Assembly (NCBI GenBank): GCA_041662585.1 | Contig: JBAZSG010000003.1 | Coordinates: 33,011-97,010 of the forward strand | Direction: 5' to 3' | Origin: Patescibacteria group bacterium | Lineage (GTDB): Bacteria; Patescibacteriota; Patescibacteriia; UBA1558; GWA2-36-10 | Length of the DNA: 64,000 nucleotides | In this document: positions 1 to 64,000 of the stretch, piece by piece | Position numbering within the stretch: position 1 is the stretch's first letter | Layout of the letters: each line of letters opens with the position of its first letter | Notes under the pieces: model-generated | The model's input: only the letters and a program-made list of their open reading frames with translations | The model's database searches: none | Told to the model about the DNA's origin: nothing | Made by a program: the position numbers and the translations under genes

Positions 1-53
1 GCAATCTTTCTTTATTTACTTATAGTTGTGTAGCTCGGGCATACAGCTATAAT

Positions 54-1022
54 ATGATAGATTTTGTTAATGTTAGTTACGGCCCTATAGCTGCTTATGG
101 TAATAAAGATTATTGGTATTCTTTGTTGAATATGCAGTATTTGACTGATAGTATAGCTAAAAATATACTTGAAGATGATAAATGGTTGGATAAGGTAAGG
201 AAAAAATCCTTGGATAACTTTGAAAAGTTTAAGGAAAATTTTAATAGACAACTGAAGTTAGTAGAATCAAAACCAATAGATTTTTTAATTTGGGTTATAA
301 AAAATTATCCTGATTATTTTGCTAGTCTAGGTTTATATAATGGACTTTGGCGTTATATGGAATATAATAATAACAGCCAGAGAAATATGGCTGATGGCAG
401 TACTGACAAAATAGCTGATGAAAGAAGTCAAGTGGCGATACTTTATCCTTTGGTAGAAAAGTATCTCAAGAGTGCTATTAAATCGATGCTTTCGAGTCTT
501 AATTTGCCGAAAATAGATTATTTGTTATTAACTAGAGAAGAATTGCAAGATGTTTTGGAAAATAATATGGTAAATAAAGAATTACAAATCCTGATAAAGA
601 AAAGAAGTAAAGGTTATGTATATTTATACAAAGATAATATAGAGACCATTATTTTTGATAAAGATGTTTTGAATAAAGTCAAAGATTATGCTATTCCTAA
701 AGTAAAAAATTCAGACATTGTTTACGGCATAGCAGCCTATGGGGGGCTAGTTAAGGGTAAAGTAGTTTTGGATTTAAAAAACTTTGCATCTTATAAAGAG
801 CCAATTTATATTACAGCCATGACTCATCCAGATGAGGTTCCTTGGCTTAAAAAATGTTTAGCTATAGTAACTGATGAAGGAGGAGTATTGTCTCATGTAG
901 CAGTGATTGCCAGGGAATTTAAAATACCTGCGCTTATGGGTACTAAAGTAGCTACCCAAATATTTAAAGATGGCGATATGGTGGAGGTGGATGCTAATAA
1001 AGGGATTGTGAAGAAAATATGA
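54..1022 (+). CDS. PEP-utilizing-enzyme mobile (phosphohistidine swivel) domain protein, paralog 1; 5' end uncertain (frame open to window start)
   Basis: C-terminus ...IVTDEGGVLSHVAVIAREFKIPALMGTKVATQIFKDGDMVEVDANKGIVKKI matches the PEP-utilizers swivel domain (GGxTSHAAIxAREL in PpsA/PPDK/EI). The N-terminal part is unique. The stop overlaps the next start (ATGA). Confidence 0.6.
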   Translation: MIDFVNVSYGPIAAYGNKDYWYSLLNMQYLTDSIAKNILEDDKWLDKVRKKSLDNFEKFKENFNRQLKLVESKPIDFLIWVIKNYPDYFASLGLYNGLWRYMEYNNNSQRNMADGSTDKIADERSQVAILYPLVEKYLKSAIKSMLSSLNLPKIDYLLLTREELQDVLENNMVNKELQILIKKRSKGYVYLYKDNIETIIFDKDVLNKVKDYAIPKVKNSDIVYGIAAYGGLVKGKVVLDLKNFASYKEPIYITAMTHPDEVPWLKKCLAIVTDEGGVLSHVAVIAREFKIPALMGTKVATQIFKDGDMVEVDANKGIVKKI

Positions 1023-2035
1023 ATTTAGATTTTGATAAATCATTAAATTATGAAAGACACCAACGTGATTATTCTATTGTAGTCACTACCCTTGTGTTTA
1101 GAGGTTTGTACAATCAAAATGCCAAGTTTTTTGGTGTAGCTCCTACGGCTTGTTATCTAATAATTAAAAACGATGTTTTATATCATTATATGTCTAAGTA
1201 TGATGGTAAAAGGCGCATGGAAAATTGGCTTCAAAACAATAATATCAAATCTTTTAAAGATCAAGAAAAAATATATTCTGAAAAATTAGAAAAATTTAAT
1301 AAATTTTATAATCAGCAGCCAGATGATTTATTTTTAGCTTTAAAATTGAGCCACGATTTTTTTGTAGATTTCACAGAAATAATTTTATTGGGTTATGAAC
1401 TGCCTTTGTATATGAAAGATATTGCACCTAAAGAAATTATAGATTTTGCTTTTGCTATTAGGCATAAATACGAAGATGTTCACAAAAGAAATGTTGATAT
1501 AACACTAAAGATTTTAAATAAATTGGAAGAAAAGTATAAAATCGAGAAAAATACATTGTCTTATCTAACTATAGATGAGCTAGAAAAATTTTTAAAAACA
1601 GCCGAGTTGCCAGATATTGAAGATAGAAGAAAATATGTATTAATAAAATATGATGGTGATTATTCTTTTTTCTACGACCAAAAAACTTGGAATATTTTAA
1701 ACCCAAAAATAGCTAAAGAATTTGTCCGTGGTAGGACAGCTTTTAAGGGAAAAGTACAAGGCATAGTAAAAGTAATAAATAAGATAAAAGAGGCTGACGA
1801 TTTGAAAGAAGGAGAGATTTTAATTACCAGTATGACAGACCCTCGCTATGTACCAGCTATGAAAAGAGCCGGAGCTATTGTCACTGATGAAGGAGGTATT
1901 ACTTGTCATGCGGCTATAGTTTCTCGTGAGTTAAAAATTCCGTGTGTTATCGGCACAAAAGTTGCTACGGAGATTTTTAAAAATGGCGATATGGTCGAAG
2001 TCGATGCTAATAGTGGTATAGTTAGAAAAATATGA
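1019..2035 (+). CDS. PEP-utilizing-enzyme mobile domain protein, paralog 2 (unique N-terminal domain)
   Basis: C-terminus ...AIVTDEGGITCHAAIVSRELKIPCVIGTKVATEIFKNGDMVEVDANSGIVRKI. There is a 4-nt overlap with both neighbouring genes. Confidence 0.65.
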   Translation: MNLDFDKSLNYERHQRDYSIVVTTLVFRGLYNQNAKFFGVAPTACYLIIKNDVLYHYMSKYDGKRRMENWLQNNNIKSFKDQEKIYSEKLEKFNKFYNQQPDDLFLALKLSHDFFVDFTEIILLGYELPLYMKDIAPKEIIDFAFAIRHKYEDVHKRNVDITLKILNKLEEKYKIEKNTLSYLTIDELEKFLKTAELPDIEDRRKYVLIKYDGDYSFFYDQKTWNILNPKIAKEFVRGRTAFKGKVQGIVKVINKIKEADDLKEGEILITSMTDPRYVPAMKRAGAIVTDEGGITCHAAIVSRELKIPCVIGTKVATEIFKNGDMVEVDANSGIVRKI

Positions 2036-3438
2036 ATATTATGAAAGTAGATAAATATCAAAGAGTATTTGAAAATCAAAATGTAAGGCCATATTATTCT
2101 ATACCTCACAATCAAGGTTTTGGCGAGCCATTAAAAGAATTGGTTAACTATGAATATGATAGAGTAATATACGTGATTTCAGAATCATACGGTAATAAAG
2201 CATATATTCACGAAGATGAAATAAACAAAGGAGCTAATTATTTTTCTAAAATTTGGAAAGATTCAAAAAAGACTAAGGAGATTTTAGCCGAGATAAGAAA
2301 ACGTTTTTTAAATGCCAAAAAACTAGAATTCAATTTATGGAAAATAGATATAATAAATATCAAGGAAGAAAAATTGGTAAGTAAATTAAATAAAATACAA
2401 GACATGTTACTTAATATTTTAAGTGCTCATGTCATTAGCCAGCCACCTCATATAAAAAGTTTGGAAAAGGAGTTAAATAATAGCCTTGAAAAAATAAAAG
2501 ATGTTGATCAATCATTATTAATTAGATCTTTTACACATTTTGAGGGTGTTTTGCCACACGCAGAGGAAGAAAAAGAAATAGAAAAATATAATAAATTATG
2601 GTCAAATATAGACAGCGATAAGAGAGAGACTATATTAGAAGAGTTGGTAAAAAAATATGGTTGGATAAATGCTGTAGAGGGAGATAAACCATATTCTAAA
2701 GAACATTATAAAAATAAAATAGAAACATATAAAAAGTCTTCTGATATAGAATTGTTAGATTTGAGTAAGTATTCTGTACCGCAAGCAGTAAAAATTGGAA
2801 AACTAATTGGTGAATTAGGCTTTTTACGTTTTTGGTCTAGATTTCATATGTTGGCTCTACATTATCAAATGAAACGTATAGTAAAAGAATTAGCCATCAA
2901 AAAAGAAAATAATTTAATAAATTTAATGACCGTAAAAGAAATTACTAATTATATAAATGGAGATGAAATAAATCTTAAAGAGATAGAAAAAAGAAAGAAA
3001 GGTTATGTGGTTTATTTAAAAAATGGAAAAAGTCATTTAGTGTCTGGCCAAGAAACTGATAAATATATTAAACTTACCAAGGAAGATGAATTGTCTCAAA
3101 AACAGATATCTGGATTTGTAGCATGCAGAGGTTTAATAAAAGCTAAAGCTAGAATTATTGATTTTAATTCAAAAGATTATAATAAAGAAGTATCTCAGTT
3201 TAAAAAAGGAGAAATTCTAGTCACAGGTATGACCCGTCCACAAATTGTACATCTATGTAATAAAGCCTCAGCTATTGTAACTGATGAAGGAGGTATAACA
3301 AGCCATGCAGCGGTAGTCAGTAGAGAATTAAATATTCCTTGTGTAATAGGTACTAAAGATGCCACTAAAATTTTTAAAACGGGAGATTTTTTAGAAGTAG
3401 ATGCCAATAAAGGAATAATAACAAAGATTATTAATTAA
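2032..3438 (+). CDS. PEP-utilizing-enzyme mobile domain protein, paralog 3 (unique 380-aa N-terminal region)
   Basis: C-terminus ...AIVTDEGGITSHAAVVSRELNIPCVIGTKDATKIFKTGDFLEVDANKGIITKI. Confidence 0.65.
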   Translation: MNIMKVDKYQRVFENQNVRPYYSIPHNQGFGEPLKELVNYEYDRVIYVISESYGNKAYIHEDEINKGANYFSKIWKDSKKTKEILAEIRKRFLNAKKLEFNLWKIDIINIKEEKLVSKLNKIQDMLLNILSAHVISQPPHIKSLEKELNNSLEKIKDVDQSLLIRSFTHFEGVLPHAEEEKEIEKYNKLWSNIDSDKRETILEELVKKYGWINAVEGDKPYSKEHYKNKIETYKKSSDIELLDLSKYSVPQAVKIGKLIGELGFLRFWSRFHMLALHYQMKRIVKELAIKKENNLINLMTVKEITNYINGDEINLKEIEKRKKGYVVYLKNGKSHLVSGQETDKYIKLTKEDELSQKQISGFVACRGLIKAKARIIDFNSKDYNKEVSQFKKGEILVTGMTRPQIVHLCNKASAIVTDEGGITSHAAVVSRELNIPCVIGTKDATKIFKTGDFLEVDANKGIITKIIN

Positions 3439-3446
3439 TATAATTT

Positions 3447-4373
3447 ATGAGTGAAAAAGAAATGGAAATTATGCCTCAAGGGGGCATAGAAAAACAAAGC
3501 GAAAAGGAAAGAGGTCTAAATAATAGAATATTGCTTAAAATAATTCGTCATGGTGAAAAAACCCCCGAAGGTGCTTTAACTGATTATGGTAGAGAAAAAA
3601 CTAGAGAGACAGTAGCAAATGACAAAAAAATAATAGAAGGCATACAAAAAGTAAAAGTTATGGGTAGTAATGCTGGTCCTAAAAATGAAGCTGGACAAGC
3701 TAGAGCTTTGGAGACAGCTGATATTTATGCAAACACACTGGTTAATGAGGAATATTCTGATCCAGAAATAATAAAGTATGAATCTCGTGCTAGATCAATA
3801 TTGGAAGTGGTTGGTCAAAATACACAACCGCCTTTTAATTGGGGTAAGGAGTATAAAGAAAATTTACCTGAAAATTTTTCAGAATTATCTGATGAGGATA
3901 AAGCAATTGCATCAGCTGAAGCCAATGAAAAAAATCTGACAAAATTAATGACTATGCCCGAAGCAGAAGATTATCGTCAGGAAATATCAGCTAGGTATGC
4001 TATGTTTATAAATACCTATATCAAAATGATAGACCGTATAGAAAATGATCAAAAGATTATGTATCCAGTAGGGGCTCATGGTGGACAAATAGAATTGTTT
4101 TTACAAAAATGTTTAAAACGTAAAACAGAAGATGGTGATGAAATTATTGGTTTTAAGGATAGTAAAGAACTAGGAGGTTCTTTTAATCCTAGTGAAGGAT
4201 TTTTTATTGATATCACCACTGATCAAAATGGAGAAAAGAAAATAGAATTCAATTTTGATGATCCAAAAAGGTTTGAGGGTGAAGAATTGTCACTTGATTT
4301 AGATACTATGTATGAACTTATAGATAAATATAAAGAAAAGTATGGTTCTTTTTATGATAAACAAAACGATTAA
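3447..4373 (+). CDS. histidine phosphatase superfamily (phosphoglycerate-mutase-like) protein
   Basis: N-terminal LLKIIRHGEKTPEGALTDYGREKTRE carries the RHG catalytic motif. A later VGAHGG matches the second-His motif of the PGM-like fold. Confidence 0.5.
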   Translation: MSEKEMEIMPQGGIEKQSEKERGLNNRILLKIIRHGEKTPEGALTDYGREKTRETVANDKKIIEGIQKVKVMGSNAGPKNEAGQARALETADIYANTLVNEEYSDPEIIKYESRARSILEVVGQNTQPPFNWGKEYKENLPENFSELSDEDKAIASAEANEKNLTKLMTMPEAEDYRQEISARYAMFINTYIKMIDRIENDQKIMYPVGAHGGQIELFLQKCLKRKTEDGDEIIGFKDSKELGGSFNPSEGFFIDITTDQNGEKKIEFNFDDPKRFEGEELSLDLDTMYELIDKYKEKYGSFYDKQND

Positions 4374-4389
4374 TTATTATATAAATAAA

Positions 4390-4431
4390 ATAGAAGTAGA
4401 TGCCACAAAAGGTATAGTGAGGAAAGTATAA
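4390..4431 (+). pseudogene. orphan 3' relic of a PEP-utilizer swivel-domain paralog (..IEVDATKGIVRKV*)
   Basis: The in-frame translation of gaagtagatgccacaaaaggtatagtgaggaaagtataa is EVDATKGIVRKV-stop. That is nearly identical to the paralog C-termini VEVDANKGIVKKI and VEVDANSGIVRKI. A stop lies a few codons upstream. Confidence 0.55.
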
Positions 4432-4496
4432 AATAGGCATTAGACAATTTGGTTATTATTAGCTAAACTTTTAATATAATTATTTATATTTTAAAA

Positions 4497-5330
4497 ATGA
4501 AAATATTGATCATAGGCAAAGGCTATCTGGGTACTCGTTGTGCTGAGGCCTGGAAAAATGCTGTCATTAGCGACAAGATCGTAGTCACAGTCAAAGACGT
4601 GGAAGAGCTTATTGACCAACATCAGCCCGATGCTATTTTAAATGCGGCTGGTGTAGTGGGTAAACCAAATGTAGATTGGTGCGAAAACCATCAAATAGAA
4701 ACTATCAAAGGCAATACTATTTTGCCGTTGATTATAGCGGAAGCTTGTCAAAACAAGGGCGTTTATCTTTTACATATGGCCACCGGTTGTATTTTTTATG
4801 GACAGTCTCCTCACGGTGGTCCATGGACAGAAGAGGATTACGGCAATCCAACAGCGGTTTACACCAAATCAAAACTGGCGGCTGATTTAGCTCTGTCTAC
4901 TTTGCCCAATGTCGGTATTGCTCGTATTCGTATGCCTTTTGATAGCTGCTCTCATCCAGCTAATCTCATTGATAAGCTGGCTAAATATGAAAAAATAATT
5001 GATGTAGAAAATTCCATGACGGTAGTAGATGATATGATTGATGTTTTTTATCAATTACTTGAAAAGAAAGCTGAAGGGATATTTCATGTGACCAATCCAG
5101 GGTCCATCAAACACAAAGAAATAATGGAGCTTTACAAAAAATATGTAGATCCAAATCACAGAAATGAATGGATTACCGAAGAAGATTTGGTCAAGCTCGG
5201 GCTGGCCAATAAAAAAAGATCAAATAATATTATGACCTCTTTAAATCTGCCTAAATATGGTATTAAAATGCGGCCGATAAAAGAAGCCGTTGAAGAGGCT
5301 CTTAAAAAATACGCTAAAGGTAAAAAATAA
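4497..5330 (+). CDS. dTDP-4-dehydrorhamnose reductase-like (RmlD-family) sugar-nucleotide reductase
   Basis: MKILIIGKGYLGTRCAEAW Rossmann N-terminus, RmlD-like length and layout. GC is noticeably higher (~40-45%) than in the flanks. Confidence 0.5.
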   Translation: MKILIIGKGYLGTRCAEAWKNAVISDKIVVTVKDVEELIDQHQPDAILNAAGVVGKPNVDWCENHQIETIKGNTILPLIIAEACQNKGVYLLHMATGCIFYGQSPHGGPWTEEDYGNPTAVYTKSKLAADLALSTLPNVGIARIRMPFDSCSHPANLIDKLAKYEKIIDVENSMTVVDDMIDVFYQLLEKKAEGIFHVTNPGSIKHKEIMELYKKYVDPNHRNEWITEEDLVKLGLANKKRSNNIMTSLNLPKYGIKMRPIKEAVEEALKKYAKGKK

Positions 5331-5332
5331 TT

Positions 5333-6061
5333 ATGAGAGGAATAATTTTAGCCGGCGGAGCCGGTAATAGATTGAAACCCTTGACTAAAGTAACTTCTAA
5401 ACAGTTACTGCCTATTTATGATCAGCCGATGATCTATTATCCACTGCAGACTTTAATCAATGGCGGTATCCAAGATATTTTGGTGATTTCTGATCCTAAT
5501 AATATTGGCAATATTGTCCGGTTATTAGGTAGTGGTAAAGATTTTGGTGTCAGAATTCGCTATGAGGTCCAAGATAGTCCCGACGGTCTAGCTCAGGCAT
5601 TTTTGCTTGGTGAGATTTTTATCGGTGATGATGATGTAACTCTTATACTGGGCGACAATCTTTTTGTCGGCGATGGTAAATTTTTGGAGGAAGCGATTCG
5701 AAGTTTTAAGGGTGGTGGTCGGGTTTTTGCCAAGGAAGTGCCAGATCCAGAAAGATATGGTGTAGTAGATTTTGACAAAAAGGGGCAAGCCATTAGCATT
5801 GAAGAAAAACCAAAAAATCCCAAAAGTAATTATGCGGTCACTGGTTTATATATTTATGATAATGGTGTAATTGCCAAAGCCAAAAGTTTGAAACCTTCGG
5901 CTCGCGGAGAATTGGAAATTACCGATGTTAATAATCTTTACCTTAAAGAAGGAAGATTAGATGTCAGAATTTATAAAGATTATTGGCTAGACACCGGTAC
6001 TTTTGATGCTTTACTTGAAGCCGGAAATACTATTGCTAAATTGAGAAAAAATGCTAAATAA
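5333..6061 (+). CDS. glucose-1-phosphate thymidylyltransferase-like nucleotidyltransferase (RmlA family, short form)
   Basis: MRGIILAGGAGNRLKPLTKVTSKQLLPIYDQPMIYYPL is the canonical RmlA/RfbA N-terminus. Confidence 0.65.
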   Translation: MRGIILAGGAGNRLKPLTKVTSKQLLPIYDQPMIYYPLQTLINGGIQDILVISDPNNIGNIVRLLGSGKDFGVRIRYEVQDSPDGLAQAFLLGEIFIGDDDVTLILGDNLFVGDGKFLEEAIRSFKGGGRVFAKEVPDPERYGVVDFDKKGQAISIEEKPKNPKSNYAVTGLYIYDNGVIAKAKSLKPSARGELEITDVNNLYLKEGRLDVRIYKDYWLDTGTFDALLEAGNTIAKLRKNAK

Positions 6062-6063
6062 GT

Positions 6064-6833
6064 ATGAATTTTGAAAATGTTAATGCTAATCTAGAAAAAG
6101 AAAGTAAAGGTGAAAATGTAATTGTTCATTCTGTTTTTATTCGTCATGGAGAAAAATTTCATGATATAAATAATCCAGAAACAGAACTTACTCCTAAAGG
6201 GAGAGAGGCGAGTCGTGAAATTGGAAAAAATAGGCCGGAAGTTGATGCTATAAAAGGCTATAGTAGTGATACTCAAAGAACCCAAACTATGATCCAAATA
6301 ATGAATTTACCAAGAAATTGCAAGGGATAAAAGAAGAGTTGCTAGGAAAAGGATATGATGATTTATCAGAGAATCAAAAAGAAGCCAGGTTAGATGAATA
6401 CAACTCTGTTATTACTGATTGTTATTTAGCTTTGGGTGATCAGAGACCAGATCCAAATACTTATTCCCCAGTAGAAACAGCCGCTACTATGGCCAAGATA
6501 TTGGATAATAATATTAGGATGGCCGATAGATTAAAATCTAATTCAGAAGTTGATTTGGTCAATGCCACACATGATTTTAATATAGTAGCTTTCTTAAAGG
6601 AAGTCTTGGTAAGAAAAATAGATGATAAAAAAGTAGTTGGTTTTGATTCTGTTAAGGAAATAGGAGGAAGTATGGAATTTAATGGTGGTTTTGAAGTTTT
6701 AATAAAGACAGATAATGATGGGCACAAAACTCTAAAAATATTATTTAGAGGAGAAGAATACGAAATAGATGAGACAAGATTAACAGAATTAGTACAAATA
6801 GCCAAAGATTTAAAAAAGCAAGATGAAAAATAA
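6064..6833 (+). pseudogene. histidine phosphatase superfamily paralog, interrupted by a frameshift (ORFs 6064..6330 and 6318..6833)
   Basis: ORF1 has VFIRHGEKFHDINNPETELTPKGREASRE (RHG motif). ORF2 (KEIGGSMEFNGGFEVLIKTDNDGHKTLKILFRGEEYE, VNATHDFN) aligns to the C-terminal two-thirds of 3447..4373. The frame switch lies around 6300-6330. Confidence 0.5.
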
Positions 6834-6850
6834 TATAATAATTTATATAT

Positions 6851-7147
6851 ATGCCAAAATTAAATATAAAACCTTCAAGCAAGGCTAAGCTTAAGATTAA
6901 AAGGCCTATTAAAACAGAATCTAAGTTAGAAAAACTTAATAAAATATTAGATAGAGTACGTCCAGCACTAGAGCGAGATGGAGGCAATCTAGAGCTGATC
7001 AATTTTGATGAAAAAAATGGTTTAGTTGAAATTACATTTCAAGGTGCTTGCGCTCATTGTTCTTTGGCTGATGTTACATTAAAACATTTGATAGAATCTG
7101 AAATTAGAGCTCAAATGCCAGAAATAAAAGAAGTAAGATCTATATGA
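6851..7147 (+). CDS. NifU-like (Nfu-type) Fe-S cluster domain protein
   Basis: VRPALERDGGNLELINFDEKNGLVEITFQGACAHCSLADVTLKHLIESEI matches the NifU C-terminal / Nfu domain pattern (G-x-C-x-x-C ... TLK). The stop overlaps the start of the next gene. Confidence 0.6.
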   Translation: MPKLNIKPSSKAKLKIKRPIKTESKLEKLNKILDRVRPALERDGGNLELINFDEKNGLVEITFQGACAHCSLADVTLKHLIESEIRAQMPEIKEVRSI

Positions 7148-8502
7148 GTAGAAAGTATGATTTTATGTCAAAACCTTGGGTATATTCTATTTCTAGAAAT
7201 ATACATTTTTGGCACGATGAATTATCTATTAAATATAGTTATGCAGGTTGTAAGAAATTAAAATTACCTTCTTTTCATTATGCTCGGATTAATAATACAG
7301 GTCATGGAGATTTTTTTTATTTAGAAACAGGAGAGTATGGTAAGGATAAATTTAATAAAGCTTTAGAAGATAATTTTAAAGATAAAAAATATATTAATTT
7401 TTTAGAAAATTATTATATCAGTAATGGAGAAAAATTGGTTGAACATTCTAAAAAATTAAAATTAGATTATAAAGAATTTAAAGATTATTTTACAGAATAT
7501 GGAATAATGTGTCCTACTTTAGATGGTACTAACACAGGCAGTAAAATTATTACAGATTATTTATTAAATAAGTTATCTAGCTATCCTGATGCTACTGACA
7601 TTATTTCTTATTACTCTCAAATGCCTAAAAAAAGTCCCATGCAGAAGATGGATGAGGAGTTAGCTAAAGGCATTAAAAATAAAGTAGATAAAAAGAAATT
7701 AGCTAAAACATTATATAATAAGTATTGTTGGATACCAATTAGTTTTATTGGAGATCCTTGGGATTTAAAATATTTTGAAGATAAGATTAAAAAATATAGT
7801 CCAAATAAAGAACATAAATTATCTAAACCAAAAGTTCAAATAGCAGATAATTTAATGTATTACTTAAAATTATTAGGTAAAATAGCTTATTTAAATGAAT
7901 ATAGAAAATCTGTTTTTACTAGAGCCAATTATTATATTAGGCCGTTATTAGAAAAAATTGCTCAGGAGTATAATTTGGGTACTTGGAAAGAAATAAATCT
8001 TTTAGCTAGTAATGAGATATTAGATTTATTAGATGGTAAAGATGATTATCAAAAAAAATTGATAAAAGAGAGAAGAAAGGACTGGTTAATGTATGCGGTT
8101 GGTCGAGAGGGTATTGATTATGTCCATGGAAAGTTGGTAAAAGATTTTAGAAATAAATTTATGCCAAAAGCGAATGGTTTAAATTATGTTTCAGGTACAA
8201 TTGCCAATAAAGGTAAGGTCAGAGGTGTAGTAAAAATTATATATGAACCAAAAGATTTTAATAAGTTTAAGAAAGGGGATATATTAGTAGCTAAGATGAC
8301 CTCTATTGATTTTATACCAATAATGAAGCGTGCGGCAGCTTTTGTTACTAACGAAGGGGGTTTAGCATGTCATGCAGCTATAGTTTCTCGTGAATTAAAC
8401 ATCCCCTGTATAATAGGAGCTAAGATAGCTACCGAAGTTTTTAAAGACGGTGACAGAGTAGAAGTAGATGCTAATAGAGGTATAGTTAAGAAGATAAAAT
8501 AA
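7144..8502 (+). CDS. PEP-utilizing-enzyme mobile domain protein, paralog 4 (unique N-terminal domain)
   Basis: C-terminus ...AAFVTNEGGLACHAAIVSRELNIPCIIGAKIATEVFKDGDRVEVDANRGIVKKIK. Confidence 0.65.
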   Translation: MSRKYDFMSKPWVYSISRNIHFWHDELSIKYSYAGCKKLKLPSFHYARINNTGHGDFFYLETGEYGKDKFNKALEDNFKDKKYINFLENYYISNGEKLVEHSKKLKLDYKEFKDYFTEYGIMCPTLDGTNTGSKIITDYLLNKLSSYPDATDIISYYSQMPKKSPMQKMDEELAKGIKNKVDKKKLAKTLYNKYCWIPISFIGDPWDLKYFEDKIKKYSPNKEHKLSKPKVQIADNLMYYLKLLGKIAYLNEYRKSVFTRANYYIRPLLEKIAQEYNLGTWKEINLLASNEILDLLDGKDDYQKKLIKERRKDWLMYAVGREGIDYVHGKLVKDFRNKFMPKANGLNYVSGTIANKGKVRGVVKIIYEPKDFNKFKKGDILVAKMTSIDFIPIMKRAAAFVTNEGGLACHAAIVSRELNIPCIIGAKIATEVFKDGDRVEVDANRGIVKKIK

Positions 8503-8520
8503 TTTTAGACAAACGGAAAA

Positions 8521-8573
8521 GCGGCGACACGTTGTGTGTGTCGCCGCTTTGTTGTTAGTCCGTTGAGCGGACT
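8521..8573. terminator. pair of GC-rich hairpins (gcggcgacac..gtgtcgccgc and agtccgttgagcggact) acting as a bidirectional terminator
   Basis: Perfect inverted repeats, followed by a T-rich run on either strand. Confidence 0.55.
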
Positions 8574-9147
8574 ACTCTTCAATCCAGACGGCATCGATAC
8601 TGCCGTCGTCGTATAGGCGGAAGCGAATCGCTTCCATGGCATCGAGGCTGTGAGCATCGGTCATGCCGAGACACTTGGCCAGCATGGGGATGGTGGGATC
8701 GTGGAAGATCCCGACACCGTGCTGACCCGAATCCATCAGGTCGAACATCTGCTTGAGAGCATTGCGGGCTCCAATGTTGAAGTCAACGAGTACCTGCCGG
8801 TCGATGTTTACGAGCACGGCCTCCATATTGGAGAGGCCACCCTTGATGTCGGCCCGGACATGGTCGGTGATGATAGTGGCGAACAGTTCGCTACTACCGA
8901 GACCGTGGATCGGGTCATGCATCTTCACATGAGTGAAGGCCTGATTGGCTGTCATCATGGCGATGGCGGTTTCGCAGGTGCGGGCGAGAGGCCCCCAGAA
9001 GAGATGGTGAATATTCATGTTGCCTTCGTCGTAGCGCTCCGAGCCTATTTCGTAGGCGTAGGTGGCTCCGTCATAGGAGACATGATTGCCACCGGTATCT
9101 TTGTGCGTGTGGCGATACAAGTCTACGGTTTTGGTTATCTGGGCCAT
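8572..9147 (-). CDS. GC-rich histidine phosphatase superfamily-like protein (start placed at MAQITK..)
   Basis: Strong GC3 codon periodicity. The SD AGGGAGG lies 6 nt upstream of the ATG at 9147. DLYRHTHKD and later WGPLARTCETA resemble the RHG and S-x-L-x-RA-x-QTA motifs of the PGM/SixA fold. The ORF track's longer start at 9213 has no RBS. Confidence 0.45.
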   Translation of the reverse strand: MAQITKTVDLYRHTHKDTGGNHVSYDGATYAYEIGSERYDEGNMNIHHLFWGPLARTCETAIAMMTANQAFTHVKMHDPIHGLGSSELFATIITDHVRADIKGGLSNMEAVLVNIDRQVLVDFNIGARNALKQMFDLMDSGQHGVGIFHDPTIPMLAKCLGMTDAHSLDAMEAIRFRLYDDGSIDAVWIEE

Positions 9148-9222
9148 TTTGGGCCTCCCTGTTTTGGGTTTTGTATGGTACGCCCCTAAATATAGGGGAT
9201 TCTTGTATTTCAAGAATATATT

Positions 9223-9251
9223 AGTATAGCATATTTTTTATTTAATGTCAA
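9223..9251 (-). promoter_or_regulatory. sigma70-like promoter TTGACA-N17-(TGc)TATACT for 8572..9147
   Basis: The reverse complement reads ttgacattaaataaaaaatatgctatact, with an extended -10 TGn. Confidence 0.5.
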
Positions 9252-9292
9252 TATATATAATATATATTATATAGTAAAAAATACTATAAACA

Positions 9293-9321
9293 TTGACATT
9301 TATACTATATCATGCTAGACT
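9293..9321 (+). promoter_or_regulatory. sigma70-like promoter TTGACA-N17-(TGc)TAGACT for 9341..11149
   Basis: cattgacatttatactatatcatgctagact sits 20 nt before the ATG and is divergent from the minus-strand promoter. Confidence 0.45.
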
Positions 9322-9340
9322 GAGTAATTGATAAAAACAT

Positions 9341-11149
9341 ATGTTGGATAAAATTATAAATTCAAAAACTCGTCTAGCTATCTTGTCTTTATTTTTTAAA
9401 AATCAAGACAAAGAATTTTATGCTGGAGAGATTATCAAACAAAGCAATATGGATGCAGCTAATGTCCATAAAGAATTAAAAAATTTGGTAGCTGGTAAAT
9501 TTGTATTGCAAGAAGATAAATCAAGTAGAAAATATTTTTCTTTAAATAAAGATAATATTTTTTATAATGGTTTGGATAAGGTATTTAGTCAATATAAAGT
9601 ATCCATATCTGGAGATGTGTGGTTTTCTTTGGAATCAATGCCAAATTATTATCCTATGGTGGTGGCTTTTACTTGGAATGTAAAACGAGCCAATGATTTT
9701 TTACAAAGCCGTGGCTATAAAAATAAATTTACCAAACTACTCACTACCTATAACAATAATATCAATGATTTGCTTTTGATTAAAAAAGAATTTGACGACT
9801 TATCACAAGAAACTTTAGATAAGATTAATTCTGATCCAGATTGGGGGCATAGATATGTTGATGATTTATCACAAGCCATCCCTAAGTTGGTTAAAGCCAC
9901 TAAAGATTTGGAAAAAGTAAATTTGGGCAAATTATCCAATGAAGAATTATATAATTTATATCAGGAGTATTATGATGCTTATGGACGTCTTCATAGATTT
10001 CACTGGGTACAAACCATCGCTGATTTTGGTGACAATTTGTTTTCTAAATATCTAATGAATTATTTGCGTCATAAGGTCAAAGATAGCCAATATTCTTTGG
10101 GAGAAGTCTTTTCTACTTTGACAACTCCGATAGAAGACGGTCAAGCCGCTAAAGAGTATCAAAATTTATTAGGTATCTTAAAAAATATAATAGCTGATGA
10201 AAATCTAAAACAATATTTTAAAGATACCGAAACTCGTATTATTTACAGAGATTTAAAAAATGTTAATAAGGTTGTTGATGAACAAATTTCTGAACATACT
10301 GGGCTCTATGGTTATCTTGGTTATGGTATGGCCGGCCCTGGTTGGGGTAAAGACTATTTTATTGATATTTTAGGATCTTTGGTCAGACAGAATACCAATC
10401 CTAGTGAATTATTGGATAATTTACAAAAAGACAAAATAAACATTGAAGCCAAACAGCAGAAATTTATTAAACAACTAGAGGTAGATGAAAAACATCAGCA
10501 ATTGTTTGAAGTAGCTAGAGGTTTGGTTTTTACCAAAGGTACTCGCAAGGAATCTATGTTTTACAGTTATAGTGTTATAGAAAATTTGTTTAGAGAAATT
10601 GGTCGCCGTTATTATTTATCGGTCAATCAGGTGAGATATTTTTATCCCCATGAATTTGAAGATTTATTGCTTCACAATAAATTTAGTGCGGCTAAACTAA
10701 ATGAGCGTTATAAATTTAGTTTGCAATATTCAGTAGGTGATTATCATCAAGATAAATTATTAGAAGGTGAAGAAGCTAGAAAATTTTTAGAAAATTTTAA
10801 TATTGTCAAAGAGGAAATCGTTGATATTAAAGTAATGGAAGGAGATTGTGCTTCTCCTGGTCGAGCTCGTGGTAGTGCAAAAATTATCAATATTCCCAAA
10901 GATATGAGTAAAATGGAACAAGGCGATGTGCTTATATCTATCGCCACTACTCCGGATTTAGTACCAGCTATTAAAAAGGCTAGTGCTATTGTCACTGACG
11001 TCGGAGGTATTACTTGTCATGCTGCCATTGTTTCTCGTGAATTGGGCATTCCTTGTGTTATTGGTACTAAAATCGCTACCAAAGCCTTAAAAGATGGTGA
11101 TGTAGTAGATGTAGATGCTACGCATGGTAAAGTTACGATTGTCCGGTAG
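9341..11149 (+). CDS. winged-helix (ArsR/MarR-like) DNA-binding domain fused to a PEP-utilizing-enzyme mobile domain, paralog 5
   Basis: N-terminus KTRLAILSLFFKNQDKEFYAGEIIKQSNMDAANVHKELKNLVAGKFV is a wHTH pattern. C-terminus ...ASAIVTDVGGITCHAAIVSRELGIPCVIGTKIATKALKDGDVVDVDATHGKVTIVR. Confidence 0.6.
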   Translation: MLDKIINSKTRLAILSLFFKNQDKEFYAGEIIKQSNMDAANVHKELKNLVAGKFVLQEDKSSRKYFSLNKDNIFYNGLDKVFSQYKVSISGDVWFSLESMPNYYPMVVAFTWNVKRANDFLQSRGYKNKFTKLLTTYNNNINDLLLIKKEFDDLSQETLDKINSDPDWGHRYVDDLSQAIPKLVKATKDLEKVNLGKLSNEELYNLYQEYYDAYGRLHRFHWVQTIADFGDNLFSKYLMNYLRHKVKDSQYSLGEVFSTLTTPIEDGQAAKEYQNLLGILKNIIADENLKQYFKDTETRIIYRDLKNVNKVVDEQISEHTGLYGYLGYGMAGPGWGKDYFIDILGSLVRQNTNPSELLDNLQKDKINIEAKQQKFIKQLEVDEKHQQLFEVARGLVFTKGTRKESMFYSYSVIENLFREIGRRYYLSVNQVRYFYPHEFEDLLLHNKFSAAKLNERYKFSLQYSVGDYHQDKLLEGEEARKFLENFNIVKEEIVDIKVMEGDCASPGRARGSAKIINIPKDMSKMEQGDVLISIATTPDLVPAIKKASAIVTDVGGITCHAAIVSRELGIPCVIGTKIATKALKDGDVVDVDATHGKVTIVR

Positions 11150-11215
11150 ACAAAAGGTCCATTGGACTTTTTGTTTTAAGCATACTAAAATTAAGATAAA
11201 TATTAATTTATTACT

Positions 11216-12154
11216 ATGGAATTAGTCAGAGATTTTAAAAAAATAGATAAAAATCATGTCGCTTTGGCTGGAGGTAAGGGGGCATCTTTAGGAGAAATGA
11301 CCAAAGCGGGTATTCCTGTACCACCTGGTTTTGTGGTTTTATCTGGAGCTTTTGACAGATTTTTAGAAGAAACAGATTTGAATGTAGAAATAGAAGCTAT
11401 TTTAAAAACAGTTAAACATGAAGATGTTAATTCTGTGGAAAAGTCTTCTTTAAAAATAAGAGATTTAATTGCTGATGCTAAGATGCCAGAGGATATTGCC
11501 AAAGAAATTAAAGTATCTTTTAAAAAGCTTGATGCTAAATATGTAGCTGTGCGTTCTTCTGCTACAGCTGAGGATTCATCTATTGCATCTTGGGCCGGAG
11601 AATTGGAGTCATATCTTAATACCACAGATAAAGATTTGCTTGATAATGTCAAAAAATGTTGGTCATCACTTTTTACACCTCGGGCAATTTTTTATCGTTT
11701 TGAAAAAAAATTACATAACACTAAGGTATCTGTAGCTGTGGTAGTACAAGCAATGGTGCAGTCACAAGTGAGTGGTATTGTTTTTACTGTTCATCCAGTC
11801 ACAGAAGATCAGAAACAGATGATTATTGAAGCTGGTTGGGGATTGGGTGAAGCTATTGTTTCAGGTATGGTTACTCCCGATGCTTATGTTATAGATAAAA
11901 CAGATTTTTCTATTGTGGATATCAATATTTCAGATCAAGCCAAATACATTATCAAAACTAACAAAGGCAACAAATTTACAGATGTGCCTAGTGATAAACG
12001 TGAAGAGCAAAAATTGTCTGGTGCTCAGATTGTAGAGCTAGCCAAAATTTGTGTGGATATTGAAAAACACTACGGCTTTCCTTGTGATATAGAATGGGCT
12101 ATGGAAAAAAATAAATTTTATATTACCCAGTCCAGACCAATCACCACTTTATAA
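11216..12154 (+). CDS. free-standing PEP synthase / pyruvate phosphate dikinase N-terminal ATP-grasp (PPDK_N) domain protein
   Basis: VALAGGKGASLGEMTKAGIPVPPGFVVLSGAF matches the PpsA N-terminus (GGKGANLGEL..GxxVPxGF). Only 312 aa, with no swivel and no PEP-binding domain. Confidence 0.7.
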   Translation: MELVRDFKKIDKNHVALAGGKGASLGEMTKAGIPVPPGFVVLSGAFDRFLEETDLNVEIEAILKTVKHEDVNSVEKSSLKIRDLIADAKMPEDIAKEIKVSFKKLDAKYVAVRSSATAEDSSIASWAGELESYLNTTDKDLLDNVKKCWSSLFTPRAIFYRFEKKLHNTKVSVAVVVQAMVQSQVSGIVFTVHPVTEDQKQMIIEAGWGLGEAIVSGMVTPDAYVIDKTDFSIVDINISDQAKYIIKTNKGNKFTDVPSDKREEQKLSGAQIVELAKICVDIEKHYGFPCDIEWAMEKNKFYITQSRPITTL

Positions 12155-12171
12155 ATTTTATATAAAAGAAA

Positions 12172-12198
12172 AGAGCCCAGTTGTTTAGACAGGGCTCT
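12172..12198. terminator. bidirectional rho-independent terminator hairpin (agagccc..gggctct)
   Basis: The inverted repeat is flanked by an A-run upstream and a T-run downstream. Confidence 0.55.
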
Positions 12199-12221
12199 TT
12201 TAAATTCGCGGTGTTGGCGAA

Positions 12222-12719
12222 TTATACCTCGGTTTCGCCGAGTTGGTCGAGAATCGACCAGCCGATTTCACCGTTTTCGTCGATGGTGATCTCGATGACT
12301 GAGCCGCTTTTGGCGGCTTCTATACCCAGAGACTTGGCAAATGGTCTGCCGGTGCATAGCACAGCCCCATCGGGCAGAGACTCCAGGAAAGCAGGAATGG
12401 CGGGCGCCATATCAGCGATGCCGGTGTAGGCATCATAGGCACAGTGGTTGCCGTCGGCAAAGACGATGGTCGGCTGACCATCGATCATGTCGAGCGACGT
12501 GGCGTCACCCAGAAGCAGAGTTGAGCGGGTCATGGTCAGACCCAGTGTGGCAGCAACGTGCCGATGTCGGCGACCAGTGCCGCATATTACAGCCGCAGGA
12601 TTTTCAGGGAGGAGTCCCTTGAGGGACTCAATCTGATTTACTCCTTTGAGAGTCATCAGGGGGTCAGCCCCATCGCTCTTGTCGCCGTGCAATACGGCGA
12701 AAAATTGATTGACTTTCAC
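12222..12719 (-). CDS. GC-rich SixA-like (phosphohistidine phosphatase-type) histidine phosphatase family protein, GTG start
   Basis: GC3-rich codons. FFAVLHGDKSDGADPLMTLKG ... VICGTGRRHRHVAATLGL has the same layout as SixA (IMRHGDA...RPLT.NG ... VLVSPFLRAEQT), but with L in place of the catalytic R. Confidence 0.4.
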   Translation of the reverse strand: MKVNQFFAVLHGDKSDGADPLMTLKGVNQIESLKGLLPENPAAVICGTGRRHRHVAATLGLTMTRSTLLLGDATSLDMIDGQPTIVFADGNHCAYDAYTGIADMAPAIPAFLESLPDGAVLCTGRPFAKSLGIEAAKSGSVIEITIDENGEIGWSILDQLGETEV

Positions 12720-12766
12720 TTTTTAGCCTTTCTTTTGGGTTGTAGGGTACTTGATTTTAATATAAT

Positions 12767-12795
12767 ATTATAGCATATTTTTATACTTTTGTCAA
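12767..12795 (-). promoter_or_regulatory. sigma70-like promoter TTGACA-N17-(TGc)TATAAT for 12222..12719
   Basis: The reverse complement reads ttgacaaaagtataaaaatatgctataat. Confidence 0.5.
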
Positions 12796-12845
12796 TGATA
12801 GTATTTTTTTAAAAATAATTATTTTGAGGTGGTGTTTTATTGCTA

Positions 12846-12874
12846 TTGACAATAATCACTATATATGCTAATAT
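12846..12874 (+). promoter_or_regulatory. consensus sigma70 promoter TTGACA-N17-TAATAT
   Basis: ttgacaataatcactatatatgctaatat. It drives the GC-rich transcript that ends at the 13286-13319 terminator. Confidence 0.5.
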
Positions 12875-13027
12875 ACAAAATACTTTGATTTTGTAGTGTC
12901 TATCGCTTGTATAAGCAAGGACACTCAAGTCAGGGTAGTATCATTACAATCAAAAAAGGTTGCGACCAAAAGTTGGTTGCAACCAAACAAACACTGAAGT
13001 TGGCCAAGCAGGCCAAGGAGGTTCTTG

Positions 13028-13120
13028 ATGCGTACCTACAAGAAGCATCACTCGCCCCCGTCCGTGGTTTTTACGAATATTATCACCAAAAAGGCGAAGA
13101 AGACCGCCACGACGAGCTGA
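13028..13120 (+). CDS. small ORF MRTYKKHHSPPSVVFTNIITKKAKKTATTS with a perfect SD
   Basis: AAGGAGG lies 6 nt upstream of the ATG. The track's alternative 12907..13167 ORF starts with TTG inside the hairpins and lacks an RBS. Confidence 0.3.
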   Translation: MRTYKKHHSPPSVVFTNIITKKAKKTATTS

Positions 13121-13285
13121 CCGAGATCCGGCCGGCGGTCGTGATTCTGATGAGTATCAGAAAATAAGCTCAATCAGACAACGACCTGCCGAACGAACGA
13201 ACATCAAAAAACTGAATTCGCCGGCGCAAGCCGTACAAAAATGACGGCGATTTGCCGACGATTCAGCAGTGCTCTTCTGTGTATG

Positions 13286-13319
13286 CCGCCCCACCTAGCT
13301 AGGTCGGGGCGGTTTTTTA
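13286..13319 (+). terminator. strong rho-independent terminator (ccgccccacctag/ctaggtcggggcgg + T7)
   Basis: A 12-13-bp GC stem followed directly by TTTTTTATT. Confidence 0.7.
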
Positions 13320-13394
13320 TTGACATTTTTTCTTAAAATTGTTCAAATATTGGGTAGATTTTTTATAAATAATGTGTTAAAATAAGTACATAAT

Positions 13395-13754
13395 ATGTCT
13401 ATAATTCGCACCAGCAAAGTATTATATAAAGATAAATTAGCTTTTTGGCTAATTAATTTTTCTTTTTTGTCTATATTAGCCACTTGGTTTTTATTTTTTA
13501 TTAAAAGAATCAAATATGATCCTTTGGCTGTACTACATTACAATATTTACTCGGGGATTGATATTTTGGGTGCTTGGTACATACTTTTTATTATTCCGGT
13601 TTTAGTTTTAATTGTATCATTTTTAGATTTCTTTTTAGCGGTATTACTTTGGACTAAAGTAAGGGTCATGAGTTATTTTTTATTGCTTACTATTTTACTT
13701 ATAAATGTTTTTATGTTTTTATTTTTATATAATATATTAAATTACAATTTATAA
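13395..13754 (+). CDS. small integral membrane protein (3 predicted TM segments), unknown function
   Basis: Highly hydrophobic 119-aa ORF immediately upstream of mraY. Confidence 0.4.
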   Translation: MSIIRTSKVLYKDKLAFWLINFSFLSILATWFLFFIKRIKYDPLAVLHYNIYSGIDILGAWYILFIIPVLVLIVSFLDFFLAVLLWTKVRVMSYFLLLTILLINVFMFLFLYNILNYNL

Positions 13755-14806
13755 TGCCTTCATTTGAAATAATCAAAGTTTTGACTTTGGCCACCGTAGC
13801 TTTTGCTTTATCTATGTTGCTTACACCAGCTTGGACTCATTTTCTTTATAAGTACAAATTGGTCAAAAATGTTCGTGATGATAATACTACTCCAATATTT
13901 TCCAAATTACACAAAGGTAAATCAGGTACCCCTACTATGGGTGGAGTGCTTATTTGGTTGACGGTTTTGATTTTGGCTATTGTTTTTTGGCTTATTCATA
14001 TTTTTTGGCCAAATACTATATTGGCTGGTTTTGATTTTTTGACTCGTGAAGAAACATATTTGCCTTTAGGCGCTTTGGTAGCGTCAGCTATTGTTGGTTT
14101 GGTAGACGACTGGTTCAATGTTTCTCGTCAGGGAGGTGGAAAAGGTGGTGGTTTGACCGTCAAACACCGTCTTTTTATTTATACTTTGATCGCTTTATTT
14201 GGAGCAGGCTGGTTTTATTTCAAATTAGATTGGGATGTAATCCGTGTACCATTTTTAGGAGTTTTTGAAATGGGCTGGTGGTTTATCCCGTTTTTTGTTT
14301 TTGTGTTGGTAGCCACTGCTTTTTCAGTAAATGAAGCTGATGGTTTGGACGGCTTGGCTGGTGGTATAGTGTTGGCTGCTTTTTCAGCTTATGGCACGAT
14401 TTCTTTTGTGCAAGGAAACTACAATATGGCTGCGTTTTGTGGAGTAATCTCTGGAGCTTTACTTTCATTTTTATGGTTCAATATAAATCCAGCTAGATTT
14501 TTTATGGGTGATACTGGAGCCATGTCACTAGGAATTGTTTTGGGTATTGTAGCCATGTTGACAGGCTATCCATTACTTTTGCCAATCATTGGATTTTTAT
14601 TATTATTAGAATCTTTATCAGTTATTATTCAAATACTTTCTAAAAAAATTCGTCATAAAAAAGTTTTTTTATCTACACCAATTCATCATCACTTTGAAGC
14701 TCAAGGATGGCCAGAAACAAAAATTGTAATGAGGTTTTGGGTTATAGCTGGTGTTTTTGCAGTACTAGGACTTATTATTGCCATTATTGATTTATCTTTA
14801 TGGTAA
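13754..14806 (+). CDS. mraY: phospho-N-acetylmuramoyl-pentapeptide transferase
   Basis: Polytopic membrane protein with MraY motifs (GTPTMGG, VDDW, the D-rich loop ADGLDGLAGG) in the dcw gene order. Confidence 0.85.
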   Translation: MPSFEIIKVLTLATVAFALSMLLTPAWTHFLYKYKLVKNVRDDNTTPIFSKLHKGKSGTPTMGGVLIWLTVLILAIVFWLIHIFWPNTILAGFDFLTREETYLPLGALVASAIVGLVDDWFNVSRQGGGKGGGLTVKHRLFIYTLIALFGAGWFYFKLDWDVIRVPFLGVFEMGWWFIPFFVFVLVATAFSVNEADGLDGLAGGIVLAAFSAYGTISFVQGNYNMAAFCGVISGALLSFLWFNINPARFFMGDTGAMSLGIVLGIVAMLTGYPLLLPIIGFLLLLESLSVIIQILSKKIRHKKVFLSTPIHHHFEAQGWPETKIVMRFWVIAGVFAVLGLIIAIIDLSLW

Positions 14807-16212
14807 ATAGTTTTAAAGGAAAAAAAATATTGGTAATGGGGCTAGGTCTCCATGGTGGAGCTTTGTCGGTTGTAAAATGGTTATTAAAACACCAAGCCAT
14901 TATCACTATTACTGACCTTAAAAATAAAGCACAACTTCAGACAAGTTTAAAAAAATTATCTAAGTTGGCAGGAGCAAGTAGTATAAAATACACTTTGGGG
15001 CGTCATGATTTGGCTGATTTTATAAATCAAGATTTGATTATTCAAAATCCTGGAGTACCAAAAGATAATCAGTTTTTAAATCAAGCTAGAGCCAATAATA
15101 TACCAATTATCAATGAAGCGGTGATGTTTTTTGGGCTTTATCCAGGCTCAGCCATTGCTGTGACTGGTACTCGTGGCAAATCTACCGTCTCTACTTTGAT
15201 TCACAAAATAATCAAAACAACTATAAAAAGTAATGTAGTTACTGGTAATATTGCCACTACTCCTATGTTTGATGTTTTGAGCAAACTCAAGATAAATTCT
15301 TTACCAGTAATTGAGCTTTCTTCTTGGCATTTAGAAACAATGGATGATTATAAGATCTCCCCACATATTGCTGTAGTGACCAATGTTTTAAATGATCATT
15401 TAAATAGATACAAAAATTTTACTGATTATAAGCAAGCCAAAAGAGTAATTTTAAAATATCAAAGTAAAAAAGACAAAGTAATTTTAAATGCTGATAATCT
15501 TTTTAGTCGATCTTTTGCTAAACAGGCCAAAGCAAGTGTTTATTTTTATTCTCTAAATAAAAAAGTAAGAGGTGTTTATCTAAGTAAAAATAAAATTTAT
15601 TTTAAGGATAAAACTAAAGCATCTTTTGTAATGAGTATAGATTACATAAAGCTTTTAGGTAAACACAATTTATCAAATATTTTAGCAGCTATTTGCGTAG
15701 CTAAAATAGTGGGCATAAACAACAAAAATATTTCTAGAGCCGTTAATGCTTTTAAAGGTGTAGATTATAGATTAGAGTACAAAACAACTATAAATGGTAT
15801 TGATATTTATAATGATTCTACATCTACTACTCCAGATGCAAGTCTCGCAGCGATTGAAGCGATGGGTAACAAAAAAATTATTTTGTTGGCTGGTGGTGAA
15901 GATAAAAAATTGGATTATCAAAAATTGGCCAAGAAAATAAAAACAAGAGTAGCTTATACCGTGTTACTTGATGGTAGTGCTAGTAACAAACTCAAAAAAG
16001 CACTTAAAAAAATAAAATATCCACAAGACAAAATATTTTCAGATATAGCTACTTTGAAAAAAGCATTTGCTATAGCTTGGCAACAAAGAAGTAGAGGAGA
16101 TGTTATTTTATTTTCTCCTGGAGCAGCTAGTTTCAACATGTTTAAAAATGAGTTTGACAGAGCGCGTCAATTTGATGCTTTGATATATGCACAGCAGAAG
16201 AAGAAACAATAG
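14800..16212 (+). CDS. murD: UDP-N-acetylmuramoylalanine--D-glutamate ligase
   Basis: KKILVMGLGLHGG Rossmann motif and TGTRGKSTVS P-loop. Positioned after mraY as in the canonical dcw order. Confidence 0.8.
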   Translation: MVNSFKGKKILVMGLGLHGGALSVVKWLLKHQAIITITDLKNKAQLQTSLKKLSKLAGASSIKYTLGRHDLADFINQDLIIQNPGVPKDNQFLNQARANNIPIINEAVMFFGLYPGSAIAVTGTRGKSTVSTLIHKIIKTTIKSNVVTGNIATTPMFDVLSKLKINSLPVIELSSWHLETMDDYKISPHIAVVTNVLNDHLNRYKNFTDYKQAKRVILKYQSKKDKVILNADNLFSRSFAKQAKASVYFYSLNKKVRGVYLSKNKIYFKDKTKASFVMSIDYIKLLGKHNLSNILAAICVAKIVGINNKNISRAVNAFKGVDYRLEYKTTINGIDIYNDSTSTTPDASLAAIEAMGNKKIILLAGGEDKKLDYQKLAKKIKTRVAYTVLLDGSASNKLKKALKKIKYPQDKIFSDIATLKKAFAIAWQQRSRGDVILFSPGAASFNMFKNEFDRARQFDALIYAQQKKKQ

Positions 16213-17353
16213 TTTTATAGAATGGTTTTTACAGCCATTTACCAGCAGACGGACTGATGGGCATCAGCCAGATTTTGTTTTATTGATTATTATTGCTTTG
16301 CTATTATTTTTTGGTTTAGTATTTTTATCATCAGCTTCTTCTGTGTTGGCTTTTTATGAATATCAAGATACTTATCGTTTTGTAAAGCAACAAATTATCC
16401 ATGGTATTTTACCAGGTTTGTTGCTGTTTTATATAGCCATACGTATCAATTATATATATTACAAAAAATTAGCTTGGCTTGCTTTACTGGGATCTTTTGG
16501 ATTATTGATTTTAGTTTTTTTTACTAGCCTTGGAAGTTCTTATAGCGCTCAGTCTTGGATAGTTTTTGGTAGTATTTCTTTTCAACCTTCAGAATTGGTA
16601 AAATTATTTTTAATTATTTTTTTGGCAGCTTGGTTTGAAATAAAAGGCAATGACATAAAAGAATTTAAGAAGACAACTATACCTTTTATAATTATTATTG
16701 CTTGTATTGGTTTTTTAATTATCAAGCAGCCAGATATTGGTACTTTGAGTATTATTGGGATTACAGCCTTAGCTATGTATTATGTGGCTGGAGCTAGACT
16801 GACTCATTTAGGCCTAATACTAGCAGCTGCTTCTGTTACTTTTGTGGTTATGATTAAAGCAGCACCATATCGTATGAATAGAATAGTTGCTTGGCTCAAT
16901 CCCAATGTAGATCCACAGGGTATTGGTTGGCAAATAAAACAATCACTTATTGCTGTTGGTTCTGGTGGTTGGATGGGTTTGGGGATTGGATCTTCACGTC
17001 AAAAATCATATTTACCTCAACCAGCCAACGATTCTATATTTGCAATTATTGCCGAAGAGATTGGTTTTCTTTTTTCTTTAGCTTTTATTATTTTATTTAT
17101 AATTTTGATTCACCGTGGTTTTCAAATAGTCAGACAATCAGATGATACTTTTGCCAAACTATTAGCATTGGGCATTACGACTTGGATGGCTTTACAGATT
17201 TTTATAAATATTGGAGGCATGCTCAAATTAATGCCACTGACTGGCGTGACACTTCCTTTTATGTCACTAGGAGGAACCAATTTAGTGGTGACACTTTTGG
17301 CTATGGGTATTTTAGCCAATATTTCAAAATTTACAAACCAGCATAATAGATAA
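16187..17353 (+). CDS. ftsW: SEDS-family peptidoglycan glycosyltransferase FtsW/RodA
   Basis: 10-TM protein between murD and murG with the conserved SEDS blocks (PSELVK, IGTLSII, GGTNLVV). Confidence 0.8.
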   Translation: MHSRRRNNSFIEWFLQPFTSRRTDGHQPDFVLLIIIALLLFFGLVFLSSASSVLAFYEYQDTYRFVKQQIIHGILPGLLLFYIAIRINYIYYKKLAWLALLGSFGLLILVFFTSLGSSYSAQSWIVFGSISFQPSELVKLFLIIFLAAWFEIKGNDIKEFKKTTIPFIIIIACIGFLIIKQPDIGTLSIIGITALAMYYVAGARLTHLGLILAAASVTFVVMIKAAPYRMNRIVAWLNPNVDPQGIGWQIKQSLIAVGSGGWMGLGIGSSRQKSYLPQPANDSIFAIIAEEIGFLFSLAFIILFIILIHRGFQIVRQSDDTFAKLLALGITTWMALQIFINIGGMLKLMPLTGVTLPFMSLGGTNLVVTLLAMGILANISKFTNQHNR

Positions 17354-18385
17354 ATGCAAAATAAAAATCCAAAAATATTATTAGCAGGTGGAGGGACACT
17401 TGGGTCAGTATCTCCACTTTTGGCTATTGCTGCAAAATATAAAGCCGACTATCTTTTTGTAGGTAGTGAGCATGGTCCAGAGCAAGATTTTGTAATTTCT
17501 CAAGGTATAGCCAATTTTCAGTCTATAAAAAGTGGCAAATTACGTCGTTATTTTGACTGGCAAAATTTTGTAGATGTATATCGAATCAAGCTAGCTTTTT
17601 TTCAAAGTCTAAAAATAATTTGGCATTTTAAACCAGATATAGTGCTGACAGCTGGTTCTTTTGTCGCTGTACCAGTGGTGTGGGCTGCTTGGCTACTTGG
17701 CAAGCCAGTGGTTGTTCATCAACAAGATTTGGTAGTTGGTTTGGCCAATAAATTGATGGCACCTTTTGCAAAAAAAATTACAGTAGTATTTCCTGAGCAA
17801 ATAAAAGATTTTGATAATAAAAAAACTATAGTTACTGGTAATCCAGTTAGAGAAGCAAAAAGTAGCTTAGAAAAAACTTCTCCCCTTATAGTAATTACCG
17901 GTGGAGGATTAGGTGCTCGTTCTATGAATAAATTTGTTAAAGATTTTGTTCCCAGAATGTTAGAGGCTGGTTTTGAAGTTTATCATATACTTGGCAAAAA
18001 AAATCTAGATCAAGCCTTGGAGCTTCGTGGGTATCATAGCGACAAGTTTATAAAAAATGCTATGCTTGATATATTGGCTCAAGCTGATATTATCATATCT
18101 CGAGCTGGTATGTCTTTGATATCAGAGGCGGCGGCTTTAAAAAAAGCTCTGGTGCTTATTCCAATGGAAGACAGTCATCAAGAAAGAAATGCTGCTTTTT
18201 TGGCCAAGCACAATGCCGCAGTGATGATTAGGCAAGGAAATCATCATATAATGAATAGATATTTGGATAAATTATTAGTGAAAGAAGATTTAAGACAAGC
18301 TTTGGGCAACAATCTTTATAATCTCTTTCCAAAAAACGCTATAAATGATTATATTATACTGATAGATAAGATTTTGAATAAATAA
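17354..18385 (+). CDS. murG: UDP-GlcNAc:lipid I N-acetylglucosaminyltransferase
   Basis: ILLAGGGTLGSVSPLLAIA N-terminus and GT28 C-terminal fold. Confidence 0.8.
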   Translation: MQNKNPKILLAGGGTLGSVSPLLAIAAKYKADYLFVGSEHGPEQDFVISQGIANFQSIKSGKLRRYFDWQNFVDVYRIKLAFFQSLKIIWHFKPDIVLTAGSFVAVPVVWAAWLLGKPVVVHQQDLVVGLANKLMAPFAKKITVVFPEQIKDFDNKKTIVTGNPVREAKSSLEKTSPLIVITGGGLGARSMNKFVKDFVPRMLEAGFEVYHILGKKNLDQALELRGYHSDKFIKNAMLDILAQADIIISRAGMSLISEAAALKKALVLIPMEDSHQERNAAFLAKHNAAVMIRQGNHHIMNRYLDKLLVKEDLRQALGNNLYNLFPKNAINDYIILIDKILNK

Positions 18386-19740
18386 TGACCAAACTAAATT
18401 TAGACAAAATAAATAAAGTATACTTAGCTGGCATAGGTGGTATTGGTTTATCAGCTATTGCTTATTATTTTCAAAATTTAAACAAAGTTGTTGAAGGTTC
18501 AGATTTATTAGAGTCAGAAGTGACCAAAAGATTAGAGGCAGCAAACATTGATATAAGATTTAAACAAGTAGCCAAAAATATTACAGATGATATTGATTTA
18601 TTTATTTATTCTTCAGCTTTACCAGACACACATCCAGAGTTACTTCAAGCCAGAGAATTTAAAATTCCTACTTTGAGTTATTTTGAATTTTTGGGGTTGC
18701 TTTCCAAAAATTATAAAACAATTGCCGTGACTGGTACCAATGGTAAAACTAGCACCACCGCAATGTTGGGGCTGATATTAGAAAAAGCAGGTCTTGATCC
18801 GACAGTTATAGTTGGTTCTCTAGTACCTCAGTGGGGCAATAATTTTCGTTTGGGAAAATCAGATTTATTGGTAGTTGAGGCTTGTGAGTGGAGAGCTCAT
18901 ATGCTCAATCTTCATCCTAGTATTATAGTACTGACCAATGTTGCTGAAGATCATTTGGATTTTTATAAAAATTTAACAGATATTAAAAAACATTTTAAAA
19001 AATTTGTTCACAAGCTTCCTGAAGATGGTTTGTTTGTCAAAAATTTTGATGATCAAAATTCTAAAGAAATAAACTTTAAAAATACTATTACCTATGGTGT
19101 GAGTGAAGAAGCAGATTGTTTTTACAAAGATTTGAAAATAGAAGATAACAAACAAAAATTTAATACCAACAAATTTCAAAATATAGAATTATCAATACCT
19201 GGTAAATACAATATTTACAACGCTTTGGCAGCTATGTCGGTAGCTAATTATCTAGGAGTAAACAAGCATCAGATGTGGAATGCTTTAGCTGAATTTAAGA
19301 GTACTTGGCGTAGATTTGAAATTGTCGGTCAGATGAAATCAAATATTGTGATTTCTGATTATGCTCATCATCCTGATTCTATCAATATGTTGCTTCGAGC
19401 GACCAAAGATTTTTATCCAGACCAAAAAATTATTGCTGTTTTCCAGCCACATCATCATAATAGGACCAAGACTTTACTTGATGAATTTGCCAAAGCTTTT
19501 TATTTGGCTGATCAAGTCATTGTTTCTGAAATATATAATGTAGCTGGTCGAGAAGATAAAATAAAAGAAGATGTAAGTTCTGTTGATTTGGTAGATAAAA
19601 TGAATCACAAACACAAGTATTATGCCAATGATTTCAAAAGAATAAAAGAAATACTCAAAGATATAAATCCTATAAATTCAGTTATTATTTTTATCGGAGC
19701 AGGGGATATAGATAATTTAGCGCGAGAAATAATTGATTAA
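18385..19740 (+). CDS. murC: UDP-N-acetylmuramate--L-alanine ligase
   Basis: LAGIGGIGLSAIA and GTNGKTSTTAMLG motifs. Confidence 0.8.
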   Translation: MTKLNLDKINKVYLAGIGGIGLSAIAYYFQNLNKVVEGSDLLESEVTKRLEAANIDIRFKQVAKNITDDIDLFIYSSALPDTHPELLQAREFKIPTLSYFEFLGLLSKNYKTIAVTGTNGKTSTTAMLGLILEKAGLDPTVIVGSLVPQWGNNFRLGKSDLLVVEACEWRAHMLNLHPSIIVLTNVAEDHLDFYKNLTDIKKHFKKFVHKLPEDGLFVKNFDDQNSKEINFKNTITYGVSEEADCFYKDLKIEDNKQKFNTNKFQNIELSIPGKYNIYNALAAMSVANYLGVNKHQMWNALAEFKSTWRRFEIVGQMKSNIVISDYAHHPDSINMLLRATKDFYPDQKIIAVFQPHHHNRTKTLLDEFAKAFYLADQVIVSEIYNVAGREDKIKEDVSSVDLVDKMNHKHKYYANDFKRIKEILKDINPINSVIIFIGAGDIDNLAREIID

Positions 19741-19742
19741 AT

Positions 19743-20492
19743 ATGAAAATAGTTAATATAAAAAATTCCAGAAAGTTAAATCTAGTAGGTGATTTGTATA
19801 CTGCTGATTCAGCTAAGATAATTATCATGAGTCATGGTTTTGCTTATGACAGACATGAAAAAGAAAACAAGTTTGATAAAATAGCCGAAAGTTTTAATAA
19901 AGTAGGTTACAATGTATTAAAATATGATTTTTCTGGTAGTGGTGAAAGCGATGACAGTCCATTAACACTAGCCAACTACATAGCTGATTTAAAATCAGTA
20001 ATTAAATATGCTAGAGAAAATGGATATAAAGATATTATATTGTTTGGGGCTAGTTTGGGAGGTTTAGTATCATTATCGGCATACAACGAAGATATAAAAG
20101 CCATAGTATGTTTAGCACCAGTCAGTGATAAGGTAGATTCGCAGTGGCGCAGAAAAAATTTTAGTGAAGAAGATTTGCTAGAAATTAAAAAAACTGGCCA
20201 GGTGATGCACAAAGCTCATGGTTTTAGGGATAAAATAATAATAGATAGACAATATTTATTAGACAGAGAAGAGGTAAACCAAAAATTATTGTTGAGAAAT
20301 ATAAAATGTCCAGTTTTGATATTTCATTCCAATGATGATACTTATGTACCACTTAAGGTTTCTGAAAGAGCTGTCAAAATTCTTGGCAATAAAGGAGAGC
20401 TTTATTTTATAAAAGACGCTGGACATGCCTTTTTAAAGCATCTTGATACGGTGGTAAACAAAACAATCAATTGGTTAGCTAAAAAAAATTAA
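19743..20492 (+). CDS. alpha/beta-fold hydrolase
   Basis: GASLGG nucleophile elbow and an acidic/His triad region (HSNDD...GHAF). Confidence 0.55.
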   Translation: MKIVNIKNSRKLNLVGDLYTADSAKIIIMSHGFAYDRHEKENKFDKIAESFNKVGYNVLKYDFSGSGESDDSPLTLANYIADLKSVIKYARENGYKDIILFGASLGGLVSLSAYNEDIKAIVCLAPVSDKVDSQWRRKNFSEEDLLEIKKTGQVMHKAHGFRDKIIIDRQYLLDREEVNQKLLLRNIKCPVLIFHSNDDTYVPLKVSERAVKILGNKGELYFIKDAGHAFLKHLDTVVNKTINWLAKKN

Positions 20493-20496
20493 ACAT

Positions 20497-21417
20497 ATGC
20501 AAATAGAAAAAAATAAAAGTCTCAAAGAATATACCACTTTTAAAATCGGTGGTCCTGCTGAGTTTTTTGCAGATGTAAAAACTGTCGAAGATTTGCAAAT
20601 TGCTTTAAAGTGGGCCAAAGACAATCAGCAGCCTTTTAGAATCTTAGGTGGTGGTAGCAATATGCTGGTCTCTGACAATGGACTCAAAGGACTGATTGTC
20701 AAATTAAATTTTGATAAATTAGAATTTGATGGTACAAAAGTTATAGTTGGTCCCGGAGTATTATTGACTTATTTATTAAATAAAGCGCTAGAGCATAATT
20801 TAACCGGTTTAGAGTTTGCTGCTGGAGTACCAGGTACAGTTGGTGGGGCTATCCGTGGTAATGCTGGCACTTATGGAGTAGCAATGGATAGCGTAGTAAA
20901 AAAAATAAAATATCTTGATGAAAAATTAGGAGTTCAAGAAATGGACAATAATGAGGCAAATTTTGCCTATCGTCATAGTATATTTAAAGAAAAGACTTGG
21001 GTCATACTAGAAGCAGAAATGCAACTTGAACAAGGTGATATTAAAGCAGCTAGAGCCTTGGTTAAAGAAAGATTGATATATCGTCAAAATACTCAGCCAA
21101 ATTTACCATCAGCTGGTTGTATTTTTAAAAATATATTGTTTGAGCAAGTAGATTTAAATAAATTAAAAGAAAAGAACATAGATATTGATAAATTTTCCCA
21201 ATATAAAAAAATTCCAGCCGCTCATTTGATAGAAAAAGCTGGTTTGAAGGGCCATACTATTGGTGGAGCACAGGTTTCTGAATTACATGGTAACTATATT
21301 GTCAACAAAGGAGATGCTACAGCCGAACAAGTAATTATGCTTATTAGTTTTATAAAGCAGCAAGTTAGGGATAAGTATGGTGTCCAATTGCAAGAGGAAG
21401 TGCAATTATTGGTCTAA
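20497..21417 (+). CDS. murB: UDP-N-acetylenolpyruvoylglucosamine reductase
   Basis: YTTFKIGGPAEFF FAD-binding N-terminus and MurB C-terminal domain. Confidence 0.8.
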   Translation: MQIEKNKSLKEYTTFKIGGPAEFFADVKTVEDLQIALKWAKDNQQPFRILGGGSNMLVSDNGLKGLIVKLNFDKLEFDGTKVIVGPGVLLTYLLNKALEHNLTGLEFAAGVPGTVGGAIRGNAGTYGVAMDSVVKKIKYLDEKLGVQEMDNNEANFAYRHSIFKEKTWVILEAEMQLEQGDIKAARALVKERLIYRQNTQPNLPSAGCIFKNILFEQVDLNKLKEKNIDIDKFSQYKKIPAAHLIEKAGLKGHTIGGAQVSELHGNYIVNKGDATAEQVIMLISFIKQQVRDKYGVQLQEEVQLLV

Positions 21418-21461
21418 TATTAGCCAAAAAGCTTATTTTTTAGATATCTGGTCTATAATCA

Positions 21462-21490
21462 TTGACTTTTTGAAAAAAATCTGTATAATA
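21462..21490 (+). promoter_or_regulatory. sigma70-like promoter TTGACT-N16/17-TATAAT upstream of infA
   Basis: attgactttttgaaaaaaatctgtataata. Confidence 0.4.
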
Positions 21491-21595
21491 TAGGGGCATT
21501 GATTATTTATAGGATTTTTAAGTATTTATGCTTATTTAAAGGAAAATTCTTATGGTCAATTGATCATAGAAGAATTTCTTTTTTTATAGAAATAA

Positions 21596-21832
21596 ATGAC
21601 AGAACAAGAGCCGAAAGTAAACAAAAAAGGATTTTTGGAGATGGATGGAGAAGTGTTAGATCTTCTTCCTAATGCCAACTTTAAAGTGGTTTTGGAAAAC
21701 GGCCATGAGGTTTTGGCTCATTTAGCTGGTAAGATGCGTATGTTTAAGATAAGAATCTTACCTGGTGATAAAGTCACTATAGAAATGAGTCCCTATGATA
21801 TGAGTAAAGGAAGAATTATTTATAGAAAATAA
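21596..21832 (+). CDS. infA: translation initiation factor IF-1
   Basis: S1-like OB fold with IF-1 signatures. Confidence 0.9.
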
Positions 21833-21838
21833 TATAGT

Positions 21839-21952
21839 ATGAAAGTAAGATCATCAGTGAAAAAAATGTGCAAAGACTGCAAAATCACTCGTCGTAAGAA
21901 CAGAGTGGTTTGTATTTGTAAAAATCCTAAACATAAACAAAGACAAGGATAA
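21839..21952 (+). CDS. rpmJ: 50S ribosomal protein L36 (not in the ORF track, 38 aa)
   Basis: [37 protein letters not shown] is the canonical L36 zinc ribbon. Confidence 0.9.
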
Positions 21953-21989
21953 ATTAGTTAAAACTTTTAAACTTTATAAACTAAATTTT

Positions 21990-22376
21990 ATGGCCAGAAT
22001 CGCAGGTATAAATATTCCAAGTGAAAAAAGAGCTGAAATAGCCCTTACTTATATTTATGGTATTGGTTTGACAACTGCTCAAAAAATATTAAAAGAAGTA
22101 AAGCTTGACGCTAATAAAAAAATCAAAGATTTTAGTGATGAAGAAATCAATCTAATTAGAAAAAGATTAGAAACCATCAAAGTAGAAGGTGAACTTCGTC
22201 GTGATAAAATATCAAACATCAAGAGACTCAAAGAAATAAAATCATACCGTGGCTCTCGTCATGTAAAAAACTTACCTGCCCGAGGTCAAAGATCAAAAAC
22301 CAATTCTCGTACTATACGCGGTAACAAGCGTGTTACTATGGGAAGTGGTAAAGCCAAACCCGAACAAAAAACTTAA
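21990..22376 (+). CDS. rpsM: 30S ribosomal protein S13
   Basis: MARIAGINIPSEKRAEIALTYIYGIG. Confidence 0.92.
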   Translation: MARIAGINIPSEKRAEIALTYIYGIGLTTAQKILKEVKLDANKKIKDFSDEEINLIRKRLETIKVEGELRRDKISNIKRLKEIKSYRGSRHVKNLPARGQRSKTNSRTIRGNKRVTMGSGKAKPEQKT

Positions 22377-22397
22377 TTTAAATGATTTGTATATAAT

Positions 22398-22784
22398 ATG
22401 GTAAAGACAATAAAATCAAAAAAGAAAGTAAAAAAGAGTATTAAAAAAGGACAAGCTTATATTCAAGCTACCTACAATAATACTGTTGTTACTGTTACTG
22501 ATGAACAAGGTAATACTTTGGCTTGGTCATCTGCTGGTTTAAATGGTTTTAAAGGCCCTAAAAAAGCTACTCCTTATGCAGCTGGTATTATTGTTAGAAA
22601 TGTTTCTGACAAGGTAAAAGAAATGGGTTTGGCAACAGTAGATATTTTTGTAAAAGGAGTTGGAGCTGGTCGTGAAGCTGCAATTCGTGCTTTTCACGCC
22701 AATGGTTTAGCAATTGGCTCTATCAAAGATATGACTCCAATACCTCACAATGGTTGTAGACCAAGAAAACAAAGAAGAGTATAA
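22398..22784 (+). CDS. rpsK: 30S ribosomal protein S11
   Basis: AWSSAGLNGFKGPKKATPYAA. Confidence 0.92.
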   Translation: MVKTIKSKKKVKKSIKKGQAYIQATYNNTVVTVTDEQGNTLAWSSAGLNGFKGPKKATPYAAGIIVRNVSDKVKEMGLATVDIFVKGVGAGREAAIRAFHANGLAIGSIKDMTPIPHNGCRPRKQRRV

Positions 22785-22801
22785 ACTTTATAAACTAAAT
22801 T

Positions 22802-23410
22802 ATGGCTAGAAATTTAAAACCAAGACATAAAGCAAGTCGTAGATTTGGCGAAAACGTTGCTGATACTTTGAAGGAATCAAAGAAAAACTATCCTCCAGGA
22901 ATGCATGGTCCTAAAAAGACTTTTGCTAAAACCTCAGAATTTGGACGTCAGTTAAAAGAAAAGCAAAAGGCCAAAGCTATTTATGGTATTTTAGAAAAGC
23001 AATTTAGATTGACTTTTGAAGATGCTGCTAAATTATCAGGTGATTTGGGTCAAAATTTATTGATAACCCTTGAAAGTCGTTTGGATAATGTAATTCATCG
23101 TTCAGGACTGGCTCAAACTAGACGTTTGGCTCGTCAATTGGTGACTCATGGACATTTTACTGTAGATGGTGTAGCTACTGATATTCCTTCATATCGAGTT
23201 AAGGCAGGTCAAATTATTAAAGTAAAAGAAAATAAAACCAAAAAAGGTTATTGGGCAAATTTATTAGAGGGTATTGATAAAGTACAAACTGCTGGTTGGT
23301 TATCACTAGATGGTAAAAACCTAACCATTACTGTCAATTCTCTACCAAATAAAGAAGAATTGCCAAATAACATTGATACTCCACTAATAGTTGATTTTTA
23401 TTCTAGATAA
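22802..23410 (+). CDS. rpsD: 30S ribosomal protein S4
   Basis: MARNLKPRHKASRRFGENV with an S4 domain. Confidence 0.9.
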   Translation: MARNLKPRHKASRRFGENVADTLKESKKNYPPGMHGPKKTFAKTSEFGRQLKEKQKAKAIYGILEKQFRLTFEDAAKLSGDLGQNLLITLESRLDNVIHRSGLAQTRRLARQLVTHGHFTVDGVATDIPSYRVKAGQIIKVKENKTKKGYWANLLEGIDKVQTAGWLSLDGKNLTITVNSLPNKEELPNNIDTPLIVDFYSR

Positions 23411-23437
23411 TAATAAATAAAAATTAAAAATAGATTT

Positions 23438-24220
23438 ATGATTCAAATTACATTCCCAGATAAAACAAGTATAAAGGATTTAAAGGATAATCACTATCAA
23501 GTGGTCATTGAACCCTTTTTTCCTGGTTTTGGTGTAACAGTAGGCAATGCTCTTCGTAGAGTACTACTTTCATCACTTGAGGGTGCTGCTGTGACTTCTT
23601 TTAAAGTAGAAGGAGCTCAACACGAATTTGATTCTGTCGAGGGTGTTAAAGAAGACTTGGTAGAGATAATGTTAAATTTGAAACAGTTAAGAGTTAAATC
23701 TTTTTCTGAAGAACCTGTAAAATTGATTTTAGATGTTAAAGGCGAAAAAGTTGTAACGGCAGCTGATATTAAAAAGAATGCTGATGTAGAAATCATTAAT
23801 TCAGATTTAGTGATTGCTACCATTACTGATAAAAATACAAAATTTGGAATGGAAATAACGGTTGAACAAGGTAGAGGCTATGTGACTGTAGAACAACGTG
23901 ATGATAGTAAAAAATTGGAGATTTCTAATGTGGCTATTGATTCTAGTTTTTCACCAGTATTAAATGTAGGTTACAAAATAGACAATGTGCGTGTTGGTGA
24001 AATGACTAATTACGAAAGACTCACCATTGATATGTTAACCGATGGTACAATTGATGCTAAAGTAGCTATTTCTCGTGCGGCTAAGATTTTGGAAGATCAT
24101 TTTAAATTGTTTATTGAAGAAGAAATACCAGTAGTAAGCAAAAAGAAAGATAAAGATGTAGAAGAAAAACCAAAAAAAGTTACCAAAAAAGTAAGTACTA
24201 AAGACAAAGAAGATAAATAA
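23438..24220 (+). CDS. rpoA: DNA-directed RNA polymerase alpha subunit, N-terminal domain only (no recognisable alpha-CTD; Lys-rich tail)
   Basis: GNALRRVLLSSLEGAAVTSFKVEG... is the alpha-NTD. The protein ends after ~225 aa with KKKDKDVEEKPKKVTKKVSTKDKEDK, and rplQ starts 2 nt later. Confidence 0.8.
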   Translation: MIQITFPDKTSIKDLKDNHYQVVIEPFFPGFGVTVGNALRRVLLSSLEGAAVTSFKVEGAQHEFDSVEGVKEDLVEIMLNLKQLRVKSFSEEPVKLILDVKGEKVVTAADIKKNADVEIINSDLVIATITDKNTKFGMEITVEQGRGYVTVEQRDDSKKLEISNVAIDSSFSPVLNVGYKIDNVRVGEMTNYERLTIDMLTDGTIDAKVAISRAAKILEDHFKLFIEEEIPVVSKKKDKDVEEKPKKVTKKVSTKDKEDK

Positions 24221-24221
24221 T

Positions 24222-24572
24222 ATGAGACATAGAAAAGTAGGTAAAAAATTGGGCAGAGAAGCCGGACCACGCAAAGCTTTGACAGATAGCTTGGCTACTT
24301 CATTGGTATTGTATGAAAAAATAGTAACTACTGAAGCCAAGGCCAAAGCTATTCGTCCTATTGTAGAAAAACTTATTACACGTTCCAAAGTAAAGTCTGT
24401 ACACAATAAACAACAATTGGGTAGAGTTTTGGAAGACAAAAAAGCTGTACAAAAACTATTGGATGTTATTGGACCAAAATATAAAGATAGAAAAGGTGGC
24501 TATACTCGCATTATAAAAATGACTCGTCGTCAAGGTGATGGTGCTGCTATGGCTCAAATTGAACTGGTATAA
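24222..24572 (+). CDS. rplQ: 50S ribosomal protein L17
   Basis: MRHRKVGKKLGREAGPRKAL. Confidence 0.9.
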   Translation: MRHRKVGKKLGREAGPRKALTDSLATSLVLYEKIVTTEAKAKAIRPIVEKLITRSKVKSVHNKQQLGRVLEDKKAVQKLLDVIGPKYKDRKGGYTRIIKMTRRQGDGAAMAQIELV

Positions 24573-24576
24573 ATAT

Positions 24577-24924
24577 ATGGAAAGAACAACACACAAAATT
24601 GATGCAGAAGGTAAGATAGCTGGTAGATTGGCCAGTGAGATTGCTATGCTTTTGCAAGGTAAAAATAGAGTAGATTATCAAGCACATACAGATTGTGGTG
24701 AAATTGTTGAAGTAACAAATGTAGCTGGTATGAAATTTTCTGGTAAAAAACTAGAAAGCAAAGTTTATAATCGAGTTACCGGTTATCCAGGTGGTCTTCG
24801 TACCAAAAGAGTAAAAAATATGATGGCAGAAGAGCCTCAAGAAGTACTTCGTAAGATGGTTTATATGATGCTTCCAAAAAATAAACTTAGACCTAATATG
24901 ATTAAAAGATTAAAAGTAAGCTAA
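24577..24924 (+). CDS. rplM: 50S ribosomal protein L13 (start moved to MERTTHKIDAEGK)
   Basis: KIDAEGKIAGRLASEIAMLLQGK matches L13. The track start at 24535 lies inside rplQ. Confidence 0.85.
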   Translation: MERTTHKIDAEGKIAGRLASEIAMLLQGKNRVDYQAHTDCGEIVEVTNVAGMKFSGKKLESKVYNRVTGYPGGLRTKRVKNMMAEEPQEVLRKMVYMMLPKNKLRPNMIKRLKVS

Positions 24925-24925
24925 T

Positions 24926-25339
24926 ATGGCAGTTAATAAAGAAAACAAAGATTATATTCCAGCTGTTGGCAAAAGAAAAAGAGCCATTGCTAGAATTAGA
25001 ATCATCAAAAATAATGTTAAGGGTCTAAAGATTACCATCAATGACAAAGACTACAAAGAATATTTACCTTATTTAGAATGGCAAGAATTAATTTTGAGGT
25101 CATTAAAATTGGCCGGTAGAGATAATATTACTATTAGTATCAAAGTTGCTGGTGGTGGAATCAAAGGACAAGTAGATGCTATAAAACACGGTATTGCCAA
25201 AGCATTGCTTAAGACTGATGAAGATTTACGTTCTACTTTGAAAAAAGATGGTTTACTTACTAGAGATTCTCGTATAAAAGAAAGAAAGAAACCTGGTCTT
25301 AAAAAAGCTCGTAAAGCTCCACAATGGAGTAAGAGATAA
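24926..25339 (+). CDS. rpsI: 30S ribosomal protein S9
   Basis: C-terminus ...GLKKARKAPQWSKR. Confidence 0.9.
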   Translation: MAVNKENKDYIPAVGKRKRAIARIRIIKNNVKGLKITINDKDYKEYLPYLEWQELILRSLKLAGRDNITISIKVAGGGIKGQVDAIKHGIAKALLKTDEDLRSTLKKDGLLTRDSRIKERKKPGLKKARKAPQWSKR

Positions 25340-25365
25340 ACTTACGATAATATATAAATTATATA

Positions 25366-25392
25366 AAAATCTCGCTTTTAGCGAGATTTTTT
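25366..25392 (+). terminator. rho-independent terminator (aaaatctcgc tttta gcgagatttt + TT)
   Basis: Perfect 9-bp stem and T-run after rpsI. Confidence 0.7.
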
Positions 25393-25464
25393 GATTAAAT
25401 AAAGATAAAAGAGATGATGTTTTTGAGCCTTTATTTAGTGGGTTTTTTGTGATAAAATAGACTT

Positions 25465-26892
25465 ATGTTAACTAGTCAACGAATTACCAGTAATACTAGT
25501 TTTTTCATGTTAGCGCTGATTTTTCAGAAAGTGCTTTCTTTTGTTTATTTTACAATTTTGGCTCGTAATTTGGGATCTGAAAGTATGGGTCAGTATTTTT
25601 TTGCAGTTTCTTTTGCTTCCATGTTTTCAGTACTAATTGATCTTGGCCTTTCACCACTTTTGATAAGAGAAGTAGCCAAAGAGGAAGAATCAAATAAGTG
25701 GTTTGGACAGATTTTTACTATCAAACTTATACTGGCTTTGATTACAGCTTTTATTATTTTGGGTTTAGATTTAATTTTATTTTATAGTGATCCAGTTAGA
25801 AATCTAATATTTTTGACTACAGCTATTATAGTTATTGATAGTTTTACTTTATTTTTTTATGCCTTTATTCGAGGTAAACAAAATCTCAGGTTTGAATCTT
25901 TGGGAGTGATTATTTTTCAATTGATAGTAATAGTAATGGGACTTGCTTTATTAAATATAACTAGCAATGTATTTTTATTACTCACTGTGCTTTTTACTGC
26001 TAGTTTATTTAATTTGATTTACTCTGGTATTATTTTAAACAAAAAGTTTGCTATAAAATTAAAACTTTATTTTTCCAAAGATTTAGCCAAGAAAATCATG
26101 ATGATAGCCTTGCCTTTTGCTTTGGCTGCTATTTTTGCCAAAATTTATGCTTATATAGATACGGTTTTAATAAAATTATTTTTAGGTGACAAGGAGGTAG
26201 GTTTTTATAGTGTAGCTTATAAAATTACCTTTGCCTTGCAGTTTATTCCCTTGGCTTTTGTAGCAGCACTTTATCCAGCCTTTTCCAATTATTTCAAAAC
26301 AGATATTGAAAAATTAAAACGTACTTTTGCTAGGGCTTTCAACTATTTGGCTTTTATAGCTCTACCACTTAGCTTTGGTATTATTGCCCTGTCAGGAGAG
26401 ATAATAAACAAGCTGTATACTGATGATTTTGATTCTGTTTGGCCACTCAAAGTTTTGATTGCTTCCATACCATTTTTATTTATAAATTTTTCTTTGTCCA
26501 GCTTTTTAAACGCTAGTGAAAGACAAAAAATAAATACTAGAAATCTTGGTATTATAATGTTGTTTAATATTATTTTAAATTTGATTTTAATACCAAAGCT
26601 TGGTGTTTGGGGGGCTAGTTTGACATCCACTTTATCTACCTTGTTTTTATTTATATTAAATCTTAGAGAAGTAATGAGGGTGGTACATATGCCTATTATA
26701 TTTTTTAGACCAATACTCGGATCTTTGTTATCAGCCTTTATAATGTATTGGTCGGTTGTTTATAGCAAAGATATAGTAGGTTGGATTTTATCTATAATAG
26801 TAGGAGCTATAGTATATTTGTTGTTAATGCTTATTACTCGTACTGTAAAAATACAGGATTTGCTACAATTAAAAAAATCATTTAGATCATGA
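25465..26892 (+). CDS. polysaccharide biosynthesis / Wzx-like MOP-family flippase
   Basis: About 14 TM helices with the typical MOP/Wzx layout. It heads a glycosyltransferase cluster. Confidence 0.6.
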   Translation: MLTSQRITSNTSFFMLALIFQKVLSFVYFTILARNLGSESMGQYFFAVSFASMFSVLIDLGLSPLLIREVAKEEESNKWFGQIFTIKLILALITAFIILGLDLILFYSDPVRNLIFLTTAIIVIDSFTLFFYAFIRGKQNLRFESLGVIIFQLIVIVMGLALLNITSNVFLLLTVLFTASLFNLIYSGIILNKKFAIKLKLYFSKDLAKKIMMIALPFALAAIFAKIYAYIDTVLIKLFLGDKEVGFYSVAYKITFALQFIPLAFVAALYPAFSNYFKTDIEKLKRTFARAFNYLAFIALPLSFGIIALSGEIINKLYTDDFDSVWPLKVLIASIPFLFINFSLSSFLNASERQKINTRNLGIIMLFNIILNLILIPKLGVWGASLTSTLSTLFLFILNLREVMRVVHMPIIFFRPILGSLLSAFIMYWSVVYSKDIVGWILSIIVGAIVYLLLMLITRTVKIQDLLQLKKSFRS

Positions 26893-27974
26893 AAAAAACT
26901 TTAGTTTTAACACATGAATATTATCCTTTCAAAGGTGGAGTAGCTCGCTATTGCCACAATCTTTTTAAGTTTTTTAAAGAAGATCAATATTTGGTGATTA
27001 GTGACAATCAAGAAATAAAGTCTCATGACAATATCATACATACTAGATTAGTTTGGAAATGGATAAAGCCAGCTTGGCTGTTGGCTTATTTTAAATTAAA
27101 AAAATTAATCAAACAAAACAATATAAATCAGATATTTACTCCAAATATTTTGCCTTTGGGTAGTTTGGCTTATTTTTTAAAAATACCTTATATTATTTCT
27201 TTACATGGTTTAGATATTAATTTGGCTATCAAAAATAAACCAGCGCTTACCAAAAAAATATTAGTTAATGCCAAAGCCATAATTACCAATAGTCAAAATA
27301 CAGCTAAAATTTTTGATGCACTAGAAATTGATAAAACAAAAATATATATTATATATCCAGCCTTAGATTTTGATACTAGCTATGATGAAAGCAAATTAAA
27401 AGCTTTTCGTAGAAAACTGGATATAAATGACGAAAAAATAATTATTACTTTGGGGCGTCTAAATAAACGCAAAGCTCAAGATTTGGTAATAGAGGCTATC
27501 GCTGAAATAAAAAATGATTATAAACTAAAATATTTTATAATCGGCAGAGGGCAAGAAAAACAAAATTTAGAAATTTTAATTAAAAAATATAAACTAGAAA
27601 AAAGTGTTTTTATTTTTGATAATATAGAAGATGAAGAGTTGATTTATTTTTTTAAGATGGCGGATATTTTTGCTATGCCCTCTAGAAATATAGAGGCAGA
27701 CATAGAGGGTTTTGGTATAGTATTTTTGGAAGCGGCAATTTGTAAGTTAGCTATTATTGCTGGGGATAGTGGAGGTATCAAAGAGGTATTCAATGCTTCT
27801 GATCAAGCAATATTGGTCCCTGGAGACGATATACGAGCCCTAATCAATGCTTTGAAGTATTTATTGAACAATCCTAAAGAAGCTGATAAACTAGCACTCA
27901 ATGCTTATAAACGGGCCAAAGAATTTAAAAGTGCCCAAGAACAGTCATTAATTTTAAAAGAAATATTAAAATAG
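26889..27974 (+). CDS. glycosyltransferase family 4 (GT-B)
   Basis: C-terminal EGFGIVFLEAAICKLAIIAGDSGGIKEV has the GT4 E-x7-E region. Confidence 0.7.
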   Translation: MKKTLVLTHEYYPFKGGVARYCHNLFKFFKEDQYLVISDNQEIKSHDNIIHTRLVWKWIKPAWLLAYFKLKKLIKQNNINQIFTPNILPLGSLAYFLKIPYIISLHGLDINLAIKNKPALTKKILVNAKAIITNSQNTAKIFDALEIDKTKIYIIYPALDFDTSYDESKLKAFRRKLDINDEKIIITLGRLNKRKAQDLVIEAIAEIKNDYKLKYFIIGRGQEKQNLEILIKKYKLEKSVFIFDNIEDEELIYFFKMADIFAMPSRNIEADIEGFGIVFLEAAICKLAIIAGDSGGIKEVFNASDQAILVPGDDIRALINALKYLLNNPKEADKLALNAYKRAKEFKSAQEQSLILKEILK

Positions 27975-27975
27975 T

Positions 27976-29145
27976 ATGAAAAAATTTGATGTCATAATGC
28001 TCAATATGTCCAATTATTCAGAATGGGATGAAGGCGTTTCAAATCGTAATTATCATATATTACGTGAACTTTTAAATAGAGAAGACATTGGTAAAATATT
28101 GGCAGTTGATTATTTGCCACTCAATTTTAAAAGAGCCTTGCGCAATTATAAAGAAGGTATAGTTTTGAATATCAAGGATGCCAAAGTAATAAAAAGGGGA
28201 TTGACGCATAAAGTATCTAAGATTTCTGACAAACTATATGTTTATACAGATACAGATTTTTGGTTGAGACCAAATAGTAGTATAAAGCGTATCAAGCGTA
28301 CGGCTATTGATCTAAATTTTGGGGATTTTGTATTATGGTCCTATTATCCTTTTGCTGCTCCTTATTGGGACAATATGGGACAGAAAATGACAATTTTTGA
28401 TGCTGTAGATAATTGGTTACTCCATTCTTCTTATGCTAAATATACAGACAAATTAAAATTTGCTTATGAAAAAATAAAAAATGAAACAGATCTCATTTTT
28501 GTAGTTTCAAAAAATCTTACCAATTTTTTTGATGATCAACCAAATGTTTATTGGATACCAAATGGTGTAGATATAAAGCATTATAATAAAAAGTTTTCTT
28601 TAATCAATAGAGATATTTCAGATATCAGCAAACCAATTATTGGTTATATTGGAGTTGTTCAAGAAAAAGTAGATTTTAATTTGCTTAGATATCTGTCAGA
28701 AAAAAATCCAGACAAATCTATTGTAGTTGTTGGGCCAGTTTGGGCAGAACAAGAAAAAGCCAAAGAAGAATTGAATCAACAAAAAAATGTATATTTTTTG
28801 GGTTATAAAAAATATGCTGAAGCTCCACAATACATTCAACAATTTGACGTGGGTATTATACCTCATAAAACAGCTGGATTTTCTGCCACTACCAATCCAA
28901 TGAAAATGTATGAATATTTAGCTTGTGGTAAGCCAGTGGTGGCTACAAATAATATTGGTACAGAAAATGTAGCCGATATGATATCTTTGGCCAAAGATTA
29001 TGAGAGTTTTAATACTTTAATTAATCAAGCTATATTAGATGATAGTATAGCTGCTCAAGAAAATAGAAAAGAATTAGTAAAAAAGTTTTCTTGGTTTAAT
29101 ACGGTTACTAAGATGTTGGAATTGATTTCCAACAAATTCAATTAA
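27976..29145 (+). CDS. GT-B glycosyltransferase (GT4-like)
   Basis: TNPMKMYEYLACGKPVVATN motif. Confidence 0.55.
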   Translation: MKKFDVIMLNMSNYSEWDEGVSNRNYHILRELLNREDIGKILAVDYLPLNFKRALRNYKEGIVLNIKDAKVIKRGLTHKVSKISDKLYVYTDTDFWLRPNSSIKRIKRTAIDLNFGDFVLWSYYPFAAPYWDNMGQKMTIFDAVDNWLLHSSYAKYTDKLKFAYEKIKNETDLIFVVSKNLTNFFDDQPNVYWIPNGVDIKHYNKKFSLINRDISDISKPIIGYIGVVQEKVDFNLLRYLSEKNPDKSIVVVGPVWAEQEKAKEELNQQKNVYFLGYKKYAEAPQYIQQFDVGIIPHKTAGFSATTNPMKMYEYLACGKPVVATNNIGTENVADMISLAKDYESFNTLINQAILDDSIAAQENRKELVKKFSWFNTVTKMLELISNKFN

Positions 29146-29159
29146 TTTTTTATTTAAAA

Positions 29160-30029
29160 ATGGATAGACCAGACCTATCAGTTATTATTGTCAATTGGAA
29201 AGTTAAAAATTTATTACAAACTTGTATTAATTCTATTTTGGTTTACAAAGACAATTATAAGATAGAAATATTTGTGATAGACAACGACAGTGGTGATGGT
29301 AGTGTAGAGATGATAAATAAAAATTATCCAGAAGTAAAATTGATAGCTTTAGACAAAAATATTGGTTTTGGCGCGGCCAATAATTTGGCTATAAAACAAG
29401 CTAGAGCTGATTATATATTTTTATTAAATCCAGATACAGAACTTACTAAAGATTTTTTTACTAAAATATTTCAATATATTCAAAATAATCCAAATGTTGA
29501 TATTGTTGGTCCCAAAATCATAAATGATGATGGAAGTAAACAAGCTTCAGTAAGACGTAATCCGGATTTATTTTCTCAAATTTTGGTGTTATTAAAATTG
29601 ACAAACATAGCTGGCGCCAATAAATTTTTGGAGCATTATTTTTTTAAAGACTTTGATTATAGTCAGGAGCAAGATGTTGATCAGATTATGGGAGCAGCTA
29701 TGTTTATAAAAAGATCAGTTTTTAATAAAATAGCTGCTTTTGATGAAAATTTTTTTGTTTGGTTTGAAGAGGTAGATTTGTGTACTAGAGCTAAGGCATT
29801 TGGCTTAAATATAAGCTATTTTCCAGGTGCTTATATTATTCATCATGGGGGAGTGAGTTTTTCCAAAAGTAATATTTTGAAAAAACAAAAAATGTTTAAT
29901 AAGAGTCTGTTATATTATTTTTTTAAACACAAGCCTCTTTGGCAGACTATAATTATTTTATTATTACTTCCTATCAATATAATTTTGACACTGAGTTATG
30001 TCTTATTTCGCAAAGCAAAGACAAAATAA
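29160..30029 (+). CDS. glycosyltransferase family 2
   Basis: SVIIVNWKV...IFVIDNDSGDGS (DxD/DNxS) GT-A N-terminus. Confidence 0.7.
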   Translation: MDRPDLSVIIVNWKVKNLLQTCINSILVYKDNYKIEIFVIDNDSGDGSVEMINKNYPEVKLIALDKNIGFGAANNLAIKQARADYIFLLNPDTELTKDFFTKIFQYIQNNPNVDIVGPKIINDDGSKQASVRRNPDLFSQILVLLKLTNIAGANKFLEHYFFKDFDYSQEQDVDQIMGAAMFIKRSVFNKIAAFDENFFVWFEEVDLCTRAKAFGLNISYFPGAYIIHHGGVSFSKSNILKKQKMFNKSLLYYFFKHKPLWQTIIILLLLPINIILTLSYVLFRKAKTK

Positions 30030-31446
30030 TTTATTTTTTATATACTTGGGCATTTTTTTGCTTTTAGAATTTTTGTCTTGGCTAGCTTGGGGTTCACCAA
30101 ATATTTCTTGGATAATTTTAGTTATTATTTCTGTTTTTATATTGTTTTTATTGGTTAAAGATTCAAAATATTTATTATATATTCCTTTGGCAGAAATATT
30201 TTGGGGCTCACTTGGACATAGTTTTGAGTACAATATTTTTAACACTAGATTGGTTTTATTTTCTTTGGTAGTTTTGGTTTTTCTGATTAAAAATATTAGA
30301 CATTTTAATAAATTAAAAATATTAAAAGATAAAACCTTATTTTTTACTTATGTTTTTTTGTTATTTTTAATTTTGCTCGGTATAATAAATGGCTATTATA
30401 ATCAAGAGGATTTTAGAAAAGTTTTTTTAGATGCCAATGCTTATTTATATATTATATATTTACCTATTTGGTATCAAGTTTATGATAGTCAACAATTAAA
30501 AGATATTTTTGATATATTAAAAGCAGCTATTTTGCTAGTAGCTGTAAAAACCTTGATATTATTTAATATTTTTGCTCAAGATTATTCTTTTTTAAATATT
30601 GATAGTATATATCGATGGATTAGAGATACTAGGACAGGAGAAATAACAGCTTTCAAAGATTCCTTTTTTCGGATATTCATGCAATCTCAATTTTATTTAA
30701 TTTTAGCTTGGTTTTTATTATTTACCAAACAACTCAAAGATTTTAAGAATAAACATAATTTTTTATTAATTAGTTTTATTTCAGCAGCCTTGCTAGTTTC
30801 TTTATCTCGTAGTTTTTTCTTAGGAGTAGCTATGGGTTTATTATTTGTATTAGTAAATATATTTATTTATCAAAAACGATATATTTTTTTGTATGTATTT
30901 TTAAATTTAGTGGCAATAGGATTGGCTAGTATTTTGATAATTCAGATTTTTTATAATTTACCTACTTATAAAAATTTTAATATATTTACACAACGCAGCA
31001 TTGATAGTTCAGAAGCAGCCGCTAGCACACGTACACAGCTATGGGGACCAATGTGGCAGACAATAGCCCAGCGACCGATAGTTGGTCATGGATTTGGCAA
31101 AGAAATTAGTTATCAATCTTCAGACCCTCGGATTAAAAATATTAATAATCCAGATGGTTGGCATATTAGCTATGCTTTTGAATGGGGTTGGATGGATCAA
31201 TTGGTAAAAGGAGGGGGATTGTTGCTATTGATTTTTATTGTATGGATAATACAGATTTATCAACGGCTCTATGCCAAATTTTCAGAAGATCCTATACTTA
31301 GTTTGACTTTGGGAGCTACATTGACTAGTTTGCTAATTATTCATATATTTACACCATATATTAATCATCCTATAGGTTTGTCACTTTTGATGTTAATTAC
31401 TATAATTTTTGGACTTTATGCAAAAAAAACCAACAGTTACCATTAG
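29998..31446 (+). CDS. O-antigen ligase / Wzy-like polytopic membrane protein
   Basis: Multi-TM protein with a large periplasmic loop and an SRSFFLG motif, located within the glycan locus. Confidence 0.4.
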   Translation: MSYFAKQRQNNLFFIYLGIFLLLEFLSWLAWGSPNISWIILVIISVFILFLLVKDSKYLLYIPLAEIFWGSLGHSFEYNIFNTRLVLFSLVVLVFLIKNIRHFNKLKILKDKTLFFTYVFLLFLILLGIINGYYNQEDFRKVFLDANAYLYIIYLPIWYQVYDSQQLKDIFDILKAAILLVAVKTLILFNIFAQDYSFLNIDSIYRWIRDTRTGEITAFKDSFFRIFMQSQFYLILAWFLLFTKQLKDFKNKHNFLLISFISAALLVSLSRSFFLGVAMGLLFVLVNIFIYQKRYIFLYVFLNLVAIGLASILIIQIFYNLPTYKNFNIFTQRSIDSSEAAASTRTQLWGPMWQTIAQRPIVGHGFGKEISYQSSDPRIKNINNPDGWHISYAFEWGWMDQLVKGGGLLLLIFIVWIIQIYQRLYAKFSEDPILSLTLGATLTSLLIIHIFTPYINHPIGLSLLMLITIIFGLYAKKTNSYH

Positions 31447-32416
31447 TTTGCTTACTTGGAATGGTCAAAAATACTTACCTTGGCTACTCAAAAGCCTTTC
31501 TGAACAATCTTTTGTAGATTGGGAACTTTTGGTATTGGATAATGCTTCTACTGATAATTCAGTAGAAGTGGTTAGAGAATATTATCCCAAAGCTAGAATT
31601 ATAGGTCAAAAACAAAATATTGGTTTTGCCAAGGGGCACAATCTACTAATAAATTGGTCAAACTCAGATTATGTTTTTGTTTTAAATCAAGATGTGATAT
31701 TAGAGACAAATTATTTGAGAGAGTTGGTAGATTTTTTGGAGGACCATAAAAATGCAGCTTCTTGTGCTGGAAAATTGATGTATTGGGATTTTGAAAATGG
31801 ACTTAAAACCAAAACAATTGATTCTTATGGATTAAAAATAAATAGAAAACGAGAAGTGATGGACAATCATCAAGGAGAAACAGAATTTAGTATAGACAAT
31901 AAAGAGGTGTTTGGTTTGTCTGCCACAGCTACTTTGTATAGACGCAGGGCACTGGATATTGTAGCTGGGCAACCAAAAGAAAATCATTTGGAGTATTTTG
32001 ATGAAGATTTTTTTGCTTATAAAGAGGATATAGATTTGGCTTGGAGGCTTAGACTTTTTGGTTGGGAAAATTGGCTGGTCACTACCACCAAAGCATACCA
32101 TGATCGTAGTATAGCCAAAGGTAAAGATCTTAAAGAATCTCGTAAGCACAGAGGATTGGCCAACAAATTTTCTTATCGCAATCATTTTATGTTGCTTTAT
32201 AAAAATTCTTTTTATAAAAATTTATTTAGAGATTTTTTTGCTATTAAGTGGTATGAAATTAAAAAATTTTTATATTTACTTATTTTTGAAAGAAGTACAT
32301 TAGTAGGGATAAAAGAATATTTTTTAAATATCCCAAAGCTATATAAAAAAAGAAAATATACTATGAAACATAGAAAAATAAATGCTGATGATATATACAA
32401 ATGGTTTAAAAAATAA
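31409..32416 (+). CDS. glycosyltransferase family 2
   Basis: TISLLTWNGQKYL...LLVLDNASTDNS. Confidence 0.7.
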   Translation: MDFMQKKPTVTISLLTWNGQKYLPWLLKSLSEQSFVDWELLVLDNASTDNSVEVVREYYPKARIIGQKQNIGFAKGHNLLINWSNSDYVFVLNQDVILETNYLRELVDFLEDHKNAASCAGKLMYWDFENGLKTKTIDSYGLKINRKREVMDNHQGETEFSIDNKEVFGLSATATLYRRRALDIVAGQPKENHLEYFDEDFFAYKEDIDLAWRLRLFGWENWLVTTTKAYHDRSIAKGKDLKESRKHRGLANKFSYRNHFMLLYKNSFYKNLFRDFFAIKWYEIKKFLYLLIFERSTLVGIKEYFLNIPKLYKKRKYTMKHRKINADDIYKWFKK

Positions 32417-33224
32417 TATGGATTTATCAATTGTAATTTTAAATTATAAAACAAAAAATTTGGCCAAAGAATTATTAAAAAATTTGGCGGAATTAAATTT
32501 GCCATATCAGCATGAGATTATCGTAGTAGATAATGCATCTTATGATGGTCTCAAGGAAATAGTAACTGAAAAATTTCCACAAGTGAAGTTTGTTCAAAGT
32601 GACAAAAATGGTGGTTTTGCAGCTGGTAATAATATTGGCATAAGATTGGCCATGGGCAAATATATTATGATAATGAATCCAGATTTGGCCGTTTTATCAA
32701 AGGCCATACCGATTCTTTATGATTATATGGAAGTCAATCCTAGTGTTGGTTTGGCTGGTCCAAGACTTATAAATGCTGATAAGAGTGTGCAAGCGTCTTG
32801 TACAAATTGGCCAGATTGGAAATTGCCTTTTTATAGACGTACATCACTTGGCAATACCAAGGCTGGACAAAAATGGTTGGATAAATACACAATGAAAGAA
32901 CTAGATCATTACAAAAATAGCTATGTACCAACTTTGTTTGGTGCTTGTCTTATTTTTAGAAAAGCAGCAATAGAAAAAGTAGGCTTATTGGATGAAAGGT
33001 ATTTTATGTATTTTGAAGATTTGGATTGGTCTAGGCGTTTTTGGGAAAACGGCTTTAAGGTGTCTTATGTTGGTCAAGCTGAGATAATTCATTTGCATCG
33101 TCGTCAATCAGCCGCTGAAAACATTATGAAATCTTTATTGGATAGAACAGCCCGTTTTCATATTATTAGTTTTATTAAGTATTTATTAAAATTTAGAGGC
33201 AAAAAATTGCCAGAGATTAAATAG
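32382..33224 (+). CDS. glycosyltransferase family 2
   Basis: LSIVILNYKT...IIVVDNASYDG. Confidence 0.7.
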   Translation: MLMIYTNGLKNNMDLSIVILNYKTKNLAKELLKNLAELNLPYQHEIIVVDNASYDGLKEIVTEKFPQVKFVQSDKNGGFAAGNNIGIRLAMGKYIMIMNPDLAVLSKAIPILYDYMEVNPSVGLAGPRLINADKSVQASCTNWPDWKLPFYRRTSLGNTKAGQKWLDKYTMKELDHYKNSYVPTLFGACLIFRKAAIEKVGLLDERYFMYFEDLDWSRRFWENGFKVSYVGQAEIIHLHRRQSAAENIMKSLLDRTARFHIISFIKYLLKFRGKKLPEIK

Positions 33225-33295
33225 CTTTTACCTTGATTTTTAAGCTATTTTCTTGTATTATTATTTTATTAACGATATAAAAAAATTTTAAATTT

Positions 33296-34795
33296 ATGCT
33301 CAAAAAACCAAGTAAAGAGCCAGCAATAAATGATGAATATGGGCAGAGATTAGCCAAATTAGATAGTCTAAAACAAGCCAAAATAGAGCCTTATCCAGCC
33401 AGAAGCAAAAAAAATATTAGCGTGGCTGATTTTTTGAAAAATTTTGTTAAATTATTGAGCAGTAAGAAGCCAGTCATTAGCGCAGGCAGGATTACAAGTT
33501 TGCGTTTGCAAGGTGGATCTTGTTTTTTAAATTTAGAAGATTATTCTGGTAAGCTCCAAGTATTTTTGAGACGCGATGGTCTAGGAGAAAAAGATTATCA
33601 AATATTTAAAGACAATATTGATACCGGTGATTTTATAGAAGTGAGTGGTAGTGCTTTTGAAACCAAAACCAAAGAGCCAACTATCTTGGCTGATAGTTTT
33701 GAGATTTTATCTAAAACTTTATTACCTTTACCAGATCAATATTATGGACTTAAAGATCCTGATCTTAGATTTAGAAAAAGATATTTAGATTTATTGATTA
33801 ACCCCAAAGTAAAAGATACTTTTAAATTGCGTAGTGATATTATTAAACTGAGTCGTCAGTATTTTGATGATTATGGTTTTATAGAAGTAGATACGCCAGT
33901 ATTACAAGCTGTAGCTGGAGGAGCCACTGCTCAACCATTTATCACTCATCATAATGCATTGGATATTGATATGTATCTTCGAGTAGCTCCAGAGCTTTAT
34001 CTCAAACGTTTGATAGTTGGTGGTTATGATAAAGTTTATGAGATAGCCAGGTGTTTTAGAAACGAAGGTATAGATCATCAACATAATCCCGAATTTACGC
34101 AAATTGAAGCTTATTGGGCCTACAAGGATTATACATTTTTGATGGAATGGGTAGAAAAATATTTTGAATTTTTAGTTAAGAGTCTAAACAATGGAAATAC
34201 CAAAATAAAAAATGCTAAAGATGTTATTGATTTTAAAACTCCTTATAAGCGTCTTGATTTTAAAGAGGCATTAGATAAAGCTTTAAAAATTGATCTTGAT
34301 AAAACAAGTGATAATGAATTATTTAATATTGCTAAAAAATCAAAATTAAATCCTGATAAAACTTGGGGTAGAGGTAAGCTTTTGGATGAGCTATATAAAA
34401 AATTTGTAAGGTCTAAATTAATTCAGCCTACTTTTATAATCAATCATCCTTTGGAATTGTCACCACTATCCAAAAAAATACCAAATAGACCAAATTATGT
34501 AGAAAGATTTCAATTGGTCGTGAAAACAGCTGAAATGTGCAATGCCTTTTCTGAGCTCAATGATCCATTGGATCAAGAAGAGCGTTTTAGAGAACAAAAG
34601 AAACTTCGTGATGCTGGCGATGAAGAAGCTCAAGGAGCAGACGCTGATTTTGTCGAAGCTCTTAAACACGGCATGCCGCCGACAGTTGGTTTAGGTGTCG
34701 GTATTGATAGATTAGTAATGATGCTTGGTGATATAGAAAATATCAAAGAAGTTATTTTATTTCCTACCATGCGACCAAAAAATGAAGATAAATAA
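33296..34795 (+). CDS. lysS: lysine--tRNA ligase (class II)
   Basis: OB anticodon-binding domain plus class II motifs (FRNEG, GLGIDRLVM). Confidence 0.9.
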   Translation: MLKKPSKEPAINDEYGQRLAKLDSLKQAKIEPYPARSKKNISVADFLKNFVKLLSSKKPVISAGRITSLRLQGGSCFLNLEDYSGKLQVFLRRDGLGEKDYQIFKDNIDTGDFIEVSGSAFETKTKEPTILADSFEILSKTLLPLPDQYYGLKDPDLRFRKRYLDLLINPKVKDTFKLRSDIIKLSRQYFDDYGFIEVDTPVLQAVAGGATAQPFITHHNALDIDMYLRVAPELYLKRLIVGGYDKVYEIARCFRNEGIDHQHNPEFTQIEAYWAYKDYTFLMEWVEKYFEFLVKSLNNGNTKIKNAKDVIDFKTPYKRLDFKEALDKALKIDLDKTSDNELFNIAKKSKLNPDKTWGRGKLLDELYKKFVRSKLIQPTFIINHPLELSPLSKKIPNRPNYVERFQLVVKTAEMCNAFSELNDPLDQEERFREQKKLRDAGDEEAQGADADFVEALKHGMPPTVGLGVGIDRLVMMLGDIENIKEVILFPTMRPKNEDK

Positions 34796-35378
34796 ATTAT
34801 TGATTGCTACTCACAACCCTGGTAAGTTTGTAGAGATGAAAAGACAATTAAAAATCTTGGGTATAGAAGTATTGTCTTTAGATGATTTGAATATAAAAGA
34901 AGATTTTGAAGAAACAGCCAATACATATGAAGAAAACGCTCTAGGCAAAGCTAAATTTTATTATAATATTACTAAAATTCCCACCTTAGCAGATGATTCA
35001 GGCTTGTCAGTAGATGCTTTGGATGGTGCTCCAGGTATAAATTCACGTTCGTGGCCAGGTTATCGAGGTAGTGATGAAGAGCTGTTAAAAATGTTACTTG
35101 ATAAATTAAAAAATGTACCAAAAGAAAAAAGAACAGCCAAATTTATTAGTGTTATAGTATTATATAATGGTCAAGAAACATTGATTAGTAGAGGAGAGGA
35201 GCCAGGTATTATTGCTGAAAAACAAATTTCTAAACTAGAAAAAGGCTTGCCCTATAGTGCTGTTTTTTATCCAAGAGGTTATAATAAAGTTTTTTCAGAA
35301 TTAACTATTGATGAAAAAAATGCTATTAGTCATCGAGGCAGAGCACTAGATCAAATAATTAAACAAATTAAACAATAA
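34782..35378 (+). CDS. rdgB: non-canonical purine NTP pyrophosphatase (Ham1/RdgB family)
   Basis: [16 protein letters not shown] ... SHRGRALDQ. Confidence 0.8.
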
Positions 35379-35379
35379 T

Positions 35380-35949
35380 ATGGATAAAAAAAATCTTTTA
35401 ATCATGACTGGAGTAATTTTTGTGGCTCTAGTATTGATGCTGATTTTTCCAGCCAATAAAATTACTATGGAAGAAGCAATAATTAAAACAAATAAAGGGG
35501 ATATAAAAGTAGCTTTATATTATGATAAAACACCTATTACTGTAGAAAATTTTGTAAAGTTAGCTCAAGAAGGTTTTTATGATGATATAAAATTTCATAG
35601 AGTCATTGAAAATTTTATGATCCAAACAGGAGATCCACAAGCCAAAGGCGAAGAGGGTAAGGATTTTGTTTATGTACCAAATGGTAGCGCTTTGCCAATA
35701 GCCGGCACAGGTGGACCAGGTTATACTTTTCAAGATGAATTTCACCCCAATTTAAGACACAATATAACTGGTACTTTATCCATGGCCAACTCTGGTCCCA
35801 ATACAAATGGATCACAATTTTTTATAACCCATGTACCGACTCCATGGCTCGATGATAAGCATACGGTTTTTGGTAGAGTATTAGAAGGACAAGATGTTGT
35901 AAATTCTATAGTACAAGGTGATTATATAAAAAAAATAGTAATAAAATAA
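35380..35949 (+). CDS. cyclophilin-type peptidyl-prolyl cis-trans isomerase with an N-terminal TM/signal anchor
   Basis: [15 protein letters not shown]...[19 protein letters not shown]. Confidence 0.85.
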
Positions 35950-35950
35950 T

Positions 35951-37189
35951 ATGTTAGATATTAATTTGATTATAGAAGAGACAGATAAGATTAAAGAGTC
36001 TTTGGCCAAACGAGGTTTTAAGGCTGATTTTAAGAAAATAATAAAATTAGATAATCTTCGCAAAAAGCTCATTAACAAAAACGAAGATTTAAAAGCCGAG
36101 CGAAATAAATTTTCAAAATCTAAGCCAGATGCACAGACTATAAAGAGAATGAAAGCTTTGGGTACAGAGATCAAAGATTCTGATATCAATTTGTCTAAAA
36201 TCCAAGCAGATTTGGAAAAAGAGTTGGCTGCTTTACCAAATATTGTAGCTGACGATGTTGTAGCTGGCGATAAAGAAAACAATAAAATTATAAAGACTTT
36301 TAAAACCCAAATAAAATTTGGTTTTAAAATTAAAAATCATGTAGATTTGGCTACTGATTTAGCTTTGATTGATTATGAGCGAGCAGCAAAAATGTCTGGA
36401 GCTGGTTTTTGGGTTTATACTGGCCAAGGAGCATTACTAGAGTGGGCTTTGCTTCAATATTTTGTTGATTATCATCGGCAAAATAATTATACTTTTATAA
36501 TTCCACCTTTTTTGCTTACGGAAAAATCAGCTTATACTTCTGGTCATTTACCAAAATTTAGAGATGATCTTTTTTGGACTCAGGACAAGCTTTGTTTAAA
36601 TGCGACTAGCGAAATGATGCTTGGCAATTATCATCGTGATGAAATATTAAACAGCAAAACCTTGCCATTGAAATATTATGCATTTTCTACTTGCTTTCGT
36701 AGAGAAGCTGGTTCATATAGAGCAGAAGAGAGAGGTATGATTCGTGGACATCAATTCAACAAAATTGAAATGTTTCAATTTACTAAGCCAGAAAATTCTT
36801 GGGCTGCTTTTGACGAATTACTTGCTCACGCTCAAGCATTGGTTGAAGGCTTAGATTTACATTACAATACTGTACAACTAGCTGCTGGTGATTGTAGTGC
36901 TGCTATGGCCAAAACAGTAGATATAGAAGTGTGGATTCCATCTATGAATGGCTACAAAGAAGTATCTTCTGTTTCCAATGCTCTAGATTATCAAGCAAGA
37001 CGTGGAAATATAAAATTTAAACATGAAAGTGGGGATAACAAATTTGTACATACTTTAAATGCATCAGGATTGGCTACTAGTCGTATTTTGCCAGCAATAC
37101 TAGAACAAAATCAACAAGCTGATGGTTCGGTAAGAATACCAAAAGTATTACAAAAGTATATGGGTAATAAAGAATTTTTAGGAAAATAA
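35951..37189 (+). CDS. serS: serine--tRNA ligase
   Basis: N-terminal coiled coil plus class II core (FRREAGSYRAEERGMIRGHQF). Confidence 0.9.
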   Translation: MLDINLIIEETDKIKESLAKRGFKADFKKIIKLDNLRKKLINKNEDLKAERNKFSKSKPDAQTIKRMKALGTEIKDSDINLSKIQADLEKELAALPNIVADDVVAGDKENNKIIKTFKTQIKFGFKIKNHVDLATDLALIDYERAAKMSGAGFWVYTGQGALLEWALLQYFVDYHRQNNYTFIIPPFLLTEKSAYTSGHLPKFRDDLFWTQDKLCLNATSEMMLGNYHRDEILNSKTLPLKYYAFSTCFRREAGSYRAEERGMIRGHQFNKIEMFQFTKPENSWAAFDELLAHAQALVEGLDLHYNTVQLAAGDCSAAMAKTVDIEVWIPSMNGYKEVSSVSNALDYQARRGNIKFKHESGDNKFVHTLNASGLATSRILPAILEQNQQADGSVRIPKVLQKYMGNKEFLGK

Positions 37190-38290
37190 ATGGCACTAAC
37201 TTGGATTGAAATAAACAAAAAAGATATTCTACACAATATTAGGCAGTTCAAAAATTTGGCGCCTAATTCTGAATTTTGGCCAGTAGTCAAAAGTAATGCC
37301 TATGGGCATGGTAGTAAAGAAATAGTTACTTTTCTTAAAGATAATGAAGATGTAGCTGGTTTTATGGTGGCTAGTTTAGAGGAAGCTCTAGAAATAAAAT
37401 CTTTGACAAAAAAGTTAATTATAGTACTTTCTTATTTTGATAGAGAAGACACAAAGTCGCTAGAAAAAGTAGATAAGCAAATTTCTTTGCCAATTTATGA
37501 TTTAGAAACTATTGATTATTTAGCAGCTTTCAATAAAAGTTTTTTATTGAATATAAAGATTGACACTGGCACAGCTCGTCTTGGTTTTGCAGTAGAGGAT
37601 TTGCCACTGGCGGTAGACAAAATTGAAAATACCAAGAATTTAAAAATATTTAGTATTTTTACGCATTATGCTGAATCTGAATCAGAAGATCAAAATTTTA
37701 GCAAACAGCAATTAGCTATTTTTAATAAAGCGACTAAAGATTATAAACAATATAAACTTCATAGTGCTTGTAGTGCAGCAACAATAGCTTTGCCAGAAGC
37801 ACAGAGCAATATTATAAGGATTGGCTTGTCTTTTTATGGTTTGTGGCCAAGCGAAGCTACCAAAAGACGAGCTTGGATGTCCAAAATGTGTTTACAGCCA
37901 TTATTGACTTGGAAAACAAAAGTAATTCAAATTAAGCAACTTAAAAAAGGAGCTAGCATAGGTTATAATAGGACTTATAAGTGCGTTAAAGATTGTAAAA
38001 TAGCCGTTTTGCCAATTGGTTATAATGAAGGCTATGGAAGATTACTTTCCAATAGTGGAGAAGTATTGATAAAAGGACAGAGATGTCCAATACGTGGAAA
38101 TATTTGTATGAATCTTAGTATGGTAGAAATTCCAGATGACCTGGATATACAAATAGGGGAGATAGTGACACTCATAGGCACAGATAGTGGTCAAAATATA
38201 AGCGTAGATGATATAGCAAAAAAATGTCAGACTATCAATTATGAAATAGTAACCAAAATAAAACATAGTTTACCAAGGGTACTTGTTTAA
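37190..38290 (+). CDS. alr: alanine racemase
   Basis: PVVKSNAYGHG PLP-lysine motif. Confidence 0.8.
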   Translation: MALTWIEINKKDILHNIRQFKNLAPNSEFWPVVKSNAYGHGSKEIVTFLKDNEDVAGFMVASLEEALEIKSLTKKLIIVLSYFDREDTKSLEKVDKQISLPIYDLETIDYLAAFNKSFLLNIKIDTGTARLGFAVEDLPLAVDKIENTKNLKIFSIFTHYAESESEDQNFSKQQLAIFNKATKDYKQYKLHSACSAATIALPEAQSNIIRIGLSFYGLWPSEATKRRAWMSKMCLQPLLTWKTKVIQIKQLKKGASIGYNRTYKCVKDCKIAVLPIGYNEGYGRLLSNSGEVLIKGQRCPIRGNICMNLSMVEIPDDLDIQIGEIVTLIGTDSGQNISVDDIAKKCQTINYEIVTKIKHSLPRVLV

Positions 38291-38339
38291 TATTCAATGT
38301 TTTACGACACATAATATATCGACTTATTTAGAGTAGAGT

Positions 38340-39164
38340 ATGGCAGCCTTAATCAAAACAACCAAAACATGGAAAAGACATTTTCCACAAAAACCCCAAA
38401 AGGTCAAAAGGGGTTATTATGGTAAGCAAAAAAGTATCCAGAAGAAAACAATTATTAGAATTATTTTTATAATTTTTATTTTATTATTATTACAAAGTAT
38501 TTTTCAAATAAACTATTTTAAAATAACTAAGATAAATTTGAGTGGTCAAAAAGACCTCAATGTTGAAGAAGTACAAGAATTTGTATTAAATGAACTTACA
38601 GTCAATAAATATATATTTTTTGAAGCTAGTAATTATTTTTTGGCACCTGTAGATGATATAAATTTTAAATTAATTAATAAATACAACTTAGATTCAGTCA
38701 GTATAGAAAAAAAATGGCCAGCTGTATTAAATATTAGCGTCAAAGAAAAAAGTTCACACTTTATTTGGAAGAAAGATGACTCAATATACCTACTTAACGC
38801 TAAAGGGCTCTTAAATCGCCAAATCAGCATTTTGGACGATAAATACTTGGTTTTAGACGATAGGCGTGAGCAAAGACCAGAAGGTGAACAAATTTTTAAT
38901 GAAGAAGAGATAGACATCATAAATCAAATATATTTAAATTGGATTGACCTGATAAGTACTAGGTCCAAATTGGAACGCATTACTATTTACAATGATTGGG
39001 TTATTGAATTGAATACGCAAACTGGTTTTTATGTAAAGATAGATAAAGATCAGGATATCAGGGAACAGCTAAATAATCTAAAGACAGTACTAGAAGAAAA
39101 TATAACCGGAGTAGATATTGATTATATTGATATTAGATTTGGGGATAAGGTCTATTTTAAGTAA
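38340..39164 (+). CDS. FtsQ/DivIB-like cell division protein (TM + POTRA)
   Basis: Single N-terminal TM segment followed by a POTRA-like ITKINLSGQKDLNVEEVQEFV. Confidence 0.45.
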   Translation: MAALIKTTKTWKRHFPQKPQKVKRGYYGKQKSIQKKTIIRIIFIIFILLLLQSIFQINYFKITKINLSGQKDLNVEEVQEFVLNELTVNKYIFFEASNYFLAPVDDINFKLINKYNLDSVSIEKKWPAVLNISVKEKSSHFIWKKDDSIYLLNAKGLLNRQISILDDKYLVLDDRREQRPEGEQIFNEEEIDIINQIYLNWIDLISTRSKLERITIYNDWVIELNTQTGFYVKIDKDQDIREQLNNLKTVLEENITGVDIDYIDIRFGDKVYFK

Positions 39165-39177
39165 TAGATATTAATAT

Positions 39178-39206
39178 TTGACATATGTGTGGTTATTATA
39201 TAGACT
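39178..39206 (+). promoter_or_regulatory. sigma70-like promoter TTGACA-N17-TAGACT
   Basis: ttgacatatgtgtggttattatatagact upstream of the first recombinase gene. Confidence 0.4.
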
Positions 39207-39257
39207 TAATAAAGGTTCGCATAATATAGGTTAAGCGAAGTAATAATATATATAACA

Positions 39258-40229
39258 ATGGAAAAGTCAAAAAAGACAATAATTAAGCACATCCCCCATT
39301 TCTTAGAATATTGTGAAGTTGCTAAAGGTTTAGCTAATTTAACTGTTAAAAATTATGATAGATTTTTATCACCATTTCAAAAATGGTTGAATAAAAATAA
39401 ATTATCAGACCTTCTCCCCCATGAATTATCGCAACAGCATATTTGGGATTATCGTTTGTATTTATCTAGGTATGTAAATCCTAATTTAAAAGCTAATCTC
39501 TTAAAAACAACTCAAAATTATTATTTAATTGCTTTGAGAAGTTTATTGTCTTATTTTGCTGAAAAAGATATATCCTCTCTCCCCCCAGAAAAGATTAAAC
39601 TTAGTAAAGATAAAAAAGGTCGCGTGGTAAAATTTTTATCACTAGATCAAATTGAAAAACTATTGTTAGCACCTGATATTGAAAAATTTTCAGGTCTTCG
39701 AGATAGAGCTATTTTAGAAACATTGTTTAGTACTGGTTTAAGGGTATCAGAGCTTATTGCTCTTAATACAGATGTAATCAATTTAGAAATATTAAATAAA
39801 AATAAAAAAAAGGATTTAGAATTAGTAATAATTGGCAAGGGAAGACAACCACGAACAGTATATTTATCAGAAAGAACTATAAATTGGTTAATAAAATATT
39901 TAAATAAAAGGCAAGACAGTGATTCAGCTTTATTTATTAATGCTCTTCAACATAAAATTACTTCATCTAAACGTCTTTCGGTGCGAGCGGTGGAAATAAT
40001 GATTAAAAAGTATTGCAAATTAACTGGATTGCCCATTACTACCACTCCTCATACTATACGACACTCCTATGCAACAGATTTATTAGAACAAGGAGTAGAT
40101 TTAAGAACTATACAGGAATTTCTTGGCCATCGTAATATTGTAACTACACAAGTTTATACGCATGTTACTAATAAACATTTAAGAGATGTCCATAGAGCAT
40201 TTCATAGTGGAAGAAATTTAAAAAATTAA
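39258..40229 (+). CDS. tyrosine site-specific recombinase (XerC/XerD family)
   Basis: R..HxxR..Y catalytic box HTIRHSYATDLLEQGVDLRTIQEFLGHRNIVTTQVYTHV. Confidence 0.8.
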   Translation: MEKSKKTIIKHIPHFLEYCEVAKGLANLTVKNYDRFLSPFQKWLNKNKLSDLLPHELSQQHIWDYRLYLSRYVNPNLKANLLKTTQNYYLIALRSLLSYFAEKDISSLPPEKIKLSKDKKGRVVKFLSLDQIEKLLLAPDIEKFSGLRDRAILETLFSTGLRVSELIALNTDVINLEILNKNKKKDLELVIIGKGRQPRTVYLSERTINWLIKYLNKRQDSDSALFINALQHKITSSKRLSVRAVEIMIKKYCKLTGLPITTTPHTIRHSYATDLLEQGVDLRTIQEFLGHRNIVTTQVYTHVTNKHLRDVHRAFHSGRNLKN

Positions 40230-40233
40230 TAAA

Positions 40234-40734
40234 ATGAAAAAAAGCGAAAATTTACCATGGCATATTGTAGAAAAAGAAATACATAAGGAAATAGAATGGT
40301 TGACAAAATCTATTGATATTATGGGTAAAGCAGAGAATTCACCAATACCTAGTGAATATTATTTGTATAGGTTAATTGCTATTTTAATTGTGGGTGGACA
40401 AATTAAAGCTAGGGAAATAACTTCTAATGATTTATGGGGTAAATTAAGTAATAATAAAGTTGAAAAAGTACATAAACATGGAAAAGATTGGCATAGAAAT
40501 ATGATGAATATTATTGATAAGTATTTTAAGGATCAAGATTACGATATTATCACAGAGCCTAATTTACATAATGGTCGAGCAGATTTAGGAGTTTTTAAAA
40601 CAGGAAAAAAAGATTTATATATTGAAGTTGGTACTACTTCTATTTATAAATTATGCCTTAATCTTCATTTTATGAAAGACATGATTATTTTAATAGTTCC
40701 ATCTAATAATAAAGTAATAGAATTTGAAAAATAA
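40234..40734 (+). CDS. hypothetical protein between the two recombinases
   Basis: ORF with a 4-nt overlap into the next gene and no recognisable motif. GRADLGVF...LYIEVG is weakly reminiscent of a restriction-endonuclease-like fold. Confidence 0.35.
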   Translation: MKKSENLPWHIVEKEIHKEIEWLTKSIDIMGKAENSPIPSEYYLYRLIAILIVGGQIKAREITSNDLWGKLSNNKVEKVHKHGKDWHRNMMNIIDKYFKDQDYDIITEPNLHNGRADLGVFKTGKKDLYIEVGTTSIYKLCLNLHFMKDMIILIVPSNNKVIEFEK

Positions 40735-41668
40735 CATGCTCCCTAATTTTAAAGAATTTTTATTATACTTAGAAAAAAAGGATTATTCTATTCAGACTAT
40801 CCATAGTTATGAAAGAGATCTAAATACTTTTGAAAATTTTTTAGAGGAAGATATTAAAATAGGTTTTGATCAATTGAATAAAAGACACATTATCAAATTT
40901 CAAACTTATCTCTCCTCTGCTTCCAGACAGACTGCTGCTCATGAGCAGGGCGAAAAAAAATTATCTAGCCAAAGTATCAATCGTATGCTTTCAAGTTTAC
41001 GGTCTTATATTAAATTTTTAATAGATGTGAATTATAAATCTCCAATTGATTCTGATTCTATCAAACTACTAAAAATTGAAAAGGAGTATGGCCAAGTTCC
41101 AGAAATGCCTGACTTGATAAGACTAATAGAATGTCCTACTAAGTTTGAAACTGATCTCACTATCAAGCTTCGCAATCGTGCCATGCTCGAGACATTATTT
41201 TCTACTGGTATGCGTATTTCCGAATTACTTTCTTTGAAGCGTGAACAACTAGACAATACTGGACGTATTTATGTCATGGGTAAAGGCAAAAAACAACGCT
41301 TTGTTTATCTTACTCCTCGAGCTATCAAACATATCAAAGATTATTTACTCACTCGTCATGATCAAGCTCCTTATCTTTTTATACCGTATCGTGGCTTAAA
41401 TAATGCTGATAAAAATAAAAAAATCTCTACCAATTATTTGCAAGCAAAAATAAAAAAATATAGAGAGCTTCTCTCTATCAATATCCCTATTTCAGCTCAC
41501 TCTATAAGACATTCTTTTGCTACTTATTTGGCAGAAAATGGTGCCAATCCAGCCGCTATTCAAATATTACTTGGTCATGAGTCTTTAGATACTACCACTC
41601 GTTATGTACATACTAGTGATCGTTATGCTGAAAAAATGCATACAGATTTTTATCCTCTTAAAAAATAA
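40724..41668 (+). CDS. tyrosine site-specific recombinase (XerC/XerD family)
   Basis: HSIRHSFATYLAENGANPAAIQILLGHESLDTTTRYVHT. Confidence 0.8.
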   Translation: MKNNMLPNFKEFLLYLEKKDYSIQTIHSYERDLNTFENFLEEDIKIGFDQLNKRHIIKFQTYLSSASRQTAAHEQGEKKLSSQSINRMLSSLRSYIKFLIDVNYKSPIDSDSIKLLKIEKEYGQVPEMPDLIRLIECPTKFETDLTIKLRNRAMLETLFSTGMRISELLSLKREQLDNTGRIYVMGKGKKQRFVYLTPRAIKHIKDYLLTRHDQAPYLFIPYRGLNNADKNKKISTNYLQAKIKKYRELLSINIPISAHSIRHSFATYLAENGANPAAIQILLGHESLDTTTRYVHTSDRYAEKMHTDFYPLKK

Positions 41669-41938
41669 ACTATAAAATTTATTATTTTTTGTAAAAAAAA
41701 CGGACATCCTCTCAGGTGCGAAAAGGATGTCCATCAGAGCTGATTTGTTCCAGTATTTTGAAAAGCTAGTATCAGCCGCAACCTATATTAAGATGGTTGT
41801 GCTCGTTGTATGGGTAGGTTTTTTTGTTGTGGAGAGTTCCTACACCAAAGAGCTCTTAAATAGGTTACTAACTATTCAAAGAACAAATCAGATTAAGCTG
41901 ATATTAGCAAACTAAAAATATATTGTCAAATAAAAAAA

Positions 41939-41953
41939 GCCCCTAAACGGGGC
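41939..41953. terminator. bidirectional terminator hairpin gcccctaaacggggc flanked by A-run and T-run
   Basis: Inverted repeat with aaaaaaa upstream and taatttt downstream. Confidence 0.6.
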
Positions 41954-41969
41954 TAATTTTAGTTTAATT

Positions 41970-43223
41970 TTATGGTAAGTAGTTTAATGGATCTACAGGG
42001 ACTCCATTGAGACGAATTTCTAAGTGAAGATGAGGTCCGGTAGTCAGTGGTCCAGCTCCTCTGGTTCCTGGCATACCACCACTATAGCCTATAATATCAC
42101 CTTTGGATACAAATTGATCAGCACTAACATTTATTTTATTGACGTGTCCATAGACAGTAGAAAGACCGTCGGCATGAACTATCATAATATAGCTATAACC
42201 AGTAGATCCTCCATCTTTGGCTTTGGCCACATAGCCAGAGTCAGCTGCTCTAAGAGCAGTGCCTTGTGGTGTAGCAATGTCTATCGCTGGATGTTCAAAA
42301 ATATAACGGTATGGATAATCAGCATCGTGGAAATAAGAGGTAATCCTTTGAGAAGCCACTGGCCACATCAGACCATCACTAGAGATGTTTTCTAATTCCA
42401 ATTGTCGGTTTACTTTTTCACGAGCTACTTTTTCTAGATAAACAATGTCATTATTTATATCTTCTTGTTCTTGTTTGGCTTGGCGTAAAAGTTCTTGATA
42501 TTTAGATTCTTGTCCTTGGGTAGCTGCCATCAAAGAAAATTTGACTGTTTTTTGTCCATCTAGGTTATCTTTTTTACTGTCTAGAATATTATTTAAAGTA
42601 TTAAGCTCGTTTATTTTATTTTCTATAGAAGATTTATCAGTATCAAGAGCCAATTTTATTTCATATAATTGTTCTACTCCGTCAAATAAATTATCTCTCA
42701 TATCTTCTAGACGACTAAGATCGGCCAAGAAGTCACTAAAATTATTATTTAGTATTACTATTTCTAATAAACTATTTTGTTGCTGTTGTCTATGTAGTGA
42801 TCTGATAATACCAGCCAGTATTTCTTTTTGCTCGCTTATTTCTTTTTCTTTAGCATCAATTTTTAATTGAGTATTTTCTATTTGAAGATCCAGCTCTTCA
42901 ATTTCTAGCTGGGTTGATTCTATTTCTAGATTTATTTTGGCTATACTATCATTGAGAGTACTTACTTGGTTGTTTAGATTGCCAATTTCTCTTTGTTTGG
43001 CAGATATATTTTTTTGATAGATATCAATTTGACGTTTTAATTCTTGAATTTCAGAGCGTTTTTCATTGATATCTTGGTTTATTTGCCATGTTTCTACGGT
43101 ATTTAGGTTGTCTAGTTTGTATTCAACAGCCTTAGTATTATAAGGGAAAAAAATAAAGCCAAATATGGCTATCGACAATATACTAGCTAATATTTTGATA
43201 GTTTTTATTTTTATTTGTAGCAT
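41970..43223 (-). CDS. M23-family metallopeptidase with a long N-terminal coiled coil (EnvC-like)
   Basis: Signal/TM N-terminus, ~250 aa of heptad-rich sequence, and a C-terminal LytM/M23 domain (HxxxD ... GPHLHLE). Confidence 0.75.
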   Translation of the reverse strand: MLQIKIKTIKILASILSIAIFGFIFFPYNTKAVEYKLDNLNTVETWQINQDINEKRSEIQELKRQIDIYQKNISAKQREIGNLNNQVSTLNDSIAKINLEIESTQLEIEELDLQIENTQLKIDAKEKEISEQKEILAGIIRSLHRQQQQNSLLEIVILNNNFSDFLADLSRLEDMRDNLFDGVEQLYEIKLALDTDKSSIENKINELNTLNNILDSKKDNLDGQKTVKFSLMAATQGQESKYQELLRQAKQEQEDINNDIVYLEKVAREKVNRQLELENISSDGLMWPVASQRITSYFHDADYPYRYIFEHPAIDIATPQGTALRAADSGYVAKAKDGGSTGYSYIMIVHADGLSTVYGHVNKINVSADQFVSKGDIIGYSGGMPGTRGAGPLTTGPHLHLEIRLNGVPVDPLNYLP

Positions 43224-43277
43224 GGTTTTTTCAATATAGCTATATTATAGCATATTTATAGCTTCTTGGCAAGAAAA

Positions 43278-44705
43278 TTAGCCCAATTTTTTAATTGCTT
43301 TATTAATTCTAAGTAAAGCTTCTTCTTTGCCTAAAAATTCTAGTAACTCTCCTGGTGATGGAGAGCGTTCTAGACCAGAACAAGCTACTCTTAGTGGCCA
43401 AAAAATGTCTCCCGGACTAAGTGATCTTTTGGCTATTATATTTTTTATAGAATTATCAATAGTATTTTGGTCCCATTCACTATGATGTATTTTGGCCAGA
43501 GTGCCCAAGGCTAGGTTTAAAGCCTCTTTGGTTTTGGCTAAATCGGATTTTTTAAAAATTAGCATTTCTGCTTGATAATCTGGCAATTCAAATAAAAATT
43601 TACTATCTTCAGCTAGTTGAGCTAAGTTTTCTATACGGCTATTGAATAATCTTAAAACTTTTTTGGCTTGATGAGAGTTTTTGCCCAAAAATTTTTCTGT
43701 TTCACTTATCAGCTGTTCAAATCTTTTGTCATTTTGGGTTATTATTTTTTTGATATATTCAGCATTAAACCAATTTAGTTTTGTAATATCAAATACAGCT
43801 CCAGCTTTATTTATTTTTTCCAAAGAAAATTCTTTGATCAATTCTTTGGTCAAGAAAAATTCTTGATTGTTACCAGGATTCCACCCTAGCAGGGCTATAT
43901 AATTTATCAAAGCTTCTACAACATAACCTTTGTTGAGATAATCCTCTACAGCTACATCCCCTTGTCTTTTGGATAGTTTGGACCTATCAGGATTGAGCAA
44001 TAGTGGTAGATGTACAAAAATAGGTAAATGATAATTTAGAGCATTATAAATTAAAAGATGTTTGGGAAAAGATGGCATCCACTCCTCTCCTCTTATGACA
44101 TGACTAATACGCATATCATGATCGTCTACGACACTAGCTAGATGATAAGTAGGATATTTATTTGATTTTAAAATAACAAAATCATCCAAATCTTTGCTTT
44201 TAACAGAAATTTTTCCATAAACAATATCTTGTCCACTTATGATTTGCTCGTCTGGAATTTTAAAACGGACTACAAATTTTTCACCAGCTTTTATTTTTTG
44301 GGCTATTTCTTCTTTGCTAAGATTCAAGCAATGGCGATCATATTTGGGTACTTGTTTATTTTTTTGTTGTTCGTCCCGTATTTTATCCAATCTTTCCTGA
44401 GAGCAAAAGCATCTATAGGCATGGTTGTTGTCTAGTAGTTTGTCACTAGCTTTTTGATAAAGTTTTATTCTATTTGATTGATGTTGTATATCTTTGTCTG
44501 AGTTTATGTCAAATTTTGATAAAGTATCTATGAGTTGTTTGTCAGCACCTTCTATATATCTAGCTCTATCGGTATCCTCTATTCTAATGATAAATTCACC
44601 TTTATTTTTTTTGGCCCACAAATAAGAAAACAAAGCTGTACGAAGACCACCAATGTGAAGGTATCCAGTTGGACTGGGAGCAAATCTAGTTCTCACTTTT
44701 TCCAT
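43278..44705 (-). CDS. gltX: glutamate--tRNA ligase
   Basis: RFAPSPTGYLHIGGLRTALF (HIGH) and KLSKR motifs. Confidence 0.9.
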   Translation of the reverse strand: MEKVRTRFAPSPTGYLHIGGLRTALFSYLWAKKNKGEFIIRIEDTDRARYIEGADKQLIDTLSKFDINSDKDIQHQSNRIKLYQKASDKLLDNNHAYRCFCSQERLDKIRDEQQKNKQVPKYDRHCLNLSKEEIAQKIKAGEKFVVRFKIPDEQIISGQDIVYGKISVKSKDLDDFVILKSNKYPTYHLASVVDDHDMRISHVIRGEEWMPSFPKHLLIYNALNYHLPIFVHLPLLLNPDRSKLSKRQGDVAVEDYLNKGYVVEALINYIALLGWNPGNNQEFFLTKELIKEFSLEKINKAGAVFDITKLNWFNAEYIKKIITQNDKRFEQLISETEKFLGKNSHQAKKVLRLFNSRIENLAQLAEDSKFLFELPDYQAEMLIFKKSDLAKTKEALNLALGTLAKIHHSEWDQNTIDNSIKNIIAKRSLSPGDIFWPLRVACSGLERSPSPGELLEFLGKEEALLRINKAIKKLG

Positions 44706-45432
44706 GTTTTTGTTGTTTTTTAGCTTTTTTATATACCAAGTAAGGAAAGATAAATATAGCTCTGTTGATGCGTAACAGTCTTTTTGGCTGTAATATTAGC
44801 CTCCAAAGCCATTCTAAACCAAGACTTTGTAAAAGCTTGGGAGCTCTTTTTATTTTACCAGACATAAAGTCAAAAGTCCCGCCTATGCCAGCAGCTATTT
44901 TGACATTTGGTATTTGCTGTATATTTTCTGAAATCCAAATATCTTGAGTCGGCGCTCCAAGACCAACTAGTATTATATCTGGAGCAAACATTTTTCCTTT
45001 GGCTAGAGCTGTATGCTCATCTGATACTTGAAAGTCTAGAGCTGGATATTTATTTTTTATCGCTACAAAAAAATTGTCAGTCTTGGTCATTCCTTTACTA
45101 TATAAACAAAACATTATTTTTAAATTTTTGTTTATAGCCAAATCAATTAATATTTCACTTAATCTGACTCCGGTTATTCTATCATCCAATGATATGCTAT
45201 GACCCAAATATTGTAGGGCTTTTATAATACCAGCGCCATCAATAAGAGAGATACTGGCTTTATTTATTATTTCCAAAAACTTTTTATTGTTTTGACTTTG
45301 CACTATAAATTCTGGATTGACCGTAGCTATTTGATGTTGTTTTTGAGAATCCAAAAATTCAAACAATTTATTTTTTAGTTTGTGTTCTGCTAGTGTGTTT
45401 AATTTTACGCCCAAAAGATTGTATTCGTTCAT
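44686..45432 (-). CDS. WecB/TagA/CpsF-family glycosyltransferase (GT26)
   Basis: Family-typical layout with C-terminal GIGGTFDFMSGKIKRAP. Confidence 0.7.
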   Translation of the reverse strand: MNEYNLLGVKLNTLAEHKLKNKLFEFLDSQKQHQIATVNPEFIVQSQNNKKFLEIINKASISLIDGAGIIKALQYLGHSISLDDRITGVRLSEILIDLAINKNLKIMFCLYSKGMTKTDNFFVAIKNKYPALDFQVSDEHTALAKGKMFAPDIILVGLGAPTQDIWISENIQQIPNVKIAAGIGGTFDFMSGKIKRAPKLLQSLGLEWLWRLILQPKRLLRINRAIFIFPYLVYKKAKKQQKHGKSEN

Positions 45433-45980
45433 AGATCAAAAACTTGCAAGGTTGTATATTCTGAGCCAGCTTTGGTCAACTCACTTTCTTTTAATTCAAA
45501 ATAAGAAACAAAAAATGATTTTTTAATTTGCCAATTATTAAATTCTTCAAATTCTTCAAAATCAGCTTTTTGTTTTACTCTAGCTAAAGTAAGATGAGCA
45601 GAAAAGCGTCTAACTTCTTTGTGCGATAAACCATCATCAAATAGTACTTGATCTATTTCATCATACAATTTTTGTAAGTCATTGTTTTTTTTGATGGCTA
45701 GAGCCAATACTTTTGGTTGTTGGATATTAAATATTTCACTTTGATTTATTTCTAATTCAAGATCACTAATGCCTATATCTATCCTAGACAAGCTGTTTAA
45801 TAAATCAGGAATTTTGTCTATAGGAAAATCGCCCAAAAATTTTAGGGTCAAATGCATTTGTTCTAAATTTGCTTTTTTCAATTTTTCCCAAGGTAAATTT
45901 AGATTAGAAAATTTTTTGATTATATCCTTGCTAAGCATTGGATCAACTGGCAATGATATAAACAATCTTTTAGTTTCCAT
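45429..45980 (-). CDS. RNA 2',3'-cyclic phosphodiesterase / 2'-5' RNA ligase (2H family, LigT-like)
   Basis: Two H-x-T-x motifs, HLTLKF and HLTLAR. Confidence 0.7.
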   Translation of the reverse strand: METKRLFISLPVDPMLSKDIIKKFSNLNLPWEKLKKANLEQMHLTLKFLGDFPIDKIPDLLNSLSRIDIGISDLELEINQSEIFNIQQPKVLALAIKKNNDLQKLYDEIDQVLFDDGLSHKEVRRFSAHLTLARVKQKADFEEFEEFNNWQIKKSFFVSYFELKESELTKAGSEYTTLQVFDL

Positions 45981-46080
45981 AGCTTAATTTTATCTTAAAT
46001 ATACCCAAAAATCAATGGTAAAAATATAAAAATTTTGCTATAATAGATAAACTAAAATAAAAAATAAACTTTAAATTTAT

Positions 46081-47559
46081 ATGTCTAGCTATTATAAGCG
46101 TAAAATCGCAATTTTTACTTTACTTTCTATACTTATCCCCAACCTAGTATATGGTGCTGAGGTAGATTATAATCATATAATCTCTGATCAAGAGGCAGAA
46201 GACTATCAATCTATGACAATGTTTGAAATTAGGGATTTTTTACGTTCTCAAAATTCTTATTTAGCAGATTATGAATATAGTGGAAACAATCCCTCTCTTG
46301 CTCAGTTGGCTCTTGATCCAGCCAAAAAATATATTCAGACTAGAGGTGCTGCCGAAATAATCTATAATGCTGCTCAAGAGGCAAAAATAAATCCTCAATT
46401 TTTATTAACTTTATTACAAAAAGAGCAAGGCTTGATAGAAAATTCAGATCCTTCGGAGAGAAATTTAAATTTTGCTATGGGTTATTATTGTTATGATGGA
46501 AATTATTGTAATGTTGCTTATAAAGGATTTGGCAAGCAAATTAGAGGTGCTGCTCTTCAATTTCGTTGGTATATGGATAATATCTATTCATACAATTGGC
46601 AACCAAACAAAGCCGCTTGTGCTGATGATCCAAATACATCGCTACCTTGTACTTCCAAAGGAACTGTAGTTACTCCAGCCAACAAAATTACAGCCGCTAT
46701 GTATATTTACACGCCTCATCTTCATGGAAATAAATTGTTTTTTACGCTTTGGAATAAATATGGCTTTGGTGGAGAAATTGACGAAGTGGAAAATGATATT
46801 CCTGTTGTCAAAACTGGCTTCTTTCCGGAAGGTGCTTTAGTAAAAGCCAAAGACAGTGAAGCGGGCACTATTTATTTGATCAGCAATGAGCAAAAAAGAG
46901 CTTTTGCAAATATGAATGCTTTGGTGTCACGCTTTGATCCAGATAAAGTCTTGTTAGTAGATCAAAAAGATTTAGCAAATTATGACAATGGTCCTGTGAT
47001 TGCGCATGCTAATTATTCAGTCTTGGAAGATTTGAGTGCTAAGAGATATTTGATAGATGGCGTGACCAAGAGGCTTATCACCTCAGATGAAGCTTTTCGT
47101 CAACTTGGCTATAGTCTTGAAGAAATAGAAAAAGTAAGTGACACTGATTTAAATGCTTATCAGACAGGTGAACCATTGGATGAATCTTCTAGTCCTTTTG
47201 CAGAGCTTTGGAAAGATATGACTAGTGCTGAGGTTTACCTTGTAAAAGATGGTCAAAAACACACAATAATTGATCAATTTATTTTGAATGCCAATTTTGC
47301 TGACATGAAAATAAAAGAAGTAACTGCTAAAACATTGGAAAATTTGAGTAGTGGAACACCAATCAAATTACTAGATGGTACTTTGATCAAAAAAGATTTA
47401 GATGCCAGAGTTTATGTAATATCCAATGGACAAAGACGTCTTATTTCCGACGGAGCTACTTTTGAAAAATTGGGCTACAATTGGTCTCAAATATACACTG
47501 TCAGTAGTAAAATAATGAATTTTCATGTTCTAGGTGAGCCAATTTTAAGTCAAGAATAA
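46081..47559 (+). CDS. secreted protein with four C-terminal ~45-aa repeats, unknown function
   Basis: Signal peptide with a Cys-containing N-terminal domain. The repeats are TIYLISNEQKRAF.., KRYLIDGVTKRLITSDEAFRQLGY.., EVYLVKDGQKHTII.., RVYVISNGQRRLISDGATFEKLGY. Confidence 0.45.
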   Translation: MSSYYKRKIAIFTLLSILIPNLVYGAEVDYNHIISDQEAEDYQSMTMFEIRDFLRSQNSYLADYEYSGNNPSLAQLALDPAKKYIQTRGAAEIIYNAAQEAKINPQFLLTLLQKEQGLIENSDPSERNLNFAMGYYCYDGNYCNVAYKGFGKQIRGAALQFRWYMDNIYSYNWQPNKAACADDPNTSLPCTSKGTVVTPANKITAAMYIYTPHLHGNKLFFTLWNKYGFGGEIDEVENDIPVVKTGFFPEGALVKAKDSEAGTIYLISNEQKRAFANMNALVSRFDPDKVLLVDQKDLANYDNGPVIAHANYSVLEDLSAKRYLIDGVTKRLITSDEAFRQLGYSLEEIEKVSDTDLNAYQTGEPLDESSSPFAELWKDMTSAEVYLVKDGQKHTIIDQFILNANFADMKIKEVTAKTLENLSSGTPIKLLDGTLIKKDLDARVYVISNGQRRLISDGATFEKLGYNWSQIYTVSSKIMNFHVLGEPILSQE

Positions 47560-47563
47560 TTAT

Positions 47564-48376
47564 ATGATTACCTTTGCTTGTTTTGTACCTCACTCACCAA
47601 TTCTTATACCAGAGGTAGGTAAAGAAAATTTGGATAAATTAAAAACAACTGTAGATGCTTATAAAAATCTAGAGCAGGATTTGTATTCTGCTAAGCCAGA
47701 TATTATTATTGTGATTTCTCCACATGCTAATGCTCAAGGAGGTAATTTTTTTACCATAAATCAACAACCAAAGTTATTGGCCAATTTTAAAAAATTTGGT
47801 GATTTGGTCACTAAATTACAATTTAATAATGAAATTGGTTTTGGTTATAAAATAAAAGAATCTTGTGAAGATTATTTTCCGATTATGCTGACAGCCGAAC
47901 AAGAGCTTGATTATGGTAGCGCTGTACCTCTCCTCTATTTGACTGAACATTTACCAAATATCAAAATTGTTAGTATTGGTTATGCTGATTTGTCTTATCA
48001 AGAGCATATAAAATTTGGTGAGCTTATTCGTAAACAAACGAATTTGATTGACAAAAGGATAGCTATTGTTGCTTCTGGAGATTTGTCTCACAAATTACAC
48101 AAAGATTCTCCAGCTGGCTATTCATCACGAGCTCAAGAATTTGATCAAGAAATAATCAAATTACTAAATGATACTTCGTCTACCAATAGACAAAACAAAA
48201 TAGACAAACTTGTTGATTTGGATCCAAAGCTTATAGCCGAATCTGGCGAATGTGGCATGCGTTCACTTTTGATACTTTTGGGTATTATCAAAGAACTAAA
48301 CTATCAAGCCAGTAAGCTCAGCTATCAAGCACCTTTTGGTATAGGCTATCTGGTACAAAATTTTGAAATAAAATAA
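47564..48376 (+). CDS. class III extradiol dioxygenase (LigB) / MEMO1-like family protein
   Basis: Family-like N-terminus FACFVPHSPILIPEVG...IIIVISPHA. Low-specificity call. Confidence 0.35.
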   Translation: MITFACFVPHSPILIPEVGKENLDKLKTTVDAYKNLEQDLYSAKPDIIIVISPHANAQGGNFFTINQQPKLLANFKKFGDLVTKLQFNNEIGFGYKIKESCEDYFPIMLTAEQELDYGSAVPLLYLTEHLPNIKIVSIGYADLSYQEHIKFGELIRKQTNLIDKRIAIVASGDLSHKLHKDSPAGYSSRAQEFDQEIIKLLNDTSSTNRQNKIDKLVDLDPKLIAESGECGMRSLLILLGIIKELNYQASKLSYQAPFGIGYLVQNFEIK

Positions 48377-48399
48377 GCTCCTAAACGGAGCTTTTTTTG
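48376..48399. terminator. terminator hairpin agctcctaaacggagct + T7
   Basis: Perfect 6-bp stem followed by TTTTTTTG. It overlaps the stop of the minus-strand ORF. Confidence 0.55.
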
Positions 48400-48647
48400 T
48401 TTTCTGATATTAGCTTGAAAAAATAGCGCCAACGACCAGATCCTTGAGCCAATTCTTTGGTATCATCTAGGCATTTTTCTACAAAATTTCTATTGTAATC
48501 TTTACATACTTTGAATACTGAGTTGCGTTTTGATTGAGGAATAGCCAGCTCTTCTATAATACGCAAAGCCAAATCTTGCCACTGATAAGCTGGTGCTTTA
48601 TTGATGGTATCTTTTTTATTTTTGAATATATCGGCTATTTGTTGCAT
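48381..48647 (-). CDS. hypothetical protein (88 aa)
   Basis: ORF only. Confidence 0.3.
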   Translation of the reverse strand: MQQIADIFKNKKDTINKAPAYQWQDLALRIIEELAIPQSKRNSVFKVCKDYNRNFVEKCLDDTKELAQGSGRWRYFFKLISENKKSSV

Positions 48648-48687
48648 ACATATATACTAGCAAATATATATATATTAGTCATTAGCA

Positions 48688-48716
48688 TTGACAAAATAGA
48701 TAAAATATAGTATTAT
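48688..48716 (+). promoter_or_regulatory. consensus promoter TTGACA-N17-TATTAT (copy 1 of a duplicated promoter)
   Basis: agcattgacaaaatagataaaatatagtattat. An SD AAGGA precedes the ATG at 48753. Confidence 0.5.
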
Positions 48717-48752
48717 ACTCTATAAATAATAAAGCTCTTTCAAGGAATTTAT

Positions 48753-48947
48753 ATGAAACGACTTAAGATCTTTATCTTTATTCTCGTTATTTTGATATTA
48801 TTGCCATTTACTTGTAGCATTTGTAAAAAGAAAAGCAATATTATCATAGATAAAAAATGCCTATTGTCAAACGACTTAGGCTTTTTTAAAAAAAATAATA
48901 TAGCATTGACAAAACAGATAAAATATAGTATATTATATTTATGTTAA
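48753..48947 (+). CDS. small hydrophobic Cys-containing peptide (64 aa); its 3' end runs into the duplicated promoter
   Basis: Own promoter and SD. N-terminal signal/TM segment, CSICKKK...KKC. Confidence 0.35.
   Translation: MKRLKIFIFILVILILLPFTCSICKKKSNIIIDKKCLLSNDLGFFKKNNIALTKQIKYSILYLC
48906..48934 (+). promoter_or_regulatory. consensus promoter TTGACA-N17-TATATT (copy 2), 6 nt before the def ATG (near-leaderless)
   Basis: agcattgacaaaacagataaaatatagtatatt is a 33-bp near-identical repeat of 48684-48716. Confidence 0.5.
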
Positions 48948-49441
48948 AAATAGCCAAATATCCAGATTCAATACTTCGTAAAACTGCTAAAACAATTAGC
49001 GTTTTTGATGCTGAGCTCAAAAAAATGGCTGATGATATGGCCAAAGCTATGTACGATGATGATGGGATTGGTTTGGCCGCTCCCCAAGTCAGTAAAAGTA
49101 TTAGATTGATAGTAATTGGTTTGGGACACGGAGAGTATAAAGCTTATGTAAATCCTAAAATTACTTTTTCTTCTAAAGAAAAAACCACTACCGATGAAGG
49201 CTGTTTATCTATTCCAAAAGTATTTGCCAATGTGATTAGACCAAAAAAAATTAATCTAAAATATCATGATCTTGATGGTAATTTACAAAAAGAAAAATTA
49301 AAAGGTATGAGCGCAGTAGTGGTGCAACATGAAATAGATCATCTAAATGGTATTTTATTTATAGATAGAGCGGAGAAAATAACACAAGGGCAAGAGTTAT
49401 TGGATGCTATGAGAAAACAACTTGATGACCAAGCAAAATAA
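48941..49441 (+). CDS. def: peptide deformylase
   Basis: GIGLAAPQV, EGCLS and HEIDHLNG motifs. Confidence 0.9.
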   Translation: MLKIAKYPDSILRKTAKTISVFDAELKKMADDMAKAMYDDDGIGLAAPQVSKSIRLIVIGLGHGEYKAYVNPKITFSSKEKTTTDEGCLSIPKVFANVIRPKKINLKYHDLDGNLQKEKLKGMSAVVVQHEIDHLNGILFIDRAEKITQGQELLDAMRKQLDDQAK

Positions 49442-50354
49442 ACATATTATATTTTGGGGTACACCAGATTTTTCTGTACCCTCTTTAAATATTCTAAATA
49501 ATTTAAATTTAGTTTCTTTGCTTGTTACTCAGCCCGATAGACCAGCTGGGCGTAATAAAAAATTGTCAGCTAGCCCAGTAAAAATTTATGCTGAGCAAAA
49601 TAATATAGATATTTTAACTCCTGAAAAACTGGATCAAGATTTTATACAAGCTTTAAAAAAATATTTGCCAGCCACTTTTGTAGTAGTAGCCTATGGTAAA
49701 ATAATACCCCAAGAAGTGTTGGATTTATCTGAACTCAGAGCTATAAATATTCATCCATCTTTATTACCAGTATTACGTGGGCCATCTCCGATACAAACAG
49801 CTATTTTAGAGGGTTTTGAATCTACAGGAGTATCTTTGATGCAACTCGATAAAAAGATGGACCATGGGCCCATTTTGGGGCAAATAGAGGCTAAAATAGG
49901 CCCAAATGAGGACTATATTAGTTTGTCTGAGCGTCTATCCAAATTGGGGGCTGACATTTTAGCTAAAAACATCCATAAGTATTTAGATGCTGATATCAGT
50001 CCTCTAGCTCAAGATGATAGCCGTGCTACTTTTTGTAAGCTGATTAGCAAAGAAGATGGTAAGATAGATTGGCAAAAATCAGCTCAAGAAATACACAATC
50101 AAGTACGAGCATATCGAGAATGGCCTGGTGCTTATACCAAGCTAGATGATTTGGCTATAAAGATTTTGCAAACGGAAGTAGTTTTGGAAAATATAAAAAC
50201 TGGCCAAATAAAATTTGATAAAAATAATTTACTAGTTGGTACAGCTAAAGATAGTTTAAAAATATTAGAGCTTCAAGTGGCTGGTAAAAAACCAATGACA
50301 GCTTCAGAATTTATACGTGGTTATCAAAAATATTTAGCCAAATATTTTCAATAA
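49422..50354 (+). CDS. fmt: methionyl-tRNA formyltransferase
   Basis: Formyltransferase N-domain (HPSLLPVLRGPSPIQ) plus C-terminal domain, directly downstream of def. Confidence 0.85.
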   Translation: MMTKQNKHIIFWGTPDFSVPSLNILNNLNLVSLLVTQPDRPAGRNKKLSASPVKIYAEQNNIDILTPEKLDQDFIQALKKYLPATFVVVAYGKIIPQEVLDLSELRAINIHPSLLPVLRGPSPIQTAILEGFESTGVSLMQLDKKMDHGPILGQIEAKIGPNEDYISLSERLSKLGADILAKNIHKYLDADISPLAQDDSRATFCKLISKEDGKIDWQKSAQEIHNQVRAYREWPGAYTKLDDLAIKILQTEVVLENIKTGQIKFDKNNLLVGTAKDSLKILELQVAGKKPMTASEFIRGYQKYLAKYFQ

Positions 50355-50394
50355 AAAACACTCTAATTTATTTAAAGTGTTTTTTTATTTTTAA

Positions 50395-51912
50395 TTAATT
50401 ATTTTTTTTTGGAGTTACATTAAAGCCCAGATATTTACCAAGCATTAGTCTAGTTTGAGCATCTATAGCTGGGATAGAACCAAATAAAATCATGGTAATT
50501 GGGAAAATGGCCCATTGTAAAAGCATTAGTAAATATTTAAATGGCAAAGTGATTTTTGTATTACGATATTTTGTAGGTATGGGTGGCAAGATAATAACAC
50601 TCATAAACGCAATAAGTATCATGCCAATCATACCTGAACGCATCAAATTTTCTAGCATCAAAGGAGCGTTTTGAGTAAGGACGCTGGTTACATTTTGTTT
50701 TTCAGCTAGATACAATGGTAAATAACCCATAAAAAATATCAGTATTGGCGCAGTTGCCCAAGTGTAGATACCTTCAGTTTGATTCCAGATATAAACCCAT
50801 TTTTTATTTTTAGGTATTTTGTTATTTTTGGAAAACTGCCAAACCATATAAGGAAAATGTTCTACTCCATAAGCCCAACGACGCATTTGTTTATATTGAT
50901 TTATCAAACTACGTCTTAGATTGCCTACATGTACAGTATTCATAGATACTGGTATATGCATCGGCATTACTTCATAGTCTCCATCATAGTGAATCAGACA
51001 TTGTAAAAATATACGAGAATCTTCAGTGACTATATTGTTTTGCCAAAAACCAATTTCTACTAGTGCTTGCCAACTCATCGAATGAGATGAAAAAGTAAAT
51101 AGTCTTTCAGGACGAGCCAAATCAGTGAGCAACCAAAAAGTAGTACCATTGGCTACTATTCTGGTGATTATATCTGATTCCCAAATATTGTTGTGGTAAA
51201 AAGCCATTGGTTGAAAACTAGCTCTATATGGATTTTTATGGGATATAAATTTGTGTGTAAGATAAGCAAAATAATCTGGATGAGAAATGGTATCTATGTC
51301 AAAAGTTGAAACAATTATTTTTTTGTAATCAAGACCTTGAGTATCGATATATTTTTTTACTTCATAACCAGCATGATAAAGATTTGAGCCCTTGCCTTTT
51401 ATCTCCCCTTTTAGATTATCTGGATGGAGAGTGATGATGATATTGTAAAAAATATTGTTATATTTTTGTTTTATTTGTTCAGCAATTTTAGCAAATTGAT
51501 CTTGATAGCGCTCTTCACCAGCCAAAACAATTATCATTTTTTGTTTATCGTATTTTGTTTTAAAGCTAAGGTTATCAAAAGTATTGTCTACTACTTCAAA
51601 AGGTTCTCCAGCTGTAGGTAAAAATACTACATGATAATATTCAGACCAATGTTTATTGTGAGTATGTTGAAGAAAATTCCACCAATCTATCTTACGGGCT
51701 TTAAGATATTTAAACCATGAAATAAGTAAAAAGATGAGCATATAAGTAATGCGTAAGACAAAATAAATATCAAAAATAATCACAAAATAGATACCATAAA
51801 GTGGTGATATTAAAGAAAGTAAAATAGTAAAAATAAAAGTAAACCAAACAGCCAAGCCTGGTATTATTTCTAAACTTCTGTATTTATAATAATCTTTTTG
51901 TGCTTTATTCAT
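50395..51912 (-). CDS. membrane-embedded processive family-2 glycosyltransferase (cellulose/chitin-synthase-like)
   Basis: N- and C-terminal TM bundles with a cytoplasmic GT-A domain carrying DxD, TED (VTEDSRIF) and QxxRW (QYKQMRRWAYG) motifs. Confidence 0.6.
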   Translation of the reverse strand: MNKAQKDYYKYRSLEIIPGLAVWFTFIFTILLSLISPLYGIYFVIIFDIYFVLRITYMLIFLLISWFKYLKARKIDWWNFLQHTHNKHWSEYYHVVFLPTAGEPFEVVDNTFDNLSFKTKYDKQKMIIVLAGEERYQDQFAKIAEQIKQKYNNIFYNIIITLHPDNLKGEIKGKGSNLYHAGYEVKKYIDTQGLDYKKIIVSTFDIDTISHPDYFAYLTHKFISHKNPYRASFQPMAFYHNNIWESDIITRIVANGTTFWLLTDLARPERLFTFSSHSMSWQALVEIGFWQNNIVTEDSRIFLQCLIHYDGDYEVMPMHIPVSMNTVHVGNLRRSLINQYKQMRRWAYGVEHFPYMVWQFSKNNKIPKNKKWVYIWNQTEGIYTWATAPILIFFMGYLPLYLAEKQNVTSVLTQNAPLMLENLMRSGMIGMILIAFMSVIILPPIPTKYRNTKITLPFKYLLMLLQWAIFPITMILFGSIPAIDAQTRLMLGKYLGFNVTPKKNN

Positions 51913-52988
51913 AAAATATATTGATCACTTTCTATGCCGACTGCTTCAGAGATATTTTTAAAATTGTCTTGTTTCAACAAATTTTCTAGTTGTTTATTTA
52001 TAATATTTATGGCTTTTGGTCCATTATAGATCAAACCAGTAATCAACTGTACTAGATTTGCTCCAGCTTTTATTTTTTTGTAAGCATCATAGCCTGAAAA
52101 GACGCCTCCTGTGCCGATAATTTTATATTTACCTTCGCTATTTTTGTAAAGATAAGCAATTATTTTATCTACTCTATCTGTGAGTGCTTGCCCAGATACA
52201 CCACCTGGCTTGTCTTTGTGTTTTGATTTTAAATTCAAAACACTTCTTTCTTTGGCTAGGTTACAGGCAATGATAGCAGAAATTTGGTATTTTTTAGCCA
52301 AATAAATAATATCATCTATTTCCTCTTTTAATAAATCTTGTCCAATTTTTAGCCAAATAGGTTTTTGTTGGATATTTATAGATTGGACTCTGTCTAAAAT
52401 TGGTTCTAGTAATATTTTTGATTGTAAACCAGAAAAGTTTTTGACATTTGGACAACTCAAGTTGATAGTGATGATATCAGCATATTCAGACAAAAGATCA
52501 AAACTAGCTTGATAATCATCAGCAGCCTGCTCCATAGCTACAGCATTACTTTTGGCAATACTAGCAGAGATTATACCGGTTTTTTTCTTGAGTTGTTCTA
52601 CTATTTTTTTAGCACCTTTATTACATAATCCATAATAAACCACCAAACCTTTATCCTGGGGCAATCTCCATAGTCTTGGTTTTGGATTGCCACTTTGCTC
52701 TTGATAAGTGATAGAACCGATTTCAGCCCAAGAAAATCCCATAGCTGACCAAGTATTTATAGCTTGTCCATTTTTGTCGAGTCCTGCTGCTAGACCAATT
52801 GGATTTTTGAAATACAAAGAAAATAATTTTTGACTTAGTACAGGTGAAGTATAATCTAATGCAGATTTTAATATTTTGTTTAGTGTTTTTGATTTACTAA
52901 AAAAAGATAAACCCCATAGAGTAAAATTGTGTATTTTTTCTGGGTCAATTAGAAATAAAATTGGTCGGACCATCCTTTGATAAAACAT
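51909..52988 (-). CDS. pyrD: dihydroorotate dehydrogenase (class 2, quinone-type)
   Basis: MFYQRMVRPILFLIDPEKIH...NPIGLAAGLDKNG...PRLWRL... matches class 2 DHODH. Confidence 0.7.
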   Translation of the reverse strand: MFYQRMVRPILFLIDPEKIHNFTLWGLSFFSKSKTLNKILKSALDYTSPVLSQKLFSLYFKNPIGLAAGLDKNGQAINTWSAMGFSWAEIGSITYQEQSGNPKPRLWRLPQDKGLVVYYGLCNKGAKKIVEQLKKKTGIISASIAKSNAVAMEQAADDYQASFDLLSEYADIITINLSCPNVKNFSGLQSKILLEPILDRVQSINIQQKPIWLKIGQDLLKEEIDDIIYLAKKYQISAIIACNLAKERSVLNLKSKHKDKPGGVSGQALTDRVDKIIAYLYKNSEGKYKIIGTGGVFSGYDAYKKIKAGANLVQLITGLIYNGPKAINIINKQLENLLKQDNFKNISEAVGIESDQYIL

Positions 52989-52989
52989 T

Positions 52990-53265
52990 TTATTTTTGTA
53001 ATATATTTTTTAAGTGCTGTTTAGATTCTTTTAATATTTCTAAGTATAAATTTTTTATAAATTTTGGATCCAAATCATTATCTATAGCTTTTTGTTTTAC
53101 ATTTTTTAATATTTGTTTTTCTCTTTTAGAATCATAAATTTTATTGATATCTTTGAAAGTAGCTATTTCTTTTAGCAAGCTAAATCTACTAGCTAAGGCA
53201 TCAATAATGTTTTTGTCAGCTAGGTCTATTTTTTGTCTAATTTTGGCTAGTTTATCTTTGGGCAT
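52990..53265 (-). CDS. monofunctional chorismate mutase (AroQ class)
   Basis: 91-aa all-helical protein with the LAKIRQKIDLADKNIIDALASRFSLLKEIA pattern. Confidence 0.5.
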   Translation of the reverse strand: MPKDKLAKIRQKIDLADKNIIDALASRFSLLKEIATFKDINKIYDSKREKQILKNVKQKAIDNDLDPKFIKNLYLEILKESKQHLKNILQK

Positions 53266-53327
53266 AGTGATTTATCAGCTATAACATAGCAGAAAATTGT
53301 TTATTTTTCAAGGCTAAAAAAGACTCT

Positions 53328-53789
53328 TTAAAGAGTCTCTAGATCTAGCTTATGTTTAATTACTTTATTGTGTTTGTCAAAAAGAAAAGAAGCCTTAAAA
53401 CTTTGTCCTTTTAGAAATATAGGCAGCCAATACTTATCAGCATCCCACATTTTTTTATAGGGAATATTGTCTATATTATACCACTCGGGTTTCATTTCTT
53501 CGCTCTCTTGTTCTTGACCAACAAAATTATCACAATGAAAAACATGCACCTCAGAATCTTGATTTTTATCTTGCCAAGCAAAATCTATTATAGCCAGCTT
53601 TTTTATAGTTTTAAGCTCTAGTGAACTTTCTTCAAAAACTTCTCTTATTGCTGATTCTTCTACAGTTTCTCCAGTTTCAAGTTTGCCACCAAAACCATTG
53701 AGTTTGCCCATACCAAAACCTCTCTTTTTAAAACCAAGAAGTATTTTATTATCTTTAGTTATCAAAACTAATGTTAAGATTGTTTTCAT
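53328..53789 (-). CDS. NUDIX hydrolase
   Basis: Nudix box GFGGKLETGETVEESAIREVFEESSL. Confidence 0.8.
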   Translation of the reverse strand: MKTILTLVLITKDNKILLGFKKRGFGMGKLNGFGGKLETGETVEESAIREVFEESSLELKTIKKLAIIDFAWQDKNQDSEVHVFHCDNFVGQEQESEEMKPEWYNIDNIPYKKMWDADKYWLPIFLKGQSFKASFLFDKHNKVIKHKLDLETL

Positions 53790-53904
53790 AAATATATTAT
53801 ATAAAGCGTATAATATTTTGCTTAATTAAGCAATAAATATTTAAATAGCCGGGCTATATTTAATATTTATTTGGCTAATATTAGCTAAGTAATATATCTT
53901 ACTC

Positions 53905-53933
53905 TTGACAAAATATAAAATAAGGTGTATAAT
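53905..53933 (+). promoter_or_regulatory. consensus promoter TTGACA-N17-TATAAT, about 170 nt upstream of the GC-rich gene at 54108
   Basis: cttgacaaaatataaaataaggtgtataat. Confidence 0.5.
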
Positions 53934-54107
53934 AATACATTAAATAAAATAGTTTTGTGCTTGCCCATTACTTTATATCCTATTTTATATCGTTAGTGTG
54001 TAAACATAAAACCTTTTTATAGGTTTGTACCATAACAACAAATCGAAGAAAAAAGATCAAAGAATAAGCTAAAGTTTCTAACCACACTTTTAGGAAGGGG
54101 TACGAAA

Positions 54108-54974
54108 ATGCGTACACGTAATTTCAGTTTTTTGGCGATGGCTTTCGTAGCCATCATGCTCACTGTCGTTTCTACTCAGGCTAAGGTGGTCCTCACGCCG
54201 ACCACAGTTGACTCTGTCGGAGTCGAAAGAGTCGGAGACAGCACCTTGCTCAAGGTGCCGGCGACAATAGAGGTCTACGATTCCTTATTTGTTGACAGCG
54301 TCAACACTTATCGAATCAATGATTTGGTTGAAGCTATTAAGCAAGTCGATTCGACTTTCGATGGTAGCGAAGCCGCCGTCAAGGCTCGCATCACACAGCG
54401 CGAAGCTCGGGCCAAGGCCGAGGCCGACAGTCTGGCAGCTGCTGAAGCCGCCGAATTGAAGAAGCTTCACAAGCAGTGGAGCAAAGAAGTGAAACCGCTG
54501 TCGTATGACAGCGTCTGGGTATGGGCTTTGATTCCTGATAACGATACCGCTTATATGAAAGCGGAATGGTTGGCCGAGCGTTATAGCTTGACACTGAGTC
54601 AAGCTGACATCTACAACCTTGATTCGAAAGAGATCATTGAAGAGCTCAAAGCTCAACTTCGGCAGCGACAGAAAATCAATGCCACAGTCGATACTCGCAT
54701 CGCCAAATCAATCGCTGGACTGCAAAGTCAGCTCAACGCTTTGAGCGATACCCTGTCTCAGACCCGGGCCGGCGTGGAGCTCGCATACAAGTTGGCGGAT
54801 GAAGCCAATTGCAAGGCCGAGGCCAATACGGCCGAAATATCAAGGCTCTGGAGCGTTTGGGAAGCGCTCGAAGTACAGGACAGTGTTTCCACTGTCCCTA
54901 ACCCCGAGACCACCACACCTCCCCCCGCTCCCGACTCTTCCAATGCATCTTTGGTCAAAAACGACGGCAAATAA
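54108..54974 (+). CDS. GC-rich secreted protein (signal peptide, central coiled coil, Pro/Thr-rich C-terminus), unknown function
   Basis: MRTRNFSFLAMAFVAIMLTVVSTQA signal peptide. Codon GC3 bias and GC content are sharply different from the flanks. SD GGAAGGGG. Confidence 0.5.
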   Translation: MRTRNFSFLAMAFVAIMLTVVSTQAKVVLTPTTVDSVGVERVGDSTLLKVPATIEVYDSLFVDSVNTYRINDLVEAIKQVDSTFDGSEAAVKARITQREARAKAEADSLAAAEAAELKKLHKQWSKEVKPLSYDSVWVWALIPDNDTAYMKAEWLAERYSLTLSQADIYNLDSKEIIEELKAQLRQRQKINATVDTRIAKSIAGLQSQLNALSDTLSQTRAGVELAYKLADEANCKAEANTAEISRLWSVWEALEVQDSVSTVPNPETTTPPPAPDSSNASLVKNDGK

Positions 54975-54997
54975 ACGCCATCAAGCTTTCTTCGATT

Positions 54998-55036
54998 GGA
55001 GGCCTGCTATCCATTAGCGGGCCTCCTTTCTTTTAC
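54998..55036 (+). terminator. GC-rich hairpin terminator (ggaggcc...ggcctcc + TTTCTTTT)
   Basis: Inverted repeat followed by a T-run. Convergent with the end of the giant gene. Confidence 0.55.
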
Positions 55037-55091
55037 AAAAAAACAGAGCTGATAAATATAGCCCTATTTTTTTAAACTATTTTTTAGAAAT

Positions 55092-58000
55092 TTATTTGGC
55101 TAATTGTTTATCTATTTTGGATATAATATTAGCATTTTCTTCAACAGCTTTGTTTATTTTATCAAGCGAAAAATTTGAATTGTTTGGAGGACCCTCTTTT
55201 AAGATTGTTTGCATTTTTGCCAATTCTGTTTTTAAATTCTGTAATTCAGTATGGTCCATCTGATCAAATTCACTGGTGGAAACTAATTCTTTATTGTAAA
55301 AGCCTTTGTACAATTCATTCATCGTAATGCTATTAATTTCAGCTACAGGAGTTTCTTCGTCAGGACTTAAGGCATAATCTTCAATATTATCAAGTTGGTC
55401 GTCAGTTGACATTTCATTGGTACTTGGTGGAAGCTGATCTATTTCTTCACCTTGAGCTTCTAGTTGTTTTACTAAGTCAGTGATTCTCTCCAATCTTTCT
55501 TGCTCAGTGCCTTCATTACTAATATTATATTTTTCAAACAAATCAGCTCTTTCAGTCAATACATTGTTGGCTAGACCAATGGCTATTTCTTCATAATCTG
55601 GCCGGCTAGTGTCAATATCAGGATTCCAAGATTTTAATAGTTCCATAGCTGTTTCTGGCTTAATATTGGAAACATTTTCTATTTCAGGATTTATTGTAGT
55701 TTCTGGCATAGCTTTTTCTACAACAGCCGCTTCTTCATCGTTTGCTACTGTTTCAGCTTTTGAAGAGTTTTTTTCCATGTTGTTTACTTTGATTTCAGCT
55801 ACATCCATATCATGGCGTAATTTTTCTATAGTATTTTTTGTAGCCAATTCTTTGATAGCTTCCTCTATAGTTATGGATTTGTCATGAACATCACCTTTAT
55901 TGATAGCCTCTTGAATAAATTCTTGCATGTGACTTCTATGGTGTCTTTCTAGTAGCTGGTTATTTTGTTCAGAATAACCTTCTATTTTTTCATCTAGTAA
56001 ATCAGAGACACTTTCTTTTTTAAGAAAATCCCACTCAGCTTTACCATAGTCATCAACAAAACCAAGCTTGGTTAGAGTAGTTTCTAGCTCGGTATTAATA
56101 TCATATTCTGGAGTAGCCAATGCCGGAATATTTTCTATTATTTTTTGTGATTCAAAATTGGCTAGCTGTGTATTTAATCGTTCTGTCATCTCAGCCTTAG
56201 TATCTTCTATTAGTGATAAAAGTTTTTCAGCTTTTACTTCAGAAACTCTGTCAATCAATTCTTCACCAGCTTCTTTATTGTTCAAAATAATTGGATTCTC
56301 TAGATTTGTGTCACCTACTCTGACTACCTCATTGTCTTTAATCAGGATTTCTTCATTATCAATCACAAAAGTGCCAGAATCTTCATCTTTAAATGCTAGG
56401 TCAGTAGCTAGTTCACCGAGCTCAGTATTATTTAAGGTAGCTTGAAACAATCTATTTTCAGCGGCATCTATTTGTTGTTGATCTAGCTTTATCTGTTCGG
56501 CAGCTATATTTTCTGGTTTGAGCATGTCACCCCAAGTTGCATCTTTGATATTGTCAATATAGGCTACTGCCCCTGAATTTTCAATATTTTCTGTAGTAAT
56601 AGTTTCTTCAGCATGAGCGACTAAAACGCGGACAATATTGTCTTGAAAACCATCATAATCATTTACCACTACCTTACCATTTTCAACAGAAACATATTTT
56701 TGAAAATCTTCGGCACTAATACCAGCGATATCATGACCTTCAGACAATTTTGTCATGTTGGCTCCAATATTTAATATTTGAGCTGCTTCTACATTGGTGA
56801 TTTCGTCGCCAAAATGCATACTATCAATACCTACTCGATAAAATACTTGCTCTAGATGTTTTGGGGCACCATCTTTAGCAAGCTCCAAAGATAAATTACG
56901 TTTTATGGATTCTCCAGTTTTGGTTTCTGGTTCATCTTTTTCAATTTCTTTAAATCCAGTATGCTTTATAGATGCGTGTTCAATGGAAAATTTTTGTTCA
57001 TCGTTTATGAGACCAGATTGGTACAATTTTTCAAGCAAAGCAGTAGCTTCTCCAGCTTTGGCTCCGTGTATTTGCTCAGCAATTTTATTTAATTCTTCGC
57101 TTGTAATATCTCCATCAAATGAGTTGATACCAAACTCTTTTTCAAGCTCCAATCTGTCTTGAACTTCTATGACAGTTTTGATATCAATTTGACTGTTTTC
57201 AATGGCATTTTTAGCTATTTCTTCATTACTAAGGTTTAATTCTTGACCAACATGCGTTGCTATTGCTTGTTTGTATTGTTCCAAGGTCAAAGTACCATCA
57301 TCTAATAAATGATTTAAAGCGTGACGAGCATTGATTGCTTCTTGAGATTTTGGGTCATTGTCTAATTCACAAACCACCTTATCCAAATCTTCAATCGTTA
57401 CTCCTTTTTCAAAGATATTTATTATTTTTTCAACTTCTGGATTGATTGTTTCTTCGGTTTTTTGTTCATTAGTGGTATCTGGCTGAGTCGTTTGCGTAGT
57501 ATCTATATGTTCAAGATTATTCCAATCTGGAGGTGAAGATTTTTGATTTTCTAATTTATAAAATAGCTTACTTTCTTCATTTGCAGTTTCGTGTATTGGA
57601 TTTTTAATTTCAGGAGATTGTGTTGTAGTATCTGACTGATTAGTTTCAGTATTTTGTGTTGTATCTGAAGTAATTATTTTTTCTTCAAGTTCTTCTTTGG
57701 TTTCTGAAACTGGTTTTGGTATTTCTACATGAGAAGTATTAGTAGTTGCTGTGTCTTGATTTTCGTCAGCGTCAGTAACAATATTTTTAATATCTTCTAC
57801 TATTGTTTCTGTACGAGCTGCAGCAGCTCCTGCATTTAAAGTAACCCTATTAAGTACATTATCAAGACCGGCATTTATATCATAGCTTCCTCCATTCATA
57901 GTTGTGCTACCAAAACTAACCAATTCACTACCAATGGCACCAGCCAAAGCTCCTTTTGCTCCTTCGTAGCCAGCTTTAGCAAAAACTTTGAGTTTTTCTT

Positions 58001-61000
58001 CGCGACTTAAGTTCCAAAAAGCTTTTGATAAACCTATCAAACTTTTTCTTTTTCTTTCTTTCTCAGCAATATCGGCAGCTTCAGCTATTTGCATTGCTCT
58101 AGCTCCTACTATCTTTTGAGCAAAATCATCTTTTTCCATAGCATCATCCATTCCAGCAAGCTGTGCCTCTTGTATCATTTTGACTTCCAAAGCATCAATT
58201 TTTAATTCAATTTTGGCTCTTTCAGTTTCTTTGATATCAGGTAATTTTATTCTAGCTCTAGCTTCATGAATCAATGTTTCAGCTTGAGCAAAAGTATCTG
58301 TAGTTAATTCAAATTGCTCAAATTCACCAAGAATTTCTCTGGTAGTTTTGACTTCGCTTTTACTTTTGGCAAGTATTTCAGACCTCAGAGAACCAAGCAT
58401 TCTTTGAGAACCCATGTAAGCAGCGCCTATTAAAACATCAGTATTAGCAGTTCCAGCGATGGCACCAGAAGTAAAACCTTTGGCCAAGGCCTGCATAAAG
58501 CTTTCTGGTGGAGTTGTACCAAATATTTTTGATACATAAGACATTCCATATGAGCTTTTGGCTTTATCATCAATTTCATCAAACTTTTCTTGAGCCACTA
58601 CATCACCTAAAATGACATTCATTTCACGAGCTACCATCAAATGTGCTCTGGTTATTAATTCTTTTTTTCCATCTTCATTTAATACTTCACCATCTTTTAG
58701 TGTTTCTAGTGTCTTTTCTATTTGATAGGAAACATATTCTTCAAGGGCATTATTTTCACTAAGATTTTTTATTAACTCTTGTCTTTTTTTTATCTTATCT
58801 TTTTTCAAAGAACCTTCATTCTCTCTAGCACTTTGTGTTATTCTAAGTAACTCCTGGATTGCTTCAAGCTTGGCTTTTTTTTCTTCAAAGTTTTCTCCAC
58901 TAAATGTCCTATTTATGGCTTCATCATTAAATGACAATTCATAAGATTTAGCACTCTGTATTTTTAATTTTTCTTTTTGACTGATATCAAATTCAATCAA
59001 ATCAGACATATCACTTTTTAATTGAGCAAATAGATCTGTTTCACTAAGTCCCTTGTCTGTCAATTTTTCAGCTTTTTTTGCCAAATTTTTCATACCCTTG
59101 GCATTGAATTTTTCAAAGCCTTTACCAAGTGCGTAATTTAAACCAGATGAAAAAGCACCAGCAGCTCCACCAACAGCCATTTTTATAAACAAAGCAGAAC
59201 TACTCATTGTTTTTGCTACCAGCATAGTACCCTTCATAATTATTGCATATTGAGCACCACCTAGTATTCCTTTGGCAAATTTTTTGCCTTCTTTTTTTAG
59301 AGTAGATTCAGGATCTTTATTGGCTGCAATATGTTCTTGCATGATTACTTCTGATTGTAAACAAAAATTTTCAAAGTATTTGTTGATAGCATCTTGCTTA
59401 TAAAGCTCACTAATGTGCATTTCTTGCAATAATTCATCTGTCATCATAGCATTAAATTTTTCTTTTAATGCGTCAATATCTTTTAAGTCTTCTAAAGTCA
59501 AATTTGCAAAAAATTCATTAAATTCTTTGCTTTTAATTCTTTCTGCCTGATTATCTATTTTAAATAATTCAGCTATCTTATCACGAAATCCAGCTGATCT
59601 TGTAGCCACATCCAAAGTTTCTTCCCCACTTTGTATTTTAGTAATAACATTTTTTAATATTTCTGGTGTAAAAAGTTGTTCTGATCCTTGAATAGATATA
59701 TTTTCGCTATCTATTATAGCTATAAGTTCTTCCAAAGATTTGGCGTTTTCAATCAATGCTCTAGCTTTTTCCTCTTCCATTATTGCTTCAGGCTTTGTTT
59801 CAGCTGCAGGAGTTTCTTCAATCTTTTGTGTATCTTCTGTTTTTGGTGTTTCTTCAGGTGCTGGTATTTCAAAAGTTTCTGATGTTTCTTCAAGCAATTT
59901 TTCGGTAGGTCTTTTTGTATTTAAAATTGCTGATAAGGGGTATATAACTTCTCTGTATCTTGCAATTTCTTTTTCTGAAGATGCTTTTTCTTCCCCAGTT
60001 TTTTCTTTTGGTTTACCATAAGTATCATTGTTATCATCAGGTTCATAAGAATAGTCTAATTCACCATTTAGATTGTTAACAAAATAAGTTAAAACAGCCT
60101 CCATTTCTTGGAAATTGCCAGATTCCAATTGTTTTATTTGAGTATTAACTTGTTTTTCCATTGCTTGATAAAAATCTAGAGCACCTTCTTTATATGGTTC
60201 TTTACTTTTTAAAATATCTTTTAAGAGGTTAACGCCTTTTTGTATTATTTCCTGATCTGTCTGTTCACTTTCTGTTGGAGTTTCGATAAGAGGTCTTTTT
60301 GTATTTAAAATTGCTGATAAGGGGTATATAACTTCTCTGTATCTTGCAATTTCTTTTTCTGAAGATGCTTTTTCTTCAGGATTGTAAGAGTAATGCAATT
60401 CATTATCTAAGTTGTTAATAAAATAAGTTAAAACAGCTTCCATTTCATTAAAATCATCAGACTCTAGTTGTTTGATTAGAGTATTGATTTCTCTTTCCCT
60501 TTCTTTATAAAAATTTGGGTCTTGTTCTTTATATTGCTCTGCACTTTTTAAAATATCTTTTAAGAGGTCAACACCTTTTTGTATTATTTCTTGATCTGTT
60601 TTCTCAACTTCAATATTTTCAGAGCTTGTTTCAACTACTGGTGTTTTTAGAACATCTGGTGTCTCGGGTATTTCAGGGGTTTCTGGAGTTTTTTCGTCAG
60701 GTGTTATATTTTCTAAAACTGGCTCTGAATTTTTTTGGGTTTTTGTTTTCAAGTATCCTCCTTTTTTTCTTTTACTTTGTTCAACAAAACCATCAACTAA
60801 ATCCTCAACTAACCTATCGGTAGCTGGTATTTTTGATTTATTGGGTATTTTTGGTACTGTAAGTGGAGTTTGATAATCAACATTTTCAGAATCAATAACT
60901 TGTCCAGAAGCTGGCTCATAGTGGTGGTGGTCAGTAACTTTTTTAGAACTTCTACCATATGTCATAGCAACTTCACCTATAGCTTTTTTAGCTTCCATAG

Positions 61001-61241
61001 CAGCTATTTCAGCACCTTGATTGATGTTGTCTAGAGCAATTTTTTCTGTATCATCAAGCCCAGATTTAATATCTTCGGGTAATTGTTTTAAATTAAGAAT
61101 TTCATCATCAATATTTTGAGTTGTTTCTGTGACAACTGTTTCTAAACTAGGAATAGTTTTTTCATCTTCATAATTTCCTGATAGAAGTTCTCTTAACTCG
61201 TCATCTGGTAATAGACCAGTCTTTATTTTTTTTCTAGTCAT
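55092..61241 (-). CDS. giant (2049 aa) acidic repeat-containing protein, unknown function
   Basis: Single uninterrupted ORF. There is an internal ~120-aa tandem repeat (DQEIIQKGV(D/N)LLKDILKS...EKASSEKEIARYREVIYPLSAILNTKRP) with an 88-nt stretch identical at 59907-59994 and 60293-60380. Gly/Ala-rich hydrophobic segments occur mid-protein. Confidence 0.65.
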   Translation of the reverse strand: MTRKKIKTGLLPDDELRELLSGNYEDEKTIPSLETVVTETTQNIDDEILNLKQLPEDIKSGLDDTEKIALDNINQGAEIAAMEAKKAIGEVAMTYGRSSKKVTDHHHYEPASGQVIDSENVDYQTPLTVPKIPNKSKIPATDRLVEDLVDGFVEQSKRKKGGYLKTKTQKNSEPVLENITPDEKTPETPEIPETPDVLKTPVVETSSENIEVEKTDQEIIQKGVDLLKDILKSAEQYKEQDPNFYKEREREINTLIKQLESDDFNEMEAVLTYFINNLDNELHYSYNPEEKASSEKEIARYREVIYPLSAILNTKRPLIETPTESEQTDQEIIQKGVNLLKDILKSKEPYKEGALDFYQAMEKQVNTQIKQLESGNFQEMEAVLTYFVNNLNGELDYSYEPDDNNDTYGKPKEKTGEEKASSEKEIARYREVIYPLSAILNTKRPTEKLLEETSETFEIPAPEETPKTEDTQKIEETPAAETKPEAIMEEEKARALIENAKSLEELIAIIDSENISIQGSEQLFTPEILKNVITKIQSGEETLDVATRSAGFRDKIAELFKIDNQAERIKSKEFNEFFANLTLEDLKDIDALKEKFNAMMTDELLQEMHISELYKQDAINKYFENFCLQSEVIMQEHIAANKDPESTLKKEGKKFAKGILGGAQYAIIMKGTMLVAKTMSSSALFIKMAVGGAAGAFSSGLNYALGKGFEKFNAKGMKNLAKKAEKLTDKGLSETDLFAQLKSDMSDLIEFDISQKEKLKIQSAKSYELSFNDEAINRTFSGENFEEKKAKLEAIQELLRITQSARENEGSLKKDKIKKRQELIKNLSENNALEEYVSYQIEKTLETLKDGEVLNEDGKKELITRAHLMVAREMNVILGDVVAQEKFDEIDDKAKSSYGMSYVSKIFGTTPPESFMQALAKGFTSGAIAGTANTDVLIGAAYMGSQRMLGSLRSEILAKSKSEVKTTREILGEFEQFELTTDTFAQAETLIHEARARIKLPDIKETERAKIELKIDALEVKMIQEAQLAGMDDAMEKDDFAQKIVGARAMQIAEAADIAEKERKRKSLIGLSKAFWNLSREEKLKVFAKAGYEGAKGALAGAIGSELVSFGSTTMNGGSYDINAGLDNVLNRVTLNAGAAAARTETIVEDIKNIVTDADENQDTATTNTSHVEIPKPVSETKEELEEKIITSDTTQNTETNQSDTTTQSPEIKNPIHETANEESKLFYKLENQKSSPPDWNNLEHIDTTQTTQPDTTNEQKTEETINPEVEKIINIFEKGVTIEDLDKVVCELDNDPKSQEAINARHALNHLLDDGTLTLEQYKQAIATHVGQELNLSNEEIAKNAIENSQIDIKTVIEVQDRLELEKEFGINSFDGDITSEELNKIAEQIHGAKAGEATALLEKLYQSGLINDEQKFSIEHASIKHTGFKEIEKDEPETKTGESIKRNLSLELAKDGAPKHLEQVFYRVGIDSMHFGDEITNVEAAQILNIGANMTKLSEGHDIAGISAEDFQKYVSVENGKVVVNDYDGFQDNIVRVLVAHAEETITTENIENSGAVAYIDNIKDATWGDMLKPENIAAEQIKLDQQQIDAAENRLFQATLNNTELGELATDLAFKDEDSGTFVIDNEEILIKDNEVVRVGDTNLENPIILNNKEAGEELIDRVSEVKAEKLLSLIEDTKAEMTERLNTQLANFESQKIIENIPALATPEYDINTELETTLTKLGFVDDYGKAEWDFLKKESVSDLLDEKIEGYSEQNNQLLERHHRSHMQEFIQEAINKGDVHDKSITIEEAIKELATKNTIEKLRHDMDVAEIKVNNMEKNSSKAETVANDEEAAVVEKAMPETTINPEIENVSNIKPETAMELLKSWNPDIDTSRPDYEEIAIGLANNVLTERADLFEKYNISNEGTEQERLERITDLVKQLEAQGEEIDQLPPSTNEMSTDDQLDNIEDYALSPDEETPVAEINSITMNELYKGFYNKELVSTSEFDQMDHTELQNLKTELAKMQTILKEGPPNNSNFSLDKINKAVEENANIISKIDKQLAK

Positions 61242-61256
61242 ATAATTAAAATATAA

Positions 61257-61442
61257 TTAATATCTATCTTTTAACTCTTGAAGTTTTTCAGCTATTTTTT
61301 GATCATCAATTCTTTGAGCAATGGCTTTAACTATTTTATCCTTGTCTTGTCTTAATCTATTCAATTTGATAACAAATAAATCATAAATCTGCTGGATTTC
61401 TATAATGCTATCTTGAGTTGATTTATTATTAGTTTGTGGCAT
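61257..61442 (-). CDS. hypothetical small protein (61 aa)
   Basis: ORF immediately upstream of the giant gene on the same strand. Confidence 0.3.
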   Translation of the reverse strand: MPQTNNKSTQDSIIEIQQIYDLFVIKLNRLRQDKDKIVKAIAQRIDDQKIAEKLQELKDRY

Positions 61443-61447
61443 ATTTT

Positions 61448-61783
61448 TTATTTACTCAAAGCGTCTTTCATTTTAGCTGTACGATCAAAAAAGTTATAGG
61501 CATAGTCATCCAAAAACTTTTTTTGTTCTTCAGCAAAGTTGGGTATTTTTTTAATAAAGAATTGATTTAATTCTTCACCTGAGGCTTTATTATCTACTTT
61601 TTCATAGTAAGCTTCTAATTGTTCGGTAGATAGTTTGGCTAGTAAAAATAAACCCATTTTTTTCTCTAGTTGCTCTGCCAATCTATCTACATAGTCAGTA
61701 TCTATCTTACCATCAGCATTTGTTAAATTTGCCTTGCTAAGTAAGGCCGTAATAAATTCTTGAGCAAATGATTGTTTTGTCAT
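61448..61783 (-). CDS. hypothetical protein (111 aa)
   Basis: ORF only. Confidence 0.35.
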   Translation of the reverse strand: MTKQSFAQEFITALLSKANLTNADGKIDTDYVDRLAEQLEKKMGLFLLAKLSTEQLEAYYEKVDNKASGEELNQFFIKKIPNFAEEQKKFLDDYAYNFFDRTAKMKDALSK

Positions 61784-61836
61784 ATTTTTATAGTTATTGT
61801 TAGTTTTAATATATATTATATTATACCAAAAAAAGC

Positions 61837-62421
61837 CTAAGTATCAAACTTGGCTAATAATTTTTTGGTTAATTTAACTGGCAAACCAAGTACACTATCC
61901 TCTTCACCTTGTATTTTCAGTATATAAGGCTTTATTAGCGGATCATTGGTTGAAAATCCCCCAGCTTGTGTAAATACATTTCCTTCAGCTATCAACTTGT
62001 CTATAATATTATCAGGAATGCTTTTAAAATATACTTTTTTAGAATCAGAAGCCTCTACTCTTTTTCCTGTACTAGTATCAGTGACTACTATGGTATTGAT
62101 AGCCTCAGCTGGATATTTTGCATAGCTTTTTAAAAACTCTCTAGCTTCTTGTGGTGTCTCTGGTTTTTCACGTATTGTACCATTATAATTTATTACTTGA
62201 TCAGCAGTAATAAGTAATGCTACTTCGTTTATTTTTTTTATTAAAGCATCGGCTTTGGCGTTAGCCAATTTGCTAGTCAGTATTTGAGGATTGTCGTCTC
62301 TGATAGCTTTTTCATCAATATCAGCTGTCAGTACTTCAAAATCATAGCCCATTTTTTCTAGCACCGCTTTTCTTCCTTTAGACGCACTACCTAGTATAAT
62401 TTTATATTTTTTAAGCCCCAT
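61837..62421 (-). CDS. maf: Maf-family nucleoside triphosphate pyrophosphatase (start moved to [14 protein letters not shown])
   Basis: [22 protein letters not shown] is a Maf N-terminal motif. The track start at 62466 would overlap secA by 56 nt. Confidence 0.75.
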
Positions 62422-64000
62422 GACATTTTTTATATTTTTTACCAGATCCGCAGTAGCAGGGATCATTGCGACCTATGCGTTGACCAGAGGCATCAGTTGG
62501 TTTGTTGGATACAGCAGTATTTTTGGCCTCGCGATTGGTCACCTGTTTTTGAAATGGTTGATAGCCTTGTTTTTGTTCTTCAAAAACTTTTTGACTTTCT
62601 CCTGGTCTAGGAGCCTTGTTCCCTCCACTGACAGTATTTCTTTTTAGACTTATCTTAAATACAGAATAAACTATTTGTTTGCGAATAGCATCAAGTAAAG
62701 TATTAAACAAAGTAAAGGCTTCGCGTTTGTATTCTACTAGAGGATCTCTTTGTCCATAACCTTGTAAGCCAATACCAGTACGGAGTTTATCCATAGCTGT
62801 CAGGTGCTCTACCCATAATGTATCTATACTTTTGAGTACAATACTACGCTCTATAATTTGCATCGGTGTCCATGTCTTATCATCCATGGTGACATGGGTA
62901 TTGATGTCTTCTGTTAGTTTTAAATATTTTTCTTTGGCAATAGAATCTATATATTCAATCAAAGTATCTCTATTGACATGACTATTTGTTTTGCCGTTGA
63001 TGTCCAAAAGTTCTTTTAGCTTATTTTCTTCAGCAGATTCTAATAGAAAAATAGATTTTATAGTTTCCAATATTTCCTTGGGGTCAAAGTCAGAAGTATT
63101 TTTTCCACTTAAAGTATGAAAGGATACTACATTTTCAATTTCTTTGTTTACATATTCAAGTACTATATCTTGGGAAGTGCGTTCAGATTTGTGCTCTTTA
63201 TCAGAAAAAATTTCTAAGAGTTGTTGGCGTGAGCCATAGACTACTTGGCGATGTTTATTGATAATATCATCATATTCTACCAAATGTTTTCTAATATCAA
63301 AGTTGTGTCCTTCTACTTTCTTTTGGGCAGATTCTATAGAGTTGGAAATAATCTTATTTTCTATGGGCACATCTTCAGCCAAACCTAGTTTGTCCATCAC
63401 ATTTTTCATACGATCTGAACCAAAAACACGCATCAGATCATCTTCCATGGAAATATAAAATCTAGAAGAACCTATATCACCTTGACGACCAGACCTACCT
63501 CTGAGCTGATTGTCTATACGACGTGATTCGTGACGCTCAGTACCCAAAACATGCAAACCACCTAGTTTGATAATTTCCTCATACTTAGCTTTGTCATATG
63601 GTGCACCGCCCAAGATAATATCCACACCACGACCAGCCATATTGGTAGCCACAGTTACAGCTCCTTTGCGTCCAGCTTGAGCGATTATTTCGGCTTCTTT
63701 TTCATGAAATTTGGCATTAAGTAGATTATGAGGAATACCAGCTTTGTCTAGTAAATTGCCTAGTTCTTCATTTTTTTCAATAGAAATAGTACCAACTAAT
63801 ACTGGCTGTCCTTTTTCATGACGGGCTTTTATTTCTCGAACAATAGCCTTGAGCTTGCCTCGATAGTTTTTGTAGATTCTATCCCCTTGATCATCTCTAG
63901 CAAAAGGCTTGTTGGTAGGGATTACAGTCACATCCAAGCTATATATTTTGGCCATTTCTTCAGCTTCAGTAGCTGCTGTACCTGTCATACCAGCTAGTTT
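62411..64000 (-). CDS. secA: protein translocase ATPase SecA, C-terminal ~530 aa (5' end beyond the window)
   Basis: DEAD-like helicase C-domain motifs ([10 protein letters not shown]) and a C-terminal zinc-binding tail [15 protein letters not shown]. Confidence 0.9.

What the first reader, a model, noticed from the sequence alone, without database searches (positions are those of the whole stretch)
9341..11149. DNA-binding winged-helix domain fused to a phosphohistidine swivel domain
Paralog 5 begins with an ArsR/MarR-like wHTH and ends with the swivel His domain. The architecture suggests a transcription factor whose activity is set by His phosphorylation from the ATP-grasp module. An alternative is that it recruits the phosphotransfer machinery to DNA. 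I do not know of a described regulator with this fusion.
Basis: inference. Interest (0 to 1): 0.55.

Follow-up and report, generated by a model that had tools for sequence, protein, structure and literature searches.

The report
DNA-binding dikinase subunit that regulates itself
This gene from an uncultured ultra-small (CPR) bacterium fuses a DNA-binding domain to one half of a split ATP-driven phosphate-transfer enzyme. Conserved palindromes at its own promoter suggest the enzyme subunit also switches its own operon on and off, an arrangement not found described for this enzyme class.

Summary
ORF 9341-11149 (602 aa) starts with an ArsR/SmtB-like winged helix (res 1-90) and ends with a phosphohistidine swivel domain (res 491-602, catalytic His560).

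It is homologous to the substrate-binding domain of rifampin phosphotransferase (RPH). The protein is therefore the HpeH/PpsA-like subunit of a two-component small-molecule dikinase. Its ATP-grasp partner lies 66 nt downstream (11216-12154).

The transcription-factor reading has comparative support:
- A 7-N5-7 dyad (9270-9288) sits 4 nt upstream of the -35 box, and a third half-site lies in the promoter spacer.
- The dyad recurs at the same position in 16 orthologous loci.
- Its arms co-vary with each other and with the recognition helix.
- It is missing where the winged helix is missing.
- Two other winged-helix paralog types in related genomes each carry their own dyads.

Control by His phosphorylation is untested.

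Best reading: a bifunctional catalytic subunit and autorepressor of the operon that supplies the shared ATP-grasp subunit. I rate it a new variant of a known kind, found only in CPR/DPANN metagenomes. No paper in the searched library describes it.

The parts
9341..11149 (+). CDS, 602 aa: wHTH, RPH-like substrate domain and phosphohistidine swivel ('type-605' family)
   Evidence: ORF list and translation. About 70 full-length homologs at 39-80% identity. AF2 model pLDDT 91.4.
9341..9610 (+). ArsR/SmtB-like winged helix-turn-helix, res 1-90. Recognition helix res 39-51 (D38-A-A-N-V-H-K-E-L), wing strands 55-68, C-terminal helix 75-90.
   Evidence: D38, N41, E45, L46 and L49 are invariant. No Cys and a single His, so no ArsR-type metal site (sequence).
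9617..10810 (+). Helical substrate-binding domain (res 93-490), homologous to the rifampin-binding domain of RPH and to HpeH/PpsA. Invariant K399, R402 and K403.
   Evidence: Profile against PDB: res 269-601 align to RPH-Lm 535-878, E 1e-24. Foldseek whole model against 5fbu, E 1.6e-14, TMq 0.51. K399 and K403 align to RPH R666 and K670 (residue roles from PMC4844700).
10811..11146 (+). Phosphohistidine swivel domain (res 491-602). Catalytic His560 codon at 11018-11020, in GGITCHAAIVSRE.
   Evidence: PF00391 E 4e-23. 8a8e PEP synthase swivel E 7e-39. Translation of 11003-11035. H560 invariant.
9270..9288 (.). Perfect 7-N5-7 dyad TATAGTAaaaaaTACTATA, the candidate operator, 4 nt upstream of the -35 box
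   Evidence: The only 0-mismatch site in the window. Same position in 16 orthologous loci. Strict core GTA-N5-TAC found in 16 of 23 upstreams against 1.6% of background windows, p 3e-24. Arm covariation.
9293..9321 (+). Sigma-70-type promoter: TTGACA (9293-9298), 17-nt spacer, TGcTAGACT (-10 at 9316-9321). The spacer holds a third half-site TACTATA at 9303-9309.
   Evidence: Promoter scan. Sequence. The third half-site matches the locus's own dyad arm at 5.9/7 on average, against 5.1/7 for other loci's arms; 0 of 5000 permutations reach the observed value.
11216..12154 (+). Stand-alone ATP-grasp subunit (PPDK_N, 312 aa), the HpeI/PpsB-like partner. It is the only ATP-grasp found near the five swivel paralogs of the window.
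   Evidence: PF01326 E 1e-100, full length. Similar to the N-terminal domains of PEP synthase and RPH. Directly downstream of the type-605 gene in 13 loci.
8572..9147 (-). Divergently transcribed GC-rich gene (191 aa) with a histidine-phosphatase (PGAM-like) fold. Possible phosphatase partner.
   Evidence: No Pfam or PDB sequence hit. AF2 pLDDT 80. All top Foldseek hits are histidine phosphatases (PGAM, CobC, TIGAR, RosC, PGAM5), E about 1e-5. R12, R56 and H149 invariant. Homologs lie next to wHTH genes in L003, L082, L086 and L089.
9223..9251 (-). Divergent promoter (TTGACA-17-TATACT) for the phosphatase-like gene. Its -35 box lies 18 nt from the dyad.
   Evidence: Promoter scan, 11/12 match.
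54..8502 (+). Span holding the four other swivel-domain paralogs (54-1022, 1019-2035, 2032-3438, 7144-8502). None has a wHTH, and each has a different or reduced N-terminal domain. They presumably use the same ATP-grasp subunit.
   Evidence: BLASTP and Pfam. hhalign: 7144-8502 aligns to res 155-601 of the family, the others only to res ~430-600.

Best explanation
The ORF encodes the substrate-binding and phosphocarrier subunit of a split (two-component) RPH/HpeH-type ATP-dependent dikinase. Through its N-terminal ArsR-like winged helix it is also the sequence-specific autoregulator of its own two-gene operon.

Enzyme half (inferred by homology with PpsAB, HpeHI and RPH). The ATP-grasp protein encoded 66 nt downstream binds ATP. 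His560 on the swivel domain takes the beta-phosphate. The domain then swings to the helical domain (res 93-490) and passes the phosphate to an unknown small-molecule acceptor held near K399, R402 and K403.

Regulator half (inferred from comparative cis-elements). A dimer places two winged helices on the TATAGTA-N5-TACTATA dyad that abuts the -35 box. A further contact falls on the TACTATA half-site inside the -35/-10 spacer. This occludes RNA polymerase and represses the gene and the downstream ATP-grasp gene.

Release (speculative). The state of the enzyme triggers release, through acceptor bound in the pocket and/or the phosphorylation or docking state of the swivel domain. The ATP-consuming system would then be made only when there is something to phosphorylate. 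Because the ATP-grasp gene is single and the other four swivel paralogs lack one, this promoter would gate the whole multi-paralog system.
For: Architecture (shown).

Split-dikinase context (shown):
- A full-length PPDK_N gene follows 66 nt downstream.
- The same pairing is seen in 13 loci. In L002 the two genes overlap by 4 nt.
- Single-chain relatives (P0114, P0082) carry the ATP-grasp where the target has the wHTH.
- The mechanism of the family is published for HpeHI and PpsAB (PMC12167813) and for RPH (PMC4844700).

Operator (comparative, strong):
- The dyad lies 4-5 nt upstream of TTGACA in 16 orthologous loci.
- The strict core occurs in 16 of 23 upstreams against a 1.6% background, p 3e-24.
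- 88% of arm positions are complementary. Double changes occur at positions 2/18 and 4/16, reached by 1 of 500 shuffles.
- The third half-site tracks the locus's own arm; 0 of 5000 permutations reach the observed match.
- All 16 loci with recognition helix AN(V/I/A)HKEL have the dyad. None of the 4 loci with ANTHREL, SNAHREL or GGAHREL has it at that position.
- Natural wHTH-less orthologs (L101, L105) lack both the 80-110 nt intergenic promoter and the dyad.
- Within each 6-22 kb locus the dyad is essentially unique to this promoter.
- Two other wHTH-fused paralog types have different recognition helices and their own dyads in their own promoters. Type-626 has two TTGYYH-N3-DRRCAA dyads at -40 and -19 in 9 of 12 loci and at least one in 12 of 12, against 14 of 1912 background windows. 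Type-577 has an inverted repeat with 16-20 nt arms in 4 of 6 loci; the search did not recover it in the other two.
Against: - No experiment exists. DNA binding, kinase activity, the acceptor and the sign of regulation are all inferred.
- The target's own wHTH is below the Pfam threshold.
- The loci are phylogenetically related, so the counts overstate the number of independent events.
- A dyad abutting the -35 box could also serve an activator.
- Another regulator could bind the dyads.
- RPH Glu667 has no clear equivalent in the profile alignment, where G400 aligns to it. Catalytic competence of the middle domain is therefore not proven.
- The AF2 output gives no coordinates or PAE. I could not check that the recognition helix is solvent-exposed in the full-length protein.
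Confidence: 0.6

Rival explanations
1. The protein is primarily a transcription factor, and its DNA binding is switched by phosphorylation of His560 by the ATP-grasp protein. The middle domain serves only as a sensor or drain: when the acceptor is present the phosphate is passed on. The His~P level would then report acceptor availability, as in PTS/PRD regulators.
For: - His560 and the surrounding PEP-synthase-like GGxTCH motif are invariant or nearly so.
- The ATP-grasp gene is co-transcribed.
- A histidine-phosphatase-fold gene is transcribed divergently from the same control region.
- The operator evidence fits this model as well as it fits the best explanation.
Against: - Nothing here links phospho-His to the wHTH.
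- wHTH-less orthologs keep the whole middle and swivel part unchanged. That part therefore has a function of its own, most simply catalysis.
- In characterised relatives the His is a catalytic carrier (PMC12167813, PMC4844700).
- This model is not exclusive of the best explanation. It is a more specific claim about the signal.
Confidence: 0.25
2. The winged helix does not bind DNA. It acts as a dimerisation or docking module, for example for the ATP-grasp subunit, taking the place of the covalently linked ATP-grasp of single-chain relatives. The promoter dyads would be bound by some other regulator.
For: - The wHTH occupies the N-terminal position held by the ATP-grasp domain in single-chain relatives.
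- HpeH dimerises and binds HpeI only transiently (PMC12167813).
- The target's HTH score is sub-threshold.
Against: - The recognition helix is the most conserved part of the domain.
- Its sequence variants track the presence and sequence of the dyad.
- Three paralog types each have their own dyads at their own promoters.
- Loss of the wHTH coincides with loss of the dyad.
- The four wHTH-less paralogs in the window would need the ATP-grasp subunit just as much.
Confidence: 0.1
3. The protein tethers the phosphotransfer machinery to DNA in order to phosphorylate a DNA-associated target or the DNA itself.
For: Only the co-occurrence of a DNA-binding fold and a phosphocarrier in one chain.
Against: - The only perfect site in 64 kb lies at its own promoter, and near matches occur at chance level.
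- The site is unique per locus in relatives.
- The middle domain is a small-molecule-type pocket domain homologous to those of RPH and HpeH.
Confidence: 0.03

Closest known systems
Two-component small-molecule dikinases: HpeHI (Rhodococcus), CreHI (Corynebacterium), phenylphosphate synthase PpsAB (Thauera). Source: PMC12167813.
   Same: - The architecture is split. One subunit carries the RPH-like substrate domain and a C-terminal swivel with T/SxxGGxxxH. A separate ATP-grasp subunit is encoded next to it.
- His560 corresponds to HpeH His581 and PpsA His560.
- The expected chemistry is ATP + acceptor -> AMP + Pi + acceptor-phosphate, through a (pyro)phospho-His intermediate.
   Different: - An N-terminal ArsR-like wHTH and promoter dyads are present. 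The HpeHI paper mentions no DNA-binding domain in HpeH, CreH or PpsA.
- Sequence similarity to NCBIfam PRK08296 models, the ~600-aa swivel-ended family I take from my own knowledge (not checked) to include PpsA, is confined to the swivel.
- The swivel motif is PEP-synthase-like (GGITCH, with the Thr that is regulatory in PEP synthase) rather than Met-containing.
- The acceptor is unknown and there is no aromatic-catabolism context.
- Five to ten substrate-subunit paralogs share a single ATP-grasp gene.
Rifampin phosphotransferase RPH-Lm (PDB 5FBS/5FBT/5FBU, 5HV1; PMC4844700)
   Same: It is the best structural match for the whole model (Foldseek E 1.6e-14) and the best profile match beyond the swivel (res 269-601 against 535-878, E 1e-24). 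Invariant K399 and K403 align with R666 and K670 of the second active site.
   Different: - RPH is a single chain with an N-terminal ATP-grasp. Here that position is taken by a wHTH and the ATP-grasp is a separate gene.
- Identity is about 14-15%.
- No equivalent of Glu667 was identified.
- There is no evidence for rifamycin as substrate.
ArsR/SmtB-family winged-helix repressors (HlyU 4K2E/3JTH, E. coli 3CUO, SrnR 7P6F)
   Same: - The fold and topology match: three helices, a recognition helix, a beta-wing and a C-terminal helix (TM 0.7, rmsd ~2.1 A).
- A short dyad operator overlaps its own promoter, the classical autoregulated layout (own knowledge).
   Different: - There is no alpha3N (CxC) or alpha5 metal site: no Cys and one His in res 1-90.
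- The domain is fused to a 510-aa enzyme body instead of standing alone.
- The target scores below the Pfam thresholds.
Bifunctional enzyme-repressors: ArsRM (ArsR fused to the ArsM methyltransferase, PMC10190100). From my own knowledge also BirA, NadR, PutA and archaeal RbkR.
   Same: The logic is the same. A wHTH is fused to an enzyme, so that the enzyme's ligand or catalytic state controls transcription of its own pathway.
   Different: The enzyme folds are unrelated. None of these uses a swivelling phosphohistidine domain or a separately encoded ATP-grasp partner.
PTS-controlled PRD regulators (LicT/BglG, MtlR, LevR; own knowledge)
   Same: His phosphorylation that is drained when substrate is present sets the regulator's activity. 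The swivel domain here is homologous to that of PTS Enzyme I.
   Different: There is no PRD, HPr or EII domain here. The phosphodonor is ATP through an ATP-grasp subunit, not PEP. Control of DNA binding by His~P is not shown.

Membership tests
Two-component small-molecule dikinase (HpeHI/CreHI/PpsAB type) | A subunit combining an RPH-like substrate-binding domain with a C-terminal phosphohistidine swivel domain | tested here: met
   Profile against PDB, Foldseek, PF00391.
Two-component small-molecule dikinase (HpeHI/CreHI/PpsAB type) | A separate ATP-grasp (PPDK_N) subunit encoded adjacent | tested here: met
   11216-12154, PF01326 E 1e-100. Conserved adjacency in 13 loci.
Two-component small-molecule dikinase (HpeHI/CreHI/PpsAB type) | Conserved T/SxxGGxxxH motif with the catalytic His | tested here: met
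   T552-D-V-G-G-I-T-C-H560. H560, G555 and G556 are invariant. Motif definition from PMC12167813.
Two-component small-molecule dikinase (HpeHI/CreHI/PpsAB type) | Phosphotransfer-site residues of the substrate domain (RPH R666, E667, K670) | tested here: inconclusive
   Invariant K399 and K403 align to R666 and K670, and R402 is also invariant. E667 aligns to G400. The register of a helix in a 15%-identity alignment is uncertain.
Two-component small-molecule dikinase (HpeHI/CreHI/PpsAB type) | ATP-dependent phosphorylation of a small-molecule acceptor, yielding AMP and Pi | not testable with these tools
   Needs biochemistry. The acceptor is unknown.
ArsR/SmtB-type winged-helix transcription regulator | wHTH fold with recognition helix, beta-wing and C-terminal helix | tested here: met
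   AF2. Foldseek TM 0.70-0.72 to HlyU and 3cuo.
ArsR/SmtB-type winged-helix transcription regulator | Sequence membership (Pfam HTH_5 or HTH_20 above the gathering score) | tested here: inconclusive
   Target HTH_20 scores 17.9 against 27. Orthologs P0014 (HTH_5 26.8 against 22) and P0075 (HTH_IclR 24.6 against 22) pass.
ArsR/SmtB-type winged-helix transcription regulator | A dyad-symmetric operator at a regulated (its own) promoter | tested here: met
   Comparative only. Binding itself is not shown.
ArsR/SmtB-type winged-helix transcription regulator | Metal or metalloid sensing site (alpha3N Cys pair or alpha5 His/Asp/Glu cluster) | tested here: not met
   No Cys and a single His (H43) in res 1-90. 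It is therefore not a classical metal-sensing ArsR. Any effector must act through the fused enzyme body.
PEP synthase / pyruvate phosphate dikinase (the name given by some sources to homologs) | ATP-grasp domain in the same chain, and a C-terminal PEP/pyruvate-binding TIM barrel (PF02896) | tested here: not met
   Only the swivel region matches PEP synthase models (res 494-598, 128 bits against a cutoff of 598). There is no PF01326 or PF02896 hit in the ORF. The 'PEP synthase' label is wrong.
Rifampin phosphotransferase (RPH) | Single chain of ATP-grasp, rifampin-binding domain and swivel, scoring above the NCBIfam RIF_Ptrans_rph cutoff | tested here: not met
   63 bits against a cutoff of 999, swivel region only. 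The ATP-grasp is a separate gene.

The most novel reading that the evidence does not exclude
The swivel phosphohistidine is both a catalytic carrier and the regulatory signal. When the acceptor metabolite is absent, His560~P (or the swivel docked away from the substrate domain) keeps the wHTH dimer on its operator. When the acceptor is present, the phosphate is drained and the operon is induced. This operon includes the single ATP-grasp gene that feeds all five paralogous acceptor subunits. It would be a previously undescribed one-protein phosphorelay, an ATP-driven analogue of PTS/PRD control. In ultra-small CPR/DPANN cells it would gate a multi-substrate dikinase battery, possibly one that traps scavenged metabolites by phosphorylating them, with the divergently transcribed histidine-phosphatase-fold protein as the reset enzyme.
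Probability: 0.25. Interest if true: 0.8.

Novelty: new variant of a known kind. Interest (0 to 1): 0.6.

Why it matters
Two-component RPH-like dikinases were recognised as a subfamily only in 2025. So far they are known from aromatic catabolism, antibiotic inactivation and prodiginine synthesis.

This variant matters for three reasons.
1. It carries its own DNA-binding domain together with an identifiable operator. That gives a directly testable handle (EMSA or a reporter, with or without ATP, the ATP-grasp subunit and candidate metabolites). The same assay could be used to find the unknown acceptor substrates, because the effector of the repressor should be the enzyme's substrate or state.
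2. It sits at the control point of a striking and apparently undescribed feature of CPR bacteria and DPANN archaea. These genomes carry tandem batteries of 5-10 or more swivel-domain paralogs served by one ATP-grasp gene. That is a large investment for cells with genomes of about 1 Mb (genome size from my own knowledge).
3. If His~P controls DNA binding, this would be a new signalling architecture.

Tried and rejected
- Metal-sensing ArsR: rejected. There is no Cys or His cluster in res 1-90.
- RiPP recognition element (PqqD-like wHTH) for a peptide substrate: considered and rejected. The topology is helix-helix-helix-strand-strand-helix, and the best matches are ArsR/SmtB regulators, not beta-first RRE folds.
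- Anti-phage defence system: PADLOC hits only the generic wHTH (PDC-M05A and the Csa3 wHTH). The other eight proteins scanned, including the ATP-grasp and the four paralogs, give nothing.
- RNA element in the 840-nt region upstream of the gene: no Rfam family and no tRNA in the window. The region turned out to hold a minus-strand protein gene.
- A wider regulon: dyad matches with 2-3 mismatches occur at chance level in the window, 14 found against 10.6 expected.
- Similarity between the two GC-rich minus-strand genes flanking the operon: none.
- AFDB Foldseek: the library was not available.
- Literature searches for the fusion, or for CPR/DPANN swivel arrays, returned nothing relevant.
- I could not obtain model coordinates or PAE. 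Domain packing and exposure of the recognition helix remain unchecked.
Full report
OBSERVATION

ORF 9341-11149 (+) is an intact 602-aa reading frame.

Its C-terminus is an unambiguous phosphohistidine swivel domain. PF00391 matches res 526-596 at E 4e-23. The profile match to the PEP synthase 8a8e swivel is E 7e-39. The motif reads G555-G-I-T-C-H560-A-A-I-V-S-R-E, and His560 is invariant in 43 aligned homologs.

The N-terminal HTH is weak in the target alone: HTH_20 at E 0.003, below threshold. Four other lines establish it.
- Orthologs exceed the Pfam gathering scores. P0014 scores 26.8 against 22 for HTH_5, and P0075 scores 24.6 against 22 for HTH_IclR.
- Res 4-83 hit a winged-helix model in PADLOC at E 1.3e-11.
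- An AlphaFold2 model built on 43 sequences (pLDDT 91.4, pTM 0.81) shows helices 9-20, 28-35 and 39-51, a beta-hairpin at 55-68 and helix 75-90.
- Foldseek superposes this unit on the ArsR/SmtB regulators 3cuo and HlyU at TM 0.70-0.72 and rmsd ~2.1 A.

Residues 93-490 form a large helical domain. The family profile aligns res 269-601 to Listeria rifampin phosphotransferase (RPH-Lm) residues 535-878, E 1e-24. The whole model's best PDB matches are the six RPH-Lm entries (E 1.6e-14 to 2e-12, TMq up to 0.52).

In RPH this region is the rifampin-binding domain. Its Arg666, Glu667 and Lys670 carry out the second phosphotransfer (PMC4844700). In the alignment, the family's invariant K399 and K403 fall on R666 and K670, and R402 is also invariant. 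Glu667 has no clear counterpart.

Immediately downstream, after 66 nt, gene 11216-12154 encodes a full-length stand-alone ATP-grasp domain (PF01326, E 1e-100).

This is the layout of the 'two-component small-molecule dikinases' HpeHI, CreHI and PpsAB defined in 2025. [quoted passage not shown] The His is the carrier between two distant active sites (PMC12167813).

Some sources label homologs 'PEP synthase'. That label fails its membership test: there is no ATP-grasp and no PEP/pyruvate barrel in this chain.

CONTEXT

The window comes from a Patescibacteria (CPR) genome.
- A neighbouring protein is 100% identical to an NCBI 'Patescibacteria group bacterium' MAG protein.
- The closest genome locus is Candidatus Komeilibacteria. 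It is 80% identical at the protein level and syntenic.

The window holds five swivel paralogs (54-1022, 1019-2035, 2032-3438, 7144-8502 and the target). I found only one ATP-grasp gene among the ORFs scanned in the first 20 kb. Related CPR and DPANN loci carry up to ten or more tandem swivel genes with a single ATP-grasp gene.

Only the target has a wHTH in this window. Related genomes have up to three wHTH-fused paralog types (about 577, 605 and 626 aa), sometimes consecutively, as in L087.

A search of 1.84 billion cluster representatives with res 1-350 found 456 relatives at E<=1e-3. Among the best 150, 25 are ~600-aa proteins matched from residue 7 or earlier, so they carry the wHTH. Most of the rest are ~500-aa proteins matched from residue ~90-150, so they lack it. 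One full-length ortholog lies on a contig binned as Micrarchaeota (L005, 40% identity).

IS THE wHTH A DNA-BINDING REGULATOR?

The comparative evidence is strong.

Position and recurrence. Upstream of the target, a perfect dyad TATAGTAaaaaaTACTATA (9270-9288) lies 4 nt from a good promoter: TTGACA at 9293-9298, a 17-nt spacer, then TGcTAGACT with the -10 at 9316-9321. A third TACTATA lies at 9303-9309 inside the spacer. It is the only perfect copy in 64 kb. In 16 orthologous loci the same 7-N5-7 dyad sits 4-5 nt upstream of TTGACA. The strict core GTA-N5-TAC occurs in 16 of 23 upstreams, against 1.6% of 100-nt background windows (p 3e-24; shuffles average 0.5).

Internal covariation. The arms are 88% complementary and co-vary: TATAGTA/TACTATA, TGTTGTA/AACAACA, TTTGGTA/TACCAAG. 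There are 9 double-change cells, a value reached by 1 of 500 shuffles. Versions of the structure with the 3' partner slid by 1-3 columns drop to 22-66% pairing. The spacer half-site matches its own locus's arm better than the arms of other loci, 5.9 against 5.1 of 7. None of 5000 permutations reaches this, and only one register works.

Covariation with the protein. All 16 loci whose recognition helix reads AN(V/I/A)HKEL have the dyad. The ANIHKEL pair has the ACAACA variant. The four loci with ANTHREL, SNAHREL or GGAHREL do not have it at that position.

Correlated loss. Natural orthologs without the wHTH (L101, L105) start directly at the substrate domain. They are packed 4-13 nt behind the preceding gene and have neither the promoter nor the dyad.

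Other paralog types.
- Type-626 (recognition helix ANVSREL) has two tandem TTGYYH-N3-DRRCAA dyads at -40 and -19 from the ATG. Both are present in 9 of 12 loci and at least one in all 12, against 14 of 1912 background windows.
- Type-577 (ANIQREL) has an inverted repeat with 16-20 nt arms over its -10 region in 4 of 6 loci. My repeat search did not recover it in the other two, L086 and L089.

Paralog-specific operators at each paralog's own promoter are the signature of autoregulated transcription factors.

Caveats. The loci are related by descent. Nothing has been shown biochemically.

MECHANISM

Shown:
- the three-domain architecture;
- the adjacent ATP-grasp gene;
- the conserved catalytic His;
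- the conserved promoter dyads.

Inferred by homology: ATP-grasp-bound ATP (pyro)phosphorylates His560. The swivel domain then carries the phosphate to the helical domain, where an unknown acceptor is phosphorylated (PMC12167813, PMC4844700).

Inferred from the cis-elements: a dimer binds the dyad and the spacer half-site and occludes the promoter. HpeH itself is partly dimeric (PMC12167813). Binding would repress the gene and the co-directional ATP-grasp gene.

The ATP-grasp gene lies directly behind a type-605 gene in 13 loci and behind another wHTH type in two more. The regulator therefore controls supply of the one subunit that all paralogs need.

Speculative: the inducing signal is acceptor binding and/or the phospho or docking state of the swivel domain. 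A design that represses an ATP-hydrolysing system until an acceptor is present makes sense.

A possibly relevant neighbour is the GC-rich gene 8572-9147 (-). Its promoter (9251-9223) diverges from the same control region. It has no sequence-level annotation. It is predicted with moderate confidence (pLDDT 80) to have a histidine-phosphatase fold, and all top Foldseek hits are PGAM, CobC, TIGAR, RosC or PGAM5. R12, R56 and H149 are invariant. Homologs sit beside wHTH genes in other loci. It could reset the product or the phospho-His.

COMPARISON AND NOVELTY

In function and descent this is a member of the two-component dikinase group. Three structural criteria are met, one is inconclusive, and activity is untestable here. 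Its regulatory head is ArsR/SmtB-like but lacks the metal sites.

Enzyme-repressor fusions are a known concept. ArsRM is described in PMC10190100. BirA, NadR, PutA and RbkR are examples from my own knowledge. His-phosphorylation control of regulators is known from PTS/PRD proteins (own knowledge).

A wHTH fused to a swivelling phosphohistidine dikinase subunit, with paralog-specific operators, was not found in any paper searched. The same holds for the CPR/DPANN batteries of such subunits around a single ATP-grasp gene.

I rate it a new variant of a known kind, with interest 0.6.

Noticed in passing
window 54-8502 and 9341-12154; loci L001, L015, L023, L031, L043, L046, L054: CPR bacteria and DPANN archaea carry tandem batteries of 5 to more than 10 paralogous genes of the form 'variable N-domain plus swivel', usually with one stand-alone ATP-grasp gene per locus. 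That is a large share of a small genome, and no paper searched describes it. The N-domains range from a full RPH-like domain to unrelated short ones.
   Followed up: partly
L085, L086, L087, L089, L092, L093, L096, L097, L106 (types 577 and 626; not present in the window): Two further wHTH-fused swivel paralog families have different recognition helices (ANIQREL, ANVSREL) and their own conserved dyads in their own promoters or 5' leaders.
   Followed up: yes
window 8572-9147 (-): A GC-rich (~50% by eye from the sequence, against ~31% for the window) 191-aa gene with no Pfam or PDB sequence hit. It is predicted to have a histidine-phosphatase (PGAM-like) fold with invariant R12, R56 and H149, and is transcribed divergently from the target. 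Only 6 homologs turned up in 5.8 billion proteins.
   Followed up: partly
window 9199-9217: A second 7-N5-7 dyad, ATTCTTGtatttCAAGAAT, lies at the predicted transcription start of the minus-strand phosphatase-like gene. In L003 both arms change together (ATCCTTG...CAAGGAT), so the symmetry is kept. It could be another operator or a 5'-leader hairpin. A GC hairpin CCCCTAAATATAGGGG lies next to it at 9183-9198.
   Followed up: no
window 12222-12719 (-), promoter 12795-12767: A second GC-rich minus-strand ORF (165 aa) converges on the ATP-grasp gene. It has a perfect consensus promoter (TTGACA-17-TATAAT with TG). It has no family or PDB match and no similarity to the 8572-9147 protein.
   Followed up: partly
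window 6064-6330 and 6318-6833: A histidine-phosphatase-family gene (His_Phos_1) next to rmlA and rmlD is split into two overlapping frames here. In the Komeilibacteria relative it is one 280-aa ORF (L003 7995-8837). This is a frameshift: either a pseudogene or an assembly error.
   Followed up: partly
window 7144-8502 against L003 ~9134-9151: The 452-aa swivel paralog after the NifU-like gene is absent from the otherwise syntenic Komeilibacteria locus, which has a different set of upstream paralogs. The paralog battery turns over quickly between close relatives.
   Followed up: no
L039 851-12136; proteins P0113, P0120, P0147: A Woesearchaeota locus has a 3761-aa ORF that starts with an ATP-grasp domain and contains swivel and RPH-like segments. 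Other metagenomic proteins of 1000-1500 aa show multiple matched stretches; P0113 and P0120 carry 2-3 swivel domains, while P0147 was not scanned against Pfam. The battery also seems to exist as fused multi-unit chains.
   Followed up: no
L041 3304-3840; L104 687-1004; L060 10812-12545: Stand-alone or split versions of the wHTH occur. A 178-aa wHTH protein lies inside a Woesearchaeota swivel array. In L104 and L060 the wHTH and the rest of the protein are in separate adjacent ORFs, through gene fission, frameshift or sequencing error.
   Followed up: no
L001, L085, L096, L097, L092, L093 and L106, between the -10 box and the ATG of type-605 genes: Many orthologs, though not the window, carry an extra inverted repeat in the short 5' leader. 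Its sequence differs between loci but its symmetry is kept, for example AAGATTGATTAA...TTAATCAATCTT in L001. It could be a second operator or an RNA hairpin.
   Followed up: no
window 8518-8550: A strong 15-bp GC-rich hairpin followed by a T-run lies between the 7144-8502 paralog and the convergent minus-strand gene. It is conserved in L003 and is likely a bidirectional terminator.
   Followed up: no

Follow-up and report, generated by a model that had tools for sequence, protein, structure and literature searches.

SixA, a member of branch 1 of the histidine phosphatase superfamily (PDB 1UJC), dephosphorylates the phospho-histidine of HPt and NPr, and phosphatases of the PhoE, CobC, RosC and TTHB049 type combine a full R-H-G...R...H catalytic set with a cap subdomain. 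Rifampin phosphotransferase and PEP synthase/PPDK are three-domain enzymes carrying an ATP-grasp (PPDK_N) and a swivel histidine (PEP-utilizers) domain. Phage morons, described by Hendrix and colleagues, sit between conserved genes as autonomous units of promoter, ORF and terminator with a deviant composition, and the 5'-terminal stem-loops of the ompA, ermC and aprE leaders are mRNA stabilisers. Here we compare with these systems the second of three GC-rich islands (islands 1–3) in a 64,000-nt stretch of DNA (hereafter the window), using related loci (L numbers) from NCBI MAGs and from JGI, ENA and Logan assemblies. Our main reading, to which we give a probability of roughly one in two, is that island 2 is a native, long-resident and self-contained cassette whose composition is actively maintained, and not recently transferred DNA.

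Against a window mean of 32.2%, GC content (100-nt windows) reaches 50–62% at 12200–12700 and 46–57% at 12950–13300, and the spacer between these tracts (12700–12900; 18–24% GC) is AT-rich and holds two divergent promoters. The features that the first-pass annotation had described in island 2 are all present where it placed them (Table 1), including the 165-aa minus-strand ORF with its GTG start (ATG at the same codon in the L010 orthologue), the AT-rich hub, both of whose promoters are kept in relatives, and a hairpin between convergent genes that folds on both strands. The compositional contrast that it had called sharp is far beyond chance. The ORF has a GC content of 0.56 and a GC3 of 0.61, compared with 0.32 and about 0.2 in the genome, and among 62 ORFs of at least 90 aa GC3 exceeds 0.34 in just three, those of islands 1 (0.70), 2 and 3 (0.58), all others, ribosomal protein genes included, lying at 0.15–0.34. 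GC is raised at all three codon positions, with C-ending codons and shifted GC1 and GC2. There is a sharp compositional step at the island borders: the GC-rich tract begins a few codons past the start codon and ends at the terminator, leaving the promoter and 5'UTR with 18–24% GC, and GC skew has the same sign as in the surrounding region. Apart from the phosphatase gene, 12160–13340 contains no ORF longer than 93 aa; no integrase, transposase or other mobility gene was found at island 2, and no tRNA in the 64-kb window.

Two hairpins close the gene. The bidirectional hairpin between the PPDK_N and island-2 stops has the form of an intrinsic terminator, with G+C-rich arms of 13 nt (12169–12181 and 12189–12201, 92% complementary), an A-run upstream and a T-run downstream, and folds on either strand (plus, z = -4.2; minus, z = -4.8). 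It is kept in L010, where several stem positions have changed on both arms with pairing retained. The 3' hairpin at the stop codon, a perfect 7-bp stem, is found in six of six orthologues with 100% of cells paired, and two of its pairs have changed on both sides.

Fold comparison alone linked the 165-aa protein to SixA. It has a PGM-like alpha/beta fold, and searches gave no match in Pfam (E <= 0.1) or NCBIfam (E <= 1) and nothing significant against PDB sequences and PADLOC. Its fold places it, as a minimal SixA-like protein, in branch 1 of the histidine phosphatase superfamily. The first-pass name "SixA-like" is therefore apt for the fold but not for the sequence family, given the missing Pfam and NCBIfam matches and the replacement of two canonical catalytic residues. 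Just four of 69 family members match histidine phosphatase/SixA profiles, weakly (best E = 1e-3). H11 and the Gly of the R-H-G motif are each conserved in 60 of the 69 sequences, but the Arg of this motif in SixA is replaced by Leu in the window protein and its clade and mostly by Thr in the family (50/69), and no member has Arg there. A second Arg is present as R51 in a G-T-G-R-R-H motif (68/69). R125 (55/69) lies in a C-x-G-R-P segment without a conserved His, which replaces the second catalytic His of SixA and which, from a manual alignment to the SixA sequence, we take to be the equivalent of H108. Lacking both the RHG arginine and the second catalytic histidine, the protein could be a binding protein and not an enzyme. 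Compared with the PhoE/CobC/RosC/TTHB049 type, the family is shorter and its active site, judged from sequence, appears rewired. The family, of roughly 290 members, is unannotated and so far known from CPR bacteria only: every member with an organism name is from the CPR. One MAG contig that carries a family gene and is syntenic with the window, with the same gene order, was binned as Ignavibacteriales.

The conserved neighbour of the phosphatase gene, a PPDK_N gene, is adjacent to it or about 2 kb away in L001, L005, L009, L010, L018, L021 and L032, and its product is likely the functional partner of the phosphatase. PEP-utilizers genes adjoin family members in nearly all loci. As in rifampin phosphotransferase and PEP synthase/PPDK, the neighbours thus carry ATP-grasp and swivel histidine domains; unlike in these three-domain enzymes, the domains are split between one ATP-grasp protein and five or six swivel-domain paralogues, each with its swivel domain behind an unannotated N-terminal region, and no PEP/pyruvate-binding domain was detected in the neighbouring phosphotransfer genes. 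Because the phosphatase gene sits within this array of split PEP-synthase/PPDK-like genes, its substrate may be the phospho-histidine of the swivel domains or the phosphorylated products of those proteins, so that the putative partners would be split PPDK/PEP-synthase-like proteins where those of SixA are HPt and NPr. If so, two unannotated CPR-specific protein sets would be joined, with rewired mini histidine phosphatases resetting or counteracting a split ATP-grasp and swivel-His array. On its other flank, island 2 is followed by the gene for a 119-aa membrane protein and then by the mraY-murD-ftsW-murG-murC cell-wall cluster.

Table 1. Positions in the window of island 2, its neighbours and the two other GC-rich islands.
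Feature	Position	Strand	Details
Other PEP-utilizers paralogues	54-1022, 1019-2035, 2032-3438, 7144-8502		Pfam
Island 1, sister cassette	8572..9251	-	promoter 9251-9223, two-hairpin leader 9220-9154, 191-aa CDS 9147-8572
PEP-utilizers (swivel phospho-His domain) protein	9341..11149	+	Pfam; one of five paralogues in the window
PPDK_N (ATP-grasp) gene, conserved neighbour	11216..12154	+	Pfam E = 1e-100
Bidirectional intrinsic terminator hairpin	12169..12201	both	common to convergent PPDK_N gene (+) and island-2 gene (-)
3' hairpin AATTCGC-N7-GCGAATT	12203..12223	-	overlaps stop codon of island-2 gene
CDS, 165-aa putative minimal histidine-phosphatase-fold protein (SixA-like), hairpin-dense	12222..12719	-	GTG start
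Short A/C-rich 5'UTR	12720..12760	-	GTACCCTA motif at 12750-12743, AAAGG Shine-Dalgarno sequence
Phosphatase-gene promoter, predicted	12767..12795	-	TTGACA-N17-TATAAT, 12/12 match, TG extension
Left 20-nt direct repeat	12828..12847	+	GGTGGTGTTTTATTGCTATT vs GGCGGTTTTTTATTGACATT, 80% identity, 480 nt apart
Plus-strand-unit promoter, predicted	12846..12874	+	TTGACA-N17-TAATAT, TG extension, conserved in L009 and L030
5'-terminal stem-loop of plus-strand transcript	12881..12937	+	-22 kcal/mol, z = -4.9
12-bp hairpin GGUUGCGACCAA/UUGGUUGCAACC	12958..12984	+	-18.7 kcal/mol, z = -6.0
Candidate 64-aa ORF, TTG start	12973..13167	+	within mechanical 86-aa ORF 12907-13167
Alternative candidate 30-aa basic ORF, other frame	13015..13120	+	AAGGAGG-N6-ATG, read from sequence
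Plus-strand-unit intrinsic terminator	13285..13319	+	GC-rich 11-12 bp stem 13285-13313 and U6, -23 kcal/mol
Right 20-nt direct repeat	13308..13327	+	overlaps TTGACA box upstream of 119-aa membrane protein/mraY operon
Island 3, third cassette	53905..55030	+	consensus promoter 53905-53933, GTACCATA at 54027, CDS 54108-54974, then terminator

The island-2 gene is predicted from sequence to have its own promoter and its own intrinsic terminator around a single ORF, and the promoter is near-invariant across five relatives. Since promoter-like matches in the region overall are at chance level (8 found, 6.1 +/- 2.4 expected), it is the conservation of both divergent promoters in relatives that matters. 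The pattern TTGACA-N16-18-TA[TA]A[AC]T occurs three times in 64 kb, always at islands 1–3, which have predicted near-consensus TTGACA-N17-TATAAT promoters and are oriented opposite to their neighbours; every protein-coding GC-rich cassette runs opposite to the flanking genes of ordinary GC. Within the window, GTACC[AC]TA is found only in the 5'UTRs of the three GC-rich genes of islands 1–3, and this GTACC-type motif is also found upstream of other GC-rich cassettes in relatives. A two-hairpin leader is common to non-orthologous cassettes, and an nhmmer profile of it found no instances beyond its own input sequences. A common codon usage of the three islands, which the first-pass annotation had proposed to look for, is present and distinct from that of the genome (log-RSCU correlations of r = 0.48–0.61 among the islands and -0.13 to -0.41 with background). 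Translational selection for C-ending codons was rejected as its cause, because the ribosomal protein genes of the window have low GC3 (0.15–0.23) and background-like RSCU (r = 0.91). The island-1 protein has RH[ST], RTxET and FHDP motifs, and its single-sequence AF2 model (pLDDT 34) is too low for a fold call. A paralogy of islands 1 and 2 was not supported, as BLASTP and hhalign were not significant (E = 0.1), but their motifs align in register.

Orthologues of the island-2 gene have the same syntenic position and high GC in every related assembly fetched, and the closest orthologue of the protein is listed in 34 blocks of the collection. The idea of transferred or chimeric DNA, for which the first-pass annotation had itself named homologues of the same GC in close relatives as contrary evidence, is not supported by this comparison. 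In L001-L005, L011, L013 and L032, an orthologue with 47–82% amino acid identity stands between PPDK_N on one side and the 119-aa protein gene and mraY on the other; more distant family members adjoin PEP-utilizers genes in L006-L028 and, among Doudnabacteria, in L031. In the Komeilibacteria and Doudnabacteria assemblies, the GC3 of orthologues is 0.54–0.85 compared with 0.16–0.50 in neighbouring genes, and at each locus tested the gene is richer in GC than its flanks. Four-fold sites differ by 36–56% between orthologues, indicating heavy synonymous turnover, and the C-rich bias persists. Neighbouring genes are saturated at these sites (0.5–0.68), and the island sites are no more diverged than those of the neighbours (0.36–0.56 vs 0.41–0.68). 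Between L032 and the window, mraY is 89% identical and the island-2 protein 52%, with GC3 still at 0.57; the proteins of the GC-rich genes have outpaced their neighbours there (52% and 42% identity vs 80–89%). By the usual marks of a horizontal island, composition deviates, the phosphatase gene is not patchy and mobility signatures are absent. Near island 2, patchy presence and 20-nt direct repeats are confined to the plus-strand unit.

The GC-rich genes are also dense in short hairpins. Islands 2, 1 and 3 contain 6, 5 and 10 perfect hairpins where 1.33, 0.8 and 1.75, respectively, are expected, and the excess of short hairpins over synonymous-codon shuffles corresponds to z of about -3 to -5 in islands 1–3. 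For the island-2 gene of the window, folding against codon shuffles gives z = -5.2 (160 shuffles). Among 17 other GC-rich cassette CDSs, orthologues and other cassettes together, 14 fall at z -1.7 to -4.5 (L009, at -1.7, with no significant folding excess), the remaining three being L005 (-1.05), L031 (-0.7) and L006_224 (+0.65); seven ordinary genes lie between 0 and -1.2, and controls overall between about 0 and -1.5. When codons are shuffled only locally (25 codons), z in island 1 drops to -1.0, and elsewhere the excess is retained. A consensus structure of six orthologues contains 16 pairs with both sides changed, compared with 6.7 +/- 1.9 in shuffled and 2–7 in slid controls, and the RNAalifold covariation term for these six fairly close sequences is neutral (+0.65). 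In one hairpin, a double change (TGGTCGA..TCGACCA to TGTTCGA..TCGAACA) keeps the pairing at the cost of two amino acid replacements. Folding of the antisense strand, or with Watson-Crick pairs alone, gives an equally strong signal; thus, a cause at the DNA level, such as template-switch perfecting of inverted repeats in G+C-rich DNA, is possible. A hairpin periodicity of about 50 nt, seen by eye in island 3, was dropped when local folding did not reproduce it across cassettes.

In our main reading, the plus-strand unit (12881-13319) is a younger accessory cassette, present in part of the lineage and gained or lost among close relatives, within a 480-bp stretch that the 20-nt direct repeats bound. 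The promoter claimed for it is there (a 10/12 match), a 71% inverted copy of the island-2 promoter, as is the strong terminator, and its strong folding is real: z = -7.9 for the unit against shuffles (antisense -6.7) and -5.3 for a compositionally uniform core (12985–13284). The gain or loss is seen as an indel by comparison with relatives. The unit body (~12850–13285) is missing in L010 and L001, where the 3' arm and T-run of the terminator persist and the 20-nt direct repeat is single-copy, and L005 and L032 have no homologue of the unit. L009 and L030 keep the promoter and first hairpin, and both contigs break inside the unit; the equivalent 5' stem-loop forms there with a different inner-stem sequence.

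We find it rather doubtful that this unit encodes a structured non-coding RNA standing on its own, such as an sRNA with a regulatory or catalytic role, and not a small-protein cassette or a decaying gene. Its folding, its own predicted promoter and terminator, the retention of the 5' stem-loop in L009 and L030 and the lack of a conserved ORF argue for an RNA, but the antisense strand folds equally well, and the four relatives without the unit body have nothing in its place. Moreover, clear three-base periodicity at 12941–13180 (GC1 ~0.7, GC2 ~0.3, GC3 ~0.55) fits the frame of the candidate 64-aa/86-aa ORF, and a consensus Shine-Dalgarno sequence and ATG stand at 13015–13030. That longer candidate has weakly island-like codon usage, no Pfam match and itself (P0158) as its sole database match; the Shine-Dalgarno sequence and AUG of the 30-aa candidate are buried in stems of the predicted fold. 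The Rfam 15 covariance models gave no match at gathering score in the whole window and nothing credible even at E <= 10 in 12650–13450 (best 20.8 bits, gathering score 60), and ARAGORN found no tRNA or tmRNA. The unit occurs in three lineages only, two of them truncated, with covariation testable for the first hairpin alone.

Turning to the composition of the islands as a whole, an assembly chimera, in which GC-rich reads of another organism were joined into an AT-rich contig, is effectively refuted. It would account for the sharp step and for nothing else, whereas independent NCBI, JGI, ENA and Logan assemblies show identical junctions and gene order (the closest orthologue in 34 blocks), the GC boundaries fall on the start codon and terminator, promoter and 5'UTR are conserved in relatives and the skew keeps the sign of the surroundings. 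We also regard it as unlikely that the islands are foreign genes from a common donor or mobile pool of ~55–65% GC, acquired anciently or repeatedly and partly ameliorated. Raised GC1 and GC2 are what directional mutation pressure or a foreign origin would predict, and the sharp boundaries, the codon usage common to islands 1–3 and a promoter and terminator for each cassette, as in a phage moron, point the same way. Cassettes also move: a 161/167-aa cassette takes different positions in L010 and L005, and the plus-strand unit, an indel with direct repeats, shows that GC-rich cassettes come or go as blocks and therefore keeps a mobile or foreign origin alive for the class. Parsimony singletons in island 2 lean from GC to AT (17–22 vs 2–7), with a mirror-image skew (composition bias) in control genes. 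However, throughout the Komeilibacteria loci the island-2 gene keeps its position, orientation and near-invariant -35/-10 elements, it is GC-rich in a second CPR class too, the named family members are all CPR and even the contig binned elsewhere has the gene order of the window. Its GC3 has not decayed towards 0.2 although its neighbours are saturated at four-fold sites, the promoters and leaders are AT-rich and of native type, and no integrase, tRNA or transposase is present.

A local, persistent GC-biased process, either biased gene conversion or AT-to-GC hypermutation, could raise GC without RNA selection, the hairpins being a by-product of template-switch repair in G+C-rich DNA; we consider this quite improbable. 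Candidates would be targeted or transcription-linked hypermutation and a recombination hotspot at which cassette copies or strains undergo conversion. Such a process would drive fast protein evolution and GC enrichment alike, in line with the rapid change of the L032 proteins and the shifts in GC1 and GC2. The inverted-repeat signal is strand-symmetric and carried by Watson-Crick pairs, the residue-altering double change resembles a single template-switch event, and the L009 and L030 contigs both break within the variable unit. On the other hand, limits at the start codon and terminator, with an AT-rich promoter and 5'UTR, ill suit a conversion tract or a transcription-wide mutator, four-fold divergence is not above that of the neighbours, and the loci read have no gene for a retroelement, recombinase or deaminase next to the islands.

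In our main reading, that of a native and maintained cassette, the phosphatase gene would be read from its own near-consensus extended -10 promoter, opposite to its neighbours, as far as the bidirectional terminator. Its GC-richness would be a maintained trait, common to islands 1 and 3 and to further cassettes in relatives, and accompanied by more short G+C-rich stem-loops than expected, by hairpins at the 5' terminus and the 3' end and by a common promoter/leader module. The most likely mechanism would be selection at the nucleic acid level for densely structured, nuclease-resistant and strongly expressed monocistronic transcripts, acting on fast-evolving proteins of weakly constrained sequence. 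The expression level, the reason for the GC and hairpin bias and the link to mRNA stability are points that we infer. As in the ompA, ermC and aprE leaders, the plus-strand unit and leaders of the island-1 type have hairpins that begin no more than a few nucleotides from where transcription is predicted to start, and strong 3' hairpins are present too; unlike in those leaders, short G+C-rich hairpins fill the entire coding body. Should selection favour this GC- and hairpin-rich state, it would be a clean natural case of nucleic acid selection overriding both mutation bias and amino acid choice, and would hint that organisms with very few ribosomes have a group of genes with special expression. 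Compositional islands are routinely read as horizontal transfer or mis-assembly, especially in metagenome-assembled CPR genomes. Island 2 is old, syntenic and conserved in composition; therefore, GC deviation alone would mislead scans for horizontal gene transfer and binning quality filters.

More tentatively, it is possible, though we would not favor it, that CPR genomes carry an undescribed class of autonomous "armoured" cassettes whose composition is kept by selection on the nucleic acid and not by ancestry. These would be monocistronic units opposite to flanking genes, with near-consensus extended -10 promoters, a leader of 5' hairpins, a GTAC-type motif and an A/C-rich tract, and stem-loop-packed bodies of 50–65% GC in genomes of 30–40% GC across CPR classes. 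Their proteins would evolve several times faster than the neighbours, and many would be divergent histidine phosphatases partnered with split PPDK-like arrays. Possible benefits include RNA longevity, insulation from antisense read-through or replication conflicts and survival in DNA or RNA transfer. Literature searches covering CPR GC-rich islands, histidine phosphatases together with PPDK_N/PEP-utilizers, and GC3 outliers and mRNA structure turned up no description of such genes. Like morons, the islands are monocistronic, have a predicted sigma-70-type promoter and an intrinsic terminator, are wedged between conserved genes and differ greatly from them in GC; the plus-strand unit and the 161/167 and 220/224 cassettes are also variably present among relatives. 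Unlike morons, the islands lie in a chromosomal cell-wall (mraY/murD) neighbourhood with no prophage or phage setting, and different genera share islands 1 and 2 in conserved, syntenic form, their deviant composition maintained and not decaying.

The window (32.2% GC) has CPR-type gene content, including mraY, murD, ftsW, murG, murC and a ribosomal protein gene block, and its nearest public relatives are Candidatus Komeilibacteria MAGs. The anatomy that the first-pass annotation had described for the second GC-rich block (island 2) was recovered in full: a minus-strand ORF, an AT-rich promoter spacer, a divergent plus-strand unit with its terminator, and a bidirectional hairpin. Sequences resembling promoters occur here no more often than chance predicts (8 found vs. 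6.1 ± 2.4 expected); despite this, the leftward and rightward promoters of the spacer are both kept in relatives.

Features of island 2 and associated elements (window positions unless a locus, i.e., a related region fetched from another assembly, is named)
Feature	Position	Strand or direction	Details
Compositional outlier block 1	8475-9216		
Compositional outlier block 2	12157-13345		
Compositional outlier block 3	54067-55068		
Island-2 ORF, 165 aa	12222-12719	-	GTG start; GC 0.56; GC1/GC2/GC3 = 0.63/0.45/0.61
AT-rich spacer	12720-12880		18-24% GC
Island-2 gene promoter	12795->12767	leftward	perfect TTGACA-N17-TATAAT + TG extension
Plus-strand unit promoter	12846-12874	rightward	TTGACA-N17-TAATAT + TG extension
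5' stem-loop, start of plus-strand unit	12881-12937	+	
Strong terminator, end of plus-strand unit	13285-13319	+	
Hairpin between convergent PPDK_N and island-2 genes	12169-12201		folds on both strands
PEP-utilizers/PPDK_N array	54-3438, 7144-8502, 9341-11149, 11216-12154		
Two-hairpin leader, window (island 1)	9154-9220	-	
Two-hairpin leader, L001	9501-9568		
Two-hairpin leader, L005	10486-10551		
Two-hairpin leader, L032	9495-9560 and 10279-10343		
Two-hairpin leader, L006	209-282 and 888-955		
Two-hairpin leader, L015	2433-2506 and 3113-3181		

The 165-aa protein has no significant match in Pfam, NCBIfam, PDB sequences or PADLOC. Seven orthologues yielded a confident AlphaFold model of it (pLDDT 85.5), which in fold comparison matches the histidine phosphatase superfamily only, with Foldseek matches to TTHB049, Rv3214, RosC and PFKFB2 at E about 1e-7. 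A profile search recovered about 290 representative family members, all ~160 aa in length; those that are named come from Komeili-, Morani- and Doudnabacteria, and every one is annotated as hypothetical. The family carries the motifs V-[TL]-H-G-x-K, G-T-G-R-R-H and C-x-G-R-P. The His at the nucleophile position is retained in 60 of 69 sequences and one Arg in 68 of 69; the Arg of the RHG motif and the second catalytic His are both substituted. Because of these replacements and the match by fold alone, the earlier label “SixA-like” is right for fold and size and does not extend to sequence-family membership. The gene product is predicted to be a rewired mini histidine phosphatase, and we count island 2 as a variant both of the SixA-like phosphatase and of the moron-like cassette.

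The sharp compositional contrast had been read as a sign of lateral transfer, a reading that does not survive the finding of homologues of equal GC in close relatives. In L001-L005, L011, L013 and L032, the phosphatase gene sits between PPDK_N and the 119-aa membrane protein/mraY genes, with a GC3 of 0.54-0.62 vs. 0.16-0.30 in its neighbours. The corresponding values in more distant loci are 0.79-0.85 vs. 0.38-0.50, and the GC of the gene exceeds that of its flanks in all loci tested. An assembly chimera is excluded because the listing for the closest orthologue runs to 34 blocks of the collection and the assemblies with related loci were drawn from four data sources. Orthologues differ from one another at 36-56% of four-fold degenerate sites, and neighbouring genes at 41-68%, near saturation; the C-rich bias of the orthologues at these sites is alike in all lineages (C 0.43-0.56). 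L032 has an mraY 89% identical to the window copy, whereas its island-2 protein is only 52% identical (GC3 still 0.57) and its island-1 protein 42% (GC3 still 0.65). Thus, given the syntenic high-GC3 orthologues, the turnover at four-fold sites and the divergence from L032, the composition is a maintained trait of fast-evolving genes, not the decaying relic of a recent import, and island 2 is a native, conserved, autonomous cassette.

As to how such a composition arose, ordinary translational selection is ruled out by the ribosomal protein genes of the window, whose GC3 is 0.15-0.23. Rivals to the reading favoured below, selection on the transcripts, are import from a GC-rich pool, whether long ago or repeatedly, and recombination or mutation that is locally biased to GC. 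The interest of the native cassette comes mainly from a compositional anomaly that is conserved, not transient; we found no description of this pattern in the literature searched. The contig of L032 (JGI Ga0104751_1005953, NCBI protein RJP61760.1) is labelled “Ignavibacteriales bacterium”; its gene order is exactly that of the window and its codon usage AT-rich, and mis-binning of a Komeilibacteria-like contig is the likeliest account.

Among 62 ORFs, GC3 exceeds 0.34 in islands 1-3 only. The codon-usage check proposed in the first-pass annotation bore out a usage common to the three islands (r = 0.48-0.61) and uncorrelated with that of the genome. The pattern TTGACA-N16-18-TA[TA]A[AC]T has three matches in 64 kb, all of them promoters of these islands, and the three occurrences of GTACC[AC]TA all lie in their 5'UTRs. 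In relatives, the same GTAC-type motif, then an A/C-rich tract and then a Shine-Dalgarno sequence stand upstream of other GC-rich cassettes, namely a 161/167-aa family, a 220/224-aa His_Phos-like family and a creatininase-family gene. All protein-coding cassettes oppose the strand of the flanking ordinary-GC genes, the plus-strand unit being the exception. A two-hairpin leader, absent from Rfam, is common to non-orthologous cassettes (island-1 orthologues, the 220/224 cassettes and island-2 orthologues of the L006/L015 lineage), in the order extended -10 promoter, directly HP1, HP2, GTAC-type motif, A/C-rich tract and Shine-Dalgarno sequence; its stem sequences vary between lineages and both hairpins form regardless.

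The same three families, the first with an RHF/RSF motif and the second with GC3 up to 0.92, make up the extra cassettes of relatives that are missing from the window (L010 859-1362; L005 11286-11771; L006 963-1637; L032 10350-11012; L009 3394-4185). The position of the 161/167 cassette differs between L010 and L005, which shows that cassettes move. The product of island 3 (53905-55030) is 288 aa long. Its N-terminal segment is hydrophobic and probably a signal peptide, an Ala/Glu/Lys-rich region resembles a coiled coil, and the tail is rich in Thr and Pro. The island neighbours, in opposite orientation, the gene of a 2049-aa giant protein (55092-61241). Cumulative GC skew rises up to about 50 kb and falls after, and gene orientation changes around 41.7-41.9 kb. 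With islands 1 and 2 on the minus strand of the rising part and island 3 on the plus strand of the falling part, all three seem to be lagging-strand genes that meet replication head-on; C exceeds G in their sense strands.

Perfect hairpins (stem of at least 6 bp, loop of 3-8 nt) are in excess over synonymous-codon shuffles in island 2 (6 observed vs. 1.33 expected, reached by 0.3% of shuffles), island 1 (5 vs. 0.8, 0/300 shuffles) and, most strongly, island 3 (10 vs. 1.75, 0/300), and also in most orthologues. The island-2 CDS has a folding energy 5.2 sd below codon shuffles. Fourteen of 17 other cassette CDSs, orthologues included, gave z-scores of -1.7 to -4.5 and the remaining three -1.05, -0.7 and +0.65, vs. 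0 to -1.2 in seven ordinary control genes. The effect persists under a local 25-codon shuffle (~10% of bases changed), except in island 1 (z = -1.0). In the consensus structure of six orthologues, 16 pairs have changed on both sides vs. 6.7 ± 1.9 in column shuffles and 2-7 in slid controls; the RNAalifold covariation term is neutral for this small sample. One hairpin is kept through a double change with two amino-acid replacements (W to C, D to E). The folding signal loses no strength when the antisense strand is folded or when pairing is limited to Watson-Crick pairs; it may act at the level of RNA or of DNA. The GC- and hairpin-rich state is maintained and common to a class of cassettes, and the favoured reading is that selection for robust, strongly expressed transcripts would maintain it. 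Island 1 terminates in a perfect 13-bp hairpin (AAAGCGGCGACAC...GTGTCGCCGCTTT, 8518-8550) and after it a 7-bp hairpin (8556-8574); the pair folds on both strands (z = -6.1 and -5.8), an arrangement that matches the 3' end of island 2.

The plus-strand unit matches no Rfam family, and on either strand its fold is far more stable than those of shuffles. Its body, roughly 12850-13285, is without counterpart in the closest relative (L010) and in L001, where the T-run and the terminator's 3' arm are all that is present; no homologue of the unit exists in L005 or L032. The unit is gained or lost as a block, and we regard it as another cassette of the islands' kind, young and accessory. Direct repeats of 20 nt (80% identity, 480 nt apart) flank it, a configuration that either gain with target duplication or loss via recombination between repeats would explain. 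Three-base periodicity over 12941-13180 matches the frame of a 64/86-aa candidate ORF whose only database match is itself, and an AAGGAGG-N6-ATG consensus at 13015-13030 starts a 30-aa candidate ORF in another frame; the unit may also have a non-coding RNA role. L009 (1-60) and L030 (1-20), Logan contigs obtained independently from related samples, keep the promoter and first stem-loop and both break right after it, which hints at strain-level variation or a repeat at that point.

In nearly every fetched locus, tblastn and gene calls place phosphatase-family genes next to PEP-utilizers and/or PPDK_N genes, across members from 82% down to about 30% identity. This recurrent adjacency supports a functional link, partnering the phosphatase by neighbourhood with split PPDK-like phosphotransfer genes; it could act on the phospho-His of the swivel domain or on products of the phosphotransferases. 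In the Doudnabacteria locus (L031), the gene lies on the opposite strand amid six tandem PEP-utilizers paralogues. The window array holds five such paralogues, each with the swivel domain alone, C-terminal to an unannotated N-terminal region, and a single PPDK_N (ATP-grasp) protein. It looks like a split multi-substrate phosphotransfer system, so far without annotation. One 602-aa member has an extra N-terminal winged-helix part matching HTH_20, PADLOC PDC-M05A and Csa3-like models. Further histidine-phosphatase homologues with ordinary GC occur in the window. At 6064-6833, the orthologue of a 280-aa His_Phos_1-like gene of ordinary GC (L001 10538-11380) matches in two pieces, 6064-6285 and 6288-6830, in different frames; this indicates a frameshift, pseudogene or sequencing error in this genome.

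Follow-up and report, generated by a model that had tools for sequence, protein, structure and literature searches.

Does a GC-rich, hairpin-dense stretch of DNA from an uncultured member of Candidatus Komeilibacteria (CPR) encode a structured RNA or a protein? The candidate is a unit on the + strand, at positions 12881-13319 of the 64,000 nucleotides that we analyzed (the window). The original prediction, which was made from the sequence alone, was that this unit is a novel structured RNA or a riboregulated short ORF; the reasoning was that structured RNAs stand out as GC-rich islands in AT-rich genomes. We think that the transcript is better explained, with a probability of roughly 0.55, as the ~430-nt mRNA of a very small orphan protein, carried by a lineage-specific accessory cassette of the island type. 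This reading is favored by the GC content at each codon position, the codon score, the limits of the coding signal, the island-like architecture, the JGI gene call, the variable slot in which the cassette lies, and the lack of a match to any RNA family. Transcription, translation, the start codon, and the role of the 5' hairpin as a stabilizer are what we infer from these data.

Genomic context and limits of the unit

The GC content of the window is about 30%, but four patches, including the candidate, are sharply GC rich (Table 1). On one side of the candidate is a divergently transcribed gene for a 165-aa protein, which has a perfect promoter (TTGACA-17-TATAAT) and whose homologs are restricted to Candidatus Komeilibacteria and related Patescibacteria. 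On the other side is a conserved operon that encodes a 119-aa membrane protein, MraY, MurD, FtsW, and MurG.

TABLE 1 Positions of the features of the candidate and of the GC-rich patches in the window
Feature	Positions	Strand	Description
Predicted sigma-70-type promoter	12846-12874	+	-35 TTGACA, 17-nt spacer ending in TGC (extended -10), -10 TAATAT; 10 of 12 matches, with TG
H1, 5'-terminal stem-loop	12881-12937	+	~23 bp; inner stems GTGTC/GACAC and CTTG/CAAG
H2, hairpin	12958-12984	+	12 bp, arms GGUUGCGACCAA / UUGGUUGCAACC, 3-nt loop
Long-frame ORF	13000-13167	+	Island-like codon usage; 55 aa from TTG 13000, 64 aa from TTG 12973; stop TAA 13165-13167
SD-led short ORF	13015-13120	+	AAGGAGG 13015-13021, 6 nt, ATG 13028; 30 codons, basic, MRTYKKHHSPPSVVFTNIITKKAKKTATTS
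H5, long irregular hairpin	13212-13266	+	3' untranslated part; -25.0 kcal/mol, z = -4.4
Intrinsic terminator	13285-13318	+	12-bp stem with one bulged C, 4-nt loop, then U6; hairpin 13285-13313
GC-rich patch	8505-9150	minus	192-aa ORF (gene 8572-9150)
GC-rich patch	12222-12719	minus	165-aa ORF
GC-rich patch	12881-13319	+	Candidate
GC-rich patch	54108-54974	+	288-aa secreted coiled-coil ORF

As originally proposed, the candidate appears to be a real stand-alone unit: matches to consensus sequences identify a promoter upstream and a terminator downstream, both on the same strand. Transcription is predicted to start at about 12880-12882, and the hairpin of the terminator has a free energy of -22.1 kcal/mol (z = -4.1).

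For comparison, we gathered related loci via homologs of the flanking 165-aa and 119-aa genes. The cassette is present in three independent samples (source environments ERZ27249449, SRR6484324, and SRR18595301), with 100% identity over 675 nt; in assembly ERZ27249449, it lies on a 702-kb contig. It is absent from the locus that is 82% identical (L015) and from two loci that are 78% identical (L005 and L020). What is left in these relatives is "TAGGTCGGGGCGG(T)CTTTTTTT", which is the 3' arm of the terminator and its T-run. Since the 3' half of the terminator is retained in relatives that lack the cassette, this indicates that the cassette was probably deleted in the lineages of L005 and L015. 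The slot, which lies between PPDK_N and the 119-aa/MraY/MurD operon, is variable: relatives have other accessory genes there or none, and the more distant ones have unrelated sequence or other genes. From these comparisons, the cassette appears to be accessory, lineage-specific, and dispensable to close relatives.

Elsewhere, the element was found only in L011 and L016, two other lineages (reads SRR33375177 and SRR33375183), as the promoter and the first hairpin (H1); the contig ends at H1 in L016 and 26 nt after it in L011. In both, the promoter retains its -35 box, its TGn, and a spacing of 17 nt, and it lies at a conserved distance from H1. The contigs of P0020 and P0021 represent other lineages, and the element is absent from them. 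The core of the element (~12940-13285), and likewise the ~380 nt that remain beyond H1, are known as one sequence variant only.

Searches for known RNAs and for other copies

The original prediction saw no sign of a known RNA and suggested an Rfam scan, which agrees: across the whole window, Rfam 15 (including RNase P, SRP, 6S, tmRNA, riboswitches, and leaders) gave 0 matches at the gathering thresholds, and ARAGORN found 0 tRNA or tmRNA genes. When we allowed E values of up to 10, the best matches within 12100-13500 had 10-23 bits, as compared to thresholds of 50-114, and appear to be terminator-like noise. A housekeeping RNA (RNase P, SRP, or 6S) was rejected on these grounds and also because the element is missing from syntenic relatives.

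We also searched for other copies. The element had no match to phages or plasmids with blastn in "distant" mode, and an exact-pattern scan with the conserved core of H1 gave 0 matches each in the metagenome, genome, and viral collections. A similar scan of viral contigs with the pattern of the second hairpin (H2) gave 3 matches, all in unrelated GC-rich phages, which is about the number expected by chance at a guessed collection size. A covariance model of H1, run over the window and 34 loci, recovered only its own three training sequences. Overall, no further copy of any core part was found in any collection searched.

A conserved hairpin at the 5' end

The nested stems described in the original prediction are present: GTGTC (12896-12900) pairs with GACAC (12920-12924) around CTTG (12906-12909) and CAAG (12916-12919), and together they form the inner part of H1. 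H1 has a free energy of -22.2 kcal/mol (z = -4.3), and it is specific to the + strand, as it includes several U.G pairs. Comparative analysis of covariation had been proposed as a check. Across the three lineages with H1, 97% of cells are paired, as compared to 28-49% for slid controls; 3 pairs changed on both sides and 8 changed on one side. Because the pairing was kept, with compensatory changes, across three lineages, H1 is a selected RNA structure at the extreme 5' end of the transcript. The covariation is limited to H1, since the core has a single variant. Thus, the proposal of a structured RNA is supported to the extent that two other lineages conserve the 5'-terminal hairpin as an RNA structure.

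Some mRNAs are stabilized by a 5'-terminal stem-loop, such as the 5' untranslated region of ompA from Escherichia coli and the leaders of aprE and ermC from Bacillus subtilis. H1 may be analogous, as it would begin just 1-2 nt from the predicted start of transcription and what the lineages have in common is its pairing rather than its sequence. Unlike these stabilizers, H1 is long (~23 bp) and has a second strong hairpin behind it.

That second hairpin, H2, accounts for the tandem near-palindromes (GGTTGCGACC at 12958-12967 and GGTTGCAACC at 12975-12984, 7 nt apart), which are present as described but had been thought to look like an operator. A simpler explanation is that they are the two arms of a single RNA hairpin of 12 bp, which includes a G.U pair, on the + strand. 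H2 has a free energy of -18.7 kcal/mol on the + strand (z = -6.1) versus -14.5 kcal/mol, with an A.C mismatch, on the minus strand. On the minus strand, this weaker hairpin is followed by U6, and therefore it resembles an intrinsic terminator; it has a weak match to a terminator-type Rfam family (ncr1241, 20.8 bits versus a threshold of 60). H2 is possibly absent from L011, as judged by eye from a short, low-complexity alignment.

The other stems that had been noted are also present. TTGGCC (13000-13005) and GGCCAA (13011-13016) form a stem, H3, that adjoins the AAGGAGG, and the long-range stem in the 3' part corresponds to H5. The start codon at 13028 lies within a 6-bp stem and the SD is mostly unpaired; the folding of the region with H3, the SD, and the start codon is within the range expected by chance (z = -1.0).

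Strong folding does not distinguish RNA genes from coding islands

The 439-nt RNA as a whole folds far more stably than its dinucleotide shuffles do (z = -7.9 for the minimum free energy). By segment, the z values are -7.5 for the 5' part (the first 119 nt), -4.3 for the ORF part, and -2.8 for the 3' part, and the structures that are individually beyond chance are H1, H2, the 3' hairpin H5, and the terminator. That the whole unit, including the ORF part, outfolds its shuffles, as a functional RNA would, counts against a coding role.

The adjacent GC-rich coding sequence (12222-12719 on the minus strand) has z = -6.5, the other GC-rich islands have z = -2.8 and -3.6, and an AT-rich control gene has z = -1.3. 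Perfect stems of at least 6 bp are also common in the coding sequences of the islands (11, 7, and 18 stems versus ~1-2 in shuffles), while the candidate has 3 (versus 0.85). Hairpins in the 5' untranslated region are found in the 192-aa island gene as well. Because neighboring protein-coding islands fold nearly as strongly, with more perfect hairpins, neither folding nor the density of hairpins can tell an RNA gene from a coding island in this genome. The argument that a GC-rich island with dense stems should be a structured RNA fails here: the other GC-rich islands, which encode proteins, are equally or more hairpin dense. Screening for noncoding RNAs as GC-rich islands is a principle that has been used for AT-rich hyperthermophiles, and the candidate is likewise a GC-rich patch on an AT-rich background; in this genome, the principle gives false positives because the GC-rich patches are protein coding.

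Evidence for possible coding in the long frame

We then considered whether the codon usage of the candidate resembles that of the island genes. The long frame, from 12973 to 13167, has a GC content of 0.63, 0.31, and 0.57 at the three codon positions, as compared to 0.55-0.63, 0.37-0.45, and 0.58-0.72 for the island genes, and there is no such periodicity in H1 or after the stop codon at 13167. We also scored codon usage with a log-likelihood ratio that was trained on the three island genes; these provide just ~645 codons, but a leave-one-out analysis separates their own frames cleanly. The long frame scores +0.18 per codon, and in-frame windows from the island genes have a mean of 0.18. In contrast, chance stop-free runs of at least 64 codons from shuffles score -0.157 ± 0.092, and just 0.03% of them reach +0.18. 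The two other stop-free frames of the real region score -0.31 and -0.33. In windows of 30 codons, the long frame scores 0.17-0.25, which 1-7% of stop-free off-frame windows attain. The cumulative trace is flat over H1 and H2, climbs from ~12997 to ~13160, and is flat again past the TAA. Thus, both codon usage and three-base periodicity point to 13000-13167 as probably coding in the long frame. The length of the ORF is not evidence, as 92% of shuffles contain a stop-free run of at least 64 codons.

Among gene-calling pipelines, JGI predicts the 64-aa version from TTG 12973 (P0008), and the other two (ENA and Logan) predict no gene in the candidate. When we compared the 86-aa translation to 1.84 billion cluster representatives and to a collection of 5.8 billion sequences, the only match was to itself (P0008). 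The candidate ORF had no match in Pfam, PHROGs, PADLOC, NCBIfam, or the PDB; tblastx of the core against 42 related loci and against the window found no match; and a viral scan (of the tblastn type) with the 64-aa ORF found nothing. In other words, we found neither conservation of the frame nor membership in a protein family, and because there is no homolog in these large collections, coding cannot be confirmed by conservation. A single-sequence model from AlphaFold2, with three helices at low confidence (pLDDT of 63), was not accepted as evidence. Tryptic peptides of the predicted 55- or 64-aa product include GFYEYYHQK and HDELTEIRPAVVILMSIR.

According to the original prediction, conservation of an 86-aa frame at 12907-13167, with a TTG start, would favor a protein. 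That frame does have the codon usage of the islands and GC periodicity over ~13000-13167, but a start at TTG 12907 is refuted because this codon is inside the conserved hairpin H1. Also, the frame is not kept in L011, which has a 1-nt difference in length and a stop codon in the aligned frame.

Where translation might start

The SD sequence and the 30-aa basic ORF behind it are where they were reported to be. The frame of this short ORF is one base (+1) away from that of the long ORF; to get from one to the other, a ribosome that starts at ATG 13028 would have to shift by -1. In codon usage, the SD-led ORF scores +0.12 per codon, which is equaled by 11% of stop-free off-frame windows from the island genes. 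The AAGGAGG motif is not enriched in the window (9 occurrences versus 6.2 ± 2.9 expected), and 3 of the 9 are within paralogous coding sequences. For the long frame, the only potential starts are TTG (12973 or 13000) and CTG (12994), with no ATG and no canonical SD.

Among ORFs of at least 150 aa in the window, just 2 of 53 have an SD-like motif. Native genes thus normally lack an SD (51 of the 53), and many of the ORFs have a -10-like box right before the ATG. The island genes, on the other hand, are each preceded by an SD-like run that is rich in G: the 192-aa gene has AGGGAGG-6-ATG, the 288-aa gene has AGGAAGGGG-7-ATG, and the 165-aa gene has GAAAGG. For this reason, the SD and ATG of the candidate fit the island style, and it is possible that 13015-13030 is the present start site or was the ancestral one. 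The sole strong start signal, AAGGAGG-6-ATG, belongs to a different frame, which also counts against coding in the long frame.

The simplest reconciliation is that either the long frame initiates at TTG 13000 without an SD, or a gene that started at ATG 13028 has lost 1 nt and is now a relic or encodes a 30-aa product. A programmed -1 shift from the ATG-13028 frame into the long frame, at C-AAA-AAG (13087-13093), is conceivable but unsupported.

Alternative explanations

We considered several other explanations for the element. First, it might be a lineage-specific RNA of ~430 nt that is noncoding or has dual functions, in which the hairpins are functional, C/A-rich single-stranded linkers or loops act on targets, and the short ORF is incidental or a second function. 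An independent unit from promoter to terminator, the strong folding (overall and in the first 119 nt), and a conserved H1 with compensatory changes would all be expected, and H1 and H2 are specific to the + strand by virtue of their U.G pairs. This explanation also fits with the lack of a gene call from two of three pipelines and the lack of a protein homolog. The element resembles SgrS/SgrT, RNAIII/hld, and SR1/SR1P in that a small SD-led ORF is contained in a stand-alone transcript that is structured and a few hundred nucleotides long; unlike them, it has no sequence or structure match in Rfam. However, neighboring protein-coding islands equal or exceed it in folding or hairpin density, and a noncoding RNA would not account for codon usage and three-base periodicity that are bounded by ~13000 and the stop codon. 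Furthermore, no Rfam family matches, close relatives live without the element, and covariation is confined to H1. We consider this explanation to be unlikely.

Second, the element might be a transcribed relic of an island-type gene that began at the SD-led ATG at 13028, was inactivated by a deletion of 1 nt (for instance, in the C5 run at 13055-13059), and is heading toward loss, as occurred in L005 and L015. This would reconcile a perfect SD and ATG with the island-like codon usage that lies one base behind, and the cassette does seem to be dispensable, as it was deleted in relatives. A hybrid path through the two frames scores +10.2 versus +6.85 for the long frame, over 46 codons (these were summed by hand, and the difference is not significant). 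But the promoter and terminator are both intact, as is H1, and three independent samples have exactly the same sequence. The long frame also has positive scores upstream of the ATG (12997-13023), and a single sequence cannot date or prove an indel. A relic therefore seems rather improbable. We are more doubtful still that the element acts as a structured RNA of ~430 nt that is restricted to this lineage, has a regulatory or dual function, and contains the SD-led ORF.

Third, a module like a type I toxin-antitoxin system would combine a folded, stable mRNA, whose SD and start are held in structure, with a small toxic peptide and an antisense RNA that ends at the minus-strand version of H2. As in mRNAs of the hok/sok type, there is a compact fold, a small ORF, and a patchy distribution among relatives; the ORF has a strong SD and is part of a stand-alone transcript with a high degree of structure, its start codon is within a 6-bp stem, and the minus-strand H2 with its U6 is terminator-like and antisense to the 5' region. 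Unlike in those systems, neither candidate peptide has a transmembrane or hydrophobic segment, and no minus-strand promoter was found in 13000-13400, which leaves the candidate with neither a hydrophobic peptide nor an antisense RNA with its own promoter. Also, there is no match to a family in PADLOC, Pfam, or PHROGs, the SD is largely unpaired, and the folding around H3 and the SD is ordinary. This type of module is very unlikely here.

Finally, control of the downstream 119-aa/MraY/MurD cell wall operon, by a cis-acting leader or attenuator or through a DNA operator, would fit with the element's position directly upstream of the operon, with a short ORF followed by a terminator, and with two 10-bp palindromes that could bind a protein, but it is extremely unlikely: a leader of this dcw operon is largely refuted by synteny, as a promoter block of the operon's own, conserved in all relatives, lies between the terminator and the ATG, and most relatives have the same operon entirely without the element, while the palindromes are at +78 to +104 and pair as a + strand RNA hairpin with a G.U pair, and GGTTGCNACC, without a mismatch, is found at just one site in the window, in the candidate itself.

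A small gene in a class of foreign-style cassettes?

If the transcript is indeed the mRNA of a small protein, then a strong promoter would fire at ~12881, and the transcript would open with the conserved H1, which, by analogy to known 5' stabilizer hairpins, may shield the RNA from decay that depends on the 5' end. H2 would follow, then a short coding region at ~13000-13167, and then a structured 3' untranslated region (with H5) and the intrinsic terminator. The most likely product would be a helical peptide of 55-64 aa from the long frame. As the SD and its ATG are one base out of frame, there may instead have been a 1-nt frameshift in a gene that is decaying, or the 30-aa peptide may be the present product.

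The candidate has much in common with the other island genes (8572-9150 on the minus strand, 12222-12719 on the minus strand, and 54108-54974 on the + strand). All have a consensus promoter, an SD-like G-run, and a terminator; a GC content of 0.5-0.6 in a genome of 0.30; shared codon usage; an excess of hairpins; and a product that is an orphan or is narrowly distributed. The candidate differs in that its ORF is far shorter (30-64 aa versus 165-288 aa), its 5' untranslated region is long (~120-147 nt), its start signal and coding frame are out of phase, and it has no homolog even in sister lineages.

If our preferred reading is correct, then this variable slot of a CPR genome holds yet another small orphan gene. 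It would also be a caution: the GC-rich, hairpin-dense islands of this genome are protein-coding cassettes, not RNA genes. Perhaps the more interesting lead is that accessory genes that are rich in GC and hairpins and bear SD sequences are found in a genome of 30% GC, where an SD is hardly ever used by the native genes. The candidate and the other islands of this kind could be a distinct class of "foreign-style" expression cassettes in an AT-rich CPR genome, and the pattern bears on both gene acquisition and translation initiation in CPR bacteria.

GC-rich island genes

The three GC-rich islands are protein-coding patches whose genes share a near-consensus promoter, an SD-like G-run (SD, Shine-Dalgarno) and a terminator. 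All three products are orphans or narrow in distribution. Across related genomes, homologues of the 165-aa gene keep a GC fraction of 0.52 to 0.62, and in two related loci (L034 and L035) the same position, upstream of the 119-aa gene, is occupied by islands whose GC fraction reaches about 0.7.

The 165-aa protein did not match any Pfam model. Its predicted structure (pTM of 0.77) has a histidine-phosphatase or phosphoglycerate-mutase-like fold, and Foldseek matched the model to TTHB049 (2p9z; E = 1.5e-7). The protein has LHG in place of the usual RHG motif; within the family, the leucine and histidine are invariant and the glycine is variable. By eye, the 192-aa island protein appears to be related as well (YRHTHK...GPLARTCETA).

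The island coding sequences are strongly enriched in hairpins: the three contain 11, 7, and 18 perfect short hairpins, versus 1-2 in shuffled sequences, and minimum free energy z scores are as low as -6.5. Some of these hairpins are retained in homologues and others are disrupted. Retained hairpins now and then show compensatory-looking changes, such as TGGTCGA..TCGACCA to TGTTCGA..TCGAACA in locus L005.

Features of the window
Feature	Position	Remarks
GC-rich protein-coding island, 192-aa gene	8572-9150(-)	Islands have GC of 55-60% versus 30% for the genome
GC-rich protein-coding island, 165-aa gene	12222-12719(-)
GC-rich protein-coding island, 288-aa gene	54108-54974(+)
Minus-strand H2	12952-12995(-)	Followed by UUUUUU
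Promoter-like block upstream of 119-aa gene	13311-13394	Conserved across Komeilibacteria, in loci L005, L015, L017, L028, L029, L035, L037, L041
PEP-utilising-enzyme mobile domain, 3' end of five paralogous genes	838-1019, 1851-2032, 3248-3429, 8315-8496, 10962-11143	68-75% DNA identity
Internal tandem duplication	59907-60611(-)	Within 2049-aa ORF 55092-61241

The cassette in relatives and on the minus strand

Two independent Logan contigs carry the orthologous promoter and H1, the 5'-terminal stem-loop of the cassette. One of them (L016) stops at H1 (position 1), and the other (L011) stops 26 nt past it (1-26). Low coverage could account for these stops, as could repeats or strain variation in the downstream sequence. 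Read on the minus strand, H2 (the cassette's 12-bp hairpin) resembles an intrinsic terminator and is oriented toward the cassette's own promoter; we found no minus-strand promoter or gene for it to serve.

Other repeats and paralogues

Besides the five paralogues with the mobile domain, the window contains separate genes with PPDK_N only. The PEP-utiliser family is therefore both expanded and split. Within the gene for the giant 2049-aa protein, an 87-nt segment occurs twice, 384 nt apart and 100% identical, and an adjoining 242-nt segment is duplicated at 78% identity, 339 nt apart.

Promoters and translation initiation

The block upstream of the 119-aa gene, which is the first gene of the 119-aa/MraY operon, has the order (T)TTGAC(A/T)TTTTT..TGTTGAAATA.., then GGTAGATTTTTT..TG(T/G/C)TAAAAT, then ATG. 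The gap between the block and the ATG is about 12 nt in most loci, but a few (L041/L042 and L010) have a longer insert there. This arrangement points to promoters in tandem and to a leader that is very short.

More broadly, just 2 of the 53 native genes in the whole window (ORFs of at least 150 aa) have a Shine-Dalgarno motif, and many of the 53 have a TATAAT-like box directly 5' of the ATG. Together, these observations suggest that initiation in the native genes is mostly leaderless or SD-independent; the GC-rich island genes, which do carry SD-like G-runs, are the exception.
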